Source: Haliotis rufescens (lineage: Eukaryota). From it: DNA of 64,000 nt. The stretch is from positions 32,426,001 through 32,490,000 of the forward strand of contig NW_025963791.1 of the NCBI RefSeq assembly GCF_023055435.1. Direction: 5' to 3'. The notes below the pieces were generated by a model that saw nothing but the letters and a program-made list of their open reading frames with translations, was not told the origin of the DNA and searched no databases. The translations under genes and the position numbers were made by a program. How positions within the stretch are numbered: position 1 is the first letter of the stretch; the number at the start of each line of letters is the position of its first letter. This document shows positions 1-64,000 of the stretch, piece by piece.

Positions 1-1822
1 GATTGGGTACAAGTTATCCAACTTAGAAGTCCCTCTCCATGGTATTTACAAAAGCTTGTACAGTAAATCATATACACATGTACAGGGAAAACAGTGAAGA
101 AAATAAGTGTATAGATAACAAAAGAAACGTACACCGGACAAAAGAGAGACTAGTATATTTACATTAAAGTGTTACCCAAATCTACCTCAACCACAGCTCC
201 CAACAATGACGTACAAATGTGTTAGCGCAGAGGTCACTGTGTGGAACGGGTCCAAACTCGTAGTCATAATGGCATAAGTGGGTGAATGAGTTGGATATAA
301 CACCGCTTTGAACAGTATTTCAGTTATGTCACGTCGTTCATCATAGTGTAAACACACTATATATGTTTAAAATGATTTCTAATATCTCTGATCAAGAGAC
401 CTAAAACTAACTGATATTGTTAATATATTTGTAGGACATTTAGAGTTGACACCATTCAAAAACTGAAAGGTTAGTGTCAAATAAGTTTGAATTTCTCATT
501 TCGGCTATACGCATCTTACGGATTTACTGCAATAGTTCAAATACAAACCTAGCATGCCTACCGGTTCATATATGTGAGGTCCAGCTACAAAGGCATATGT
601 CAGGACTCGTCGTGTCCAGGAGCATCATCAAGCAATTGTTTAAAATAACTTAATCTCCAGTTCGAAGACTTGACGTGGTAATGATGTGAGCGACAGGCAT
701 AGTTCCGAAATGCACACACCACTGTAGCTGCGACACGTTATGCACACAGCCTTAACAAATCCTAATTGCTCAAAACGTTTTGGGACCAATGACATCAAAG
801 ACAGATGATTCAAACCTGGTCACAGGAATACATCATATGTATAATATATACTGCATTTAGGCGCATTGACATATATACGGATTTGTTAACTTAACACTGG
901 ATAAAAATCAGCCAAGCGAAAGCATTAAGGCTTTCATAAACAGTTGGAAGTAAAACTCACAGTGTGAATGCGTCTAAACAGGCGAATAGAAGCAAGCTAG
1001 CAGGGCTGGTTCTAACTTGTCCGTACTAATACAGGCAGAAACTCGTCGATAATGTCCTGGTTGGTACAGGAAGTACATATACAATTTACAAAATCACTAT
1101 CCTTGGTTCTACGATATTTATTGACAAGGAATTCATGGAGAAATATTCTAAATTTACAAAGAGCTCTCATTAGAGCTTTACCTTGTAATATACTTAAATA
1201 TGTTTCTAGTTGTAATACTGATTTGATGCTAGCATAATGCTTGAGAAAGTGTGAAGAGGAAACTTGTTGGTGCTAGTTTTGCTGAAATATATCAAATAAT
1301 CTTTGTTTAAATGTATGGAAAAATAGTTTTTCATTACCAGTGTCTTGTGTGATCCATACAAAGGAAAATCCAGTATTAAATAATATGCTCAGTACTAATA
1401 ATGAAGGTAACTAAAACCCGAAGGAGTTTAAAAATAAGTATACACAAGCAATAAAAATACAATGACATAACAAGTAGACATTCAGCAACACTGATGTCCC
1501 AGGACTTACGTTGTTTCAAACCAACTGCAAGCATACTTATCACATAGTTCGCCTGAGGAGTAATGAACAATCTTAAGTGCGTTTATCATTAAACTTACCC
1601 TGTTGTTTTCACATAGAGGCAGTTTAGGAGCGTGTTTGCTTCACACAGCGTCTCTTGTGCATCATATCCATAGCCTTAGTTTTGCCAATGTTGAAGTTTA
1701 TACTGTTAAGAAATTAAGGAAGTTAAATGTGAATTAATATTAACTTCCTCATCACAATCTTCGTTTTGAGAGAGGAAAAATATGACAGATAAGAATATTT
1801 TATAAAACGCTCGATACAAAAC

Positions 1823-2150
1823 GTGAGGTGAGGTGAAATGGGGTTAAACGACGCTCTTATAGATCAATGTGCATTTACGTGTGTGTATGTGGCTGTTTGT
1901 ACTAGTCCGGGCTAATGCTGATTTCATAGTGCTAGTCAACTGCCGCAGTTTCACATAAATACCCCACTCAGACACAGTATACTGACTAAGAGCCGACCTG
2001 TCCTTGTTTGAGCCCCTTAATGCCGAGCACCAGACAGGGTAACAACAAGTACCATCTTTTAACGTCTTTTGGTATGACGCGGCCGGGGATCGAACCCCGG
2101 ACCTTCCGCTCTGCGGGCGGACGCTTAACCACTAGACCACGCAGGCGGTC
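1823..2150 (-). mobile_element. tRNA-derived SINE family A (also at 7736-8063, 13226-13553 and 19138-19463 in the other units)
   Basis: Minus-strand head with A box (tggtctagtgg) and B box (ggttcgatccc), (cctca)n tail, and homology to the other family A copies. Confidence 0.85.
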
Positions 2151-2726
2151 TTCTGGAGATTTGAACCCGGAGGTTTACCGAGTGATGGAACGTGTTAGCA
2201 ACCAGATAACCTAACCGTCCACATGACGGCACAGAGTGATCAACATGAACTCGTGATAATGAGTGAGTGGGGATGTGCTGCTTACATCTGTTTCGCAGTA
2301 ATATCACTGTCATAAACACATCTCACACCCCATGTGTGAAATCAAACGTGTCATGTTTGATCGGTATGCTTTTGCTTAAAATAATGAAGAGCGGCGAGGT
2401 TTTTCTTAACTGAGTGATTTGTGTGTAACTCCGTTTTGAACAGTATTTCTATTTCATTCCGGATTGTCTGGCTTTGTATGATGCATGTCTTGGACATTTA
2501 CTAATTAAATTTGGCAGAACCCACCAGAAAGGCTATGGTGCTGACCAAACAACTAATCAGATTAATCTGGGATTCGAACCAACGATATAACAAAAACCTT
2601 GTAAAACTGTCCCGAGCCACCCAGTGTCCCTTTTGTAACTCAAAAGGTGTTTATACATACGTTTAACAAAGACATGGTACAGATTGTTAAACCCCTCTAT
2701 AATTACAGACTATATTCTCTTGACAG

Positions 2727-4358
2727 ATACAGATACAAACTCCCAGAATTGTCCTGTGTGTGAACAGCTTGGGGAGACAACTCATATGACCTTCAGGTGC
2801 CATGAGTGTGAGGTAGCTCTCTGTGACAGATGTGTCAAGATGCATCGTGCAAATCCAGCTTCTCGGAGCCATGAAATGTGTGATCGGTCTGGTGAGGTGG
2901 AAGTGAAGAAAAAGAAACGAGTGGTTATGTGTCAAGAGCACAGAGATGAGCAAGTGAAATATCTCTGTAAAGACTGCAACAAGCCACTATGTCAGTCATG
3001 CTCCGTGGTCTACCACAGGAAGTGCGATTCTGTTGTCACACTAGAATCCCAGATGTCACGGATGAAGTCATCTCTGCGCACCAAAGGCCTCACCATACAA
3101 AGAGATCTTAATGACATATCGAAACAGATCGACAAATGCCCAATCGAAAATTAACAAGATGAAAAGAGCTAAACTTTTGGCAACAAAAAAGATTCAGTCA
3201 TCAACAGAGAAGATCATCGCCCGTTTGAAGGAGAAGGAAACGGCACTCATAAAAGAACTGGATGACATTGCAGACACCCAGATCACTGAGTTACAGGCTG
3301 ATGTGAAACAGGCAGAGATTGAGTTGCAGATGTACAAACAGCATGGCGAGTTCATTGACCAGACCCTTGTCTCGGACAGTGAGATGGACCTGTATAAAGC
3401 TTGTCAGGCCTGGGAGTCAGGGGCGGAAAAGGACAGGGTACAAGAAACAGGCAAATCAGAACGAAAACAAATACATAGCGTCAGATTTGTACCAGAATCT
3501 GATACCAGTGAGCGCATTCTTGACGACATGAAACTAGGGAAGCTGGACATCACATACACACAGGGTGAGAACGATGCCATGTCATCACTTTTCCTGTATA
3601 AAACAGTGGACTTCAAGCTAGAGACTGATGAAAAATGTCCATGGCTGAGTGAGGTGACGGTTCTGTTTGTGGGGAATATACTGATATTAGTGGCTTCAGA
3701 CAGAAACAACAAGTTTGTGAAATCTGCCTACACACGTGACGATCAGCCATGTCTCAGTAAACTCGATTTTGATAATTTTACGCATGGTGTATCCCAACTA
3801 AGTGACAATCGGGTTTTGGTAGCTGTTCCTAAGAGTTTTCAAATTGTAACGGCATCCGTAACTCCTGACCTCGAACTGGAGACAACCATTACAGCACAGA
3901 AAGAGTACTACAGTATTGCTGTTCTGAACTCGTCATCATTCCCAGCAAGTTCCTACAGCTGTATTGATATATTAGACATGACTGGTAAGGCCATGCGATC
4001 AATCACTGCCCACAATGACGTGGACCTGTTCAGTTACCCAAACTACATCTGAGTGAACAACAGCGGCCAGGTTCTTGTTTCTGACTGGGACAAGGGATCA
4101 GTAACTTGTCTGACGTCAGAGGGGGATGTTGTGTGGAGATACGTCCACAAGGGGGATCGATCTCTCAGTTACCCTAGTGGTATTACAACTACCAACGAAG
4201 GCGATATCCTCCTTGCAGACAGGGACACAACCACCATAATTCAGCTTGCCGCACCTGGCCAGTTTGTACGAGAACTCATTGCAACAGAGGATGGGATCAA
4301 CGACCCAAATGGTTCCGTTTTTGTTTGTGATGGAAGTACAATAAAACAGTTCATCTGA
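2727..4358 (+). pseudogene. TRIM terminal exon, copy 1 (B-box1, B-box2, coiled coil, NHL-like propeller), disabled
   Basis: Likely acceptor tattctcttgacag at 2726. B-boxes CPVC..CHECEVALCDRCVKMH..H and CQEH..CKDCNKPLCQSC..H. Versus copy 4 it has a +1 frameshift at ~3140 (tgcccaatcg vs tgcaaatcg), TGT>TGA at 4050-4052, and 6-bp and 21-bp in-frame deletions. Confidence 0.9.
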
Positions 4359-4401
4359 TCAACAACACGTTGAATAACCATGTCATATTATAATTATGAT
4401 A

Positions 4402-4612
4402 TGTGTTTGCTAGTGGTTTAACGCCGTACTCAGCAATATTACAGCTATATGACGGCGGTCTGTACATGATCGAGTCTGGACCAGACCAGTGCATCAACCA
4501 AGTCAGCGAGCCTGACCAACCAATCCCTTTAGTCGCCTCTTACGGCATAGTCCCCTTTTACGGCATGCATGGGTTGCTGAAGACCTATTCTACCTCGGAT
4601 CTTCACGGGTCT
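4402..4612 (-). mobile_element. SINE-like family D in the 3' UTR of the exon (also at ~9905, ~15805, ~21743)
   Basis: Reverse complement of the element at 24582-24845 (acccgtgaagatcc...gtaagaggcgactaa...ggcgttaaac). Confidence 0.8.
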
Positions 4613-7600
4613 TATTTTATATGGTGGAGACACTCGTCAATACTAAGACATGTGAACATGTGAACAAAAGTGGGAATTGACTTTACTTTTAATATTTATG
4701 ACCATGTACAGACAGATCCAATTGCCCCATCACAAGGTTGGTTTGTCATTTCCAGATGTGTTCAATGTTGTTTTATTTGTTTGTATCCAGTATGTTATGT
4801 AACTTTAATCGTTTGTTTTGAAAAAAATATATTGATGACTGACAGGTTTTTGTGATTATCATCAATTCACTATGCAGATACACAATGTACTAAGCATATC
4901 GTCTTCATATCTGTTTTATGTATTTTTCTTAACTTCTCACCAAACATTCAATTAAAGTTTATGTTTATGGAAATCCTGTGCATGTAATTCATGTCAAGCC
5001 GTTGCGATTCCCAGTGAAATGATCGCCAGAGTATCTGAATCACCCCGGTTGTAGAGATTTCGAGTTAGCAAAGGTCCACTTGGGGCTCATAATATCACTC
5101 ACTGGTTTGTCTGATCCAGGTTCGATTATTTACAGACCGCCGTCATAAAAATGTAGCTGGAATAATGCTGAGTGCTAAACTACGCATTGACCAGTCACAA
5201 CTAAAAACAACTCTAACCCGATATTGGCGTGTTTGATATATATTTACTAACTCTGGAAATGGTTCAGGTTTATCGTGGTGATGTCGTATTCATTTTACAC
5301 ATGATCAAATGTGCAGTAGGAAATGACATGCATGATTCCCAGATTTTGGCGACGTTTCCGAAACAACCCATCAAAAGAATTGATAAATATATCTTTAACG
5401 TCAAGTTTAACCATTCATAGATCCTGATCCAAATAATTAGGTTTGATAGGGAACGTCATATATGCAATGAGGAACAACAACAGTCATAATAACATAATTG
5501 TACTTTACTCACTGAGCCAAAGGCAGTCACTTGTATGGAGGTATTGTATGCAACCAGTGAGGAATAATCTTAAAGTTAATCACAGGGATGTTTGATATTA
5601 TTCGCAGAAATCAGACGAGAGGCTATTCCTGGTACCAGATTAAAAAACCGAACTGTACATTGCCATCACAGAATGAGACGGACGCCATGAGCATACCTTG
5701 GTACATGCTACCAAACAGAAGCACACCATGGGTACGCTCCATGGAAAACGACCCGAGAAAAGAAGAGTCGTTACCGTTTGGGGAAAACCAGCATGAAATG
5801 AATGGGCGTTCTGAAGGGCAGAATCTGATTTTACGTTTAACACATTAATTTTGTTCCTTAATTTAGTTTAAACATATTTTATTCAGATTGAAATGGATTG
5901 GGTACAAGTTATCCAACTTAGAAGTCCCTCTCCATGGTATTTACAAAAGCTTGTACAGTAAATCATATACACATGTACAGGGAAAACAGTGAAGAAAATA
6001 AGTGTATAGATAACAAAAGAAATGTATACCAGACAAAAGAGAGACTAGTATATTTACATTGAAGTGTTACCCAAATCTACCTCAACCACAGCTCCCAACA
6101 ATGACGTACAAATGTGTTAGCGCAGAGGTCACTGTGTGGAACGGGTCCAAACTCGTAGTCATAATGGCATAAGTGGGTGAATGAGTTGGATATAACACCG
6201 CTTTGAACAGTATTTCAGTTATGTCACGTCGTTCATCATAGTGTAAACACACTATATATGTTTAAAATGATTTCTAATATCTCTGATCAAGAGACCTAAA
6301 ACTAACTGATATTGTTAATATATTTGTAGGACATTTAGAGTTGACACCATTCAAAAACTGAAAGGTTAGTGTCAAATAAGTTTGAATTTCTCATTTCGGC
6401 TATACGCATCTTACGGATTTACTGCAATAGTTCAAATACAAACCTAGCATGCATACCGGTTCATATATGTGAGGTCGAGCTACAAAGGCATATGTCAGGA
6501 CTCGTCGTATCCAGGAACATCATCAAGCAATTGTTTAAAATAACTTAATCTCCAGTTCGAAGACTTGACGTGGTAATGATGTGAGCGACAGGCATAGTTC
6601 CGAAATGCACACACCACTGTAGCTGCGACACGTTATGCACACAGCCTTAACAAATCCTAATTGCTCAAAACGTTTTGGGACCAATGACATCAAAGACAGA
6701 TGATTCAAACCTGGTCACAGGAATACATCATATGTATAATATATATTGCAATTTAGGCGCATTGACATATATACGGATTTGTTAACTTAACACTGGATAA
6801 AAATCAGCCAAGCGAAAGCATTAAGGCTTTCATAAACAGTTGGAAGTAAAACTCACAGTGTGAATGCGTCTAAACAGGCGAATAGAAGCAAGCTAGCAGG
6901 GCTGGTTCTAACTTGTCCGTACTAATACAGGCAGAAACTCGTCGATAATGTCCTGGTTGGTACAGGAAGTACATATACAATTTACAAAATCACTATCCTT
7001 GGTTCTACGATATTTATTGACAAGGAATTCATGGAGAAATATTCTAAATTTACAAAGAGCTCTCATTAGAGCTTTACCTTGTAATATACTTAAATATGTT
7101 TCTAGTTGTAATACTGATTTGATGCTAGCATAATGCTTGAGAAAGTGTGAAGAGGAAACTTGTTGGTGCTAGTTTTGCTGAAATATATCAAATAATCTTT
7201 GTTTAAATGTATGGAAAAATAGTTTTTCATTACCAGTGTCTTGTGTGATCCATACAAAGGAAAATCCAGTATTAAATAATATGCTCAGTACTAATAATGA
7301 AGGTAACTAAAACCCGAAGGAGTTTAAAAATAAGTATACACAAGCAATAAAAATACAATGACATAACAAGTAGACATTCAGCAACACTGATGTTCCAGGA
7401 CTTACGTTGTTTCAAACCAACTGCAAGCATACTTATCACATAGTTCGCCTGAGGAGTAATGAACAATCTTAAGTGCGTTTATCATTAAACTTACCCTGTT
7501 GTTTTCACATAGAGGCAGTTTAGGAGCGTGTTTGCTTCACACAGCGTCTCTTGTGCATCATATCCATAGCCTTAGTTTTGCCAATGTTGAAGTTTATACT

Positions 7601-8229
7601 GTTAAGAAATTAAGGAAGTTAAATGTATGTGATGTGGGCTTTTGAATTAATATTAACTTCCTCATCACAATCTTCGTTTTGAGAGAGGAAAAATATGACA
7701 GATAAGAATATTTTATAAAACGCTCGATACAAAACGTGAGGTGAGGTGAAATGGGGTTAAACGACGCTCTTATAGATCAATGTGCATTTACGTGTGTGTA
7801 TGTGGCTGTTTGTACTAGTCCGGGCTAATGCTGATTTCATAGTGCTAGGCAACTGCCGCAGTTTCACATAAATACCCCACTCAGACACAGTATACTGACT
7901 AAGAGCCGACCTGTCCTTGTTTGAGCCCCTTAATGCCGAGCACCAGACAGGGTAACAACCAGTACCATCTTTTAACGTCTTTTGGTATGACGCGGCCGGG
8001 GATCGAACCCCGGACCTTCCGCTCTGCGGGCGGACGCTTAACCACTAGACCACGGAGGCGGTCTTCTGATGATTTGAACCCGGAGGTTTACCGAGTGATG
8101 GAACGTGTTAGCAACCAGATAACCTAACCGTCCACATGACGGCACAGAGTGATCAACATGAACTCGTGATAATGAGTGAGTGGGGATGTGCTGCTTACAT
8201 CTGTTTCGCAGACTATATTCTCTTGACAG

Positions 8230-9861
8230 ATACAGATACAAACTCCCAGAATTGTCCTGTGTGTGAACAGCTTGGGGAGACAACTCATATGACCTTCTGG
8301 TGCCATGAGTGTGAGGTAGCTCTCTGTGACAGATGTGTCAAGATGCATCGTGCAAATCCAGCTTCTCGGAGCCATGAAATGTGTGATCGGTCTGGTGAGG
8401 TGGAAGTGAAGAAAAAGAAACGAGTGGTTATGTGTCAAGAGCACAGAGATGAGCAAGTGAAATATCTCTGTAAAGACTGCAACAAGCCACTGTGTCAGTC
8501 ATGCTGCGTGGTCTACCACAGGAAGTGCGATTCTGTTGTCACACTAGAATCCCAGATGTCACGGATGAAGTCATCTCTGCGCACCAAAGGCCTCACCATA
8601 CAAAGAGATCTTAATGACATATCGAAACAGATCGACAAATGCCCAATCGAAAATTAACAAGATGAAAAGAGCTAAACTTTTGGCAACAAAAAAGATTCAG
8701 TCATCAACAGAGAAGATCATCGCCCGTTTGAAGGAGAAGGAAACGGCACTCATAAAAGAACTGGATGACATTGCAGACACCCAGATCACTGAGTTACAGG
8801 CTGATGTGAAACAGGCAGAGATTGAGTTGCAGATGTACAAACAACATGGCGAGTTCATTGACCAGACCCTTGTCTCGGACAGTGACATGGACCTGTATAA
8901 AGCTTGTCAGGCCTGGGAGTCAGGGGCGGAAAAGGACAAGGTACAAGAAACAGGCAAATCAGAACGAAAACAAATACATAGCGTCAGATTTGTACCAGAA
9001 TCTGATACCAGTGAGCGCATTCTTGACGACATGAAACTAGGGAAGCTGGACATCACATACACACAGGGTGAGAACGATGCCATGTCATCACTTTTCCTGT
9101 ATAAAACAGTGGACTTCAAGCTAGAGACTGATGAAAAATGTCCATGGCTGAGTGAGGTGACGGTTCTGTTTGTGGGGAATATACTGATATTAGTGGCTTC
9201 AGACAGAAACAACAAGTGTGTGAAATCTGCCTACACACGTGACGATCAGCCATGTCTCAGTAAACTCGATTTTGATAATTTTACGCATGGTGTATCCCAA
9301 CTAAGTGACAATCGGGTTTTGGTAGCTGTTCCTAAGAGTTTTCAAATTGTAACGGCATCCGTAACTCCTGACCTCGAACTGGAGACAACCATTACAGCAC
9401 AGAAAGAGTACTACAGTATTGCTGTTCTGAACTCGTCATCATTCGCAGCAAGTTCCTACAGCTGTATTGATATATTAGACATGACTGGTAAGGCCATGCG
9501 ATCAATCACTGCCCACAATGACGTGGACCTGTTCAGTTACCCAAACTACATCTGAGTGAACAACAGCGGCCAGGTTCTTGTTTCTGACTGGGACAAGGGA
9601 TCAGTAACTTGTCTGACGTCAGAGGGGGATGTTGTGTGGAGATACGTCCACAAGGGGGATCGATCTCTCAGTTACCCTAGTGGTATTACAACTACCAACG
9701 AAGGCGATATCCTCCTTGCAGACAGGGACACAACCACCATAATTCAGCTTGCCGCACCTGGCCAGTTTGTACGAGAACTCATTGCAACAGAGGATGGGAT
9801 CAACGACCCAAATGGTTCCGTTTTTGTTTGTGATGGAAGTACAATAAAACAGTTCATCTGA
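8230..9861 (+). pseudogene. TRIM terminal exon, copy 2, disabled
   Basis: Same frameshift (~8642), same nonsense codon (9553-9555) and same deletions as copy 1. A 410-bp upstream deletion ends at ~8211. Confidence 0.9.
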
Positions 9862-12800
9862 TCAACAACACGTTGAATAACAATGTCATATTATAATTAT
9901 GATATGTGTTTGCTAGTGGTTTAACGCCGTACTCAGCAATATTACAGCTATATGACGGCGGTCTGTACATGATCGAGTCTGGACCAGACCAGTGCATCAA
10001 CCAAGTCAGCGAGCCTGACCAACCAATCCCTTTAGTCGCCTCTTACGGCATAGTCCCCTTTTACGGCATGCATGGGTTGCTGAAGACCTATTCTACCTCG
10101 GATCTTCACGGGTCTTATTTTATATGGTGGAGACACTCGTCAATACTAAGACATGTGAACATGTGAACAAAAGTGGGAATTGACTTTACTTTTAATATTT
10201 ATGACCATGTACAGACAGATCCAATTGCCCCATCACAAGGTTGGTTTGTCATTTCCAGATGTGTTCAATGTTGTTTTATTTGTTTGTATCCAGTATGTTA
10301 TGTAACTTTAATCGTTTGTTTTGAAAAAAATATATTGATGACTGACAGGTTTTTGTGATTATCATCAATTCACTATGCAGATACACAATGTACTAAGCAT
10401 ATCGTCTTCATATCTGTTTTATGTATTTTTCTTAACTTCTCACCAAACATTCAATTAAAGTTTATGTTTATGGAAATCCTATCCTGTGCATGTAATTCAT
10501 GTCAAGCCGTTGCGATTCCCAGTGAAATGATCGCCAGAGTATCTGAATCACCCCGGTTGTAGAGATTTCGAGTTAGCAAAGGTCCACTTGGGGCTCATAA
10601 TATCACTCACTGGTTTGTCTCATCCAGGTTCGATTATTTACAGACCGCCGTCATATAAATGTAGCTGGAATAATGCTGAGTGCTAAACTACGCATTGACC
10701 AGTCACAACTAAAAACAACTCTAACCCGATATTGGCGTGTTTGATATATATTTACTAACTCTGGAAATGGTTCAGGTTTATCGTGGTGATGTCGTATTCA
10801 TTTTACACATGATCAAATGTGCAGTAGGAAATGACATGCATGATTCCCAGATTTTGGCGACGTTTCCGAAACAACCCATCAAAAGAATTGATAAATATAT
10901 CTTTAACGTCAAGTTTAACCATTCATAGATCCTGATCCAAATAACTAGGTTTGATAGGGAACGTCATATATGCAATGAGGAACAACAACAGTCATAATAA
11001 CATAATTGTACTTTACTCACTGAGCCAAAGGCAGTCACTTGTATGGAGGTATTGTATGCAACCAGTGAGGAATAATCTTAAAGTTAATCACAGGGATGTT
11101 TGATATTATTCGCAGAAATCAGACGAGAGGCTATTCCTGGTACCAGATTAAAAAACCGAACTGTACATTGCCATCACAGAATGAGACGGACGCCATGAGC
11201 ATACCTTGGTACATGCTACCAAACAGAAGCACACCATGGGTACGCTCCATGGAAAACGACCCGAGAAAAGAAGAGTCGTTACCGTTTGGGGAAAACCAGC
11301 ATGAAATGAATGGGCGTTCTGAAGGGCAGAATCTGATTTTACGTTTAACACATTAATTTTGTTCCTTAATTTAGTTTAAACATATTTTATTCAGATTGAA
11401 ATGGATTGGGTACAAGTTATCCAACTTAGAAGTCCCTCTCCATGGTATTTACAAAAGCTTGTACAGTAAATCATATACACATGTACAGGGAAAACAGTGA
11501 AGAAAATAAGTGTATAGATAACAAAAGAAATGTATACCAGACAAAAGAGAGACTAGTATATTTACATTGAAGTGTTACCCAAATCTACCTCAACCACAGC
11601 TCCCAACAATGACGTACAAAAGTGTTAGGGCAGAGGTCACTGTGTGGAACGGGTCCAAACTCGTAGTCATAATGGCATAAGTGGGTGAATGAGTTGGATA
11701 TAACACCGCTTTGAACAGTATTTCAGTTATGTCACGTCGTTCATCATAGCGTAAACACACTATATATGTTTAAAATGATTTCTAATATCTCTGATCAAGA
11801 GACCTAAAACTAACTGATATTGTTAATATATTTGTAGGACATTTAGAGTTGACACCATTCAAAAACTGAAAGGTTAGTGTCAAATAAGTTTGAATTTCTC
11901 ATTTCGGCTATACGCATCTTACGGATTTACTGCAATAGTTCAAATACAAACCTAGCATGCATACCGGTTCATATATGTGAGGTCCAGCTACAAAGGCATA
12001 TGTCAGGACTCGTCGTGTCCAGGAGCATCATCAAGCAATTGTTTAAAATAACTTAATCTCCAGTTCGAAGACTTGACGTGGTAATGATGTGAGCGACAGG
12101 CATAGTTCCGAAATGCACACACCACTGTAGCTGCGACACGTTATGCACACAGCCTTAACAAATCCTAATTGCTCAAAACGTTTTGGGACCAATGACATCA
12201 AAGACAGATGATTCAAACCTGGTCACAGGAATACATCATATGTATAATATATACTGCATTTAGGCGCATTGACATATATACGGATTTGTTAACTTAACAC
12301 TGGATAAAAATCAGCCAAGCGAAAGCATTAAGGCTTTCATAAACAGTTGGAAGTAAAACTCACAGTGTGAATGCGTCTAAACAGGCGAATAGAAGCAAGC
12401 TAGCAGGGCTGGTTCTAACTTGTCCGTACTAATACAGGCAGAAACTCGTCGATAATGTCCTGGTTGGTACAGGAAGTACATATACAATTTACAAAATCAC
12501 TATCCTTGGTTCTACGATATTTATTGACAAGGAATTCATGGAGAAATATTCTAAATTTACAAAGAGCTCTCATTAGAGCTTTACCTTGTAATATACTTAA
12601 ATATGTTTCTAGTTGTAATACTGATTTGATGCTAGCATAATGCTTGAGAAAGTGTGAAGAGGAAACTTGTTGGTGCTAGTTTTGCTGAAATATATCAAAT
12701 AATCTTTGTTTAAATGTATGGAAAAATAGTTTTTCATTACCAGTGTCTTGTGTGATCCATACAAAGGAAAATCCAGTATTAAATAATATGCTCAGTACTA

Positions 12801-14129
12801 ATAATGAAGGTAACTAAAACCCGAAGGAGTTTAAAAATAAGTATACACAAGCAATAAAAATACAATGACATAACAAGTAGACATTCAGCAACACTGATGT
12901 CCCAGGACTTACGTTGTTTCAAACCAACTGCAAGCATACTTATCACATAGTTCGCCTGAGGAGTAATGAACAATCTTAAGTGCGTTTATCATTAAACTTA
13001 CCCTGTTGTTTTCACATAGAGGCAGTTTAGGAGCGTGTTTGCTTCACACAGCGTCTCTTGTGCATCATATCCATAGCCTTAGTTTTGCCAATGTTGAAGT
13101 TTATACTGTTAAGAAATTAAGGAAGTTAAATGTCAATTAATATTAACTTCCTCATCACAATCTTCGTTTTGAGAGAGGAAAAATATGACAGATCAGAATA
13201 TTTTATAAAACGCTCGATACAAAACGTGAGGTGAGGTGAAATGGGGTTAAACGACGCTCTTATAGATCAATGTGCATTTACGTGTGTGTATGTGGCTGTT
13301 TGTACTAGTCCGGGCTAATACTGATTTCATAGTGCTAGTCAACTGCCGCAGTTTCACATAAATACCCCACTCAGACACAGTATACTGACTAAGAGCCGAC
13401 CTGTCCTTGTTTGAGCCCCTTAATGCCGAGCACCAGACAGGGTAACAACAAGTACCATCTTTTAACGTCTTTTGGTATGACGCGGCCGGGGATCGAACCC
13501 CGGACCTTCCGCTCTGCGGGCGGACGCTTAACCACTAGACCACGCAGGCGGTCTTCTGGAGATTTGAACCCGGAGGTTTACCGAGTGATGGAACGTGTTA
13601 GCAACCAGATAACCTAACCGTCCACATGACGGCACAGAGTGATCAACATGAACTCGTGATAATGAGTGAGTGGGGATGTGCTGCTTACATCTGTTTCGCA
13701 GTAATATCACTGTCATAAACACATCTCACACCCCATGTGTGAAATCAAACGTGTCATGTTTGATCGGTATGCTTTTGCTTAAAATAATGAAGAGCGGCGA
13801 GGTTTTTCTTAACTGAGTGATTTGTGTGTAACTCCGTTTTGAACAGTATTTCTATTTCATTCCGGATTGTCTGGCTTTGTATGATGCATGTCTTGGACAT
13901 TTACTAATTAAATTTGGCAGAACCCACCAGAAAGGCTATGGTGCTGACCAAACAACTAATCAGATTAATCTGGGATTCGAACCAACGATATAACAAAAAC
14001 CTTGTAAAACTGTCCCGAGCCACCCAGTGTCCCTTTTGTAACTCAAAAGGTGTTTATACATACGTTTAACAAAGACATGGTACAGATTGTTAAACCCCTC
14101 TATAATTACAGACTATATTCTCTTGACAG

Positions 14130-15761
14130 ATACAGATACAAACTCCCAGAATTGTCCTGTGTGTGAACAGCTTGGGGAGACAACTCATATGACCTTCAGG
14201 TGCCATGAGTGTGAGGTAGCTCTCTGTGACAGATGTGTCAAGATGCATCGTGCAAATCCAGCTTCTCGGAGCCATGAAATGTGTGATCGGTCTGGTGAGG
14301 TGGAAGTGAAGAAAAAGAAACGAGTGGTTATGTGTCAAGAGCACAGAGATGAGCAAGTGAAATATCTCTGTAAAGACTGCAACAAGCCACTGTGTCAGTC
14401 ATGCTCCGTGGTCTACCACAGGAAGTGCGATTCTGTTGTCACACTAGAATCCCAGATGTCACGGATGAAGTCATCTCTGCGCACCAAAGGCCTCACCATA
14501 CAAAGAGATCTTAATGACATATCGAAACAGATCGACAAATGCCCAATCGAAAATTAACAAGATGAAAAGAGCTAAACTTTTGGCAACAAAAAAGATTCAG
14601 TCATCAACAGAGAAGATCATCGCCCGTTTGAAGGAGAAGGAAACGGCACTCATAAAAGAACTGGATGACATTGCAGACACCCAGATCACTGAGTTACAGG
14701 CTGATGTGAAACAGGCAGAGATTGAGTTGCAGATGTACAAACAACATGGCGAGTTCATTGACCAGACCCTTGTCTCGGACAGTGACATGGACCTGTATAA
14801 AGCTTGTCAGGCCTGGGAGTCAGGGGCGGAAAAGGACAAGGTACAAGAAACAGGCAAATCAGAACGAAAACAAATACATAGCGTCAGATTTGTACCAGAA
14901 TCTGATACCAGTGAGCGCATTCTTGACGACATGAAACTAGGGAAGCTGGACATCACATACACACAGGGTGAGAACGATGCCATGTCATCACTTTTCCTGT
15001 ATAAAACAGTGGACTTCAAGCTAGAGACTGATGAAAAATGTCCATGGCTGAGTGAGGTGACGGTTCTGTTTGTGGGGAATATACTGATATTAGTGGCTTC
15101 AGACAGAAACAACAAGTGTGTGAAATCTGCCTACACACGTGACGATCAGCCATGTCTCAGTAAACTCGATTTTGATAATTTTACGCATGGTGTATCCCAA
15201 CTAAGTGACAATCGGGTTTTGGTAGCTGTTCCTAAGAGTTTTCAAATTGTAACGGCATCCGTAACTCCTGACCTCGAACTGGAGACAACCATTACAGCAC
15301 AGAAAGAGTACTACAGTATTGCTGTTCTGAACTCGTCATCATTCGCAGCAAGTTCCTACAGCTGTATTGATATATTAGACATGACTGGTAAGGCCATGCG
15401 ATCAATCACTGCCCACAATGACGTGGACCTGTTCAGTTACCCAAACTACATCTGAGTGAACAACAGCGGCCAGGTTCTTGTTTCTGACTGGGACAAGGGA
15501 TCAGTAACTTGTCTGACGTCAGAGGGGGATGTTGTGTGGAGATACGTCCACAAGGGGGATCGATCTCTCAGTTACCCTAGTGGTATTACAACTACCAACG
15601 AAGGCGATATCCTCCTTGCAGACAGGGACACAACCACCATAATTCAGCTTGCCGCACCTGGCCAGTTTGTACGAGAACTCATTGCAACAGAGGATGGGAT
15701 CAACGACCCAAATGGTTCCGTTTTTGTTTGTGATGGAAGTACAATAAAACAGTTCATCTGA
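14130..15761 (+). pseudogene. TRIM terminal exon, copy 3, disabled
   Basis: Same frameshift (~14542), same nonsense codon (15453-15455) and same deletions as copies 1-2. Confidence 0.9.
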
Positions 15762-18700
15762 TCAACAACACGTTGAATAACCATGTCATATTATAATTAT
15801 GATATGTGTTTGCTAGTGGTTTAACGCCGTACTCAGCAATATTACAGCTATATGACGGCGGTCTGTACATGATCGAGTCTGGACCAGACCAGTGCATCAA
15901 CCAAGTCAGCGAGCCTGACCAACCAATCCCTTTAGTCGCCTCTTACGGCATAGTCCCCTTTTACGGCATGCATGGGTTGCTGAAGACCTATTCTACCTCG
16001 GATCTTCACGGGTCTTATTTTATATGGTGGAGACACTCGTCAATACTAAGACATGTGAACATGTGAACAAAAGTGGGAATTGACTTTACTTTTAATATTT
16101 ATGACCATGTACAGACAGATCCAATTGCCCCATCACAAGGTTGGTTTGTCATTTCCAGACGTGTTCAATGTTGTTTTATTTGTTTGTATCCAGTATGTTA
16201 TGTAACTTTAATCGTTTGTTTTGAAAAAAATATATTGATGACTGACAGGTTTTTGTGATTATCATCAATTCACTATGCAGATACACAATGTACTAAGCAT
16301 ATCGTCTTCATATCTGTTTTATGTATTTTTCTTAACTTCTCACCAAAAATTCAATTAAAGTTTATGTTTATGGAAATCCTGTGCATGTAATTCATGTCAA
16401 GCCGTTGCGATTCCCAGTGAAATGATCGCCAGAGTATCTGAATCACCCCGGTTGTAGAGATTTCGAGTTAGCAAAGGTCCACTTGGGGCTCATAATATCA
16501 CTCACTGGTTTGTCTGATCCAGGTTCGATTATTTACAGACCGCCGTCATATAAATGTAGCTGGAATAATGCTGAGTGCTAAACTACGCATTGACCAGTCA
16601 CAACTAAAAACAACTCTAACCCGATATTGGCGTGTTTGATATATATTTACTAACTCTGGAAATGGTTCAGGTTTATCGTGGTGATGTCGTATTCATTTTA
16701 CACATGATCAAATGTGCAGTAGGAAATGACATGCATGATTCCCAGATTTTGGCGACGTTTCCGAAACAACCCATCAAAAGAATTGATAAATATATCTTTA
16801 ACGTCAAGTTTAACCATTCATAGATCCTGGTCCAAATAATTAGGTTTGATAGGGAACGTCATATATGCAATGAGGAACAACAACAGTCATAATAACATAA
16901 TTGTACTTTACTCACTGAGCCAAAGGCAGTCACTTGTATGGAGGTATTGTATGCAACCAGTGAGGAATAATCTTAAAGTTAATCACAGGGATGTTTGATA
17001 TTATTCGCAGAAATCAGACGAGAGGCTATTCCTGGTACCAGATTAAAAAACCGAACTGTACATTGCCATCACAGAATGAGACGGACGCCATGAGCATACC
17101 TTGGTACATGCTACCAAACAGAAGCACACCATGGGTACGCTCCATGGAAAACGACCCGAGAAAAGAAGAGTCGTTACCGTTTGGGGAAAACCAGCATGAA
17201 ATGAATGGGCGTTCTGAAGGGCAGAATCTGATTTTACGTTTAACACATTAATTTTGTTCCTTAATTTAGTTTAAACATATTTTATTCAGATTGAAATGGA
17301 TTGGGTACAAGTTATCCAACTTAGAAGTCCCTCTCCATGGTATTTACAAAAGCTTGTACAGTAAATCATATACACATGTACAGGGAAAACAGTGAAGAAA
17401 ATAAGTGTATAGATAACAAAAGAAATGTATACCAGACAAAAGAGAGACTAGTATATTTACATTGAAGTGTTACCCAAATCTACCTCAACCACAGCTCCCA
17501 ACAATGACGTACAAAAGTGTTAGGGCAGAGGTCACTGTGTGGAACGGGTCCAAACTCGTAGTCATAATGGCATAAGTGGGTGAATGAGTTGGATATAACA
17601 CCGCTTTGAACAGTATTTCAGTTATGTCACGTCGTTCATCATAGTGTAAACACACTATATATGTTTAAAATGATTTCTAATATCTCTGATCAAGAGACCT
17701 AAAACTAACTGATATTGTTAATATATTTGTAGGACATTTAGAGTTGACACCATTCAAAAACTGAAAGGTTAGTGTCAAATAAGTTTGAATTTCTCATTTC
17801 GGCTATACGCATCTTACGGATTTACTGCAATAGTTCAAATACAAACCTAGCATGCATACCGGTTCATATATGTGAGGTCCAGCTACAAAGGCATATGTCA
17901 GGACTCGTCGTGTCCAGGAGCATCATCAAGCAATTGTTTAAAATAACTTAATCTCCAGTTCGAAGACTTGACGTGGTAATGATGTGAGCAACAGGCATAG
18001 TTCCGAAATGCACACACCACTGTAGCTGCGACACGTTATGCACACAGCCTTAACAAATCCTAATTGCTCAAAACGTTTTGGGACCAATGACATCAAAGAC
18101 AGATGATTCAAACCTGGTCACAGGAATACATCATATGTATAATATATACTGCATTTAGGCGCATTGACATATATACGGATTTGTTAACTTAACACTGGAT
18201 AAAAATCAGCCAAGCTAAAGCATTAAGGCTTTCATAAACAGTTGGAAGTAAAACTCACAGTGTGAATGCGTCTAAACAGGCGAATAGAAGCAAGCTAGCA
18301 GGGCTGGTTCTAACTTGTCCGTACTAATACAGGCAGAAACTCGTCGATAATGTCCTGGTTGGTACAGGAAGTACATATACAATTTACAAAATCACTATCC
18401 TTGGTTCTACGATATTTATTGACAAGGAATTCATGGAGAAATATTCTAAATTTACAAAGAGCTCTCATTAGAGCTTTACCTTGTAATATACTTAAATATG
18501 TTTCTAGTTGTAATACTGATTTGATGCTAGCATAATGCTTGAGAAAGTGTGAAGAGGAAACTTGTTGGTGCTAGTTTTGCTGAAATATATCAAATAATCT
18601 TTGTTTAAATGTATGGAAAAATAGTTTTTCATTACCAGTGTCTTGTGTGATCCATACAAAGGAAAATCCAGTATTAAATAAAATGCTCAGTACTAATAAT

Positions 18701-20041
18701 GAAGGTAACTAAAACCCGAAGGAGTTTAAAAATAAGTATACACAAGCAATAAAAATACAATAACATAACAAGTAGACATTCAGCAACACTGGTGTCCCAG
18801 GACTTACGTTGTTTCAAACCAACTGCAAGCATACTTATCACATAGTTCGCTTGAGGAGTAATGAACAATCTTAAGTGCGTTTATCTTTAAACTTACCCTG
18901 TTGTTTTCACATAGAGGCAGTTTAGGAGCGTGTTTGCTTCACACAGCGTCTCTTGTGCACCATATCCATAGCCTTACTTTTGCCAATGTTGAAGTTTATA
19001 CTGTTAAGAAATTAAGGAAGTTAAATGTATGTGATGTGGGCTTTTGAATTGATATTAACTTCCTCATCACAATCTTCGTTTTGAGAGAGGAAAAATATGA
19101 CAGATCAGAATATTTTATAAAACGCTCGATACAAAACGTGAGGTGAGGTGAAATGGGGTTAAACGACGCTCTTATAGATCAATGTGCATTTACGTGTGTA
19201 TGTGGCTGTTTGTACTAGTCCGGGCTAATGCTGATTTCATAGTGCTAGTCAACTGCCGCAGTTTCACATAAATACCCCACTCTGACACAGTATACTGACT
19301 AAGAGCCGACCTGTCCTTGTTTTAGCCCCTTAATGCCGAGCACAAGGCAGGGTAACAACAAGTACCATCTTTTAACGTATTTTGGTATGACGCGGCCGGG
19401 GATCGAACCCCGGACCTTCCGCTCTGCGGGCGGACGCTTTACCACTAGACCACGGAGGCGGTCTTCTGGAGATTTGAACCCGGAGGTTTACCGAGTGATG
19501 GAACGTGTTAGCCACCAGATAACCTAACCGTCCACATGACGGCACAGAGTGATCAACATGAACTTGTGATAATGACTGAGTGGGGATGTGCTGCTTACAT
19601 CTGTTTCGCAGTAATATCACTGTCATAAACACATCTCACACCCCATGTGTGAAATCAAACATGTGTCATGTTTGATCGGTATGCTTTCGCTTAAAATAAT
19701 GGAGAGCGGCGAGGTTTTTCTTAACTGAGTGATTTGTGTGTAACTCCGTTTTGAACAGTATTTCTATTTCATTCCGGATTGTCTGGCTTTGTATGATGCA
19801 TGTCTTGGACATTTACTAATTAAATTTGGCAGAACCCACCAGAAAGGCTATGGTGCTGACCAAACAACTAATCAGATTAATCTGAGATTCGAACCCACGA
19901 TATAACAAAAACATTGTAAAACTGTCCCGAGCCACCCAGTGTCCCTTTTGTAACTCGAAAGGTGTTTATACATACGTTTAGCACAGACATGGTAAAGATT
20001 GTTAAACCCCTCTATAATTACAGTCTATATTCTCTTGACAG

Positions 20042-21699
20042 ATACAGATACAAACTCCCAGAATTATCCTGTGTGTGAACAGCTTGGGGAGACAACTCAG
20101 GTGACCTTCTGGTGCCATGAGTGTGAGGTAGCTCTCTGTGACAGATGTGTCAAGATGCATCGTGCAAATCCAGCTTCTCGGAGCCATGAAATGTGTGATC
20201 GGTCTGGTGAGGTGGAACTGAAGAAAAAGAAACGAGTGCTTATGTGTCAAGAGCACAGAGATGAGCAAGTGAAATATCTCTGTAAAGACTGCAACAAGCC
20301 ACTGTGTCAGTCATGCTCCGTGGTCTACCACAGGAAGTGCGATTCTGTTGTCACACTAGAATCCCAGATGTCACGGATGAAGTCATCTCTGCGCACCAAA
20401 GGCCTCACCATACAAAGTGATCTTAATGACATATCGAAACAGATCGACAAATGCAAATCGAAAATTAACAAGATGAAAAGAGCTAAACTTTTGGCAACAA
20501 AAAAGATTCAGTCATCAACAGAGAAGATCATCGCCCGTTTGAAGGAGAAGGAAACGGCACTCATAAAAGACCTGGATGACATTGCAGACACACAGATCAC
20601 TGAGTTACAGGCTGATGTGAAACAGGCAGAGATTGAGTTGCAAATGTACAAACAACATGGCGAGTTCATTGACCAGACCCTTGTCTCGGACAGTGAGATG
20701 GACCTGTATAAAGCTTGTGAGGCCTGGGAGTCAGGGGCGGAAGAGGACAGGGTACAAGAAACAGGCAAATCAGAACGAAAACAAATACATAGCGTCAGAT
20801 TTGTACCAGAATCTGATACCAGTGAGCGCATTCTTGACGACTTGAAACTAGGGAAGCTGGACATCACATACACACAGGGTGAGACCGATGCCATGTCATC
20901 ACTTTTCCTGTATAAAACAGTGGACTTCAAGCGAGAGACTGATGAAAAATGTCCATGGCTGAGTGAGGTGACGGTTCTGTTTGTGGGGGATATACATGTA
21001 CTGACATTAGAGGCTTCAGACAGAAACAACAAGTGTGTGAAATCTGCCTACACACGTGACGATCAGCCATGTCTCAGTAAACTCGATTTTGATAATTTTA
21101 CGCATGGTGTATCCCAACTTAGTGACAATCGGGTTTTGGTAGCTGTTCCTAAGAGTTTTCAAATTGTAACGGCATCCGTAACTCCTGACCTCGAACTGGA
21201 GACAACCATTACAACACAGAAAGAGTACTACAGTATTGCTGTTCTGAACTCGTCATCATTCGCAGCAAGTTCCTACAGCTGTATTGATATATTAGACATG
21301 ACTGGTAAGGCCATCCGATCATTCACTGCCCACAATGACGTGGACCTGTTCAGTTACCCAAACTACATCTGTGTGAACAACAGCGGCCAGGTTCTTGTTT
21401 CTGACTGGGACAAGGGATCAGTAACTTGTCTGACGTCAGAGGGGGATGTTGTGTGGAGATACGTCCCCAAGGGGGATCGATCTCTCAGTTACCCTAGTGG
21501 TATTACAACTACCAACGAAGGCGATATCCTCCTTGCAGACAGGGACACAACCACCATAATTCAGCTTGCCGCACCTGGCCAGTTTGTACGAGAACTCATT
21601 GCAACAGAGGATGGGATCAACGACCCTGTTGGGGTGTATGCCGATAGAAATGGTTCCGTTTTTGTTTGTGATGAACGTACAATAAAACAGTTCATCTGA
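20042..21699 (+). CDS. TRIM terminal exon, copy 4: open reading frame (B-box1, B-box2, CC, NHL-like propeller; TRIM56/TRIM71/TRIM2-3-like), RING exon not in window
   Basis: Uninterrupted ORF 19999..21699 with a phase-1 acceptor ttctcttgacag at 20041. NHL-like blades (FSYPNYICVNNSGQVLVSDW, LSYPSGITTTNEGDILLAD, INDPVGVYADRNGSVFVCD). The first B-box1 Cys is Tyr (NYPVC). Confidence 0.8.
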
Positions 21700-24070
21700 T
21701 CAACAACACGTTGAATAACCATGTCATATTATAATTATGATATGTGTTTCTTAGTTGTTTAACGCCGTACTCAGCAATATTACAGCTATATGACGGCGGT
21801 CTGTACATGATCGAGTCTGGACCAGACCAGTGCATCAACCAAGTCAGCGAGCCTGACCACCCAATCCCTTTAGTCGCCTCTTACGGCATAGTCGCCTTTT
21901 ACGGCATGCATGGGTTGCTGAAGACCTATTCTACCTCGGATCTTCACGGGTCTTATTTTATATGGTGGAGACACTCGTCAATACTAAGACATGTGAACAT
22001 GTGAACAAAAGTGGGAATTGACTTTACTTTTAATATTTATGACCATGTACAGACAGATCCAATTGCCCCATCACAAGGTTGGTTTGTCATTTCCAGACGT
22101 GTTCAATGTTGTTTTATTTGTTTGTATCCAGTATGTTATGTAACTTTAATCGTTTGTTTTGAAAAAATTATATTGATGACTGACAGGTTTTTGTGATTAT
22201 CATCAATTCACTATGCAGATACACAATGTACAAAGCATATTGTCTTCATATCTGTTTTATGTATTTTTCTTAACTTCTCACCAAAAATTCAATTAAAGTT
22301 TATGTTTATGGAAATCCTGTGCATGTAATTCATTTCAAGCCGTTGCGATTCCCAGTGAAATGATCGCCAGAGTATCTGAATCACCCCGGTTGTAGAGATT
22401 TCGAGTTAGCAAAGGTCCACTTGGGGCTCATAATATCACTCACTGGTTTGTCTGATCCAGGTTCGATTATTTACAGACCGCCGTCATATAAATGTAGCTG
22501 GAATAATGCTGAGTGCTAAACTACGCATTGACCAGTCACAACTAAAAACAACTCTAACCCGATATTGGCGTGTTTGATATATATTTACCAACTCTGGAAA
22601 TGGTTCAGGTTTATCGTGGTGATGTCGTATTCATTTTACACATGATCAAATGTGCAGTAGGAAATGACATGCATGATTCCCAGATTTTGGCGACGTTTCC
22701 GAAACAACCCATCAAAAGAATTGATAAATATATCTTTAACGTCAAGTTTAACCATTCATAGATCCTGATCCAAATAATTAGGTTTGATAGGGAACGTCAT
22801 ATATGCAATGAGGAACAACAACAGTCATAATAGCATAATTGTACTTTACTCACTGAGCCAAAGGCAGTCACTTGTATGTAGGTAATGTATGCAACCAGTG
22901 AGGAATAATCTTAAAGTTAATCACAGGGATGTTTGATATTATTCGCAGAAATCAGACGAGAGGCTATTCCTGGTTCCAGATTAGAAACCGAACTGTACAT
23001 TGCCATCACAGAATGAGACGGACGCCATGAGCATACCTTGGTACATGCTACCAAACAGAAGCACACCATGGGTACGCTCCATGGAGAACGACCCGAGAAA
23101 AGAAGAGTCGTTACGATTTGGAGAAAACCAGCATGAAATGAATGGGCCTTCTGAAGAGACAGAATCTGATTTTACGTTTAACACATTTATTGTGTTCCTT
23201 AATTTAGTTTAAACATATTTTATTCAGATTGAAATGGATTGGGAACAAGTTATCCAACTTAGAAGTCCCTCTCCATGGTATTTACAAAAGCTTGTACAGT
23301 AAATCATATACACATGTACAGGGAAAACAGTAAAGAAAATAAGTGTATAGATAACAAAACAAATGTACAACAGACAAAAGAGAGACTAGTATATTAACTT
23401 TAAAGTGTTACCAAAATCTCTTTGCATGACTTATAAACATTTGCATTACCTCAAAGATATGTTGAATTTCGAGTTCCTTCATTTGTCAGCATATCTTACA
23501 CACTGTCTTGTTATTTGTTGCAGAAGTTATAGCTGGATGAGGGGAGTGATCCTATTAGGCGGTGTAATATGCTCTTATGTGATATAAACCCTGAAGAAGA
23601 AATTTGTAACATTTTGCGTATTTTGCGCTCTGTCACGACAGCCTGTTCAACGATCCTTGCATATCAGTATCAGGAAGCCTGAGAAGCACTTCATAACAAG
23701 CAAGCAGCCATTTCATCGAGTCTGCCAATCCGATTCTCTTTAGATTGCGAGTATGGAATTCCGGAAACCTATCCTTCCCCACAATGATCATGAACATTGG
23801 CACAATTTCACGTGATACACATGTTAAAAAATATCGTAAGTCTCTATGGTAGGTCTGTCATAGCGTTAAGTGTGCTTGGTGCACATTGTGAACAATAAAC
23901 TACAGATCGGATTCATTTACCACTTGTGTTTCATTTCAAGCAAAGCATTATTGGTATTGGTTACCTCCCTGGATACAGTTATGAAACAAAATCGGTATGC
24001 AATAGTGCGCTGGGTAGTTGCGATAACCGTGAACCCTTTCAGCCGTCGTTTGTCATGAGCTCCTGTATGT

Positions 24071-24426
24071 GAGGTGAGGTGAAATTGAGTTTAACGTCGC
24101 GTCCAAGATTATTGCACTTATATAGCGACGTGCATGCACGTGTATGTGTGTGTGTGTGGCAGCTTGTACTAGTCCGGACTGATGCCGATTTTTAGTGCTA
24201 GCTCACTGAGATACCATGCCGCAGTTTAACATGAATACCCCACTCAGACACAGTATACTGACTCCGAGCCGACCAGTCCTTGTTTTAGCCCCTTAATGCC
24301 GAGCGCCAGACAGGGTAACAACAAGTACCATCTTTTAACGTCTTTTGGTATGACGCGGCCGGGGATCGAACCCCGGACCTTCCGCTCTCCGGGCTGACGC
24401 TCTACCACAAGACCACGGAGGCGGTC
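24071..24426 (-). mobile_element. SINE family A, full length, with TSD
   Basis: tRNA-like head. 13-bp TSD agctcctgtatgt at 24058-24070 and 24427-24439. Confidence 0.92.
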
Positions 24427-24581
24427 AGCTCCTGTATGTAACTGCTGAGGGCTACTGATGGATTTACAACACACATCTACATCTCCGTCTGGCTGGTAAT
24501 GATTCTATAAACTATATACTATCACTTCCTTAATCACTTACCACCGAGCGCATATGCTTTATTTCATCTAAAGTGAACTTA

Positions 24582-24848
24582 GACCCGTGAAGATCCGGGA
24601 TAGAATAGGTCTTCAGCAACCCATACTTGCCGTAAAAGCCGACTATGCTTGTCGTAAGAGGCGATTAACGGGATCGGGTGGTCAGGCTCACTGACTTAGT
24701 TGATGCATGTCATCGATCCAAATTGCGTGGATCGATGTTCATGATGTCAATCACTGGATTTTCTGGTTCAGACTCGATTATTCACAGACCGCCGTCATAA
24801 AGCTGGCGTATTGCTGAGTGCGGCGTTAAACAACAAACAAACAAAACA
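24582..24848 (+). mobile_element. SINE-like family D with TSD
   Basis: (aaac)n tail and 12-bp TSD taaagtgaactt on both sides. Other copies at 29570-29700(-), 38300-38508(+), 45925-46172(+) and 61226-61468(+). Confidence 0.85.
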
Positions 24849-25096
24849 ATAAAGTGAACTTTAAAAAGAGACTCGAAGACGGAAACGTAAAACAGGTTCA
24901 GGTTTTGGAAAGGTGACACCCTCGCTTTCGGCTATATTTATCAACTTCAATCATCATCACACCCAGCAGGATAATACTACAGGTGCTGACTGACATCCTG
25001 GAAGCCTTTGCATGGCAGGTATCAGCAATTGTTGAAACGCAACTGTATATATGTGAACAACCAAAGCAAGAAATGTTCAAAAACGTGATTGGTACC

Positions 25097-25357
25097 CATG
25101 CTGACACAAAGCTTGAAGAGATTGAGATGCAGATGTACAGACAACACTGTGAGTTCATTGACCAGGCATTGGTATCGGACTGTGAGATGTCGGGAGCTGA
25201 AGAGTTGGGGGATGTCAGTGACACAGACACAACAGAAACACGCCGAATAGATGACATCAGGTTTACACCAGACGCTGAAAGTCCTACTGGGACGATTGAC
25301 ATCTCATTTAAAGATAGGAGGAAGTGTTTGCCGACTCCGTGTGGCTCATACAATTAA
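25097..25357 (+). pseudogene. Degenerate TRIM relic (coiled-coil end/linker only)
   Basis: Encodes KLEEIEMQMYRQHCEFIDQALVSDCEM..SGAEELGDVSDTDT..RRIDDIRFTPD, near-identical to 52125-52330 but with internal deletions. Confidence 0.85.
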
Positions 25358-26052
25358 TACGAATACGTCGATCTGGATCCCTTATTCTTTTCACAATGTA
25401 ACACAGCCGGATAATTTTGGCCCCTGACCTACACATGCAAAATGTGGCATTGGAAACAACCCACCATGACCCAGTAGAAGTCCATTCTCCACAAGGTGTA
25501 CCGCAGTTAAAAGAAAACTAGGTGATAGTTGAGCGAAATAAAATCTTTCTCCGTTTTCGCAAAAGAATATTTACTTGTTTACTGGACTTGGGGAATGTCC
25601 TGAAAAATTACGTATTGTGTGTTAAATGGCCAGCACTTTCTATTAACAGGTTTTATAAAATATTGATCAATTTGATAAGATTGCTGATTTTTTTCCATTT
25701 GATCTGCTGCGAGTACCTCGTCGTCAACATTGTATAGTGTCTGGTACTCGCGATCAACTGGAGAAAAATACTCAACAACAAAAGTTTCTGTGACACCAAT
25801 ATTTTAGTGTTTTTTTAAAACAAGTAAAGTTTGGTTTTCAATATTGTAGTACATGTATGGAATCAACTGCTACAGAAAAGCATGCATTCCATGCAAAAGT
25901 TGACTTTTATGCAAGCCCCATGCATTTCATTACCCAAGAATGGGCATAAAAAACATGTGCGTTAACGGGATTCCACATGCATTGTTTAGCATCGTGCTGA
26001 CAACAACCACTCAGAAAAACAACAAAATTACCCAATTATTCAACATTACGAA

Positions 26053-27242
26053 ATGCCACGCTTGTCCGAAAATGAGCGTCTGCGAGCCATTGGTATGCTT
26101 GAAGCAGGATCGAGTCAACGTGATGTTGCAAGACAATTTAGCGTCCACAGAAACACCATTTGGTGTTTATGGCAACGTTGGCAACAGACGAATGCAGTCA
26201 GCGACTATATTCGGAGTGGCAGGCCACGAGTAACCAATAATCTAATCAACAAGATAACTGGACTCAAACAACACACCTAAGAAATCGATTCCAGCCAGCA
26301 ACAGTGACTGCAAGAAGCATCCCTGGCCTTCGGCGAATATCTTCACAAACCGTACGTCGCCGCCTCAGATGTGCAGGGACTGTCGCCAGAAGACCAGCCA
26401 GACGTCCCATTTTGACAGGAAACCACCGGCAAGCACGTCTTCAGTGGTGCAGACAGCGTCTACGCTGGACGGCCATGCAGTGGGGACAAGTTCTATTCAC
26501 TGACGAGTCTCGTTTTCACCTCCGCGGATTCGAATGAACCGACGTCGAGGTGAACGTTACGTCAATCATTGTGTCATTGAAGAAGATCGGTTCGGGGGCG
26601 GCAGCGTTATGGTATGGGTAGGATTACAGCAAGACAGAGGAGCCGTTTGATAGTGGTAGAGGGAAATCTCAATGGACAGCGCTACCGCGACGAGATCATT
26701 CTACGAGATTGTTCTACCGTTTTTGCGTCGTCATGGCCCAGGCGTTACCTTTCAACATGACAACGCCCGGCCTCATATTGCTCGACTTGTTCAGGATTCT
26801 CTTCAACAAAACAACATAAATGTCACCCCCTGGCCGGCTCGCTCCCCTGATCTCTCACCAATCAAGCACATGTGGGACGAGATGGATCGGCGCCTATGAC
26901 GTCAACCACTTGTTCCACAGACACTCCAGGAATTTCGAAACATGCTCCAGCAGATATGGACAGATATCCCACAGGACTTTGTGCGACGCCTGGTCCATTC
27001 CATTCCATGAGAGTGAGTGAGTGAGTATGGTTTTACGCCGCTTTTAGCAATATTCCAGCAATGTCACGGCGGGGGACACCCGAAAAGGGCTTCACACATT
27101 GTACCCATGTCGGGAATCGAACCCGGGTCACCGGCGGGATGAGCGAACGCTTTAACCACTAGGCTACCCGACCGCCCCCAATTCAATGAGACGAAGATGT
27201 GTTGCTTGCATCGCAACTAGAGGTGGACACACAGGTTATTGA
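26053..27242 (+). mobile_element. Tc1/mariner (DD34E-type) transposase relic, inactive
   Basis: Paired-like HTH (MPRLSENERLRAIGMLEAG..VARQFSVHRNTI), WGQVLFTDESRF, FQHDNARPH, WPARSPDLSPIKH (catalytic E>K) and C-terminal RGGHTGY*. It carries frameshifts, stops and a SINE insertion. TIRs not confidently located. Confidence 0.92.
27011..27179 (-). mobile_element. tRNA-derived SINE family B nested in the Tc1 transposase
   Basis: Head ggggcggtcgggtagcctagtggttaaagcg..ggttcgattccc, (actc)n tail, approximate TSD attc(c/a)atgag. Other copies at 36958-37125(+), 45605-45772(-), 46706-46862(+), 54295-54415(-), 60911-61073(-) and 61823-61985(+). Confidence 0.88.
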
Positions 27243-27799
27243 TTTGTAAATTGACATTTTGGTGTGTTCATGTTTTTTTTATATTAAATCACGCATTTTC
27301 TAAAGTCAGTATGACAAATGATACCGTTTGAACACTTACAGGAGTCTTTTGTCTGTTGCAAACCGAAATTGTTTCAGATTTGGTAAAAAACATAACTTTG
27401 CATTAAATCTTATTCAATGTCACAGGAACTTTTGTTGTTTAGTATATAAGCGATTGAGAATACGAAAGGACGTGTACAGCATAAGAATTTGTGGCTTTGA
27501 CTTTATTGCGAGCGTTCAGCTCTCAACTCCATATTTTCTTTAGTTTACATTTGCATTCTATCCGAAGTTAGTATTCGATATGGGTATTCTTGAGTTTGTC
27601 TTTACCGGTCGCGGAATCTCTAAGTATGTACTTATGGTCAACAACTACTCTCCAAAGTAAGCTGACCGATCCTCTCTCTTCTACCTTTCCAGGTTTCAGA
27701 TGAAGAATGTTGCATTTATGTCAATATTATTAGAAAAGGACTCGAAATGGAGAATCTGTTTTTTCGGTTTGATTTACCCTTCGCCAAGAAGTTCAAGGT

Positions 27800-28480
27800 C
27801 ATCATATATAGGAGGTGAGTAAGAGTTGTTGAGGATCTGTGCTCAGGGAGTCCAGTGACTTTAAAGACCATTCATGGGGTACAGAATCATAAGCTTCTCT
27901 GTAGTCTATCCAACACATTGAGAGGTTACAGAGGTAAGTTTTAGCCTCTTCAAAGACCATTTTGTAATTAACACTTGATCCTAACAACCGCAACATCCCT
28001 TTTCGGCTCTTTTATGCTCCATGTAAATATCATTGGAAGCACAGGATATGTAAGACACCCTGTACATATTTTATTTGAGTGTTCAGACAAGACAGTAATA
28101 GGGCGAAAGGTTTTGGGATCAGTCAATCACCTTTCTTTTGGAGAAGTATTGTTCAACCTTTTCACAACCAAAGCAGAACATCCCCTGTATCCAAAAGAGA
28201 ATTTAAACAGTGAAGTGCCGGTGTTTGGCCACCTGGCGCCGTATTAGACTTGGACTTTTTTTTATTCCATTTTTCAGGCAATCAGGTGAAATTAAACACA
28301 TCAATGGTGACCTTTTTTTTGTCATGTACAATATCTTTGTAATCCTCTACCCATGGTTCCTCGAGGTAACAGTTGCTGGGTATAGACCACAACTGTTTCC
28401 GAAATCTTTCAATGGACTCCATGGTGGGTCCTTTTACACCAATGGCATTGGTTGCATTTAATTGCCTTTAAAACTTCAGC
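27800..28480 (-). mobile_element. Non-LTR retrotransposon RT fragment, R4/Dong-like
   Basis: Minus-strand motifs DPKTFRPITVL (~28080-28120) and NLSMCWIDYREAYDSVPHEW (ORF 27802..27996). The reading frame is degenerate. Confidence 0.75.
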
Positions 28481-30951
28481 TTCAGTTTTAAAAAACTTAT
28501 TTTGTTTTATAAAATTATTTTTTCTTGTCTCACTTTCTCTTCCTTTCTGTTTAAATGTTTAACTTTGCTTTCGGAGAATCAGGAATTTGATTGAGATTTG
28601 TTTCTTTTGTTGTCCTACAATTTGTTTTCCGTTTTTTCCAAATTGATTTTTGATGTTTTGACTTTTAACAAAAATAATGTCATTTACATATCAAAGTCAT
28701 TCTGTGGAAATGATTGGTTACATTATTTAATTGGCCTCCGTTTCTCAATCGGTAAATCACAGCTTTGATCATTAAATGACAAAATATACAACGGATCATC
28801 AGAAAGATCATTGACAGAAGAGGGGTCAGAATCGAAAGGAAACTCAAAATCTTCGAGGCTAACATCAGGGATTTCATTTTGTGAGCCCAATTTGTGGATC
28901 ATCAGTGACAACTGCAGGTAATTTAAGGATAACAATATTAATGGAGACGTTCATTTGCAATGTCTGGTCTACAATGTCTATTGTTGGAACGGAGGGTTCA
29001 TTCAAAGGTGCCTGACGAATGTTGACAGTAAGCCAATCAGGCGCATTGCGCAAATGATTTCAGTCACCGGAGCTGGTCGCGAATATTCTGGTGTGCATAC
29101 AATGACATTGCTTTGTCCCGATGCTGCTTCAATAGTTATTTACTCGTGGTATTCCTGGCCATCCTGTTGCTTTCGCACACTCAAGAATTTTGGACTTGAG
29201 TTGATATGTTCAATCAAAAGCAATCTGAGGCTACTGACTGCGTAACAATATCACAGATATATCCATCACTGTAAATATCATTTTTTAAATCTTATTTCCA
29301 ATTTTCCCGTTTCACATGTCGGACATGGAGCGTTGACGGGTACCGTATATGTGGATACCTTATATAAATGTACATATGTATTGGTGATTTATCAGTGGAA
29401 GAACTGATGCAATGACATTTTACAAAACGCAGAGTAAAATCGAATTTTCCGCAATACTGCATCCAAACTTGTATTCGGTCACTAAACATTACAACAATGG
29501 TTTGTAGCTAAATGCTGCATAATGCATAATTATTACCACTGCGTCAATGCTAGCGTTTTAAACACACAGCTACGGGTTTGTTTGTTTGTTGTCCGCTATA
29601 TGACGGCGGGCTGTAAATATTCGCGTCTGGATCAGACAACCCAGTGACTGAAATCATGAGCATCGATCTTCGCAACTGGGGCACGATGACATGCATTGCG
29701 AGTATAACATACGCCGGTGTAACATGGATAACTATAACTTGTCTCTGTAAGAGTCTAACTATCGACAAGGCGTTCTACAATAATCTATTGAACAAACGCA
29801 CAGGGTTTCCTTATAAGCTTGTTATCTAGCAATCGTTAGTTGGAGGAAATATATCTCGATGACAGAGAAGTTTAATCTGTCCATCTAAAATTTAAATCGA
29901 CCAGGTAAAATAACGATAAGGAAGTACAATGCGTTGTTATAGATGGCGTGCTGACTTTTGATTGGCTTGCACCTGTCTGAACTTGATACTTAACGTGAGA
30001 GGATTACTAGCACCAACATACGATGTCCACCCTAGCAGCGTGTGTCGCTGTGGCAGCAGAACAACTATTCATTTGGATCACAAATAGACCCAAAAAACGT
30101 GTCATTGGTAAGTTTTGCTCAACCTTTACATGCATTAAAACCTTCCTCTCCGGAAGTACAGTTGCGGTTCATACGGGGGCATCCTACTTGTCCGGCACCT
30201 TTTGTCTTAGTAGTAAAATCGCCCAGGCGTACTAATTGGTCAAACAATAGGGGGATTAGGGGGGCATCTCAAGATTTTATGCTAGGGGTGAACCGCCAAA
30301 AAAGAAGCGGTATCGGAATTTGGAACACGCTCTTGAAAGAGAGAAGCGACTTCTGGCTACAAATCAGAAATCCAAATACCAATACTATGACGCAGTGTCG
30401 CATCTTGTTGGTTTGTGAATTGTGAGTGTATGTACAGAAATCTTATTATATATCGAATAAATAAAGAAACTTTTTGAATACAAGGGAAAAGCATTACTGG
30501 TGATATTATTGTATTGTATTTTTTGTTTTTCTTATAAAAGTATTATTTGAAATATATACATATGTAGTTTGTAAATGTGTATGTATGTGATATTCCACAA
30601 TTTGTATATGGATGTACTCGAATCTTTATTTTTAAAACAATATCAATGGAAATAAAAGGTTGAGCAAAAAACACTTTCTACTGAGGCCGGAATACTGGGG
30701 AATACCACCTTTTATTTTATTAATGATAACAATGGAATCATTCGACCGACATTGCTGCTGAATAGAGGTAGTCTGAAAAGAATATATCCAAGCCACTTTC
30801 TGTCTTTGCTAATATCCCGATTTTGTATACGTATTGTATGTTTGAACACATTAGCTACCATCGTGCAATGCATATGATAATGATATTAATTGATTTTTAT
30901 ATCGTTTGGTACTCAATTGCGCTAACAATGTGTGCAATATGTACACAGAAA

Positions 30952-30974
30952 GGGGGGGGGGGGGGGGGGGGGGG
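30952..30974. repeat. Poly-G homopolymer (23 nt)
   Basis: Seen directly. Confidence 0.95.
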
Positions 30975-31069
30975 TACGAAACAAGGTGATCATGGCACCC
31001 TGTGTCCACACGTCAACCGATGTGCATTAGAGTTAAATGCGATGATATAACTTTCAAGCAGAAAGCATT

Positions 31070-31552
31070 ATTGAAGAGTTGTGTCGTGTGTGCTCTCTTG
31101 AAAGATGCAAGTGACGCGATTGCCATTTAGTTGAGGCTTCTCTCCTAGGAAATGTGTCCCGTTATGGTTCTGGTGCTCGGCTGAGCCAGCAGACTCCACA
31201 GTGTGAGTTTCAGAGATAATCTTATGCTTTATCATCAAGTATAGACGTATGTGCCACAAATAGTAGTCTGCGCCAGTGAAGGGATTGTGAAACGGGTGAG
31301 ATATGTTCAGTGTGACGGATTTTGTGATTCACAACGAATTGCTGTTGGTCAGCAGTGACCCAGAAATGTTGATAAAGAGTGAATAAATTGTGATCTCGTT
31401 TTGAGAGGTTTGGTTGTCTGCCTGTCCAGCATGCAACGGATTTTTTTGATTATGCGAATGTGAACGAAGCAAGATTTCAAGATTGATTTGCTGACGCATT
31501 CTTCAAGTGAAATGCTTGATTGAAAGATAACTCCAAGGAGTCTCACAGAAAC
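31070..31552 (-). mobile_element. L2/CR1-type LINE ORF2 C-terminal fragment
   Basis: VRLLGVIFQSSISL..ILKSCFVHIRIIKKIRCML, followed in another frame by HTEHISPVSQSLHW (compare the L2 motif HITPVLxxLHWLP). Confidence 0.75.
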
Positions 31553-31838
31553 AGTGAGTGAGCGAGTGAGGTGTGTTTTGACGCCGTTTTCAACAGTATT
31601 CAAGTTAAATCGTGGCTTGTCAGCCTAATGTGGGAGGAAAGCCCGACGTGATGCGGGTTTCAGACGTTTACCACTTCGATGAAACCAACGAGCACGGGTC
31701 TAGTGCTTGCAAACCTAGAAACATAATCGGGGCGAACTGGGATTCGAACCCACGATCATAGGTTCCTGGCGTGCCCAAAGGACCCAACTCTACACAGCGA
31801 ATGACGGCGCCTTAGACGACTGGGCCACCTGTGCCCCC
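31553..31838 (-). mobile_element. tRNA(Leu-like)-derived SINE family C
   Basis: Head ggggcac.ggtggcccagtcgtctaaggcgcc..ggttcgaatccc and (actc)n tail. Other copies at 36108-36345(-), 39411-39687(+), 45397-45537(-, truncated) and 55350-55608(-). Confidence 0.85.
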
Positions 31839-32399
31839 TTCACTCAGGCAGAAACTTCATAATTGCCTCTTTTGGCAGAAAGTCCAGATGCACATTTGAT
31901 CCTATAGTGAAGCATTCAGCTTTGCTTTTATTTAAATTAACACGGTTAGCTGTCATCCCAGCCTTGATATGCATGATGCATATTTTCGTTTGTTGCAATC
32001 ATCAGTTGTTTGTGATGGTTCAACGAACACATATTATTTATGGAATGTTACTTATGGACAGAATTTCGAGACTGAAAGCAGAAAACCCAAGGCTGAATCT
32101 TGAATCGCCCCATATTTAACCCAAAATAAGTCGTGCCACCCCGATAGTCCAATTCTTGTTGCCAGCCGACGACGGACGGTTGTGTGATCCTTTTAAAGGC
32201 TGCTGATAAATAGAGCGCGCAAAGTGGGATCTGTTGATGATCCTCTGTTGCAATGCTGTGGTTATGGACACTCACGTGTACATTTCGATACTTTTGGAAA
32301 TAACCTGTCTGAAGTTAATTGTTAGTTGAGAAGTATTCTCACATTTTCTCGTCTCCCTTTTGACATGGGAAATGTCTGCCGTGAAAGCGGAAAGTAGGT

Positions 32400-32612
32400 C
32401 ACATGACCGTGTCATGCCAAACAAGATAAAATATGGTAGTTTTTGTTTTCCTGCCTGGCGCTCGGCATTAATGGGATAAAACAACGACTGATTAGTGCAG
32501 TATAATGTTAGTGGGTTAGTGAGGGCTAGTACAAGGCGCAATGCACAGCATGTATGCACATCACGATAAAAGTGCAGTTATTTTGAACGTTAACCCCACT
32601 TTCACCTCACCT
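32400..32612 (+). mobile_element. Diverged SINE family A fragment upstream of the TLR exon
   Basis: cctgcctggcgctcggcatta core and ttaaccccactttcacctcacct tail. Confidence 0.65.
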
Positions 32613-32972
32613 TTCTGATTCTGGTAATTGCAACTATTCCAAAAATGCATTTGATATTGTAGTTACTTAGCTAACTTGTGTCGTTATGTTTGGAGTATAT
32701 GCCTATAAACCTAAACATTATGAGATATTAAATATATACATTGTTCATGCTTCCAGGGAGCGGATGCCTATTAATATTTTTTAACATTTGACCTGTAAAC
32801 AAACATTTTGAATAATTAATCTTTTGTTAATTTAAAGTGGAATCGTCAAATGTGGTTATTTACATTAACATTAATCACCTCTTTTTCTTTCTTTTCAGTT
32901 GTCCAGTTTCTTCTCTAACATGCTGACGATTATTAGCAAATATTTCAATTGAAACTTAACACTGGTTCAATC

Positions 32973-35444
32973 ATGGATCTATTGACCAAGGTGTTGATGA
33001 TATTGATTACAATGTTTGCTTCTCCGGGTGTGGTTTTGGAGTCTCTTGACTGCCGACCTTGCAAGTGTTTTTCTGTGAATGGAAACATTACAGCAGATTG
33101 TATGAATAACAACTTGACAGAAATCCCTTCATCGATCCCACATTTGACGAGTGTGTTGCGATTTTGTGGAAACAATTTGGGCAAACTCAAGGAAACGACT
33201 TTTAAAAACCTCACTTATTTAAAGATTTTAGATTTAAGACAAAATAACCTAAGATACACAAAAACAACATTTCCATCGTCCGTGTTTCAAAATCTGACAC
33301 ATCTAGTCATCTTGAAAATCAATGATAACAATATGGATTCACCTGATGATATAACAAAGTACCCAGTTGAAGCAATAGAGAAGCTTGAATCTCTCAAATG
33401 GTTGTGGATTGATGGTCTGAGAAATCAGATATTTGGTAAGGGGTTTTCCAAACTAAGAAATCTTAAAAGACTAACAGTAAGTAGTAGCAGTAACGCGTGC
33501 AACATTAACTCTATAAGTAATGCTACATTTAGATACTTACTATTTCTTGACCATATCGAGGTAGTCAAATGCAACGTAAATTCAGTTGAGCAAGGGGCAT
33601 TTGCTCTCCAACGGAAAGTTAAGATTTTAGATCTTTCGAAAAACTATTACCTACGGTTTGAAGGTGTCACAAATGCAACACAAGGGATATCTCCGTCACT
33701 TGAGAAATTAATTATTAATGAAGTAGTTCCATCATATGCCCTTTGTGTTAAAATTGACGATAAATTTTGCAAAAATCTCCAAAACACCAGTCTTACTGAA
33801 CTGCACGCGGAGAACAACAGCGTGATTATTTTCAATGCCACTGCCCTTACATTCTTTCCGAAGTCACTTAAAAGGGTATTTATGAGGGGAAACAGGTTTC
33901 AATATAATACTTACATCGGGTCTATTGCATCTTTAACAGGGTTAGAAGAGGTTCACTTAGGTGGCCCATACAGCCCGATTATGCCATTTCCACACACATC
34001 GGAGCTTATGCAAATGGCACCATGTGATGGTTGTAAAATGTTAGATTATGTATATGCGCCTGATGAACATTCATCGCAATATTCATCTGAGGCCCAACAT
34101 AATGCCGCCAAAATCAGTATACCCCACAACCTAACGAAAGTAACGTTTACATCTTCACAAATTTATGCCCACATCCTCAATGTTAGTGTAAGCAACAATA
34201 GCATTAAAAAAATTGATATTTCAAGGAATCTTTTCACAAAATGGATCGGCAGTATTTCTGGATTTGAAAAACTTGAACATTTAGACATTTCAAGAAACAT
34301 TGCAAATGATGTCAGTTCGGTTTTCTTTCAGTCGTTTCAAAATCTAAAATATCTTGACATTTCACGTAATCTCTTGGGGGTTGTTTTAGCCAAAGGAACA
34401 AATGGGAACATATTCAGCCACTTGGATCAACTTCAGATATTGATTATGTCAGAAAACTTCATAACTAAATTGTCAACTAGAGTCTTTACGGATTTATCAT
34501 CATTGACCAAGCTAGACCTTTCGAGGAATAGCATTGAAAATTTGTCATTTGACATCACTCATATGAAAAACCTCCAACTTCTACGATGTTCAAAGAATCA
34601 AATACAATGGTTAGCGCAAAGCTTCCGCGCAAACCTTGATGAAATCTCGAATGACCATAATATAACAGTGGACTTATCTCAGAACCCTATTGCCTGTACG
34701 TGCCATAACCTGCTGTTTCTATCTTGGATGAAAACATCAACTTTAAACGGGAAAATATCATTTGGAAACCTTTCAGAGTATGACTGTGTTCATGAGGACG
34801 ATCAAACTGTGAAACTTGATAATCTTGAGGAAGTTTTGAGAGAACTAGAGATATCATGCTATAATTATTCCGGGTTCTTTATTGGTATCTCGTCAGTTGC
34901 ATTTGTTTGTCTCGGTTTGTTAGCGTGTTCACTTCTGTATAGATTTCGTTGGAAGTTAAGATATGTATACTATGCAGCAAGACACAGATACAGTACAGAG
35001 GGCCCATCAAGCCATGAGTTTGTGTTCGATGCCTTTGTTTCCTTCGCAGAAGAAGACCGTGATTTTGTTGTCAATGAGCTCCTGGTGAAGCTAGAGGATG
35101 AGTCAGACATGAGACTGAACTTCCATCAAAGGGACTTCACCCCTGGCCGTCCTATAGCTCATAACATCATCAAAGCTGTCAAAACCAGCAAACGAACGCT
35201 GGTTATCTTGTCAAGAGAGTTCTTAAAGAGCCACTGGTGTGTCCATGAGCTTCTGATGGCTCACATGGAGAGTGTGTCTACAGGTAGGGATGTGTTGCTG
35301 ATTGTGATGATGGAGCACATTCCGACAAACAAAATTCCAGTTGAAATATTGTATCATATACAATCGGATTCTTATTTAGAATATCCATTGGAAGGGCAGA
35401 AAGACATGTTCTGGAGAAGACTCATTGATTCCCTCAAGGAATAA
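32973..35444 (+). CDS. Toll-like receptor, single cysteine cluster type, 823 aa, single coding exon
   Basis: First ATG at 32973 is followed by a signal peptide, LRRNT (CRPCKC..ADC), many LxxLxLxxN repeats, LRRCT (NPIACTC..C..C), a TM helix (FFIGISSVAFVCLGLLACSLLY) and a TIR domain (FDAFVSF, HQRDFTPG, FLKSHWCVHEL, FWRRL). An upstream acceptor ctttttctttcttttcag lies at 32898. Confidence 0.97.
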   Translation: MDLLTKVLMILITMFASPGVVLESLDCRPCKCFSVNGNITADCMNNNLTEIPSSIPHLTSVLRFCGNNLGKLKETTFKNLTYLKILDLRQNNLRYTKTTFPSSVFQNLTHLVILKINDNNMDSPDDITKYPVEAIEKLESLKWLWIDGLRNQIFGKGFSKLRNLKRLTVSSSSNACNINSISNATFRYLLFLDHIEVVKCNVNSVEQGAFALQRKVKILDLSKNYYLRFEGVTNATQGISPSLEKLIINEVVPSYALCVKIDDKFCKNLQNTSLTELHAENNSVIIFNATALTFFPKSLKRVFMRGNRFQYNTYIGSIASLTGLEEVHLGGPYSPIMPFPHTSELMQMAPCDGCKMLDYVYAPDEHSSQYSSEAQHNAAKISIPHNLTKVTFTSSQIYAHILNVSVSNNSIKKIDISRNLFTKWIGSISGFEKLEHLDISRNIANDVSSVFFQSFQNLKYLDISRNLLGVVLAKGTNGNIFSHLDQLQILIMSENFITKLSTRVFTDLSSLTKLDLSRNSIENLSFDITHMKNLQLLRCSKNQIQWLAQSFRANLDEISNDHNITVDLSQNPIACTCHNLLFLSWMKTSTLNGKISFGNLSEYDCVHEDDQTVKLDNLEEVLRELEISCYNYSGFFIGISSVAFVCLGLLACSLLYRFRWKLRYVYYAARHRYSTEGPSSHEFVFDAFVSFAEEDRDFVVNELLVKLEDESDMRLNFHQRDFTPGRPIAHNIIKAVKTSKRTLVILSREFLKSHWCVHELLMAHMESVSTGRDVLLIVMMEHIPTNKIPVEILYHIQSDSYLEYPLEGQKDMFWRRLIDSLKE

Positions 35445-36494
35445 TGGAACGGATATGGTACTATTTACATTATTGTTTATTGAGTGCACGTGCAGATATA
35501 GCAGGCACACACAGAAGCGGAAATCATCTAATATCCTCAAAATGTCATGGGAAACAAAGTCAACCAGACCATGCACTGAGTCACAGTTGTAGCATATTCA
35601 GCTAAGTGTAACAACTATTAAGCGTACTTTGGAATTTCCTTTGTGAAAAGGTGCTATATAAGTATGTACCTTATATTGGGGAACCTCTTGTCAGTGATTA
35701 GATTTGTTTATACTCTTGAATGTTACCTTTGTACATTTGTGAAATATTATAGTGTATATACAATGCAGTATATAGATTTTATATCAATATATGATTACGC
35801 CGTGATACATGTAACAATGATTGGAGTTTAGTATGCTCTTGTGTGTTAACTTTATGAGTTTAATTTGTGGAATTATACAGTGTATTATATATATGTAAGA
35901 AATAGATGACAACGCCACGATATATATGTACTTGACGTTTGCTTGAATTGGCTATACGAGTCACTATGAGCAGGTTTAATCAATTATGTTCATGCGGGTG
36001 TTTTGTTTGTGACCTGTAAATGTTGGCAGGAAAACAACGGGCTGAAAGAATGAGCCCCGCCCAGGCCCTCGGCATTACATGACGGATGTTCAGTCAAGTC
36101 AAGAACTGTGTGAGTGAGTTGGGTTTAATGTCGCTTTAAACAGTATTCCAGCTATATCATCGTGTGTCAGCTTAATGTGGGGGAAAACCCGAGGTGATGC
36201 AGGTCTTAGACGTTTTCCACTTTGGTGAAACCCACGAGCACGGGAACCGGGATACGAACCGACTATCATAGGTTTCTGGAGTGCCCAAAGGACGCAAATG
36301 TGCACAGCAAATTACGGCGACTTTGGCTATGGGCCTACCGTGCCTCCGCCAAGTCAAGGATCCTGACCATAGGATTTAGTTTAGTCACCACTTACAATCA
36401 GCAATAGATTGTTGGGAAGGCTAGTTCTAGTTGTACCATGTGAAGTTTGAATTATGTGCATGTAAAGATTCACCATGTACTTCGATGTTTGATA

Positions 36495-36854
36495 GGTGAG
36501 GTGAGGTGAATTGGGGTTAAACGTCGCGTCCAAGATTATTGCACTTATATAGCGACGACGTGCATGTACGTGTGTGTGTTTGTGTGGCTGCTTGTACTAG
36601 TCAGGGCTGATGCCGATTTATAGTGCTAGCTCACTGAGATACCATGCCGCAGTTTAACATGAATACCCCACTCAGACACAGTATACTGGCTCCGAGCCGA
36701 CCAGTCCTTGTTTTAGCCCCTTAATGCCGAGCGCCAGACAGGGTAACAACAAGTACCACCTTTTAACGTCTTTTGGTATGACGCGGCCGGGGATCGAACC
36801 CCGGACCTTCCGCTCTCCGGGCGGACGCTCTACCACTAGACCACAGAGGCGGTC
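36495..36854 (-). mobile_element. SINE family A with TSD
   Basis: TSD tcgatgtttgata on both sides. Further copies at 39891-40201(-, TSD tatgtatgtacag), 48262-48622(+) and 55755-56060(-, diverged). Confidence 0.9.
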
Positions 36855-37673
36855 TCGATGTTTGATATACACAACTGTTGTATATAACTATTTCTTGTAT
36901 TTGTGTTAGTTGCATGCTACTTCCCGACAAAAGAATGTATTCACTCATGCATTATATGGGGGGCAGTCGGGTAGCCCAGTGGTTAAAGCGTTCGCTCGTC
37001 ACGCCGAAGACCCGGGTTCGATTCCCGACATGGGTACAATGTGTGAAGCCCATTTCTGGTGTCCCCCGCCTTGATATCGCTAGAATAGTGCTAAAAGCGG
37101 CGTAAAACAAAAACTCACCTCACCCTCATGCCTAATGGTGGCTAAAAATAAAACAAACAAGAAATGGTTATTCGATGGTGATGCATTTGATACAGGTATA
37201 AAATGCGATATTACATGCATCATATTATTGCGTATCTCACAACATAAGTGTTTTAGACTTGTAACCATTACATTTGTTTATGTCAAATCCAATTGTCATG
37301 TGTTTACTTTCTTATATCGAAGCATTTTCGTCGCTGTTATGAAATTGTATTTCATTTCAAACTGATTATGAGTCATTAAAATTTCACAACCGATCGATAT
37401 TATTGTATGTACCTAAAAAAGGATAAATTGCAACATTGAATAGTTAATAATTACCCAACGGAAGATGTACGACATGAATTTTCATCACCGAGTCACCATC
37501 ACAGACGTATATCGACACCAAGTATACTAAAGCACATGCGACATGCCTTAACACGGCCATGTGTTAATTTTGAACTCCGCCTTGAGTTAAAGAGGTTGTG
37601 AGATTATCACATCAATGAGCAATATTCCAGAAATATTATGACGGAGTACGGGAAAAATTGACTTTACACATTG

Positions 37674-37962
37674 ATTGAGTGAGTGAGTGAGTGACTTGGG
37701 TTTAACACCGGTTTTAACATTATTCCAATTATATCACGGCGTGTCAGCTTAATGTGGGAGGAAAGCCCGAAGTGATGCAGGTCTCAGACATTTACCACTT
37801 CGGTGAAACCAACGAGCACGGGTATGGTGCTGACAAAACCTAGAAACATAATCGGGGCGAACCGGGATTCGAACCCACAATCATAGGTTTCTGGCGTGCC
37901 CAAGGGACGCAACTCAGCACACAAATCGCGGCGCCTTAGACGACAAGGTCACCCGTGCCCCC
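37674..37962 (-). mobile_element. SINE family C nested in an old family B copy
   Basis: 12-bp TSD ctttacacattg. The flanks (~37610-37673 and ~37963-38050) rejoin into a degenerate family B SINE. Confidence 0.85.
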
Positions 37963-38628
37963 CTTTACACATTGTACACATTTGGGGTATACGAATCAGA
38001 ATTGTCAGCTTTAGTTAACCCTGGCTACCCTAGGCTACCCAACGACCCCTTTCAAGCTTTGTGTGTCGATATATCATTACAAAACTCTCAAATGCATGTC
38101 AGGAAGGTTGTTTGTTTTACATGGTGCTGGTATCAGGCGTTAGCTATATCGATTGAATTTAAATGTTACTTTGTTTACGGATACATTGATCCAAATTTTG
38201 ATAAATATTGTATACAATAATTTATTTTTTTATAATTAATCGTTGAGAAAAACCCTTTAGATTAAACAATGCAGGCCATTCGTTACCAATTCTTGCACTT
38301 TATGCTTGTCGTAAAAGGCGACTAACGGGATCGGGTGGTCAGGCTCGCTGACTTGGTTGGTGCATGACATCGATACCAATTGCGTGGATCGATGCTCATG
38401 ATATCAATCACTGGATTGTCTGGTCCAGGCTCGATTATTTACAGACCGCCGTCATATAGCTGGAATATTGCTGAGTGCGGCGTTAAACAACAAACAAACA
38501 AACAAACAGGTTACGGAAAGGGGCGAGTGGTGAGGAATGAATGCAGGCGAGCTGTGAGCTGTTGTTCAAGTGAGCTCTAAATCCAAAAATATTCTGCACA
38601 CAGTTTATGTGTGTCGTCAATGTATTTC

Positions 38629-38888
38629 TATAAATAAACCGACCTCTGAGCGTGTGTGCTGTCAGCGACAATGAACAGCTGAAAAGCCAGGCTCGTCTCT
38701 GACCAAGTGGGTATTGCGACTCGCCAAAGCCTTTCACAGTTACCTCCCTTTTCCCAATTCGCGACAACGCACCTGGTGTATACATTCTTTGCTAGCTGTG
38801 TCGATCAATTAGAGTCAAGCTGGTGCGAGTTTTATAAGGACGATGACATTCATGTGAGAAACAGACATCACCCGTGATATACGTCAAG
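38629..38888 (+). promoter_or_regulatory. Candidate TATA box and non-coding first exon of TRIM-A
   Basis: TATAAATA at 38629 and a strong donor aag|gtatgt at 38889. The TRIM-A ATG sits directly after an acceptor, so an upstream UTR exon is required. Assignment to this site is an inference. Confidence 0.35.
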
Positions 38889-41800
38889 GTATGTACTGTA
38901 CAATGTGTAAACCTCGTTCAAGTACATAACACAAGGAAGTGTCTCCGAGTGTCACAACAACTGAACAAGAAGGGAAGATATTAAACACAGACACATTCAC
39001 AGATAGTGAGTAGGATTACTAATCGATAAAGTTCTTAGCACGCGTCTCAGTGTGTGACGAAATGAGGAAATGTCATGATAGTTGGTTATCGACATGTGAT
39101 CAGTCAACAGTACACAGCCTTGGGCGTCGGCTGTTCACATGATCGCCAGGTTGTACACCTCCCTCACACAAGATCGCGAATGAGGACAATACAGGTCATG
39201 ACCCGAGGCGTCAGGTTTCTACTGAAATGAGATCTGTAGGTTTCCCTGATCATCGGACCTTGAGATAAGCCCAAACTAACAGGAAAAGGTCAAGGAGTGT
39301 CGCAATGAGTTTCGTAGTGTGCTAGATCCTGGAAAGCTGATTATCTCAGAGTTCATGTAATTCGGGTCATTGCGTCTGTTTACTACGAATACATAAATAT
39401 TGATCACGCAAGGGGGCACGGGTGGCCCTGTCGTCTAAGGCGCCGCGATTCGCTGTGCAGAGTTGCGTCCCTTGGGCACGCCGGAAACCTATGATTGTGG
39501 GTTCGAATCCCGGTTTTCCCCGATTATGTTTCTAGGTTTGTCAGCACCATACCCGTTTTCACCGAAGTTGTAAACGTCTGAGACCTGCATCACTTCGAGC
39601 TTTCCTCCCACATTAAGCTGACACGCCGTGATATAACTGGAATAATGTTAAAAGCGGCGTTAAACCCAACTCACTCACTCACTCACTGATCACGAAAAAG
39701 GAATCAGTAAATATGTTTGACAATGCTATACAACTGTATACTTTATAAATTAAAGTTAAAAATAAGAATATTGATTCGGGTAGATATGTTTGCTGATTTT
39801 GTGTTAAAATCTCTCTGTAATCGGTCGCTATTATGATATTGCAACGATGCACGCACACCCGTATGTATGTATGTTTGTATGTATGTACAGGTGAGGTGAA
39901 ATGGGAAGATTATTGCACTTATATAGCGACGTGCATGCACGTGTGTGTGTTTTGTATGGCTGCTTGTACTAGTCCTGACTGATAGTGCTAGCTCACTGAG
40001 ATACCATGCCGCAGTTTAACATGAATACCCCACTGACTCCGAACCGACCAGTCCTTGTTTTAGCCCCTTAATGCCGAGCGACAGACAGTGTAACAAGAAG
40101 TACCATCTTTTAACGTCTTCTGGTATGACGCGGTCGGGCATCGAACCCCGGACCTTCCGCTCTCCGGGCGGACGCTCTACCACTAGACCACGGAGGCGGT
40201 CTATGTATGTACAGTATCTATGTATGCCATTCTCAAATTGGTCCTGTTTGTCTTGTCATCATTTGATTAAAATATTTCAAAAGATAACAGACCTCACACA
40301 TGACTTAAAATCTTTGTGAAATCGTTGACAAAAATTAAATCCACAGTTTACATATTTAAATGTACCAAAATCCATCAGTGATGCAACAATTTTGATGCTG
40401 TTTTTTAATTATTTTTCCACAATGCAATTTTCTTTGTATGTTGAGCAGTTTTGGGTTGCCTTGTCTACTAAAGCAAAGTATTTGTGAATTAAATATTTTG
40501 AGAAAAAGTATGTTTCTGCTTTATGCATTATTTCAAATAACAAAATTCATGTAGTCCTTATTGTTAAATTCATTTTTCATGCTAGGTACAGTTATGTTTA
40601 ATAAGGTCAATACTGAAAATTAGTACTTGTTGATAAGTATAATGACACAATGATACCAGTGTTACCTCTTGATCAGAACCGTTACCCAAATGACAAGAAA
40701 AATATGCCACTGATTTCACTTCTTATTACACACAGTCTTGTTAATTACAAAGTCACTTGGTGTATTTTAGTGTCATTTGCATGCAATGGAAATTGGATGT
40801 CGTAACATAAATGCAAGTTAACGTCACAAGACCTTTTTAAAACGTTCTTTTTATGTTAGTGTTATACCAATTGCCAGTGCTGTTTCACCAAAGACAAGTT
40901 TGTCCTTGTCGGAAGCTCAATTGGGTTGATTAAACTATATAGGTAGTTTTAATATTGTTTCAATGTACTGAATATTTCTTATTTTGAAAAGCATATTTGC
41001 AAAAAATATAAATGAATAGTTTTCCTACTATGAGTGTAACACCAATGACACACTTGTCGTTATTCACATCTCTCTGCATTTGACATAGGCCTGGTTGCCG
41101 ATAGTTCTACAAATAAACCTTATAAACGTGGAATAACACATTGCCATGAGACCCATTGCTAAACTGTCTTAACAATGGAACTAATGTAAATATAAAACAA
41201 ACTGACGTCAAATTGTCATTGGTGTAACACTTATTTAAGATATGATTCATGGTGTTTTAATGTTCTTACAAAACATAATTAAAATCAATTTTCTGTGATA
41301 CATGAAAAGCACATTTAAATGACAGTTACCTTTTACCTATCATAAAAGAGTATGTTAGATATTTCATGATATCAGTGACATAAGGCATTAAGTCATTGGA
41401 ATAACAGGAGGCTTGTAGGGTATATTTTCGTTTGCATTATATTTATGATGTTTGTATCAAAGAACTTATTTCAGTTTGTAAAAGCCTCACCATGACAAAA
41501 AATACATAGATTTATATACTAACAACTACTCCCGCTGCATAGAAAAATGTGCTCGAGAAAAGAAATTAATAATCTCTGTGCATCTACCAATTTAAATCTG
41601 TTGAATCAGTGCACATGTGACAGATGTTACCATAATGACAACAGACAAAATGATGGTGCATTTCAAGCTTACATATCCTTTTCAACTAATTTGCTGCCTG
41701 CTTTTCATGTCGTCTACTTGGCCTCATGCACAGGAGGTGATCAGAAGGGATGATTCAGTTTCTTCTCAATTTTCTTTTATTTCAGCCATTTACGATATGT

Positions 41801-42178
41801 TACACCACTGGGTTTTTTACAAGCATATAATTTTGTATACGTATGCCTTGACTAGACTGTAACACTAGGTGATGCACGAGGTAAAATTAAAAGATAATAA
41901 ATGTGCAATATGAATTATGAAATTAATCAATACACTTCGGGAAAAAATGCAAGCTCAAACTGATGTCACAGTCCACTGACAAGACAATTTACTGTATCTG
42001 GAATTAGCTGAACATTTCTTTATATGATTAAAATACGTAAAACGTGAGATCAATCTTCTAAATTTATATACATAAATGTATTTAGTAATCACATATTGTT
42101 TCGAATCCCCCTCAATGGTCATTTTGTGAGAATTGCTCAATTGACCATGAAAGTGACCAGTCTTGAGAATCACCAATG

Positions 42179-42191
42179 TATGTATGTGTGT

Positions 42192-42229
<38 letters not shown>

Positions 42230-42285
42230 CTGTGCGTATGTGTGTCTGTGCGCGTGTGTGTCTGTGCGCGTGTGTGTGTGTGTGT
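42179..42285. repeat. (GT)n-rich microsatellite
   Basis: Seen directly. The paralogous position is the N gap at 57300-57455. Confidence 0.95.
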
Positions 42286-42476
42286 TATGTGTTGTTATAT
42301 ATCATGTGTATCAACATCTCACGCTCCAGGAGGGTGGTTGGGGCCCGGGCGTCTAAAGCGCCGTTGTACGCTCTTCCGAGTATCCGTTGACACTGGGTTC
42401 GAATCCTACATTCGCCCTGATTATGAGCTTTTGCCAGCATCATTCCGTTGCTGAAAAGTGGTAAACGGTTGACGCC

Positions 42477-42694
42477 TACATTAATTCGGGGTTTCCTCCA
42501 ACGTGAAATGCTCACTCACTCACTCACTCACTCACTGGGTACATTAATTCGGGTTTTCCTCCAACGTGAAGTGTTCACTCACTCACTCACTCACTCACTG
42601 GGTACATAAATTCGGGTTTTCCTCCAACGTGAAATGCTCACTCACTCACTCACTCACTCACTCACTCACTCACTCACTCACTCACTCACTGGAT
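42477..42694 (+). repeat. Compound minisatellite [gggtacattaattcgggttttcctccaacgtgaaatgct(cact)n] x3, tail of a diverged family-C-like SINE starting at ~42328
   Basis: Three units here and four units at the paralogous site 57670-57945. Confidence 0.9.
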
Positions 42695-42789
42695 ACATGT
42701 GATGTTATTATCACGGATATATACTAAGTCGTAAACACTGATATCATACTGTGTTTCAGGGCTCCTGTATTGCTGTTATTGTGTTCCAG

Positions 42790-45098
42790 ATGTCGGGATC
42801 TGTGGCTGAGAAACCGAGTGACTTGCTGACGTGTGTAATGTGCAATAATGTGTACACAGACCCCTGTACACTGAGGTGTGATCACACATTCTGCAGGAAA
42901 TGTGTCACAGGATACATCCAAACCAGACCAGATGCTGTACAGTCCAAGACGATCCCCTGTGCCTTCTGTCGTCAGTTTACCAAGGTCCCCCACCCTAGCA
43001 GGCCTCTGGAGGAATGGGCGGGGCAGATCAAACCCAGTATCATTATACAGCGGCTGATTGACATTCATGAACCTGAGCATACAAGATCAGGTATTAAATA
43101 TATTTAAATAATATATTTATGATTAAGAAAAGTGCTTTGCCTAAAGAAATTATGAAGGCGAAATACGTTCGTATGACACTGCTTATTGGTCTTAAGCTCC
43201 TCAGTTCCATTTATAAAAGAACTGAAGACAATGTCACGCTAAACAAGTGAAATAATATTTTCATCTGTTATGCAGTTAAACTTTTGCCAGATTGTTTTAC
43301 ATGCATTTCACGAATCAGAGATTTTTCTTTATATTTTATCTTTAAGGTTTAATATTTGTTAAACATGACATTAAAGTTGTCCAACTCTTGTCCAATTATG
43401 ATTGCAATAATTACTATTATTCATTAAAAATGTTTATTTGTAGATATTGCGGATTCCCAACACTGCTATGTTTGTTGGGAACTAGGGGAGACAACTCGTG
43501 CAGCTTTATGGTGCCCTGACTGTGACGTTCCGCTCTGTGACAGATGCGTTCGGACACACCGTGCATCCCCTGCCTCTCGTGAGCATCAGCTGTCCGATCT
43601 TTCTTGGAGGCACAGAATGAAAAGGAACCGGAAATTAACGTGTACAGACCACACGGATGAACAAGTCAAATTTCTTTGCATGGATTGTAGCAAATTGTCC
43701 TGTCAGTCGTGCAGTGTTCTTTACCATCGGAAATGTGAATCTGTCCTCACGATTAAATCACAGCTGCCGCTGCTGAAGTCTGGATTATCTTTGAAAAGAA
43801 AGATCATGCACAACGCTCTGCAGAACAAAAGGACTAAGAAATCCAAGCACGAATTAAAAGTGAAACACCTGTCAGAGACGCATCAGTTAATACATGCAAA
43901 CATTCAGGCAATTACAGAAACAATTGTTAAAAACATAAAACTCAAGGAACAACAATTGTTAGATGAACTTGATACCATAACGAGGACCATCACCGATGAC
44001 ATACAGGCTGTTTTGAAACACGAAGAGATCGAGATGCAGATGTACAGACAACATTGTGAGTTCATTGACCAGGCCTTGTTATCGGACTGTGAGATGGACC
44101 TGTATGACGCGTATCAGGCCTGGGAGTTCGGAGCTGCTGACTTTGGTGATTGTCCAGACAGAGACAAAGCAGACACACGGAGAATAGACGACATCAGGTT
44201 TACACCAGACACTGACAACGTCCAGCAACTCCTAGATGACCTACTACTGGGAACGATTGACGTCACATATGAGGATGTGCAGAAACCACCTTCTTATTGT
44301 TTGTTATATGAGACGATGGACGGACGGACAGATGTTGATGAACGGGAACCGTACCTGCGTGATAATACTGTTCTTGTTGTAAACGACATTGAAACACTCG
44401 TAGTGACCGACTGGAATGAAAAAAGCGTGAAATCCTTCTACACCAGGAAGGATCATTCATGCCACAGCAAACTATCCCTCAAAAACTCTCCATTTGGAGT
44501 GGCATATTTGAAGGAAAACCACGTTATCGTTACGATCCCAAGATCTCATCAGATTGTGACAATCGGAGTGACCCCTGACTTAGATCTGCTTTCAACCATC
44601 GACACCAGCAAGGCGTATTACAGTGTTGCTGTTCTGAATCCCGCGTCTTTAGTAGCCGGTGCCATTAACTGTGTGGACATCTTAGATATGGAGGGGAAGG
44701 CTCTGAGATGTGTCAGCGGACCTGGAGATGAGTTACCCCTGACCTATCCATACTACATCAGCGTGAGCAGCAAGGGCAACATACTTGTGTCTGACTGTTG
44801 GAAAGGAGTAGCAAAATGCCTGACATCAGAGGGTGACGTTATGTGGACATACGCCCCTACCGAAGACAAAGCAATCAGTGATCCTTGTGGCATCGTGGCA
44901 ACCCGCACGGGTTATGTTCTACTTGCAGACCGGCGTTTGAACAAGGTCGTGCAACTGACAGAGAAGGGAAGGTTTGTCCGAGATGTAATCACAACACGGG
45001 ATGACATCAAGTCACCATTGGGTCTCGCTGTGGACAGACATGGCTCCATATGTGTGTGTGATAAAGACGGCATCAAACGCTTCATTCTAACGTTATGA
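42790..45098 (+). CDS. TRIM-A: RING-Bbox1-Bbox2-CC-NHL E3 ligase, join(42790..43090,43444..45098), 651 aa
   Basis: ATG follows ttccag. C3HC4 RING (CVMC..CDHTFCRKC..CAFC). Phase-1 intron gtatta...tttgtag. The spliced frame is continuous with ORF 43617..45098. Confidence 0.92.
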
Positions 45099-46406
45099 AA
45101 TTGTTACATGTGAATAGAACGTACATTTGGCCTATATTATCCTGTATCCAAGACAGGATGATATCAAGTCAACACTGGGGCTCTTTCTGGACAGACATGG
45201 CTCTTAAAGTTTGTGTAATAAAGACGGCATCCAACGCTTTATTCTGACGTTATGAAACTGTAACACGTGGCTGAAACGTTATGATGATACCCTATCCTGT
45301 ATCTAAAAATCCGTGACAAATTGCATTTGTATCTGTTCTCTTGTGTATTTCGAAGACATGCACGTGTAGGTATGTGAGCAAATAAATGTCATTTCCTGTA
45401 TGATGCTGACAAACCTAGAAACATAATCGGGGCGAACCGGGATTCGAACCTACAATCATAGGGTTCTGGCGTGCCAAGGGACGCAACTCTGTACAGCGAA
45501 TCGCGGCGCCTTAGACGACTGGGCCACCCGTGCCCCCTCCTGTATGTGAAACAGAAGCTATGCAAGAACCAAACAGTACGAACCACCACTTTCTTCAATT
45601 AAATGTGAGTGAGTGAGTGAGTATGGTTTTACGCCGCTTTTAGCAATACTCCAGAAATATCACAGCGGGGGACACCTGCAATGGGCTCCCCACATTGTAC
45701 CCATGTCGGGAATCGAACCCGGATCATCGGCGTTACGAACGAACGCTTAAACCACTAGGCTACCCGACCGCCTCTTATGTAATGAAAGGCTGGATGAAAT
45801 ATCGTAGCATCCACCTTTCCTGTTTAAGATTTGTCTCCTGGTGGGACACATACCATGAGGTATACAGAAGAGTGTTGTACACTACGATAAACGTCTAAAC
45901 ATTTCATCGTTTACATACTCTTACGCCCCGTGAAGATCCGGGGTAGAATATATAGGTCTTCAGCAACTCATGCCTGCCGTAAGAGGCGACTAACGGGATC
46001 GGGTGGTCAGGAACACTGGCTTGGTTGATGCATGTCATCGTACCCCAATTGCGTGGATCGATGCTCATGAAATGAGCCACTTGATTGTCTGGTCCAGACT
46101 CGATTATATACAGACCGCCCTCATATAGCTGGGATATTGCTGCGTGCGGCGTTAAACAACAAACAAACAAACATATTCTTACTCCCCAAGTCATCTCCAT
46201 ATATAACGTGGCCATACGGTACAAGTTCAAATAGGGAGTCTCATCAGACAACGGAGTCAGTGATGACCCACGAGGCTGGGCACGATAACGTAAAGTCAGC
46301 CAGGTCAGGTCGTTTCTTACGATTAGCATGAGATACGTGGGACTGCCTGACACACTGCCCCAACATCCTTTCTGAGTCTCGGCGCCAAATGTGTTTATGG
46401 TTATAG

Positions 46407-46567
46407 TGAGTGAGTGAGTGTGGTTTTACGCCGCTTTTAGCAATATACCAGCAATATCACGGCGGGGGACACCAGAAATGGGCTTCACACATTGTACCCA
46501 TGTCGGGAATCGAACCGGGGTCTTCGGCGAGACGAACGCTTTAACCACTAGGCTACCCGACCGCCCC
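46407..46567 (-). mobile_element. SINE family B inserted after the segmental duplication
   Basis: 14-bp TSD gtttatggttatag (46393-46406 and 46568-46581). The paralogous site at ~61687-61700 is empty. Confidence 0.93.
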
Positions 46568-48043
46568 GTTTATGGTTATAGAAAACGGCGATTCCTTCGG
46601 AATTGGTACAGGGAGCCTGAAGCCATGCATTTAGTAATACAGCTAAAGTTAGCTTCAAACAAATAGCAATATAGAAATACAGGATGTATACTCCTCAACT
46701 CAGGTGGGGGGCGGTCGGGTAGCCTAGTGGTTAAAGCGTTCGCTCGTCACGCCGAAGTTCGATTCCCGACATGCGTACAATGTGTGAAGCCAATTTCTGG
46801 TGTCCCCCGTCGTGATATTGCTGGAATATTGCTAAAAAGCGGCGTAAAACTATTCTCACTCCCATATTCAACTCAGGTGGAGACTGAGTGTGACTAAATA
46901 CTTATATATGCTTTCATACAAATATAATTCGATATCACGAGGGAACTGGTGCATTTTCTGTCACATTCAAACATACGATAAAGTTTCCTACCAGTATGAA
47001 GCATCTTATCCTTCTCAAACGTTGAGTAGTATGGTTGTGGCATACGCTTATAGTATGACAGCGACCTGCTCATGTTAATATACACCTTGTGGGTACATGG
47101 ACGAGCTTACTATCTTTGCACCAATATGCCAGTACCATGGTGGAACTTAACATATCGCAGTTATCAGATAACTAGCAGAAGAAACGGCAGCTTCGGTTTG
47201 TCTTTATATGTTCTCTGTGGGTCTTCAGTTTTGAGATTGTTGATATCTTGATTTCACCCACTTGCATTTCATTGCTACAATATGTTGCAGCTATGTATGT
47301 CGTCATGGATAAAAACAAGGGCTGGCCATGGCCATCAGTGTATAAATCCCTGAAACAATAAAATAGGTTTTCCGCTTGACACAATACACTAGACATGCAC
47401 AGTATTATTGGACGTTGCATGATGATCAGATGAGTAGCACTTATTCCAGATATTGTAGAATTCGTGTCACAATTCGTCAAAATGTAAAGACATATTTTTT
47501 TATTTTATTCACGGGGATACTGTTTTTGTATTTTCTTAAACAAGCCTAAAACTAATGTATACTCCACAGGATGTAGAAATCCATTTTTACGTCAACACAT
47601 AATAATAATCTTTGTAGAATTAAGGTCATCGGGTAGATTATGCGTTCTCAATAAAAAAACGATTGAACATAGACCAAAGAACATAAGAATCAAGTCGTCA
47701 GTTCGATATCTACAATATGTGCGTTGCATAACATAAAAATATAATATGGATTTTAAATGTGTATTTGTTGATTCAGGCTGTATATATCAGAAATGCTTTC
47801 GAAAGTGATCGTATCAGTAGTGGCTGCGGAGTGACCTCCCTTGTGTGTAAGGGGGCGTTGTATGTCAACACAGAGAACTGTCGCGGGTGGGATTCTCGCA
47901 TCGAGTCGTGGCATTGAATATCAGGGGAAGTAGTATTCAACACCTCACCGCTGTTTTAGGGTACGTGTTCCGCTCAATTCACTTATGTGTGTCATGTTCT
48001 GTTAAGATGTTAGCCTACACGGATAAACTCCATGTCATTTCGA

Positions 48044-48066
48044 TAAAGTGAAACCGAAAATAGAAA
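48044..48066 (+). promoter_or_regulatory. Candidate ISRE/IRF element (aagtGAAAccGAAAataGAAA)
   Basis: Matches GAAANNGAAA plus a third GAAA. Retained at 63781-63800. Lies ~90 bp after a candidate donor (agg|gtacgt, 47961) and ~3 kb upstream of TRIM-B. Confidence 0.4.
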
Positions 48067-51006
48067 TACTTAGCAGAGTAAGTTCTGATAACACCATGAC
48101 ATGTTTAGTGTTGATGTCACAAAGGTGTAAATGTACATGCTAACAGTACCTGGTATTTCTAAAATATACAGATTTCTTTTACATACATCAAACAGGCGAC
48201 TTCGAAGATTGTTACCATCTTCAACCACATGCAAATGCTCACCACCCTCTCAATGCATGTTGAGCGCCTCTGTGGTCTAGCGGTAGAGCGCCCGACCTGA
48301 GAGCAGAAGGTCGGGGGTTCGATCCTCGGCCGCGTCATACCAAAAGACGTTAAAGGATGGTACTTGTTGTTACCCTGTCTGGCGCTCGGCTTAAAAGGGC
48401 TAAAACAAGGACTGGTCGGCTCGCAGTCAGTATACTGTGTCTGAGTCGGGTATTCATGTTAAACTGTGGCATGGTATCTCAGTGAGCTAGCACTATCAAT
48501 CGGCAATAGGTCCGGACTAGTACAAGCAGCCACACACACACACACACACACACACCGCACACACACACACGCGCGCGCGCGCATGCACGTCGCTTTATTA
48601 GTGCAATAATCTTCACCTCACCCTGCCTCTTTGTTCTGTGAGTTGTGCTTACATGGCAGAAAAGAAGTCTTTTAATATCACTAGGGTACAATATGCTTAC
48701 TATTTACCGTGCAAGAAATACATGATCAATGATACTCTACTGGGAATAGAAACAGATGGATGCATGATATATCGTCAAGTTATCACCAGTCGTGACAACA
48801 GCAAATTAATATTTTAGTTTAGCAAAGTAAACTGTCGAGCGTTTACAAAATATAATTCTTTGTTTATTGTATTTCTGAAACTGATTAATATCAGTGTTGT
48901 GTTGTTTTCTAGAAGGCTGGTAACAACTTTACCATGACGCATATACATAACTATGATGGTTTGACACTTTCGTATTCAAACCGTCACAATATCTAGAATT
49001 AGCCTTGGGGAATTAGCTCGGGATCGGGCACCAATCAAAGAAACCAAACAAAGTGTCTATGGCCAGCTCCTTTATTGGGGATTTCTCGACAGTCTGTTTA
49101 CATTTAAAATAAGAAATATTTTTACATATATAGTACAAAGTCATGTAGACATTTACAGTTTTCACAAAAGAAGCAGTTATCACAATAGTGTGTGACATTA
49201 AACAATGATTACACATAAGAGTGTAAATTTCATGATACATAAACGTACGGTAAGCTAAGTGATAACACAACCAGTTACAAATAACAATATTAAAGTCAGT
49301 CTACAAAGATACCTACGAACAAGACTTACATAATCTTATGTGACACTTATTTTCAGCCACTCCTAATTATGATTACGCCTTGCTAACTGGGACTGCCATA
49401 AGGTATGTCTTATTTACGTACAATTCTAGTTAAACCCAGTGTCGGTATCAAATGTACGCAGATTTAATATAAATAACAACGTGTAATGGCTGTAACTTCT
49501 GAGCATATATCATTCATTTTTTATGCTGGTATATGTTATACTTGAAGGCCATATCTATAATTGATCTAAACTACCGCAGCAAACAAACTATATCTGATAG
49601 CATTCATCCACATACACTGAGTTAACGGGCCCATTAACAAATGTCCATTCACATTACTGAATGGTATAATATATGGATATATGGATATTTTAGACATTGC
49701 TCGTAATGTAGACATGTTTGCTGAAGCTGTGTTACAAATGCATTATGCTCATACCTATGTAAGTACAAGAGAGTTACCTATCATATTTGTACATCGCTAA
49801 CAGATTAACTAAATGATTACATGGATATTATTACTGATTTTAGCTCTGGCTTAGTTGTGCTATTAGCATAAATTTGTGTGATGTAAATACATCATATATT
49901 AGCTAAAAGAAATTAACGTTTTCTGCCAGGCTAGTTCAATCAAATAACTCTTATATTATTTAAGTTATTTAAAGCAGTCTGGATTCTGTTTATGAACAAG
50001 TAATACACGTACATGCAATGTATTGTTCATCATAGAATCCTTACATGTACATACTTCGTGTGATATAAAAAGTCTCATCAAAGTGAGGTAGTTCGTTTCA
50101 TTTACACGACGTTTTCACATATATACAAATTAACTGAATCACACTAAAATAACAACACCCAGATAAAATACACAGCTTGCTACCACGACACCCGAGTCTT
50201 AACACCTTATTTGCGACTCGGAACATGTTTGATATTCAATATATGCTATACCGTGGAGTAAATACGTAAACGATAGTTTTGTCTAAACCTAACGCACATA
50301 CATTGGACAGATGAGTCCGTTTAATAGATACAACCCACTTAATATATTTGCCCTTATACGTGGTCCATTACATAAGATTAAATACCTTTACAGCTGATAA
50401 TATTGCTCCATATACGATACAAATTATAAAACAATTTAATTTATAAATTTAGAGAAATAGTAAAGTGAACATGACTTACCTTCAAAGAGACCAAACAAAG
50501 TGTCTATGACCAGCTCCTTTATTGGGGATTTCTCGACAGTGAGGTACCCCCGGGGCTTTTCTAAGAAGTTTGACCAAGTGATGTCCACATAAGTTGAATA
50601 ATAATTGATGAAGTTGTCCGAAAATATTGATATGATGTTGACGTATCAGCGGCAAGCGGTCACCGAAATGGAGGCTGAGACACGTACAGATAGATGATGC
50701 TGACCATGCTCCAAGGATGTTATGTAATTGTCTAGATAGCTGCGACCTTCACATGTGAGACTGACTGAATACAGCACCTTACATTCAATTTAATATAACA
50801 CCATAAAGACTATTACCACAGTTACCTATTTTATAAATATTGAGGAAAAAATGACCAATTTTACAACTTTGACATAACTAGAACTGCATTAATTTCTAAA
50901 CCAAACCGGCCTTATATCACCAGTATGCATACATGTTGTAATTACAGTTCACTTTACGGAAAATACTTTTCTCATTTGTTTTCTATCAAATTTTCCAGTT
51001 TTACAG

Positions 51007-53197
51007 ATGGCGACGTCACGGGCCGAGAAAGTGATGGAATTCCTCACCTGTGTGATCTGCCAGGAACTGTACACAGACCCCTGTACACTGAGGTGTGATC
51101 ACACATTCTGCAGGAAATGTGTCACAGGATACATCCAAACCAGACCAGATGCTGTACAGTCCAAGACGATCCCTTGTGCCTTCTGTCGACAAGATACCAA
51201 GGTCCCCCACCCCAGCCGGCCAGTGGAGGAATGGGCGGGGCAGATCAAACCCAGCATCATTATACAGGGGCTGATTGACACACAGGAAACTGCGAGACGA
51301 ACGACAGGTGTGATTTTTATACATTAACAGGTTATCCAGCAATTGAATGACATATGACAGCATGAACACTTACAGTGAAACACATCCGCCACAGACCCAT
51401 CTTTTTTGTTTCTAATTCCATTTTCATCGAAATAGTTTATGTCTGTTTCCAATCATGCCTTCAAATCTGTAACTTGAACATGTAAATGGATATATGTATG
51501 TGTTAAATTATACATAACCCACTCACACCTAATAATGATATTCCTTCACAGGTGATGATTCCTACAACAACTGCTGCCTGTGTGACAAGCTAGGGGAGAC
51601 AACTCCTGGGACCGCCTGGTGTTCTGATTGTGAAGAGTCCCTCTGTGGCAGATGTTCCAAAATACACCACGAAAGTTCTGCAACTCGTGACCATGAATTA
51701 TGTGACCTGTCTGGAGAGGTCAAGGTGAAGAAGACACGCAAGGTCATGTGTCAGGAACACAAGGATAAGAAAGTAGAATATCTCTGTCTGGACTGCAACA
51801 AGTCACTGTGTCAGTCATGCTGTGTGGTCTACCACAGGAAATGTGACTCTGTCGTCACAATCAGCTCTCAGATGACGGGGATAAAGCTTGGGTTATCTCG
51901 TAAAGTCAATGGTCTTAAGAAAAAGCTTTTTGGTAAAAGCAAAAAGATAGAAAAACAAAAATCAAGAGTAAGTGAAATAAAAGACAATAAAGCGTCCGTA
52001 AAAAAACACATCAGATCAACTACAAACAGACTCGTCGAACACATCAAGCACAAGGAAAAGAAGCTGTTGGATGAATTGGATGCAAAAACAGATACTCATA
52101 TCTCTCATGTTCGCGCAGCTATAAAGCTTGAAGAGATTGAGATGCAGATGTACAGACAACATTGTGAGTTCATTGACCAGGCCTTGGTATCGGACTGTGA
52201 GATGAACCTGTATGACGCGTATCAGGCCTGGGAGTCGGGGGCTGTAGAGTTGGGCGATGTCATGGACACAGACACAGCAGACACACGAAGAATAGATGAC
52301 ATCAGGTTCACACCTGACACTGACAACGTCCAACACATCCTAGATGACCTACAGCTGGGGGAGATTGACGTCACATACCAGACTGGATCATGTCGGAAAT
52401 CTTCTCCGGTAATGGTTGACACGACTGACGGCAGGGTGGAGGGAGATGTGGAGGAACCTGATCTACATGACGTCACAGTCCTGCTTGTAAATGGTATACA
52501 GACATGTGTTGTCACTGACGCCAAAAACAAGTGTGTGAAATCTTTCTACACTACAAACAATCAACCATGTCATAGTAGACTCCCCCTGGATGACTCTCCA
52601 TCGGGAGTAACACAGTTGAAGGAGAAGCAGGTGATGGTTGCTGTCCCTGACTCCAGTCAGATTGTAACAGTAGAAGTGACCCCTGGCCTGGTGCTGCTCT
52701 CAACCATCACAACAAGCAAAGGGTACTACAGTCTCGCTGTTCTAAGTCCTTCATCTCTAGCAGCAGGTGCAATTCACTGTGTTGATATCCTGGACATGGC
52801 GGGACACGTGCTGACGTCAGTCACTACACACAACAATGAGACACTGTTTACCTACCCCGACTACATGTGTGTCAACAACAAGGGCAACATGCTCGTGTCT
52901 GACTGGGAAAAGAAGTCTGTGACATGTCTGACGTCAGAGGGGGATGTTGTGTGGAGATACGCCCCTACCGGAGACAGAGCACTCAGCTTCCCTTGTGGTA
53001 CCACAACTACCGGCACAGGAGGCTTCCTGCTTGTAGACACCCACAAGGTGATACACCTGACAGAGTCGGGGGAGTATGTCAGAGATGTTCTCACGTCACA
53101 GGATGGTGTGTGCTCTCCACAAGGTCTCTGGTCGGACAAACATGGCTCCATATTTGTGAGCGATTATGAAAACATCAAGGAATTTATCATGACATAG
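51007..53197 (+). CDS. TRIM-B: RING-Bbox1-Bbox2-CC-NHL E3 ligase, join(51007..51307,51552..53197), 648 aa
   Basis: ATG follows ttttacag. Intact RING. Phase-1 intron gtgtga...ttcacag. The spliced frame is continuous with ORF 51725..53197. Confidence 0.92.
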
Positions 53198-53661
53198 GGA
53201 TTGAGTAAATACAATGTGACGCATTATGTCGCTACGATCTACTAGGGCCTAAACAATTTCTGGTTCGGGTTACCCTCCAATATACACCACATCTCTGACG
53301 CACACAATAATATAAATCCAACAGAAACAAAGACCCGTATGTTACAATAACTGCAAACTCACGACCCCGAACTCTGACGTCCAAGGAGATACACCGTGAC
53401 CTCGCGTCAGTGCACCAACGTCCAACGTTTGAAACAATGTCTAAACATAACATCGGGAACTCCCATGTATAGGACTAGGAAAACTGTAATCAACTTTCAA
53501 AACATCAATTGAACAAACTGTTTAAAGGCGAATATATTAGCGTATGGCATCATATTGCATATATGTTCACTGCCGTCATAATGGCCAGCGCTTGCGACAG
53601 ATGTCAGAAACTATACCTCATATATAGCCCCGGGGAATTGTCCTATTGACATATAATTAGA

Positions 53662-53819
53662 NNNNNNNNNNNNNNNNNNNNNNNNNNNNNNNNNNNNNNN
53701 NNNNNNNNNNNNNNNNNNNNNNNNNNNNNNNNNNNNNNNNNNNNNNNNNNNNNNNNNNNNNNNNNNNNNNNNNNNNNNNNNNNNNNNNNNNNNNNNNNNN
53801 NNNNNNNNNNNNNNNNNNN
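53662..53819. other. Assembly gap (158 N)
   Basis: N run. Confidence 1.
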
Positions 53820-56199
53820 AGCCACTCTGTATCAGCTATTGCTCTGAAATAATATCTATGTACCGTAGGCCTGTGGCCCCTTCAGCACTACAATAAAGAT
53901 TGACTGTTTGATCTACTGTGGCATACACTTACTGGTAATAGCTATTAGCATACTTTGGTGAAACAAGAGACAGTGAAATGGCGCTTACAAGCACGCGGGA
54001 TCACAATCAGAAAGACTCACGGATTCGAACCGACGACTAACGGATCTAGAGGCAAGGGAGAGAACTCTACACGAGTGATTGTGTTGCCCATTGCCGCCGA
54101 AGTAGATTAGGAGCAGTGTAGCTCATTATGTCCCAATACTACATTTGTCATAAAACAGGTGTTGCCTTTTATAGAACACTAAGATGAATGATATTCAGTA
54201 CTAGTTCATTGTGTCCGTAGGACGGAGGCAAAGCAAAGCAAAGTATCAATGTTGTAATTTGTCACTGATGTATTGCAATCATATTATGATTATGTATGAT
54301 TTTACGCCGCTTTTAGCAATATTCCAGCAATATCACGGCGGTTGACACCAGAAATGAGCTTCTCGCATTGTCTGCATGTTTGGCGTGACAGGCGAACGCT
54401 TTGACCACAAGGCTATGGTCATTGGCTAGGAGCCTGACTGAAAACTGACAATACATGAGTTAAGAACAAAATAAAACAAAATACTGTTACTGAATAACAA
54501 ATTGATGGGCTTCTAACAGCGGTAGTAGCATAAAGATTCTTGTGAGGATTCTGGCTCGTTGGCCTTTTTGGCATCATTTAAAATTCTTTGTACTTAAACT
54601 ATACATAAGTTTATAGCGATTAACTGTTTATTTTCAGTTGATATTGTTTGCAAGTACTCCATGTTTTACGGAATTAAAACCTCCAATAAGCTCTATGCTG
54701 ATTTATATTTCGAAAGGTATGAATCACCACTCGTCGAGATGTCGCAGTTAGCTCCCTTGTATATTATGCAGACCTGGCAGACACCCTGTGTGTCTCGGCG
54801 GGATACCTTTATTTCAACACCTCCAAGACACACAGTAAACCGCACACAGTGCACACGATGAACTAGTGTATGGCCAGAACATCGATAGCATCGACTGTTA
54901 CAGGTATGTGTTTCTCAAACACTGATTTAGTTTTGTAAACACACATGAATTTCTGATCGATAGTTCACACGAAGAAAGTATTATGCTGATAAGAAGGAGC
55001 TGTACGAACCAGGGCAATAATGAAATGCGAAAGTATTGACATTATAACTTTCTTGTATTGTTATGAGTTCTGCAAGTGTCTGGCATACATGTTAAATCAC
55101 GCAATACAGATATGTTGACTTGGTCCCGAATACAATCGTTTACAGTTACCTCCCTTGTATATTGACAGAGGCTATGGGTTTCACCATGGTGCTGACATGG
55201 GTCGATAAAAGTCATTTTTGGACAACACTGTATCTGAATTATTCCAAAGCTGTTAATGCTAAACACAATCGTATTTATAACAGGAATACATCAACCGCAC
55301 TTACCTCAAGAAGTTACATGAGTTAATCATAAAGAGTGATGTAATGAGTTAGTGAGTGAGTTGGGTTTAACGCCGCTTTAATATCACGGCGTGTCAACTT
55401 AATGTGGGAGGAAAGCCTGAAGTGTTGCAGGTCTCAGACTTCAACTTCGGTGAAACCAACGAGCACGGGTATGGTGCTGACAAACCTAGAAACATAATCG
55501 GGGCGAACCGGGACTCGAACCCACAATCATAGGTTTCTGGCGTGCCCAAGGAATACAATTCTGCACTGCGAATCACGGCGCCTTAGACGACTGGGCCAAT
55601 CGTGCCCCTAGTAATGTAATGAAAAAAGGCGTTGTCCCCAAAATAGTATAATCTACACACATTTCTAAGACGTCTTGTTTAACATGATATCAAGATATGA
55701 AGCATAATGTATTCCTGTAGGACTATGGTAGGGTCAATCTATATTCAATTATTCAAGAATGTTGCACTTATATAGCGATGTGCATGCTCTTGTGTGTGGG
55801 CACACGTGCTGTGTATCTTTGAGGCTGCTTGTACTAGTCGAGACTAATGCCGATTTTATGGTGTTAGCCCTCTGAGATATATGTACCATGCCGCATTTTA
55901 ACAGGAATACCCAAGACAGACACAGTATACTGACTCTATCTTGTTTTGTCCCATAATGCCGAGCGCCAGGCAGGGTAACAACAAGTACCGTCTGTTAACA
56001 TCTTTTGTGATGACAAGGCCAGGGCTTGAACCCACGGCCGTCACTCTCCGGGCAGATGCACGTCATTCTCGACGTTGAAAAACAAGCTATATGGTTTACT
56101 CATTGACATCATTGTAGATTGTCTCAACCAAGACATTCGTAACCACATATACAACGTTCAAACAAGGTTATTTGTGCGACGTCATGACCTGTTTTACAG

Positions 56200-56497
56200 A
56201 TGGCGACGTCGTGGAATGAGAAAGTGACGGAGTTCCTCACCTGTGTGATCTGCCAGGAACTGTACACAGACCCCTGTACACTGAGATGTGATTACACATT
56301 CTGCAGGAAATGTGTCACTGCATACATCCAAACCAGACCAGATGCTGTACAGTCCAAGACGATCCCCTGTTCTTTCTGTCGACAAGATACCAAGGTCCCC
56401 GACCAAAGCAGGCCAGTGAAGGAGTGGGCGGGGCAAATCAAACCCAGCATCATAATACAGGGGCTGATTGACACACAAGCTGGAGATACTACTGAAG
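56200..56497 (+). pseudogene. TRIM-C orphan RING exon with no cognate exon 2 in the window
   Basis: Acceptor ttttacag|ATG and phase-1 donor aag|gtaaga. The RING His ligand is changed to Tyr (CDYTFC). The intron is interrupted at ~56739 by the duplicated segment. Confidence 0.8.
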
Positions 56498-57299
56498 GTA
56501 AGACACGCCCACATTTTAAGGATGATAATTCTAGAATTCCACAGCAATTTGTTCTGTTTTTATTACTTTCTTGTGTAGTCTTGTAAGAGTGAAATGTACA
56601 CAGGACTCTTGAGAATGAAAGAAAGAAAATATAAAGAATGAATGCATGAGTGAATTTAATTAATTAATTTATTGATCAGAAGATTCCCAAAACATCCACG
56701 TAATTATTTACAAACAAAGTAATCAAACAGACATATCAGAATCAGTGCACATGTGACAGATGTTACCCCAATGACAACAGACAAAATGATGGTGCAAGTC
56801 AAGCTTACATATCCTTTTCAACTAATTTGCTGCCTGCTTTTCATGTCGTCTACTTGGCCTCATGCACAGGAGGTGATCAGAAGGGATGATTCACTTTCTT
56901 CTCAATTTTCTTTTAATTCAGCCATATACGATTTGTTACACCACTGGGTTTTTTACAAGCATATAATTTTGTATATGTATGCCTTGACTAGACTGTAACA
57001 CTAGTTGATGCTCGAGATAAAATTAAAACATAATAAATGTGCAATATGAATTATGAAATTGATCAATACGCTTCGGGAAAAAATGCAAGCTCAAATTGAT
57101 GTCACAGTCCACTGACAAGACAATTTACTGTATCTGGAATTAACTGAACATTTCTTTATATGATTAAAATACGTAAAACGTGAATCAACCTTGAAAACTT
57201 ATATACATCAATGTATTTAGTAATCACACAGTGTTTCGAATCCCCCTCAATCGTCATTTTGTGAGAATTGCTCAACTGACCATGAAAGTGACCAATCTT

Positions 57300-57455
57300 N
57301 NNNNNNNNNNNNNNNNNNNNNNNNNNNNNNNNNNNNNNNNNNNNNNNNNNNNNNNNNNNNNNNNNNNNNNNNNNNNNNNNNNNNNNNNNNNNNNNNNNNN
57401 NNNNNNNNNNNNNNNNNNNNNNNNNNNNNNNNNNNNNNNNNNNNNNNNNNNNNNN
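57300..57455. other. Assembly gap (156 N), probably a (GT)n microsatellite
   Basis: Its flanks match those of the 42165-42285 microsatellite region. Confidence 0.9.
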
Positions 57456-58040
57456 TGCGCGTGTGTGTCTGTGTGTGTTATCTGTTGTTATACATCATAT
57501 GTATCAACGTCTCACGCTCCAGGAGTGTGGTTTGGGCCCGGGCGTCTAAAGCGCCGTAGTACGCTCTTCAGAGTATCCTTTGACACTGGGTTCGAATCCT
57601 ACATTCGCCCTGATTAAGAGTTTTTGCCAGCATCATACCCTTGCTGAAAAGTGGTAAACGTTTGACGCCTACATTAATTCGGGGTTTCCTCCAACATGAA
57701 ATGCTCACTCACTCACTCACTCACTCACTAGGTACATTAATTCGGATTTTCCTCCAACAAGAAATGCTCACTTATTCACTCACTCACTGGGTACATTAAT
57801 TCGGGTTTTCCTCTAACGTGAAATGCTCACTCACTCACTCACTCACTCACTCACTCACTCACTGGGTACATTAATTCGGGTTTTCCTCCAACGTGAAATG
57901 CTCACTCACTCACTCACTCACTCACTCACTCACTCACTCACGGGTACATGTAATGTTATTATCACGGATATATACTAAGTCGTAAACACTGATATCATAC
58001 TGTGTTTCAGGGCTCCTGTATTGCTGTTATTGTGTTCCAG

Positions 58041-60125
58041 ATGTCGGGATCTGTGGCTGAGAAACCGAGTGACTTGCTGACATGTGGAATGTGCAATAAT
58101 GTGTACGCAGACCCATGTACACTGAGGTGTGATCACACATTCTGCAGGAAATGTGTCACCGGATATATCCAAACCAGACCAGATGCTGTACAGTCCAAGA
58201 CGATCCCCTGTTCTTTCTGTCGACAAGATACCAAGGTCCCCCACCCTAGCAGGCCTGTGGAGGAATGGGCGGGGCAGATCAAACCCAGCATCATTATACA
58301 GCGGCTGATTGACATTCATGAACCTGAGCATACAAGATCAGGTATTAAATATATTTAAAAAATATATTTATGATTATGAAAAGTGGTTTGCCTAAACAAA
58401 TTATGAAGGCGAAATACGTTAATTTGTTCGTATGACACTGCCTACTGGTCTTAAGCTCCTCAGTTCAATAGATAAAAGAACTGAAGACAATGTCACGCTA
58501 AACAAGTGAAATAATATTTTCATCTGTTATGCAGTTTAACTGTTGCCATATTGTTTAAAAAGCATTTCACGAATCAGAGATTTTCTTTATCCTCTATCTT
58601 TAAGGTTTAATATTTGTTAGACATAAAATTAAAGTTGTCCAACTCTTGTCCAATTATGAATGCAATAATGACTATTATTCATTAAAAATGTTTATTTGTA
58701 GATATTGCGGATTCCCAACACTGCTATGTTTGTTGGGAACTAGGGGAGACAACTCGTGCAGCTTTATGGTGCCCTGACTGTGAAGTTCCGCTATGTGACA
58801 GATGCGTTCGGACACATCGTGCATCCCCTGACTCTCGTGAGCATAAGCTTTCCGATCTTTCTTGGAGGCACAGAATGAAACGGAACCGGAAATTAACGTG
58901 TACTGACCACACAGATGAACAAGTCAAATTTCTTTTCATGGATTGTAGCAGATTGTCCTGTCAGTCGTGCAGTGTTCTTTACCATAGAAAATGTGAATCT
59001 GTCGTCACGATTAAATCACAGCTGCCGCTGCTTAAGTCTGGATTATCTTTGAAAAGAAAGATCATGCACAACGCTCTTCAGAGCAAAAGGACTAAAGAAA
59101 TCAAAGCACGAATTAAAAGTAACATCCCTGTCAGAGACGCATCAGTTAATACATGCAAACATTCAGGCAATTACAGAAACAATTGTTAAAAACATAAAAC
59201 TCAAGGAACAACAATTGTTAGATGAACTTGATACCATAACGAGGACCATCACCGATGACATACAGGCTGTTTTGAAACACGAAGAGATCGAGATGCAGAT
59301 GAGTTCATTGACCAGGCCTTGTTATCAGACTGTTAGATGGACCTGTATGACGCCTATCAGGCCTGGGAGTCGGGGGCTGTAGAGCTGGGGGATGTCAGGG
59401 ACACAGACACAGCAGACACACGGAGAATAGATGACATCAGGTTTACACCAGACACTGACAACGTCCAGCAACTCCTAGATGACCTACTACTGGGAACGAT
59501 TGACGTCAAATATGAGGATGTGCAGAAACCACCTTCTTATTGTTTGTTATATGAGACGATGGACGGACGGACAGATGTTGATGAACGGGAACCGTACCTG
59601 CGTGATAATACTGTTCTTGTTGTAAACGACATTGAAACAGTCGTAGTGACTGACTGGAATGAAAAAAGCGTGAAATCCTTCTACACCAGGAAGGATAATT
59701 CATGCCACAGCAAACTATCCCTCAAAAACTCTCCATTTGGAGTGGCACATTTGAAGGAAAACCACGTTATCGTTACGATCCCAAGATCTCATCAGATTGT
59801 GACAATCGGAGTGACCCCTGACTTAGATCTGCTTTCAACGATCGTTACAAGCAAGGCGTATTACAGTGTTGCTGTTCTGAATCCCGCGTCTTTGGTAGCC
59901 GGTGCCATTAACTGTGTGGACATCTTAGATATGGAGGGGAAGGCTCTGAGATGTGTCAGCGGACCTGGAGATGAGTTACCTCTGACCTAGCCATACTACA
60001 TCAGCGTGAGCAGCAAGGGCAACATACTTGTGTCTGACTGTTGGAAAGGAGTAGCAAAATGCCTAACGTCAGAGGGTGACGTTATGTGGACATACGCCCC
60101 TACCGAAGACAAAGCAACGTTATGA
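58041..60125 (+). pseudogene. TRIM-A' pseudogene, exons 58041..58341 and 58702..60125
   Basis: Duplicate of TRIM-A with a +1 frameshift at ~59095, a 16-bp deletion at ~59301, TAG at 59334-59336, TAG at 59988-59990, a 216-bp deletion at 60117/60118, and a B-box2 C>F change. Confidence 0.92.
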
Positions 60126-60561
60126 AACTGTTACATGTGAATAGAACGTACATTTGGCCTATATTATCCTGTATCCAAGACAGGATGATATCAAGTCAAC
60201 ACTGGGGCTCTTTCTGGACAGACATGGCTCTTAAAGTTTGTGTAATAAAGACGGCATCCAACGCTTTCTTCTGACGTTATGAAACTGTAACACTTGGCGG
60301 AAACGTTATTATGGTACCCTATCCTGTATCTAAAAATCCGTGACAAATTGTATTTGTATCTGTTCTCTTGTGTCTTAAGTATTTCGAAGACATGCACGTG
60401 TAGGTGTGTGAGCAAATAAATGTCATTTCCTGTACATGGAGCAAAGTGGTATGTCAACTGACAAATAACGAGCAAAGCATTTCTCTGTGAGATCATCCCG
60501 TTCTAAGTGCATATCAATGTTGGCAAAGTGTGCAACTTGATCTGTGGTCCTCCTGTATGTG

Positions 60562-60840
60562 AGGGAGTGAGTGAGTTGGGTTTAACGCCGCTTTTAACAG
60601 TATTCCAGTTATATCGCGGCGTGTCAGCTTAATGTGGGAGGAAAGCCCGAAGTGATGCAGGTCTCAGACGTTTACCACTTCGGTGAAACCCACGAGCACG
60701 GGTATGGTGTTGTCAAACCTAGAAACATAATCGGGGCGAACCGGGATTCGAACCCACAATCATAGGTTTCTGGCGTGCCACGGGATGCAACTCTGCACAG
60801 CGATTCGCGGCGCCTTAGACGACTGGGCCACCCGTGGCCC
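60562..60840 (-). mobile_element. SINE family C, full length, with TSD
   Basis: TSD ctcctgtatgtga. The paralogous copy at 45397-45537 lost its tail through a ~270-bp deletion. Confidence 0.9.
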
Positions 60841-62670
60841 CTCCTGTATGTGAAAGAGAAGCTATGCAGGAACCAAACAGTACGAACCACCACTTTCTTC
60901 ATGTAAATTAGTGAGTGAGTGAGTGAGTGAGTATGGTTTTAAGCCATACTCCAGCAATATCACAGCGGGGGACACCTGCAATGGGCCCCCCACATTGTAC
61001 CCATGTCGGGAATCGAACCCGGATCATCGACGTTACGAACGAACGCTTAAACCACTAGGCTACCCGACCGCCCCTCATGTAATGAAAGGCTGGATGAAAT
61101 ATCGTAGCATCCACCTTTCCTGTTTAAGATTTGTCTCCTGGTGGGACACATAACATGAGGTATACAGAATAGTGTTGTACACTACGATCAACGTTTTAAA
61201 CATTTCATCGTTTACATACTCTTACGCCCCGTGAAGATTCGGGGTAGAATATATAGGTCTTCAGCAACTCATGCTGGAGGCGACTAACGGGATCGGGTGG
61301 TCAGGAACTCTGACTTGGTTGATGCGTGTCATCGTACCCCAATTGCGTGGATCGATGCTCATGATATGAATCACTTGATTGTCTGGTCCAGACTCGGTTA
61401 TATACAGACCGCCGTCATATAGCTGCAAAATTGCTGCGTGCGGCGTTAAACAACAAACAAACAAACATACTCTTACTCCTGTCCTCTCCATATATAACGT
61501 GGCCATACGGTACAAGTTCAAATAGGGAGTTTCATGGACAACGGAGTCAGTGATGACCCACGAGCCAAGGCACGATAACGTAAAGTCAGCCAGGTCAGGT
61601 GGTCGTCTCTTACGATTAGCATGAGATACGTGGGACTGCATGGACACACTGCCCCTACATCCTCACTGATTCTCTGCGCCAAATTTGTTTATGGTTATAG
61701 AAAACGGTGATTCCTTCGGAATTGGTACAGGGAGCCTGAAGTTATGCATGGTAATACAGCTAAAGCTAGCTTCAAACAAATAGCAATACAGAAATACAGG
61801 ATGTATATTCCTCAACTCAGGTGGTGGGCGGCCGGGTAGCCTTGTGGTTAAAGCATTCGCTCGTCACTCCGAAGTTCGATTCCCGACATGGGTACAATGT
61901 GTGAAGCCAATTTCTGGCGTCCCCCGCCGTGATATTGCTGGAATATTGCTAAAAAGCGGCGTAAAACTATACTCACTCCCTCATTCAACTCAGGTGGAGA
62001 CTGAGTGTGACTAAATACTTTTATATGCTTCATACAAATATAATTCGATATCACGACGGGACTGATGCATTTTCTGCTCCATTCAAACATGCGATAAAGT
62101 TTCGTACCAGTATGAAGGATCTTATCCTTCTCAAACGTTGAGTAGTTTGGTTGTGGCATCCGCTTAGTATGACAGCTACTTGCTTATGTTAATATACACC
62201 TTGTGGATACATGGACGAGCTTACTATCATTGGACCAATATACCGGTACCATGGCGAAACTTAACATGTCGCAGTTATCAGATAACTAGCAGAAGAAACG
62301 GCAGCTTCGGTTTGTCTTTATATGTTCTCTGTGGGTCTTCAGTTTTGAGATTGTTGATATCTTGATGTCACCCACATGCATTTCATTGCTACTTTATGTT
62401 GCAGCTATGTATGCATATGTCGTCATGGTAACAGACAAGGGCTGGCCATCAGTGTATAAATCACAGAAACAATAAAATAGGTTTTCCGCTTGACACAATA
62501 CACTAGACATGCACAGTATTATTGGACGTTGCAAGATGAACAGATGAACAGCACTTATTTCAGATACATGTGGAATTCGTGTCACAATTCCTCAAAATGT
62601 AAAGATAAATTGTTTATTTTATACACGAAGATATTTTTTATTATTTTCTTCAACAAACTCCGTCTCCTAA

Positions 62671-63272
62671 CGATGAGTGTTCTATGTGTCATACTCACAA
62701 AGAAAATATTTTTCATGTTTATATCGAATGTCATGTCAGATTTCTGTATTTACTTGACTCATATCTTGCATAGAAAAATCCTTATAACTGACAACGAGCT
62801 CCTCATTGGTACCTCTGATGTATTAATTAACCATTTGATTGTAGCTGCTAAAAGATTTATCTTTGTTCAGTGTATTAAGAATGAAAATGTTCACTTTGTT
62901 GCTTTTGAGAACACAATAAGAATTATCTATGATGTTGAATATCATATTGCACGTAGAAATAACGACTTCTCTGCCTTTAATAGAAAATGGGCTTTGTTTA
63001 CTCAAACTGCAAAATAACTTATTCACTTGATGTTTGCAACATAATTTGATGTACCATAAATACCGCATCTTCTTAATTGTATACATAAATATGCCTTCAT
63101 CTGTACCATGATGTGGACTATGCCTTTATCTGTACCATGATGTGGATTATGCCTTAGGCCTCCTCTGTACCATATCCTTTTGAGAAGTACCTGTATTCAT
63201 AAAGCTGTATTGCTTTCCGAGTGCTTATGTATCCTGTGTATATGACTGAATAAAAATTTAAAAAAAAACAAA
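62671..63272 (+). mobile_element. 5'-truncated L1/Tx1-type LINE insertion
   Basis: CCHC knuckle ECSMCHTHKENIFHVYIEC, then C-terminal INHLIVAAKRFIF..EYHIA..FNRKW*. AATAAA at ~63249, an A-rich tail and a 16-bp TSD aaactccgtctcctaa. Absent from the paralog at ~47545. Confidence 0.88.
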
Positions 63273-64000
63273 AAACTCCGTCTCCTAAAACTAGTGCATA
63301 CTTACTCCACAGGATGTAGAAATCCATTTTTGCGTCATAACATAATATTAATCTTTGAGGATTAAGGCCATCGGGTAGATTATGCGTTCGCAATAAAAAA
63401 AAATGAAAATAGAACAAAGAACATAAGCATGAAGTCGTCAGTTCGATATCTACAATATGTGCGTGGCATAACAACAAAATATAATATGGAATTTAAATGT
63501 GTATTTGTTGATTCAGTCTGTATGTATCAGAAATGCTTGCCAAACTGACCGTATCATGAGTGGCTGCGGAGTTACCTCCCTTGTGTGTAAGGGGGCGTTG
63601 TATGTCTACACAGAGAACTGTCGCAGGTGGGATTCTCGCCTTGGACTTCAAGTCGTCAAGTCGTGGCATAGAATATCAGAGGAAGGAGTATTCAACACCA
63701 CACCGATGTTTTAGGGTACGTGTTCCGCTCAATGTACTTATGTGTGTCATGTTCTGTTTAGATGTTAGCCTACACGGATAAGTGAAACCGAAAATAGAAA
63801 TACTTAGCAGAGTAAGTTCTGATAACACCATGACATGTTCAGTGTTGATGTCACAAAGGTATAAATGTACATGCTAACAGTGACCTGGTATTTGTAAAAT
63901 ATACAGATTTCTTTTACATACATCAAACAGGCGACTTCGAAGATTGTTACCATCTTCAACCACATGCAAATGTTCACCACCCTCTCAATGCATGTTGACC

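What the first reader, a model, noticed from the sequence alone, without database searches (positions are those of the whole stretch)
184..23419. Array of RING-less terminal-exon cassettes: one upstream RING exon with many alternative last exons?
Seen: the repeat unit runs from upstream of exon 2 (junction at ~183/184) through exon 2 and its 3' flank, and I find no RING exon in it. Each exon has the same phase-1 acceptor as exon 2 of intact TRIM-A and TRIM-B. Inference: a single RING exon upstream of the window could splice to any cassette (constant 5' exon, variable 3' exons). The only open copy is the most distal one, so it needs skipping of at least three dead exons, each followed by an ATTAAA, or its own promoter. 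The latter would give a RING-less, possibly dominant-negative TRIM.
Basis: partly seen in the sequence, partly recalled or inferred. Interest (0 to 1): 0.7.

Follow-up and report, generated by a model that had tools for sequence, protein, structure and literature searches.

The report
Spare last-exon copies behind abalone TRIM
A red-abalone TRIM ubiquitin-ligase gene has its last exon copied four extra times in a row, but the spliced RNA found joins its single RING exon to the first, intact copy, so the extra copies are likely decaying by-products of a duplication accident rather than a set of alternative last exons.

Summary
The array is real, and the predicted single RING exon lies 4.6 kb upstream of the window. 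Between it and the window sits a fifth, open exon-2 copy (copy 0), so no skipping is needed. Spliced RNA contigs from three red-abalone-labelled runs (two studies) match copy 0 without one difference; one shows the RING-to-copy-0 joint directly. All four annotated isoforms use copy 0. Copies 1-3 share a frameshift, a stop and a 21-bp deletion. Copy 4 is open but has lost a B-box cysteine found in 95 of 95 relatives. The '21-bp copy-4 marker' is also in copy 0. Each unit is an inverted piece of a Toll-like-receptor 5' flank, a chimeric SINE and the gene's 3' part: likely a tandem duplication with templated insertion, then unequal crossing-over. Low-level skipping is not excluded: contigs drop rare variants, one annotated isoform uses an acceptor that only copies 1-4 have here, and some animals carry extra copies without the frameshift. 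Earlier scan notes describe TRIM decay elsewhere in this genome, not this array. Interest 0.22.

The parts
1..183 (+). End of the 3' flank of copy 0. The working gene lies upstream of the window (G000:C13): RING exon ATG at 32421367, phase-1 donor after 32421664, exon 2 copy 0 at 32422790-32424459, ATTAAA at 32425056
   Evidence: RNA contigs; protein P0001/P0100-P0102
177..184 (.). Junction J1 between the TRIM 3' flank and the inserted TLR-flank segment, with 7-base microhomology to the donor; repeated at 6078/6079, 11586/11587, 17481/17482
   Evidence: bridged by DNA contigs in runs X1 and X8
184..1822 (-). Segment X: inverted copy of the 5' flank of a TLR gene (91% to C13:32361015-32362955, just upstream of a TLR ORF); holds a conserved splice donor on the minus strand at 1598/1599, likely the end of a TLR 5'-UTR exon. 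Repeated in every unit
1823..2151 (+). Chimeric SINE-like repeat = junction J2: 5' part follows the TLR-flank copy, 3' part follows the copy in the TRIM intron. Also at 7736, 13226, 19138. 'SINE' is my label from its dispersed repeats and size; no library search
   Evidence: alignment; for dispersed copies
2152..2726 (+). 3' part of the TRIM intron with three in-frame AG acceptors (exon would begin at 2709, 2727 or 2733). Copy 2 lacks 410 bp of it (joint at 8211)
2727..4358 (+). Exon-2 copy 1 (B-box1, B-box2, coiled coil, NHL): broken by 1-base insertion, TGA and 21-bp deletion
8230..9861 (+). Exon-2 copy 2: same three lesions
14130..15761 (+). Exon-2 copy 3: same three lesions
20042..21699 (+). 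Exon-2 copy 4: open frame; B-box1 first Cys to Tyr (20066), Val to Glu in an NHL strand (21011), 6-bp insertion (20993-20998); not seen in RNA contigs
4951..4956 (+). ATTAAA in each 3' flank (also 10454, 16354, 22292); RNA contigs end 12-23 bases before the equivalent site of copy 0
23237..23419 (+). End of the array; from 23420 the sequence is not part of the unit and is likely the original continuation of the 3' flank

Best explanation
This is an ordinary RING / B-box-coiled-coil-NHL TRIM gene whose RING exon is spliced to the nearest, intact last exon (copy 0), followed by four promoter-less and RING-less tandem copies of its 3' part that are likely decaying duplicates. Likely origin (inferred): a copying event left the 3' flank at a 7-base microhomology, copied about 1.8 kb of a TLR 5' flank in reverse, and returned into the TRIM intron through a shared SINE, re-copying exon 2. 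Unequal crossing-over and gene conversion then likely multiplied and mixed the unit; copies 1-3 descend from one broken copy. Transcripts likely end at copy 0's ATTAAA, so downstream copies are seldom reached. Shown: anatomy, both junctions, RING-to-copy-0 splice, lesions. Inferred: repair mechanism, order of events, termination site, lack of function of copy 4.
For: One RING exon and an open copy 0 upstream. RNA contigs of X15, X16, X18 match copy 0 with 0 other letters over 1434, 297+1117 and 1430 bases, a stretch where copies 1-4 differ from copy 0 at 34, 32, 32 and 38 columns. The loose end of the X15 contig is the RING exon's 3' end (table 7). At 35 of 35 shown sites on copy 4 all X15 depth carries the copy-0 letter. 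4 of 4 annotated isoforms have the copy-0 body; 0 of 10 Met-start products of copies 1, 2 and 4 are in the collection. Copy 4 changes residues kept in 95 of 95 (Cys), 93 of 96 (Val) and 91 of 95 (Gln) relatives. A copy stays free of stops by chance in 47% of trials with 17 random substitutions and 21% with 35 (no indels modelled). J1 microhomology and chimeric SINE. In 314 kb, 13 of 14 RING exons have their own exon 2 next; orphan and broken pieces also occur.
Against: Contigs drop rare variants, so minor use of copies 1-4 would be invisible; 30 and 70 rows of the variant tables were not shown. Annotated isoform X3 (XP_048248541.1) uses the junction that needs the middle AG, which copy 0 lacks in this assembly (GG) and copies 1-4 have. 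Copy 0 is not pristine: it has rare residues too (Phe where 98 of 98 relatives have Tyr; 9 of 23 differing sites favour the copy-4 residue, 14 the copy-0 residue), and its RING exon lacks the AG before the ATG that 11 of 11 paralogues have. The array persists in other animals and apparently in organism B, and the main extra-copy contigs of X1 and X14 lack the frameshift. The best donor for X is only 91% alike, against about 98% between copies, so the true donor is not in this assembly or the history is more complex. dN/dS values rest on 3-11 synonymous changes and decide nothing.
Confidence: 0.8

Rival explanations
1. Young alternative-last-exon system: the RING exon is spliced mainly to copy 0 but sometimes, or in some haplotypes, to an open downstream copy, giving TRIM isoforms with different B-box/NHL parts.
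For: Splice phase fits all copies. Copy 0 lost the middle AG that copies 1-4 keep, and annotated isoform X3 uses that junction. Copy 4 is open. Extra-copy contigs without the frameshift in X1 and X14. dN/dS of copy 4 against copies 1-3 is 1.4-2.3, which could be read as diversifying selection.
Against: No extra-copy allele in the shown rows or pieces of three organism-A RNA runs. X3 has a 100% copy-0 body and is as easily an allele of copy 0 with the AG; organism B's RNA contig also joins there. RNA contigs stop just before copy 0's ATTAAA (weak hint). Three of four extra copies are dead, and copy 4 lacks an invariant zinc ligand. Copies are 98% alike, so little diversity would be gained.
Confidence: 0.12
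2. The inserted TLR 5' segment brings a promoter into each unit. It would fire antisense into the preceding exon-2 copy (regulatory RNA) or, bidirectionally, give a RING-less copy-4 product.
For: X holds a splice donor conserved in 4 of 4 aligned TLR-flank copies and so probably a TLR first exon. One 169-base RNA? contig of X16, depth 2.7, is identical to X and 96% to the donor. Low cover near the presumed exon in X15.
Against: No start site was mapped; contigs give no strand; the low cover may come from the TLR genes or from DNA. A RING-less copy-4 product would start at the first Met inside B-box1 (20155) and is not in the collection.
Confidence: 0.06
3. The array is an assembly artefact (uncollapsed or mis-joined haplotypes).
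For: Copies 1-3 differ by only 0.1-0.6%. Exact copy number was not checked with long reads.
Against: J1 is bridged with 0 differences by DNA contigs of X1 and X8, from two studies (one may be the assembly's source); X8 carries the frameshift at depth 45 against about 20 for copy-0 alleles. Five distinguishable copies exceed two haplotypes; copy 2 has its own 410-bp deletion.
Confidence: 0.02

Closest known systems
Cycle of templated insertion (tandem duplication with a copied foreign segment), PMC7025897 (passages read)
   Same: A copied segment from elsewhere is inserted and the path returns upstream on the host chromosome, re-replicating a host segment; inverted junction; the paper notes such events duplicate exons.
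   Different: Described there as somatic events in human cancers. Here it is germ-line, one junction is a SINE-SINE crossover, and the unit was amplified further.
Birth-and-death TRIM clusters with pseudogenes and incomplete copies, PMC2533329 (passages read)
   Same: Clustered TRIM paralogues with lineage-specific duplication, stops and frameshifts; RING, two B-boxes, coiled coil, NHL end.
   Different: Here only the 3' part was duplicated, behind one RING exon. The paper treats mammals and model invertebrates; mollusc clusters are not in the passages read.
Drosophila mod(mdg4) and lola: common 5' exons with many variable 3' exons (PMC6237743, 10.1101/132027; search listing and start of abstract only)
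   Same: Layout: one 5' domain exon ahead of a row of potential last exons.
   Different: There 20-30 or more isoforms are expressed; mod(mdg4) uses trans-splicing and promoters for the variable exons. Here only the first copy is seen in RNA, 3 of 4 extra copies are broken and all are about 98% alike.

Membership tests
TRIM/RBCC with NHL end (copy-0 gene) | RING, B-box(es), coiled coil in order | tested here: met
   P0001 (100% to copy 0) carries PF00097 and PF00643; B-box hits on the sister copy 4 and RING hits on neighbouring RING exons. Coiled coil inferred from position and a weak PML_CC hit in the paralogue at 51539 only.
TRIM/RBCC with NHL end (copy-0 gene) | C-terminal NHL repeats | tested here: met
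   PF01436 on P0001 and on copy 4, 42.4 bits, cut-off 20.
TRIM/RBCC with NHL end (copy-0 gene) | E3 ligase activity | not testable with these tools
   Name comes from annotation only.
Constant-5'/variable-3' locus (lola, mod(mdg4) type) | One shared 5' exon in phase with several last exons | tested here: met
   One RING exon, five phase-1 exon-2 copies.
Constant-5'/variable-3' locus (lola, mod(mdg4) type) | Transcripts join the shared exon to more than one last exon | tested here: not met
   Only copy 0 in contigs of 3 organism-A RNA? runs and in 4 of 4 annotated isoforms. Rare isoforms are below what contigs show; isoform X3's junction is ambiguous.
Constant-5'/variable-3' locus (lola, mod(mdg4) type) | Variable exons intact and diversified | tested here: not met
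   3 of 4 extra copies broken; copy 4 lacks an invariant Cys; copies about 98% alike.
Constant-5'/variable-3' locus (lola, mod(mdg4) type) | Own promoters or trans-splicing of variable exons | not testable with these tools
   Contigs give no starts or strand; no raw mRNA reads were offered.
Cycle of templated insertion | Inserted segment is a copy of a template that stays in place elsewhere | tested here: met
   X matches the TLR flank about 63 kb upstream, inverted, at 91%; the exact donor is not in the assembly.
Cycle of templated insertion | Path returns upstream on the host and re-copies a host segment | tested here: met
   J2 returns into the intron SINE 4.2 kb before J1.
Cycle of templated insertion | Formed in one event | not testable with these tools
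   Two successive events (insertion, then SINE-SINE unequal crossover) give the same junctions; an unduplicated haplotype would be needed.

The most novel reading that the evidence does not exclude
A constant-RING / variable-last-exon immune gene caught at birth: a polymorphic array in which some haplotypes hold several open B-box-NHL cassettes that carry the better splice acceptor, are reached by read-through of copy 0's ATTAAA, and are each flanked by a captured, inverted TLR first exon that ties their sense or antisense transcription to immune signalling.
Probability: 0.1. Interest if true: 0.65.

Novelty: new member of a known kind. Interest (0 to 1): 0.22.

Why it matters
As read here it is a clean germ-line example of how an invertebrate TRIM/TLR cluster makes partial gene copies: microhomology template switch, SINE-mediated return, then unequal crossing-over. 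It also shows how a splice-site loss is buffered by a neighbouring in-frame AG. It warns that RING-less exon arrays at a window edge need the upstream DNA. If some haplotypes do splice the RING exon to several open cassettes, it would be a young, segregating test case for how lola-like variable-last-exon loci arise.

Tried and rejected
no RNA holder is listed on record; the runs laid are RNA by guess, and the spliced joint is what marks X15 as RNA. Segment X has almost no cover in the four RNA? runs; uncovered parts are not counted as evidence. Copy number from contig depth was not attempted beyond a rough ratio, since bubbles are collapsed. dN/dS was tried and is too thin: 3-11 synonymous changes per informative pair, and organism B shares alleles with different copies at different sites, so branches cannot be polarised. 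My first guess that the third AG (exon start 2733) is the main acceptor, from paralogue alignment, was dropped: organism-A contigs join at the first AG, organism B at the middle one. Exact look-ups of 10 products of copies 1, 2 and 4 found none; exact-match absence is weak. No further near-identical exon-2 copy turned up elsewhere in the genome (40 of 179 candidates scored). Paper searches listed nothing on this locus or on alternative last exons in mollusc TRIMs; subscription journals are mostly not held. PMC9334734 passages only count 22 TRIM genes in Aplysia. No supplements were read. No fold or complex was run: they would not decide the question.
Full report
Setting. The window is G000:C13:32426001-32490000. 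The protein of the gene studied is 100% identical to a Haliotis rufescens record on a contig of the same length. Coordinates upstream of the window are given as negative window positions (genome position = 32426000 + position).

Observation. Self-comparison shows four units ending at 6078, 11586, 17481 and 23419, and the same end at 183. Each holds one large exon for B-box1, B-box2, a predicted coiled coil and NHL repeats. No RING is in the array. Copies 1-3 share a 1-base insertion, a TGA and a 21-bp deletion; copy 2 also lacks 410 bp of intron; copy 4 is open. Copies 1-3 differ from each other by 0.1-0.6% and from copy 4 by about 2%.

What lies upstream. I fetched 140 kb upstream and 110 kb downstream. 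One RING exon lies at -4633 to -4336 with a phase-1 donor, and none further upstream in the fetched DNA. A fifth exon-2 copy (copy 0, -3210 to -1541) follows it and is open. Copy 0 also has the proposed copy-4 marker with one mismatch.

What is transcribed. Four runs, RNA by guess, were laid on the RING exon, copy 0 and the first junction. In the three organism-A runs (two studies) contigs match copy 0 with no other letter over 1434, 297+1117 and 1430 bases; copies 1-4 differ from copy 0 at 32-38 columns there. Each has 37-71 letters that do not fit the intron; in X15 these are the end of the RING exon (table 7). The joint is at the first of three in-frame AGs. The middle AG is GG in copy 0 and AG in copies 1-4; organism B's contig joins at the middle one. 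Laid on copy 4, X15 shows the copy-0 letter at full depth at 35 of 35 shown sites, with 70 rows of the table not shown. Contigs end 12-23 bases before copy 0's ATTAAA in three of four runs (two studies); no DNA run was laid there, so this is a weak hint of termination. NCBI's four isoforms all have the copy-0 body and differ only in acceptor or start. Limits: contigs drop rare variants, and isoform X3 uses the middle-AG junction, which could be an allele of copy 0 or a mis-assigned splice to copies 1-4.

Is copy 4 kept by selection? Of 23 substituted sites with a commoner residue among 98 relatives, 14 favour copy 0 and 9 favour copy 4. Copy 4's changes include the first B-box1 cysteine (Cys in 95 of 95) and an NHL-strand valine (93 of 96). 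Copy 0 has odd residues too (Phe for Tyr, 98 of 98). An exon of this size stays stop-free in 47% of trials with 17 random changes, so an open frame needs no selection. dN/dS is 0.65 for copy 0 against copy 4 and 1.4-2.3 for copy 4 against copies 1-3, on very few synonymous changes. No contig with copy 4's 6-bp insertion appeared in any of the 4 runs laid on it, DNA included, so this form may be rare or collapsed.

How the unit arose. The first 1.8 kb of each unit (X) is not TRIM intron. It is a 91% inverted copy of the flank that ends about 85 bases before the acceptor of a TLR coding exon 63 kb upstream; two more relatives lie at -37 kb and -18 kb. At J1 the TRIM flank and the donor share seven bases. 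At J2 the unit's SINE follows the donor's SINE in its 5' part, including three deletions, and the TRIM intron's SINE in its 3' part. This matches a tandem duplication with a templated insertion, a 'cycle' in the terms of PMC7025897 (passages read), though two successive events would look the same. Later unequal crossing-over is inferred from the near identity of copies 1-3, and conversion from organism B sharing alleles with different copies at different sites.

Is the array real? J1 is bridged without a difference by DNA contigs of X1 and X8 (two studies; either might be the assembly's source). X8 carries the frameshift; the main contigs of X1 and X14 over that site do not. X14 (organism B) has X-type pieces 97-99% alike, but no J1-bridging piece is among the rows shown. 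The array is real and its content varies.

Context. In 314 kb there are 14 RING exons, 17 exon-2 copies and several fragments; 13 of the 14 RING exons are followed by their own exon 2. Broken and orphan pieces are common, as in other TRIM clusters (PMC2533329, passages).

Comparison. The layout resembles lola and mod(mdg4) (listing and abstract starts only), but the defining feature, use of several last exons, was tested and not met at the depth that contigs allow. It works like a partial gene duplication decaying behind a working gene. Five paper searches listed no paper on this locus. The scan had no note near this place; notes on other pieces of the genome describe decaying or recombined TRIM copies, unchecked here.

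Verdict. Observation partly confirmed; interpretation partly supported. Partial tandem duplication with templated insertion and decay 0.80; minor or haplotype-specific alternative last exon 0.12; captured-promoter function 0.06; artefact 0.02. Interest 0.22.

Noticed in passing
L021:1037-2459 (window -5963 to -4541): The RING exon lacks the AG before its ATG that 11 of 11 paralogues have. RNA contigs of three runs run unspliced for 1.3 kb into the ATG; that stretch holds 29 ATGs. Annotated isoform X2 starts at Met6. The working gene may itself be poorly translated.
   Followed up: partly
L021:3790-3814 (window -3210 to -3186): Three in-frame acceptors; loss of the middle AG in copy 0 is buffered by the AG 18 bases upstream, adding six residues.
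   Followed up: yes
window 56200-60116: Two RING exons (56200, 58041) precede one broken exon 2 (58710); annotated isoforms of LOC124127979 start at either, and others of that locus look like chimeras of neighbouring genes. Real mix-and-match splicing or mis-mapped reads: untested.
   Followed up: partly
window 32937-35444: Open single-exon TLR frame (LRR + TIR, 835 codons). Three more TLR frames lie upstream at about -62900, -36800 and -11800, interleaved with the TRIM cluster.
   Followed up: no
window 25097-25309: Short relic of a TRIM exon 2 with an internal deletion.
   Followed up: no
window about 26060-27210: Broken frame that looks like a Tc1-type transposase, interrupted by a short repeat; label from recall on reading, no search run.
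   Followed up: no
window -19400 to -17900 (L002): A third copy of the TLR 5' flank with no TLR frame directly after it.
   Followed up: partly
window 41603-48263 and 56739-63998: A 7-kb duplication (about 92-95%) of the TRIM gene at 42790; the second copy's exon 2 is broken.
   Followed up: no

What the first reader, a model, noticed from the sequence alone, without database searches (positions are those of the whole stretch)
42851..59510. Divergent TRIM paralogs share near-identical islands: candidate recombination-anchored domain-shuffling system
Seen: TRIM-A and TRIM-B have unalignable introns and clearly divergent B-box, CC and propeller sequences. Yet their RING cores (42851-43063 vs 51068-51280) differ at only about 11 of 213 nt by my count, and the first 106 nt are identical, including all synonymous sites. 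A second island at the CC/propeller junction (44022-44268, 52130-52377, 59281-59510, relic 25110-25310) is similarly homogenised. A ~36-nt block (gtctgacgtcagagggggatgttgtgtggagatacg) is identical between TRIM-B (~52926) and the distant array exons (~4108). Inference: these islands sit at module boundaries and could be maintained by gene conversion. They could act as crossover anchors that swap variable NHL recognition heads onto a constant E3 module.
Basis: partly seen in the sequence, partly recalled or inferred. Interest (0 to 1): 0.8.

Follow-up and report, generated by a model that had tools for sequence, protein, structure and literature searches.

The report
Gene-conversion islands in abalone TRIM-NHL genes
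In a red-abalone family of at least 78 ubiquitin-ligase (TRIM-NHL) genes, the RING core and the linker/propeller part are kept alike across old subfamilies by gene conversion while the B-box/coiled-coil part diverges. This pattern is already known from other large immune-type gene families, and nothing shows that the islands serve to swap whole domains.

Summary
TRIM-A and TRIM-B share 202/213 nt in the RING core, with the first 106 identical, while the rest of the genes is about 75% identical or unalignable.

The window lies in Haliotis rufescens chromosome C13. The same RING core occurs in at least 78 copies.

Among 31 intact genes, RING synonymous divergence is the same within and between subfamilies (0.079 vs 0.092). 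In B-box and coiled-coil it rises 5-fold (0.12 vs 0.55-0.68). So synonymous sites do vary in the RING core, but the deep divergence has been erased. That points to concerted evolution, not constraint.

Subfamilies are older than the split between abalone lineages, yet RING core and linker proteins cluster by lineage, not by subfamily. GC3 is highest in both islands.

The 'second island' is the 5' edge of a larger shared part covering most of the NHL propeller. There, hypervariable codons sit in alternate loops, so on one face.

Whole-domain swapping between subfamilies is not seen: B-box/coiled-coil and NHL trees give the same subfamilies. Only recombination within subfamilies and short patches are seen.

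The closest precedent is the zebrafish NLR-B30.2 family. This scan had already noted hypervariable TRIM-NHL arrays elsewhere in this genome, but not the conversion islands.

The parts
42790..43090 (+). TRIM-A exon 1 (ATG to GT donor, 301 nt, phase 1): leader, RING and a subfamily-specific tail
42851..43063 (+). RING-core island in TRIM-A, the family-wide homogenised tract
   Evidence: sharp 3' edge in 310/435 locus pairs
43091..43443 (+). TRIM-A intron (GT..AG), unalignable to the TRIM-B intron
43444..45098 (+). TRIM-A exon 2: B-box1, B-box2, coiled coil, linker, six-bladed NHL propeller, stop
44022..44255 (+). Junction island in TRIM-A (end of coiled coil plus linker); 5' edge of the shared 3' part
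44394..44950 (+). Central NHL of TRIM-A. In the other subfamilies this part has between/within divergence of 1.0-1.6, with hypervariable loops. A itself is an outlier here
51007..51307 (+). TRIM-B exon 1
   Evidence: spliced joint seen in RNA-type contigs
51068..51280 (+). RING-core island in TRIM-B
51308..51551 (+). TRIM-B intron (GT..AG). No depth over 51335-51488 in the two probable RNA runs; joint 51303->51548, cut +4
51552..53197 (+). TRIM-B exon 2 (B-boxes, coiled coil, linker, NHL)
52130..52363 (+). Junction island in TRIM-B
52926..52961 (+). 36-nt block identical to the four array units; encodes the conserved NHL motif CLTSEGDVVWRY
56200..56497 (+). Orphan RING exon D (G3-type tail, GT donor) with no exon 2 of its own type behind it
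58041..60130 (+). TRIM-C, a 93.5% copy of TRIM-A (RING island 58102-58314) and a pseudogene: 16-nt deletion near 59300, in-frame stop near 59335, and loss of the part matching A 44875-45088
25108..25284 (+). Isolated relic of the junction island; first 82 nt are 97.6% identical to B
1..23419 (+). Tandem array of about 5.5-5.9 kb units (97-99% identical) encoding RING-less B-box/coiled-coil/NHL genes. The 36-nt block is at 4108, 9611, 15511 and 21428
53662..53819 (.). Assembly gap in the 3' flank of TRIM-B, outside all islands; flanks collinear with sister gene L035
57300..57455 (.). Assembly gap upstream of TRIM-C's RING exon; flanks collinear with the TRIM-A locus

Best explanation
The window is part of a very large tandem family of two-exon TRIM-NHL genes (RING, B-box1, B-box2, coiled coil, NHL propeller) on red-abalone chromosome C13.

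The family evolves in two kinds of segment. The exon-1 tail, intron, B-boxes, coiled coil and extreme C-terminus diverge freely. They define subfamilies older than the split between North-East Pacific and Indo-West Pacific abalones. A RING-core tract of about 213-290 nt, and a 3' tract of about 0.9 kb (linker plus most of the propeller), are repeatedly copied between paralogs of different subfamilies by ectopic gene conversion. Deep divergence is therefore erased there, at synonymous sites too.

Inferred: protein constraint on the RING and linker keeps enough identity for the recombination machinery to act. The diverged flanks stop the tracts, which makes the edges sharp.

Inside the propeller the conserved scaffold is shared family-wide. 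Loop codons on one face are hypervariable, and conversion patches spread and recombine these variants. The likely function (inferred) is a germline repertoire of E3 ligases with a constant effector, subfamily-specific dimerisation modules and diversified target-binding faces.
For: Shown here:
- A-B RING 202/213 identical. At least 40 copies are 92-100% identical over the full 213 nt. A 42-mer of the core occurs 78 times with <=3 mismatches, 22 of them exact.
- pS within vs between subfamilies: RING 0.079/0.092, junction 0.088/0.145, NHL 0.144/0.299, B-box 0.119/0.554, coiled coil 0.122/0.683.
- RING tip branches (median 0.015) match B-box/coiled-coil tips (0.014), but RING internal branches are about 0 against 0.13-0.41.
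- Subfamilies are trans-specific. RING-core amino-acid distance is 0.091 for same lineage/different subfamily and 0.136 for different lineage/same subfamily. The junction gives 0.171 vs 0.269. B-box (0.413 vs 0.228) and coiled coil (0.682 vs 0.354) go the other way.
- VT[S]Y occurs in 20/21 Indo-West Pacific proteins from 5 subfamilies and in 0/52 North-East Pacific ones.
- P0040 and P0067 keep the ancestral G1 leader joined to a converted core.
- GC3 is 0.617 (RING) and 0.612 (junction), against 0.42-0.53 elsewhere.
- PHI p<=0.001 for exon 2, NHL, and within G1 and G2.
- 17 mosaic 60-nt patches, 4 with the best match in another subfamily.
- 22 of the 27 hypervariable codons that map onto B lie in odd-to-even loops of a 24-strand model (pLDDT 92.5), and none in the other loops.
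- B is spliced and expressed in a probable RNA run.
Against: - No nucleotide sequences from other species could be fetched, so the cross-species test is at protein level only.
- The 40 scored copies are those most similar to A's island, which biases the sample.
- RING identity does not decay with distance over 12 Mb. Copies on two other contigs (C35, C90) are as similar over the 42-mer. Frequent local conversion alone would not predict this.
- RING diversity (pS about 0.09) is about six times the roughly 1.5% divergence of B's ortholog in related species. Homogenisation is therefore slow, or largely predates the recent expansions.
- PHI within the islands alone is not significant (p 0.20, 0.22).
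- AU rejection of subfamily monophyly on RING data is weak (p 0.039 for G2, not significant for G1 and G4).
Confidence: 0.8

Rival explanations
1. Conversion was historical, not ongoing. A handful of founder genes, one per subfamily, exchanged RING, linker and NHL segments in the North-East Pacific ancestor. Each founder then expanded by tandem duplication, with little conversion since.
For: RING pS across the family (0.08-0.09) is close to within-subfamily B-box pS (0.12). RING identity shows no distance decay. RING tip branches equal B-box/coiled-coil tip branches.
Against: The CPCC variant is scattered in single members of G2, G4 and the A-type. 29% of RING informative site pairs are incompatible. 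AU rejects G2 monophyly on RING (p 0.039). NHL mosaic patches exist between close paralogs. This is a variant of the best explanation, not exclusive of it.
Confidence: 0.25
2. One reading: the islands are functional crossover anchors, kept so that variable NHL heads can be swapped onto a constant E3 module.
For: The B-box/coiled-coil and NHL halves are incongruent within subfamilies. 14 of 22 best single breakpoints fall at alignment columns 180-280, next to or inside the junction island. Short NHL patches are shared across subfamilies.
Against: Both halves give the same subfamilies with 98-100% support, so no between-subfamily head swap is seen. The RING island is not at a boundary. A single-breakpoint scan will place breaks at the border of two differently evolving segments in any case, and it was not permutation-tested. 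Conserved tracts attract conversion passively, so no selection for 'anchors' is needed.
Confidence: 0.1
3. Nucleotide-level constraint: the islands carry an RNA structure, a regulatory element or a small-RNA target that keeps synonymous sites fixed.
For: Copies on other contigs are as similar over the 42-mer. Identity does not fall with distance.
Against: Synonymous sites do vary within subfamilies at about two thirds of the B-box rate (0.079 vs 0.119), yet do not accumulate between subfamilies. Folding z-scores are +0.56 and +0.22. There are no Rfam matches. Lineage-specific residues are shared across subfamilies.
Confidence: 0.05
4. Birth-and-death evolution with strong purifying selection on the RING and linker proteins only.
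For: The RING-core protein is nearly invariant across four species.
Against: A-B dS is 0.17 in the island and 1.12 in exon 2. Codon identity among same-residue pairs is 0.94 in the RING and 0.88-0.96 over most of the junction island, against 0.7-0.8 elsewhere.
Confidence: 0.03
5. Assembly artefact: reads from many paralogs collapsed into one consensus in the islands.
For: The islands are multi-copy and pile up 16-20 fold in contig depth.
Against: Every copy has private substitutions and its own flanks. The same pattern is seen in four species' assemblies. The gaps lie outside the islands.
Confidence: 0.01

Closest known systems
Zebrafish NLR-B30.2 family (Howe et al. 2016, Open Biol 6:160009, PMC4852459)
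   Same: A large innate-immune-type family of hundreds of genes, mostly on one chromosome arm. Groups are defined by one domain (NACHT) that stays distinct between groups. The recognition domain (B30.2) is exchanged across groups by gene conversion and shows positive selection in surface loops. The groups are older than the species split. The argument also rests on synonymous divergence by domain.
   Different: Here the family is TRIM-NHL in a gastropod. The group-defining module is B-box plus coiled coil, and the recognition domain is an NHL propeller. The effector RING core forms an additional separate homogenised tract of only about 213-290 nt inside exon 1.
Young primate TRIM genes on chromosome 11 and the TRIM5/TRIM22 cluster (Han et al. 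2011, PLoS Genet 7:e1002388, PMC3228819)
   Same: Tandem TRIM paralogs with gene conversion. [quoted passage not shown]
   Different: Those are B30.2 TRIMs in a handful of copies, and conversion was judged not extensive. Here at least 78 copies show family-wide homogenisation of defined tracts.
TRIM-NHL proteins TRIM2/TRIM3/TRIM71/Brat/Thin (solved NHL domains)
   Same: RING, B-box, coiled coil and a six-bladed NHL propeller. The model of B's NHL matches TRIM2/TRIM3 NHL at TM 0.77-0.80, E 1e-12.
   Different: Sequence identity is only 16-21%. No filamin domain was detected. The abalone genes are massively amplified, with hypervariable loops on one face. The conserved animal TRIM-NHLs are single-copy developmental and RNA-binding regulators (my own knowledge).

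Membership tests
TRIM-NHL (class VII-like tripartite-motif E3 ligases) | N-terminal C3HC4 RING finger | tested here: met
   Translation shows C-x2-C...C-x-H-x2-C-x2-C...C-x2-C. Close homologues carry PF00097/PF13923/PF13445.
TRIM-NHL (class VII-like tripartite-motif E3 ligases) | B-box zinc finger(s) after the RING | tested here: met
   PF00643 in A and B exon 2 (E 5e-6, 2e-5). Two B-boxes (PF22586 plus PF00643) in the array ORF.
TRIM-NHL (class VII-like tripartite-motif E3 ligases) | Coiled coil between B-box and C-terminal domain | tested here: inconclusive
   Only a weak PML_CC hit, below its cut-off, in B (21.8 bits vs 23). The region is low-GC and fast-evolving. It was not modelled.
TRIM-NHL (class VII-like tripartite-motif E3 ligases) | C-terminal six-bladed NHL beta-propeller | tested here: met
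   PF01436. AlphaFold2 model with pLDDT 92.5 and 24 strands. Best PDB matches are TRIM2/TRIM3 NHL, TM 0.77-0.80.
TRIM2/TRIM3/TRIM71 orthology group | Filamin/Ig domain between coiled coil and NHL | tested here: not met
   No filamin family at E<=0.01 in A or B exon 2. The NCBI names 'TRIM2-like/TRIM56-like/wech-like' are automatic.
Concerted evolution by ectopic gene conversion | Synonymous divergence in the tract far below that of flanking coding sequence for the same gene pairs | tested here: met
Concerted evolution by ectopic gene conversion | Paralogs within a lineage more alike than orthologous subfamily members between lineages, in the tract only | tested here: met
   At protein level: RING core 0.091 vs 0.136 and junction 0.171 vs 0.269, reversed in B-box and coiled coil.
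Concerted evolution by ectopic gene conversion | Phylogenetic incongruence between tract and flanks; recombination signal | tested here: met
   Star trees with scattered subfamily labels for RING and junction, against 100% supported subfamilies for B-box/coiled-coil. PHI p<=0.001 for exon 2. Within the short islands alone PHI is not significant.
Concerted evolution by ectopic gene conversion | GC-biased composition of converted tracts | tested here: met
   GC3 is 0.617 and 0.612 in the islands, against 0.42-0.53 elsewhere. Amino-acid composition was not controlled for.
Concerted evolution by ectopic gene conversion | Directly observed conversion events (haplotypes, pedigrees) | not testable with these tools
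   Only Logan contigs were available for DNA runs.
   The same subfamilies come out of both halves.
   14 of 22 best breakpoints lie at columns 180-280, but the triplets are not independent, no permutation test was run, and the border between segments confounds the result.

The most novel reading that the evidence does not exclude
Gene conversion here is not only homogenising. It works as a germline diversity engine: the constant RING core, linker and propeller scaffold supply the homology that lets short tracts move hypervariable loop cassettes between at least 78 paralogs of different subfamilies. The result would be a combinatorial repertoire of intracellular E3-ligase receptors in an animal without adaptive immunity.
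Probability: 0.2. Interest if true: 0.7.

Novelty: new member of a known kind. Interest (0 to 1): 0.45.

Why it matters
It gives a clean invertebrate example of gene conversion acting differently on the domains of one gene. It has a built-in control: subfamily-specific and family-shared segments lie in the same exon. It also has a datable frame, because the subfamilies are older than the split between abalone lineages.

For annotation and evolutionary work on abalone immune-type genes there are two practical consequences. Trees built from the RING or linker will mislead. dN/dS on the propeller must allow for recombination.

If the propeller face proves to bind pathogens, the family would be a molluscan counterpart of fish finTRIM and NLR-B30.2 repertoires. 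That matters for disease resistance in farmed and endangered abalones.

Tried and rejected
- Protein constraint alone: rejected by the synonymous-site contrast.
- RNA structure or a known RNA family in the islands: folding z-scores +0.56 and +0.22, no Rfam match.
- Distance-dependent conversion: no decay of RING identity from 10 kb to 12 Mb.
- Whole-head swapping between subfamilies: not seen.
- A strict three-sequence breakpoint scan found nothing. A relaxed one gave 22 non-independent triplets, treated as inconclusive.
- PHI within the RING and junction alone: not significant, the tracts are too short.
I tried neither by another route.
- Literature: five searches found no paper describing this abalone family or its conversion pattern. 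One apparent hit was only about read-trimming software.
- Spliced models were searched exon by exon. The joined coding sequence was not assembled or sent to any tool; only exon lengths and frames were checked.

Full report
**Observation**

The RING cores of TRIM-A (42851-43063) and TRIM-B (51068-51280) align without gaps at 202/213, and the first 106 nt are identical. A self-comparison of the window and a four-way alignment add two more copies. One is TRIM-C (58102-58314), part of a 93.5% segmental copy of the whole A locus (41603-48263 vs 56739-63998). The other is an orphan RING exon D (56261-56473).

The island has sharp edges inside exon 1. The last 27 coding nt before the GT donor, and the intron, do not align between A and B. 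The junction island aligns among A, B, C and a relic at 25108-25284. The 36-nt block is exact in B and in all four array units. A and B exon 2 are otherwise 74.6% identical.

The two assembly gaps lie outside all islands, and their flanks are collinear with paralogous copies. No gap was filled.

**Gene models**

Each gene has two coding exons.
- A: exon 1 42790-43090, intron 43091-43443, exon 2 43444-45098.
- B: exon 1 51007-51307, intron 51308-51551, exon 2 51552-53197.

Both have GT..AG introns, and the exon lengths keep the frame. Exon 2 carries B-box and NHL Pfam domains.

Contigs of a probable RNA run from the same organism skip B's intron at exactly this GT..AG. One of them matches B exon 2 over 259 nt without a mismatch, and the intron has no depth. 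That these runs are RNA is the tool's guess.

C is a pseudogene, with a 16-nt deletion, a stop and a 3' deletion. The array at 1-23419 has no RING exon.

I searched exon 2 alone and did not assemble or submit the joined coding sequence.

**Organism and size of the family**

Homologues of B's exon 2 are annotated Haliotis rufescens proteins on a contig of 45,695,856 bp, which is the length of the window's contig C13. Relatives occur in H. cracherodii, H. rubra and H. asinina.

The 213-nt island finds 172 candidate places in the genome. All 40 that were scored are 92-100% identical over the full length. A 42-mer from its centre occurs 78 times with at most three mismatches, 22 of them exact. Of these, 74 lie on C13 (30.3-33.3 Mb and 42.5 Mb), one on contig C90 and two on C35, with the remaining copy also listed.

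In pairwise comparison of 30 loci, the island-containing match ends within about 12-37 nt of island position 213 in 310 of 435 pairs.

**Constraint or conversion**

I fetched 5 kb around the other scored copies. I kept 31 genes with an intact exon 2 and built codon alignments.

A-B dS is 0.167 in the island and 1.12 in exon 2. B-box plus coiled coil defines subfamilies G1, G2, G2b, G3 and G4, with A and L067 as singletons; the multi-gene subfamilies have 100% support, apart from G2 at 80/76.

Proportion of synonymous differences within vs between subfamilies:

| Segment | Within | Between |
|---|---|---|
| RING | 0.079 | 0.092 |
| Junction | 0.088 | 0.145 |
| NHL | 0.144 | 0.299 |
| B-box | 0.119 | 0.554 |
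| Coiled coil | 0.122 | 0.683 |

So synonymous sites in the RING core change at about two thirds of the B-box rate among close paralogs, yet no deep divergence builds up. The RING tree has tip branches as long as those of the B-box/coiled-coil tree (0.015 vs 0.014). Its internal branches are essentially zero, and subfamily labels are scattered. A uniformly slow rate cannot produce this; erasure of old divergence can.

GC3 is highest in the two islands (0.617 and 0.612, against 0.42-0.53), as expected from GC-biased conversion. Neither island folds better than shuffled sequence, and Rfam finds nothing.

**Cross-species test**

I therefore used 73 full-length proteins returned.

The B-box/coiled-coil tree shows that G1, G2, G3, the A-type and two further subfamilies each contain members from both lineages. 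One lineage is North-East Pacific (rufescens, cracherodii) and the other Indo-West Pacific (rubra, asinina). The subfamilies therefore predate that split.

Amino-acid distances:

| Segment | Same lineage, different subfamily | Different lineage, same subfamily |
|---|---|---|
| RING core | 0.091 | 0.136 |
| Junction | 0.171 | 0.269 |
| B-box | 0.413 | 0.228 |
| Coiled coil | 0.682 | 0.354 |

A serine in VT[S]Y is present in 20 of 21 Indo-West Pacific proteins from five subfamilies, and in none of 52 North-East Pacific ones. CP[CS]C is largely replaced by CAFC in the latter.

Two G1 proteins, P0040 and P0067, keep the ancestral G1 leader CSIC[FI] joined to a North-East Pacific-type core. These are partial conversions caught in the act.

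**The 'second island' re-read**

A sliding ratio of between- to within-subfamily divergence gives these values along the alignment:

| Alignment columns | Segment | Ratio |
|---|---|---|
| up to 222 | B-box and coiled coil | 4-21 |
| 228-300 | Junction (A 44022-44255, B 52130-52363) | 1.0-2.7 |
| 306-348 | Start of the NHL | 2-4 |
| 354-520 | Central NHL | 1.0-1.6 |
| last 45 codons | C-terminus | 4-6 |

The drop at column 228 happens within about 12 codons. The junction island is therefore the invariant 5' edge of a shared 3' part of about 0.9 kb. It stands out only because it lacks hypervariable loops.

**The propeller**

Within subfamilies pN/pS is 0.71-0.92 in the NHL, against 0.27-0.44 in B-box, coiled coil and junction. 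Windows above 1 recur periodically.

A model of B's NHL (pLDDT 92.5) has 24 strands, and its best PDB matches are the TRIM2/TRIM3 NHL domains. Of the 27 hypervariable codons that map onto B, 22 lie in odd-to-even loops and none in even-to-odd loops. Corrected for loop length, the chance of this is about 2e-4 by my arithmetic. In an up-and-down propeller this places them on one face.

Close paralogs with 0-3 differences per 45 nt in the 5' half show patches of 10 or more differences in the NHL. In 17 windows of 60 nt, a gene differs by at least 9 nt from its nearest B-box/coiled-coil relative but by at most 1 nt from another gene. In four of these the other gene belongs to another subfamily.

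**Domain shuffling**

The NHL tree, and even the central NHL alone, recover the same subfamilies as B-box/coiled-coil. No whole-head swap between subfamilies is seen.

Within subfamilies the two halves disagree (AU p 0.002-0.04, with clades chosen after seeing the trees), and PHI is significant. A relaxed breakpoint scan puts 14 of 22 breaks at columns 180-280. The triplets overlap, no permutation test was run, and the border between two differently evolving segments would attract breaks anyway.

**Limits**

- The 40 scored copies are those most like A's island.
- RING identity does not fall with distance. Copies on other contigs look equally similar over 42 nt, but could not be fetched.
- RING diversity (about 0.09) exceeds the roughly 1.5% divergence of B's ortholog in related species. 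Homogenisation is therefore slow, or largely preceded the recent expansions.

**Comparison with what is known**

The closest precedent is the zebrafish NLR-B30.2 family. There, conversion keeps NACHT groups distinct while B30.2 is exchanged across groups and is positively selected. Primate TRIM clusters show limited conversion, with a breakpoint between RING and B-box2. No paper on this abalone family was found.

Earlier notes of this scan describe hypervariable TRIM-NHL arrays elsewhere in this genome and the D/C chimeric locus. None mentions the conversion islands.

**Verdict**

Gene conversion is well supported. The anchor-and-shuffle 'system' is not supported. This is a new member of a known kind.

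Noticed in passing
window 32949-35444 (+): An intronless 831-aa ORF with leucine-rich repeats and a TIR domain (a Toll-like receptor) sits between the TRIM array and TRIM-A.
   Followed up: no
window 1-23419: Four tandem units of about 5.5-5.9 kb, 97-99% identical, encode B-box/coiled-coil/NHL genes without any RING exon. Three units have the ORF split in the same way (for example 2684-3154 and 3111-4052) and one is intact (19999-21699). RING-less relatives are also annotated in H. rubra.
   Followed up: partly
window 56200-56497 and 56739-63998: An orphan RING exon with a G3-type tail lies 240 nt upstream of the point where the copy of the TRIM-A locus begins, so two RING exons stand in tandem before one broken exon 2. 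NCBI's LOC124127979 has isoforms with different RING exons (P0029, P0030).
   Followed up: partly
window 42972-42978: TRIM-A alone has GTCAGTTT where B, C, D and the family have GACAAGAT. These four changes within seven bases turn Q-D into Q-F, a clustered change or a tiny conversion from an unseen donor.
   Followed up: no
window 42477-42700 and 57670-57954: (CACT)n-type microsatellite just upstream of the RING exons of A and C.
   Followed up: no
window 24066-24426, 36493-36855, 39906-40202, 48261-48549, 55803-56053 and 1869-2151 in each array unit: A dispersed repeat of about 280-360 nt, 78-94% identical, on both strands. Probably a transposable-element fragment.
   Followed up: no
G000:C35:4801589-4810454 and G000:C90:26101039-26101080: RING-core 42-mers with only 1-2 mismatches on two other contigs, so the homogenised core is not confined to chromosome C13. 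They could not be fetched.
   Followed up: partly
window 42724-43080 (-): A 118-codon open frame runs antisense across the whole RING exon of A. It is probably a by-product of composition.
   Followed up: no
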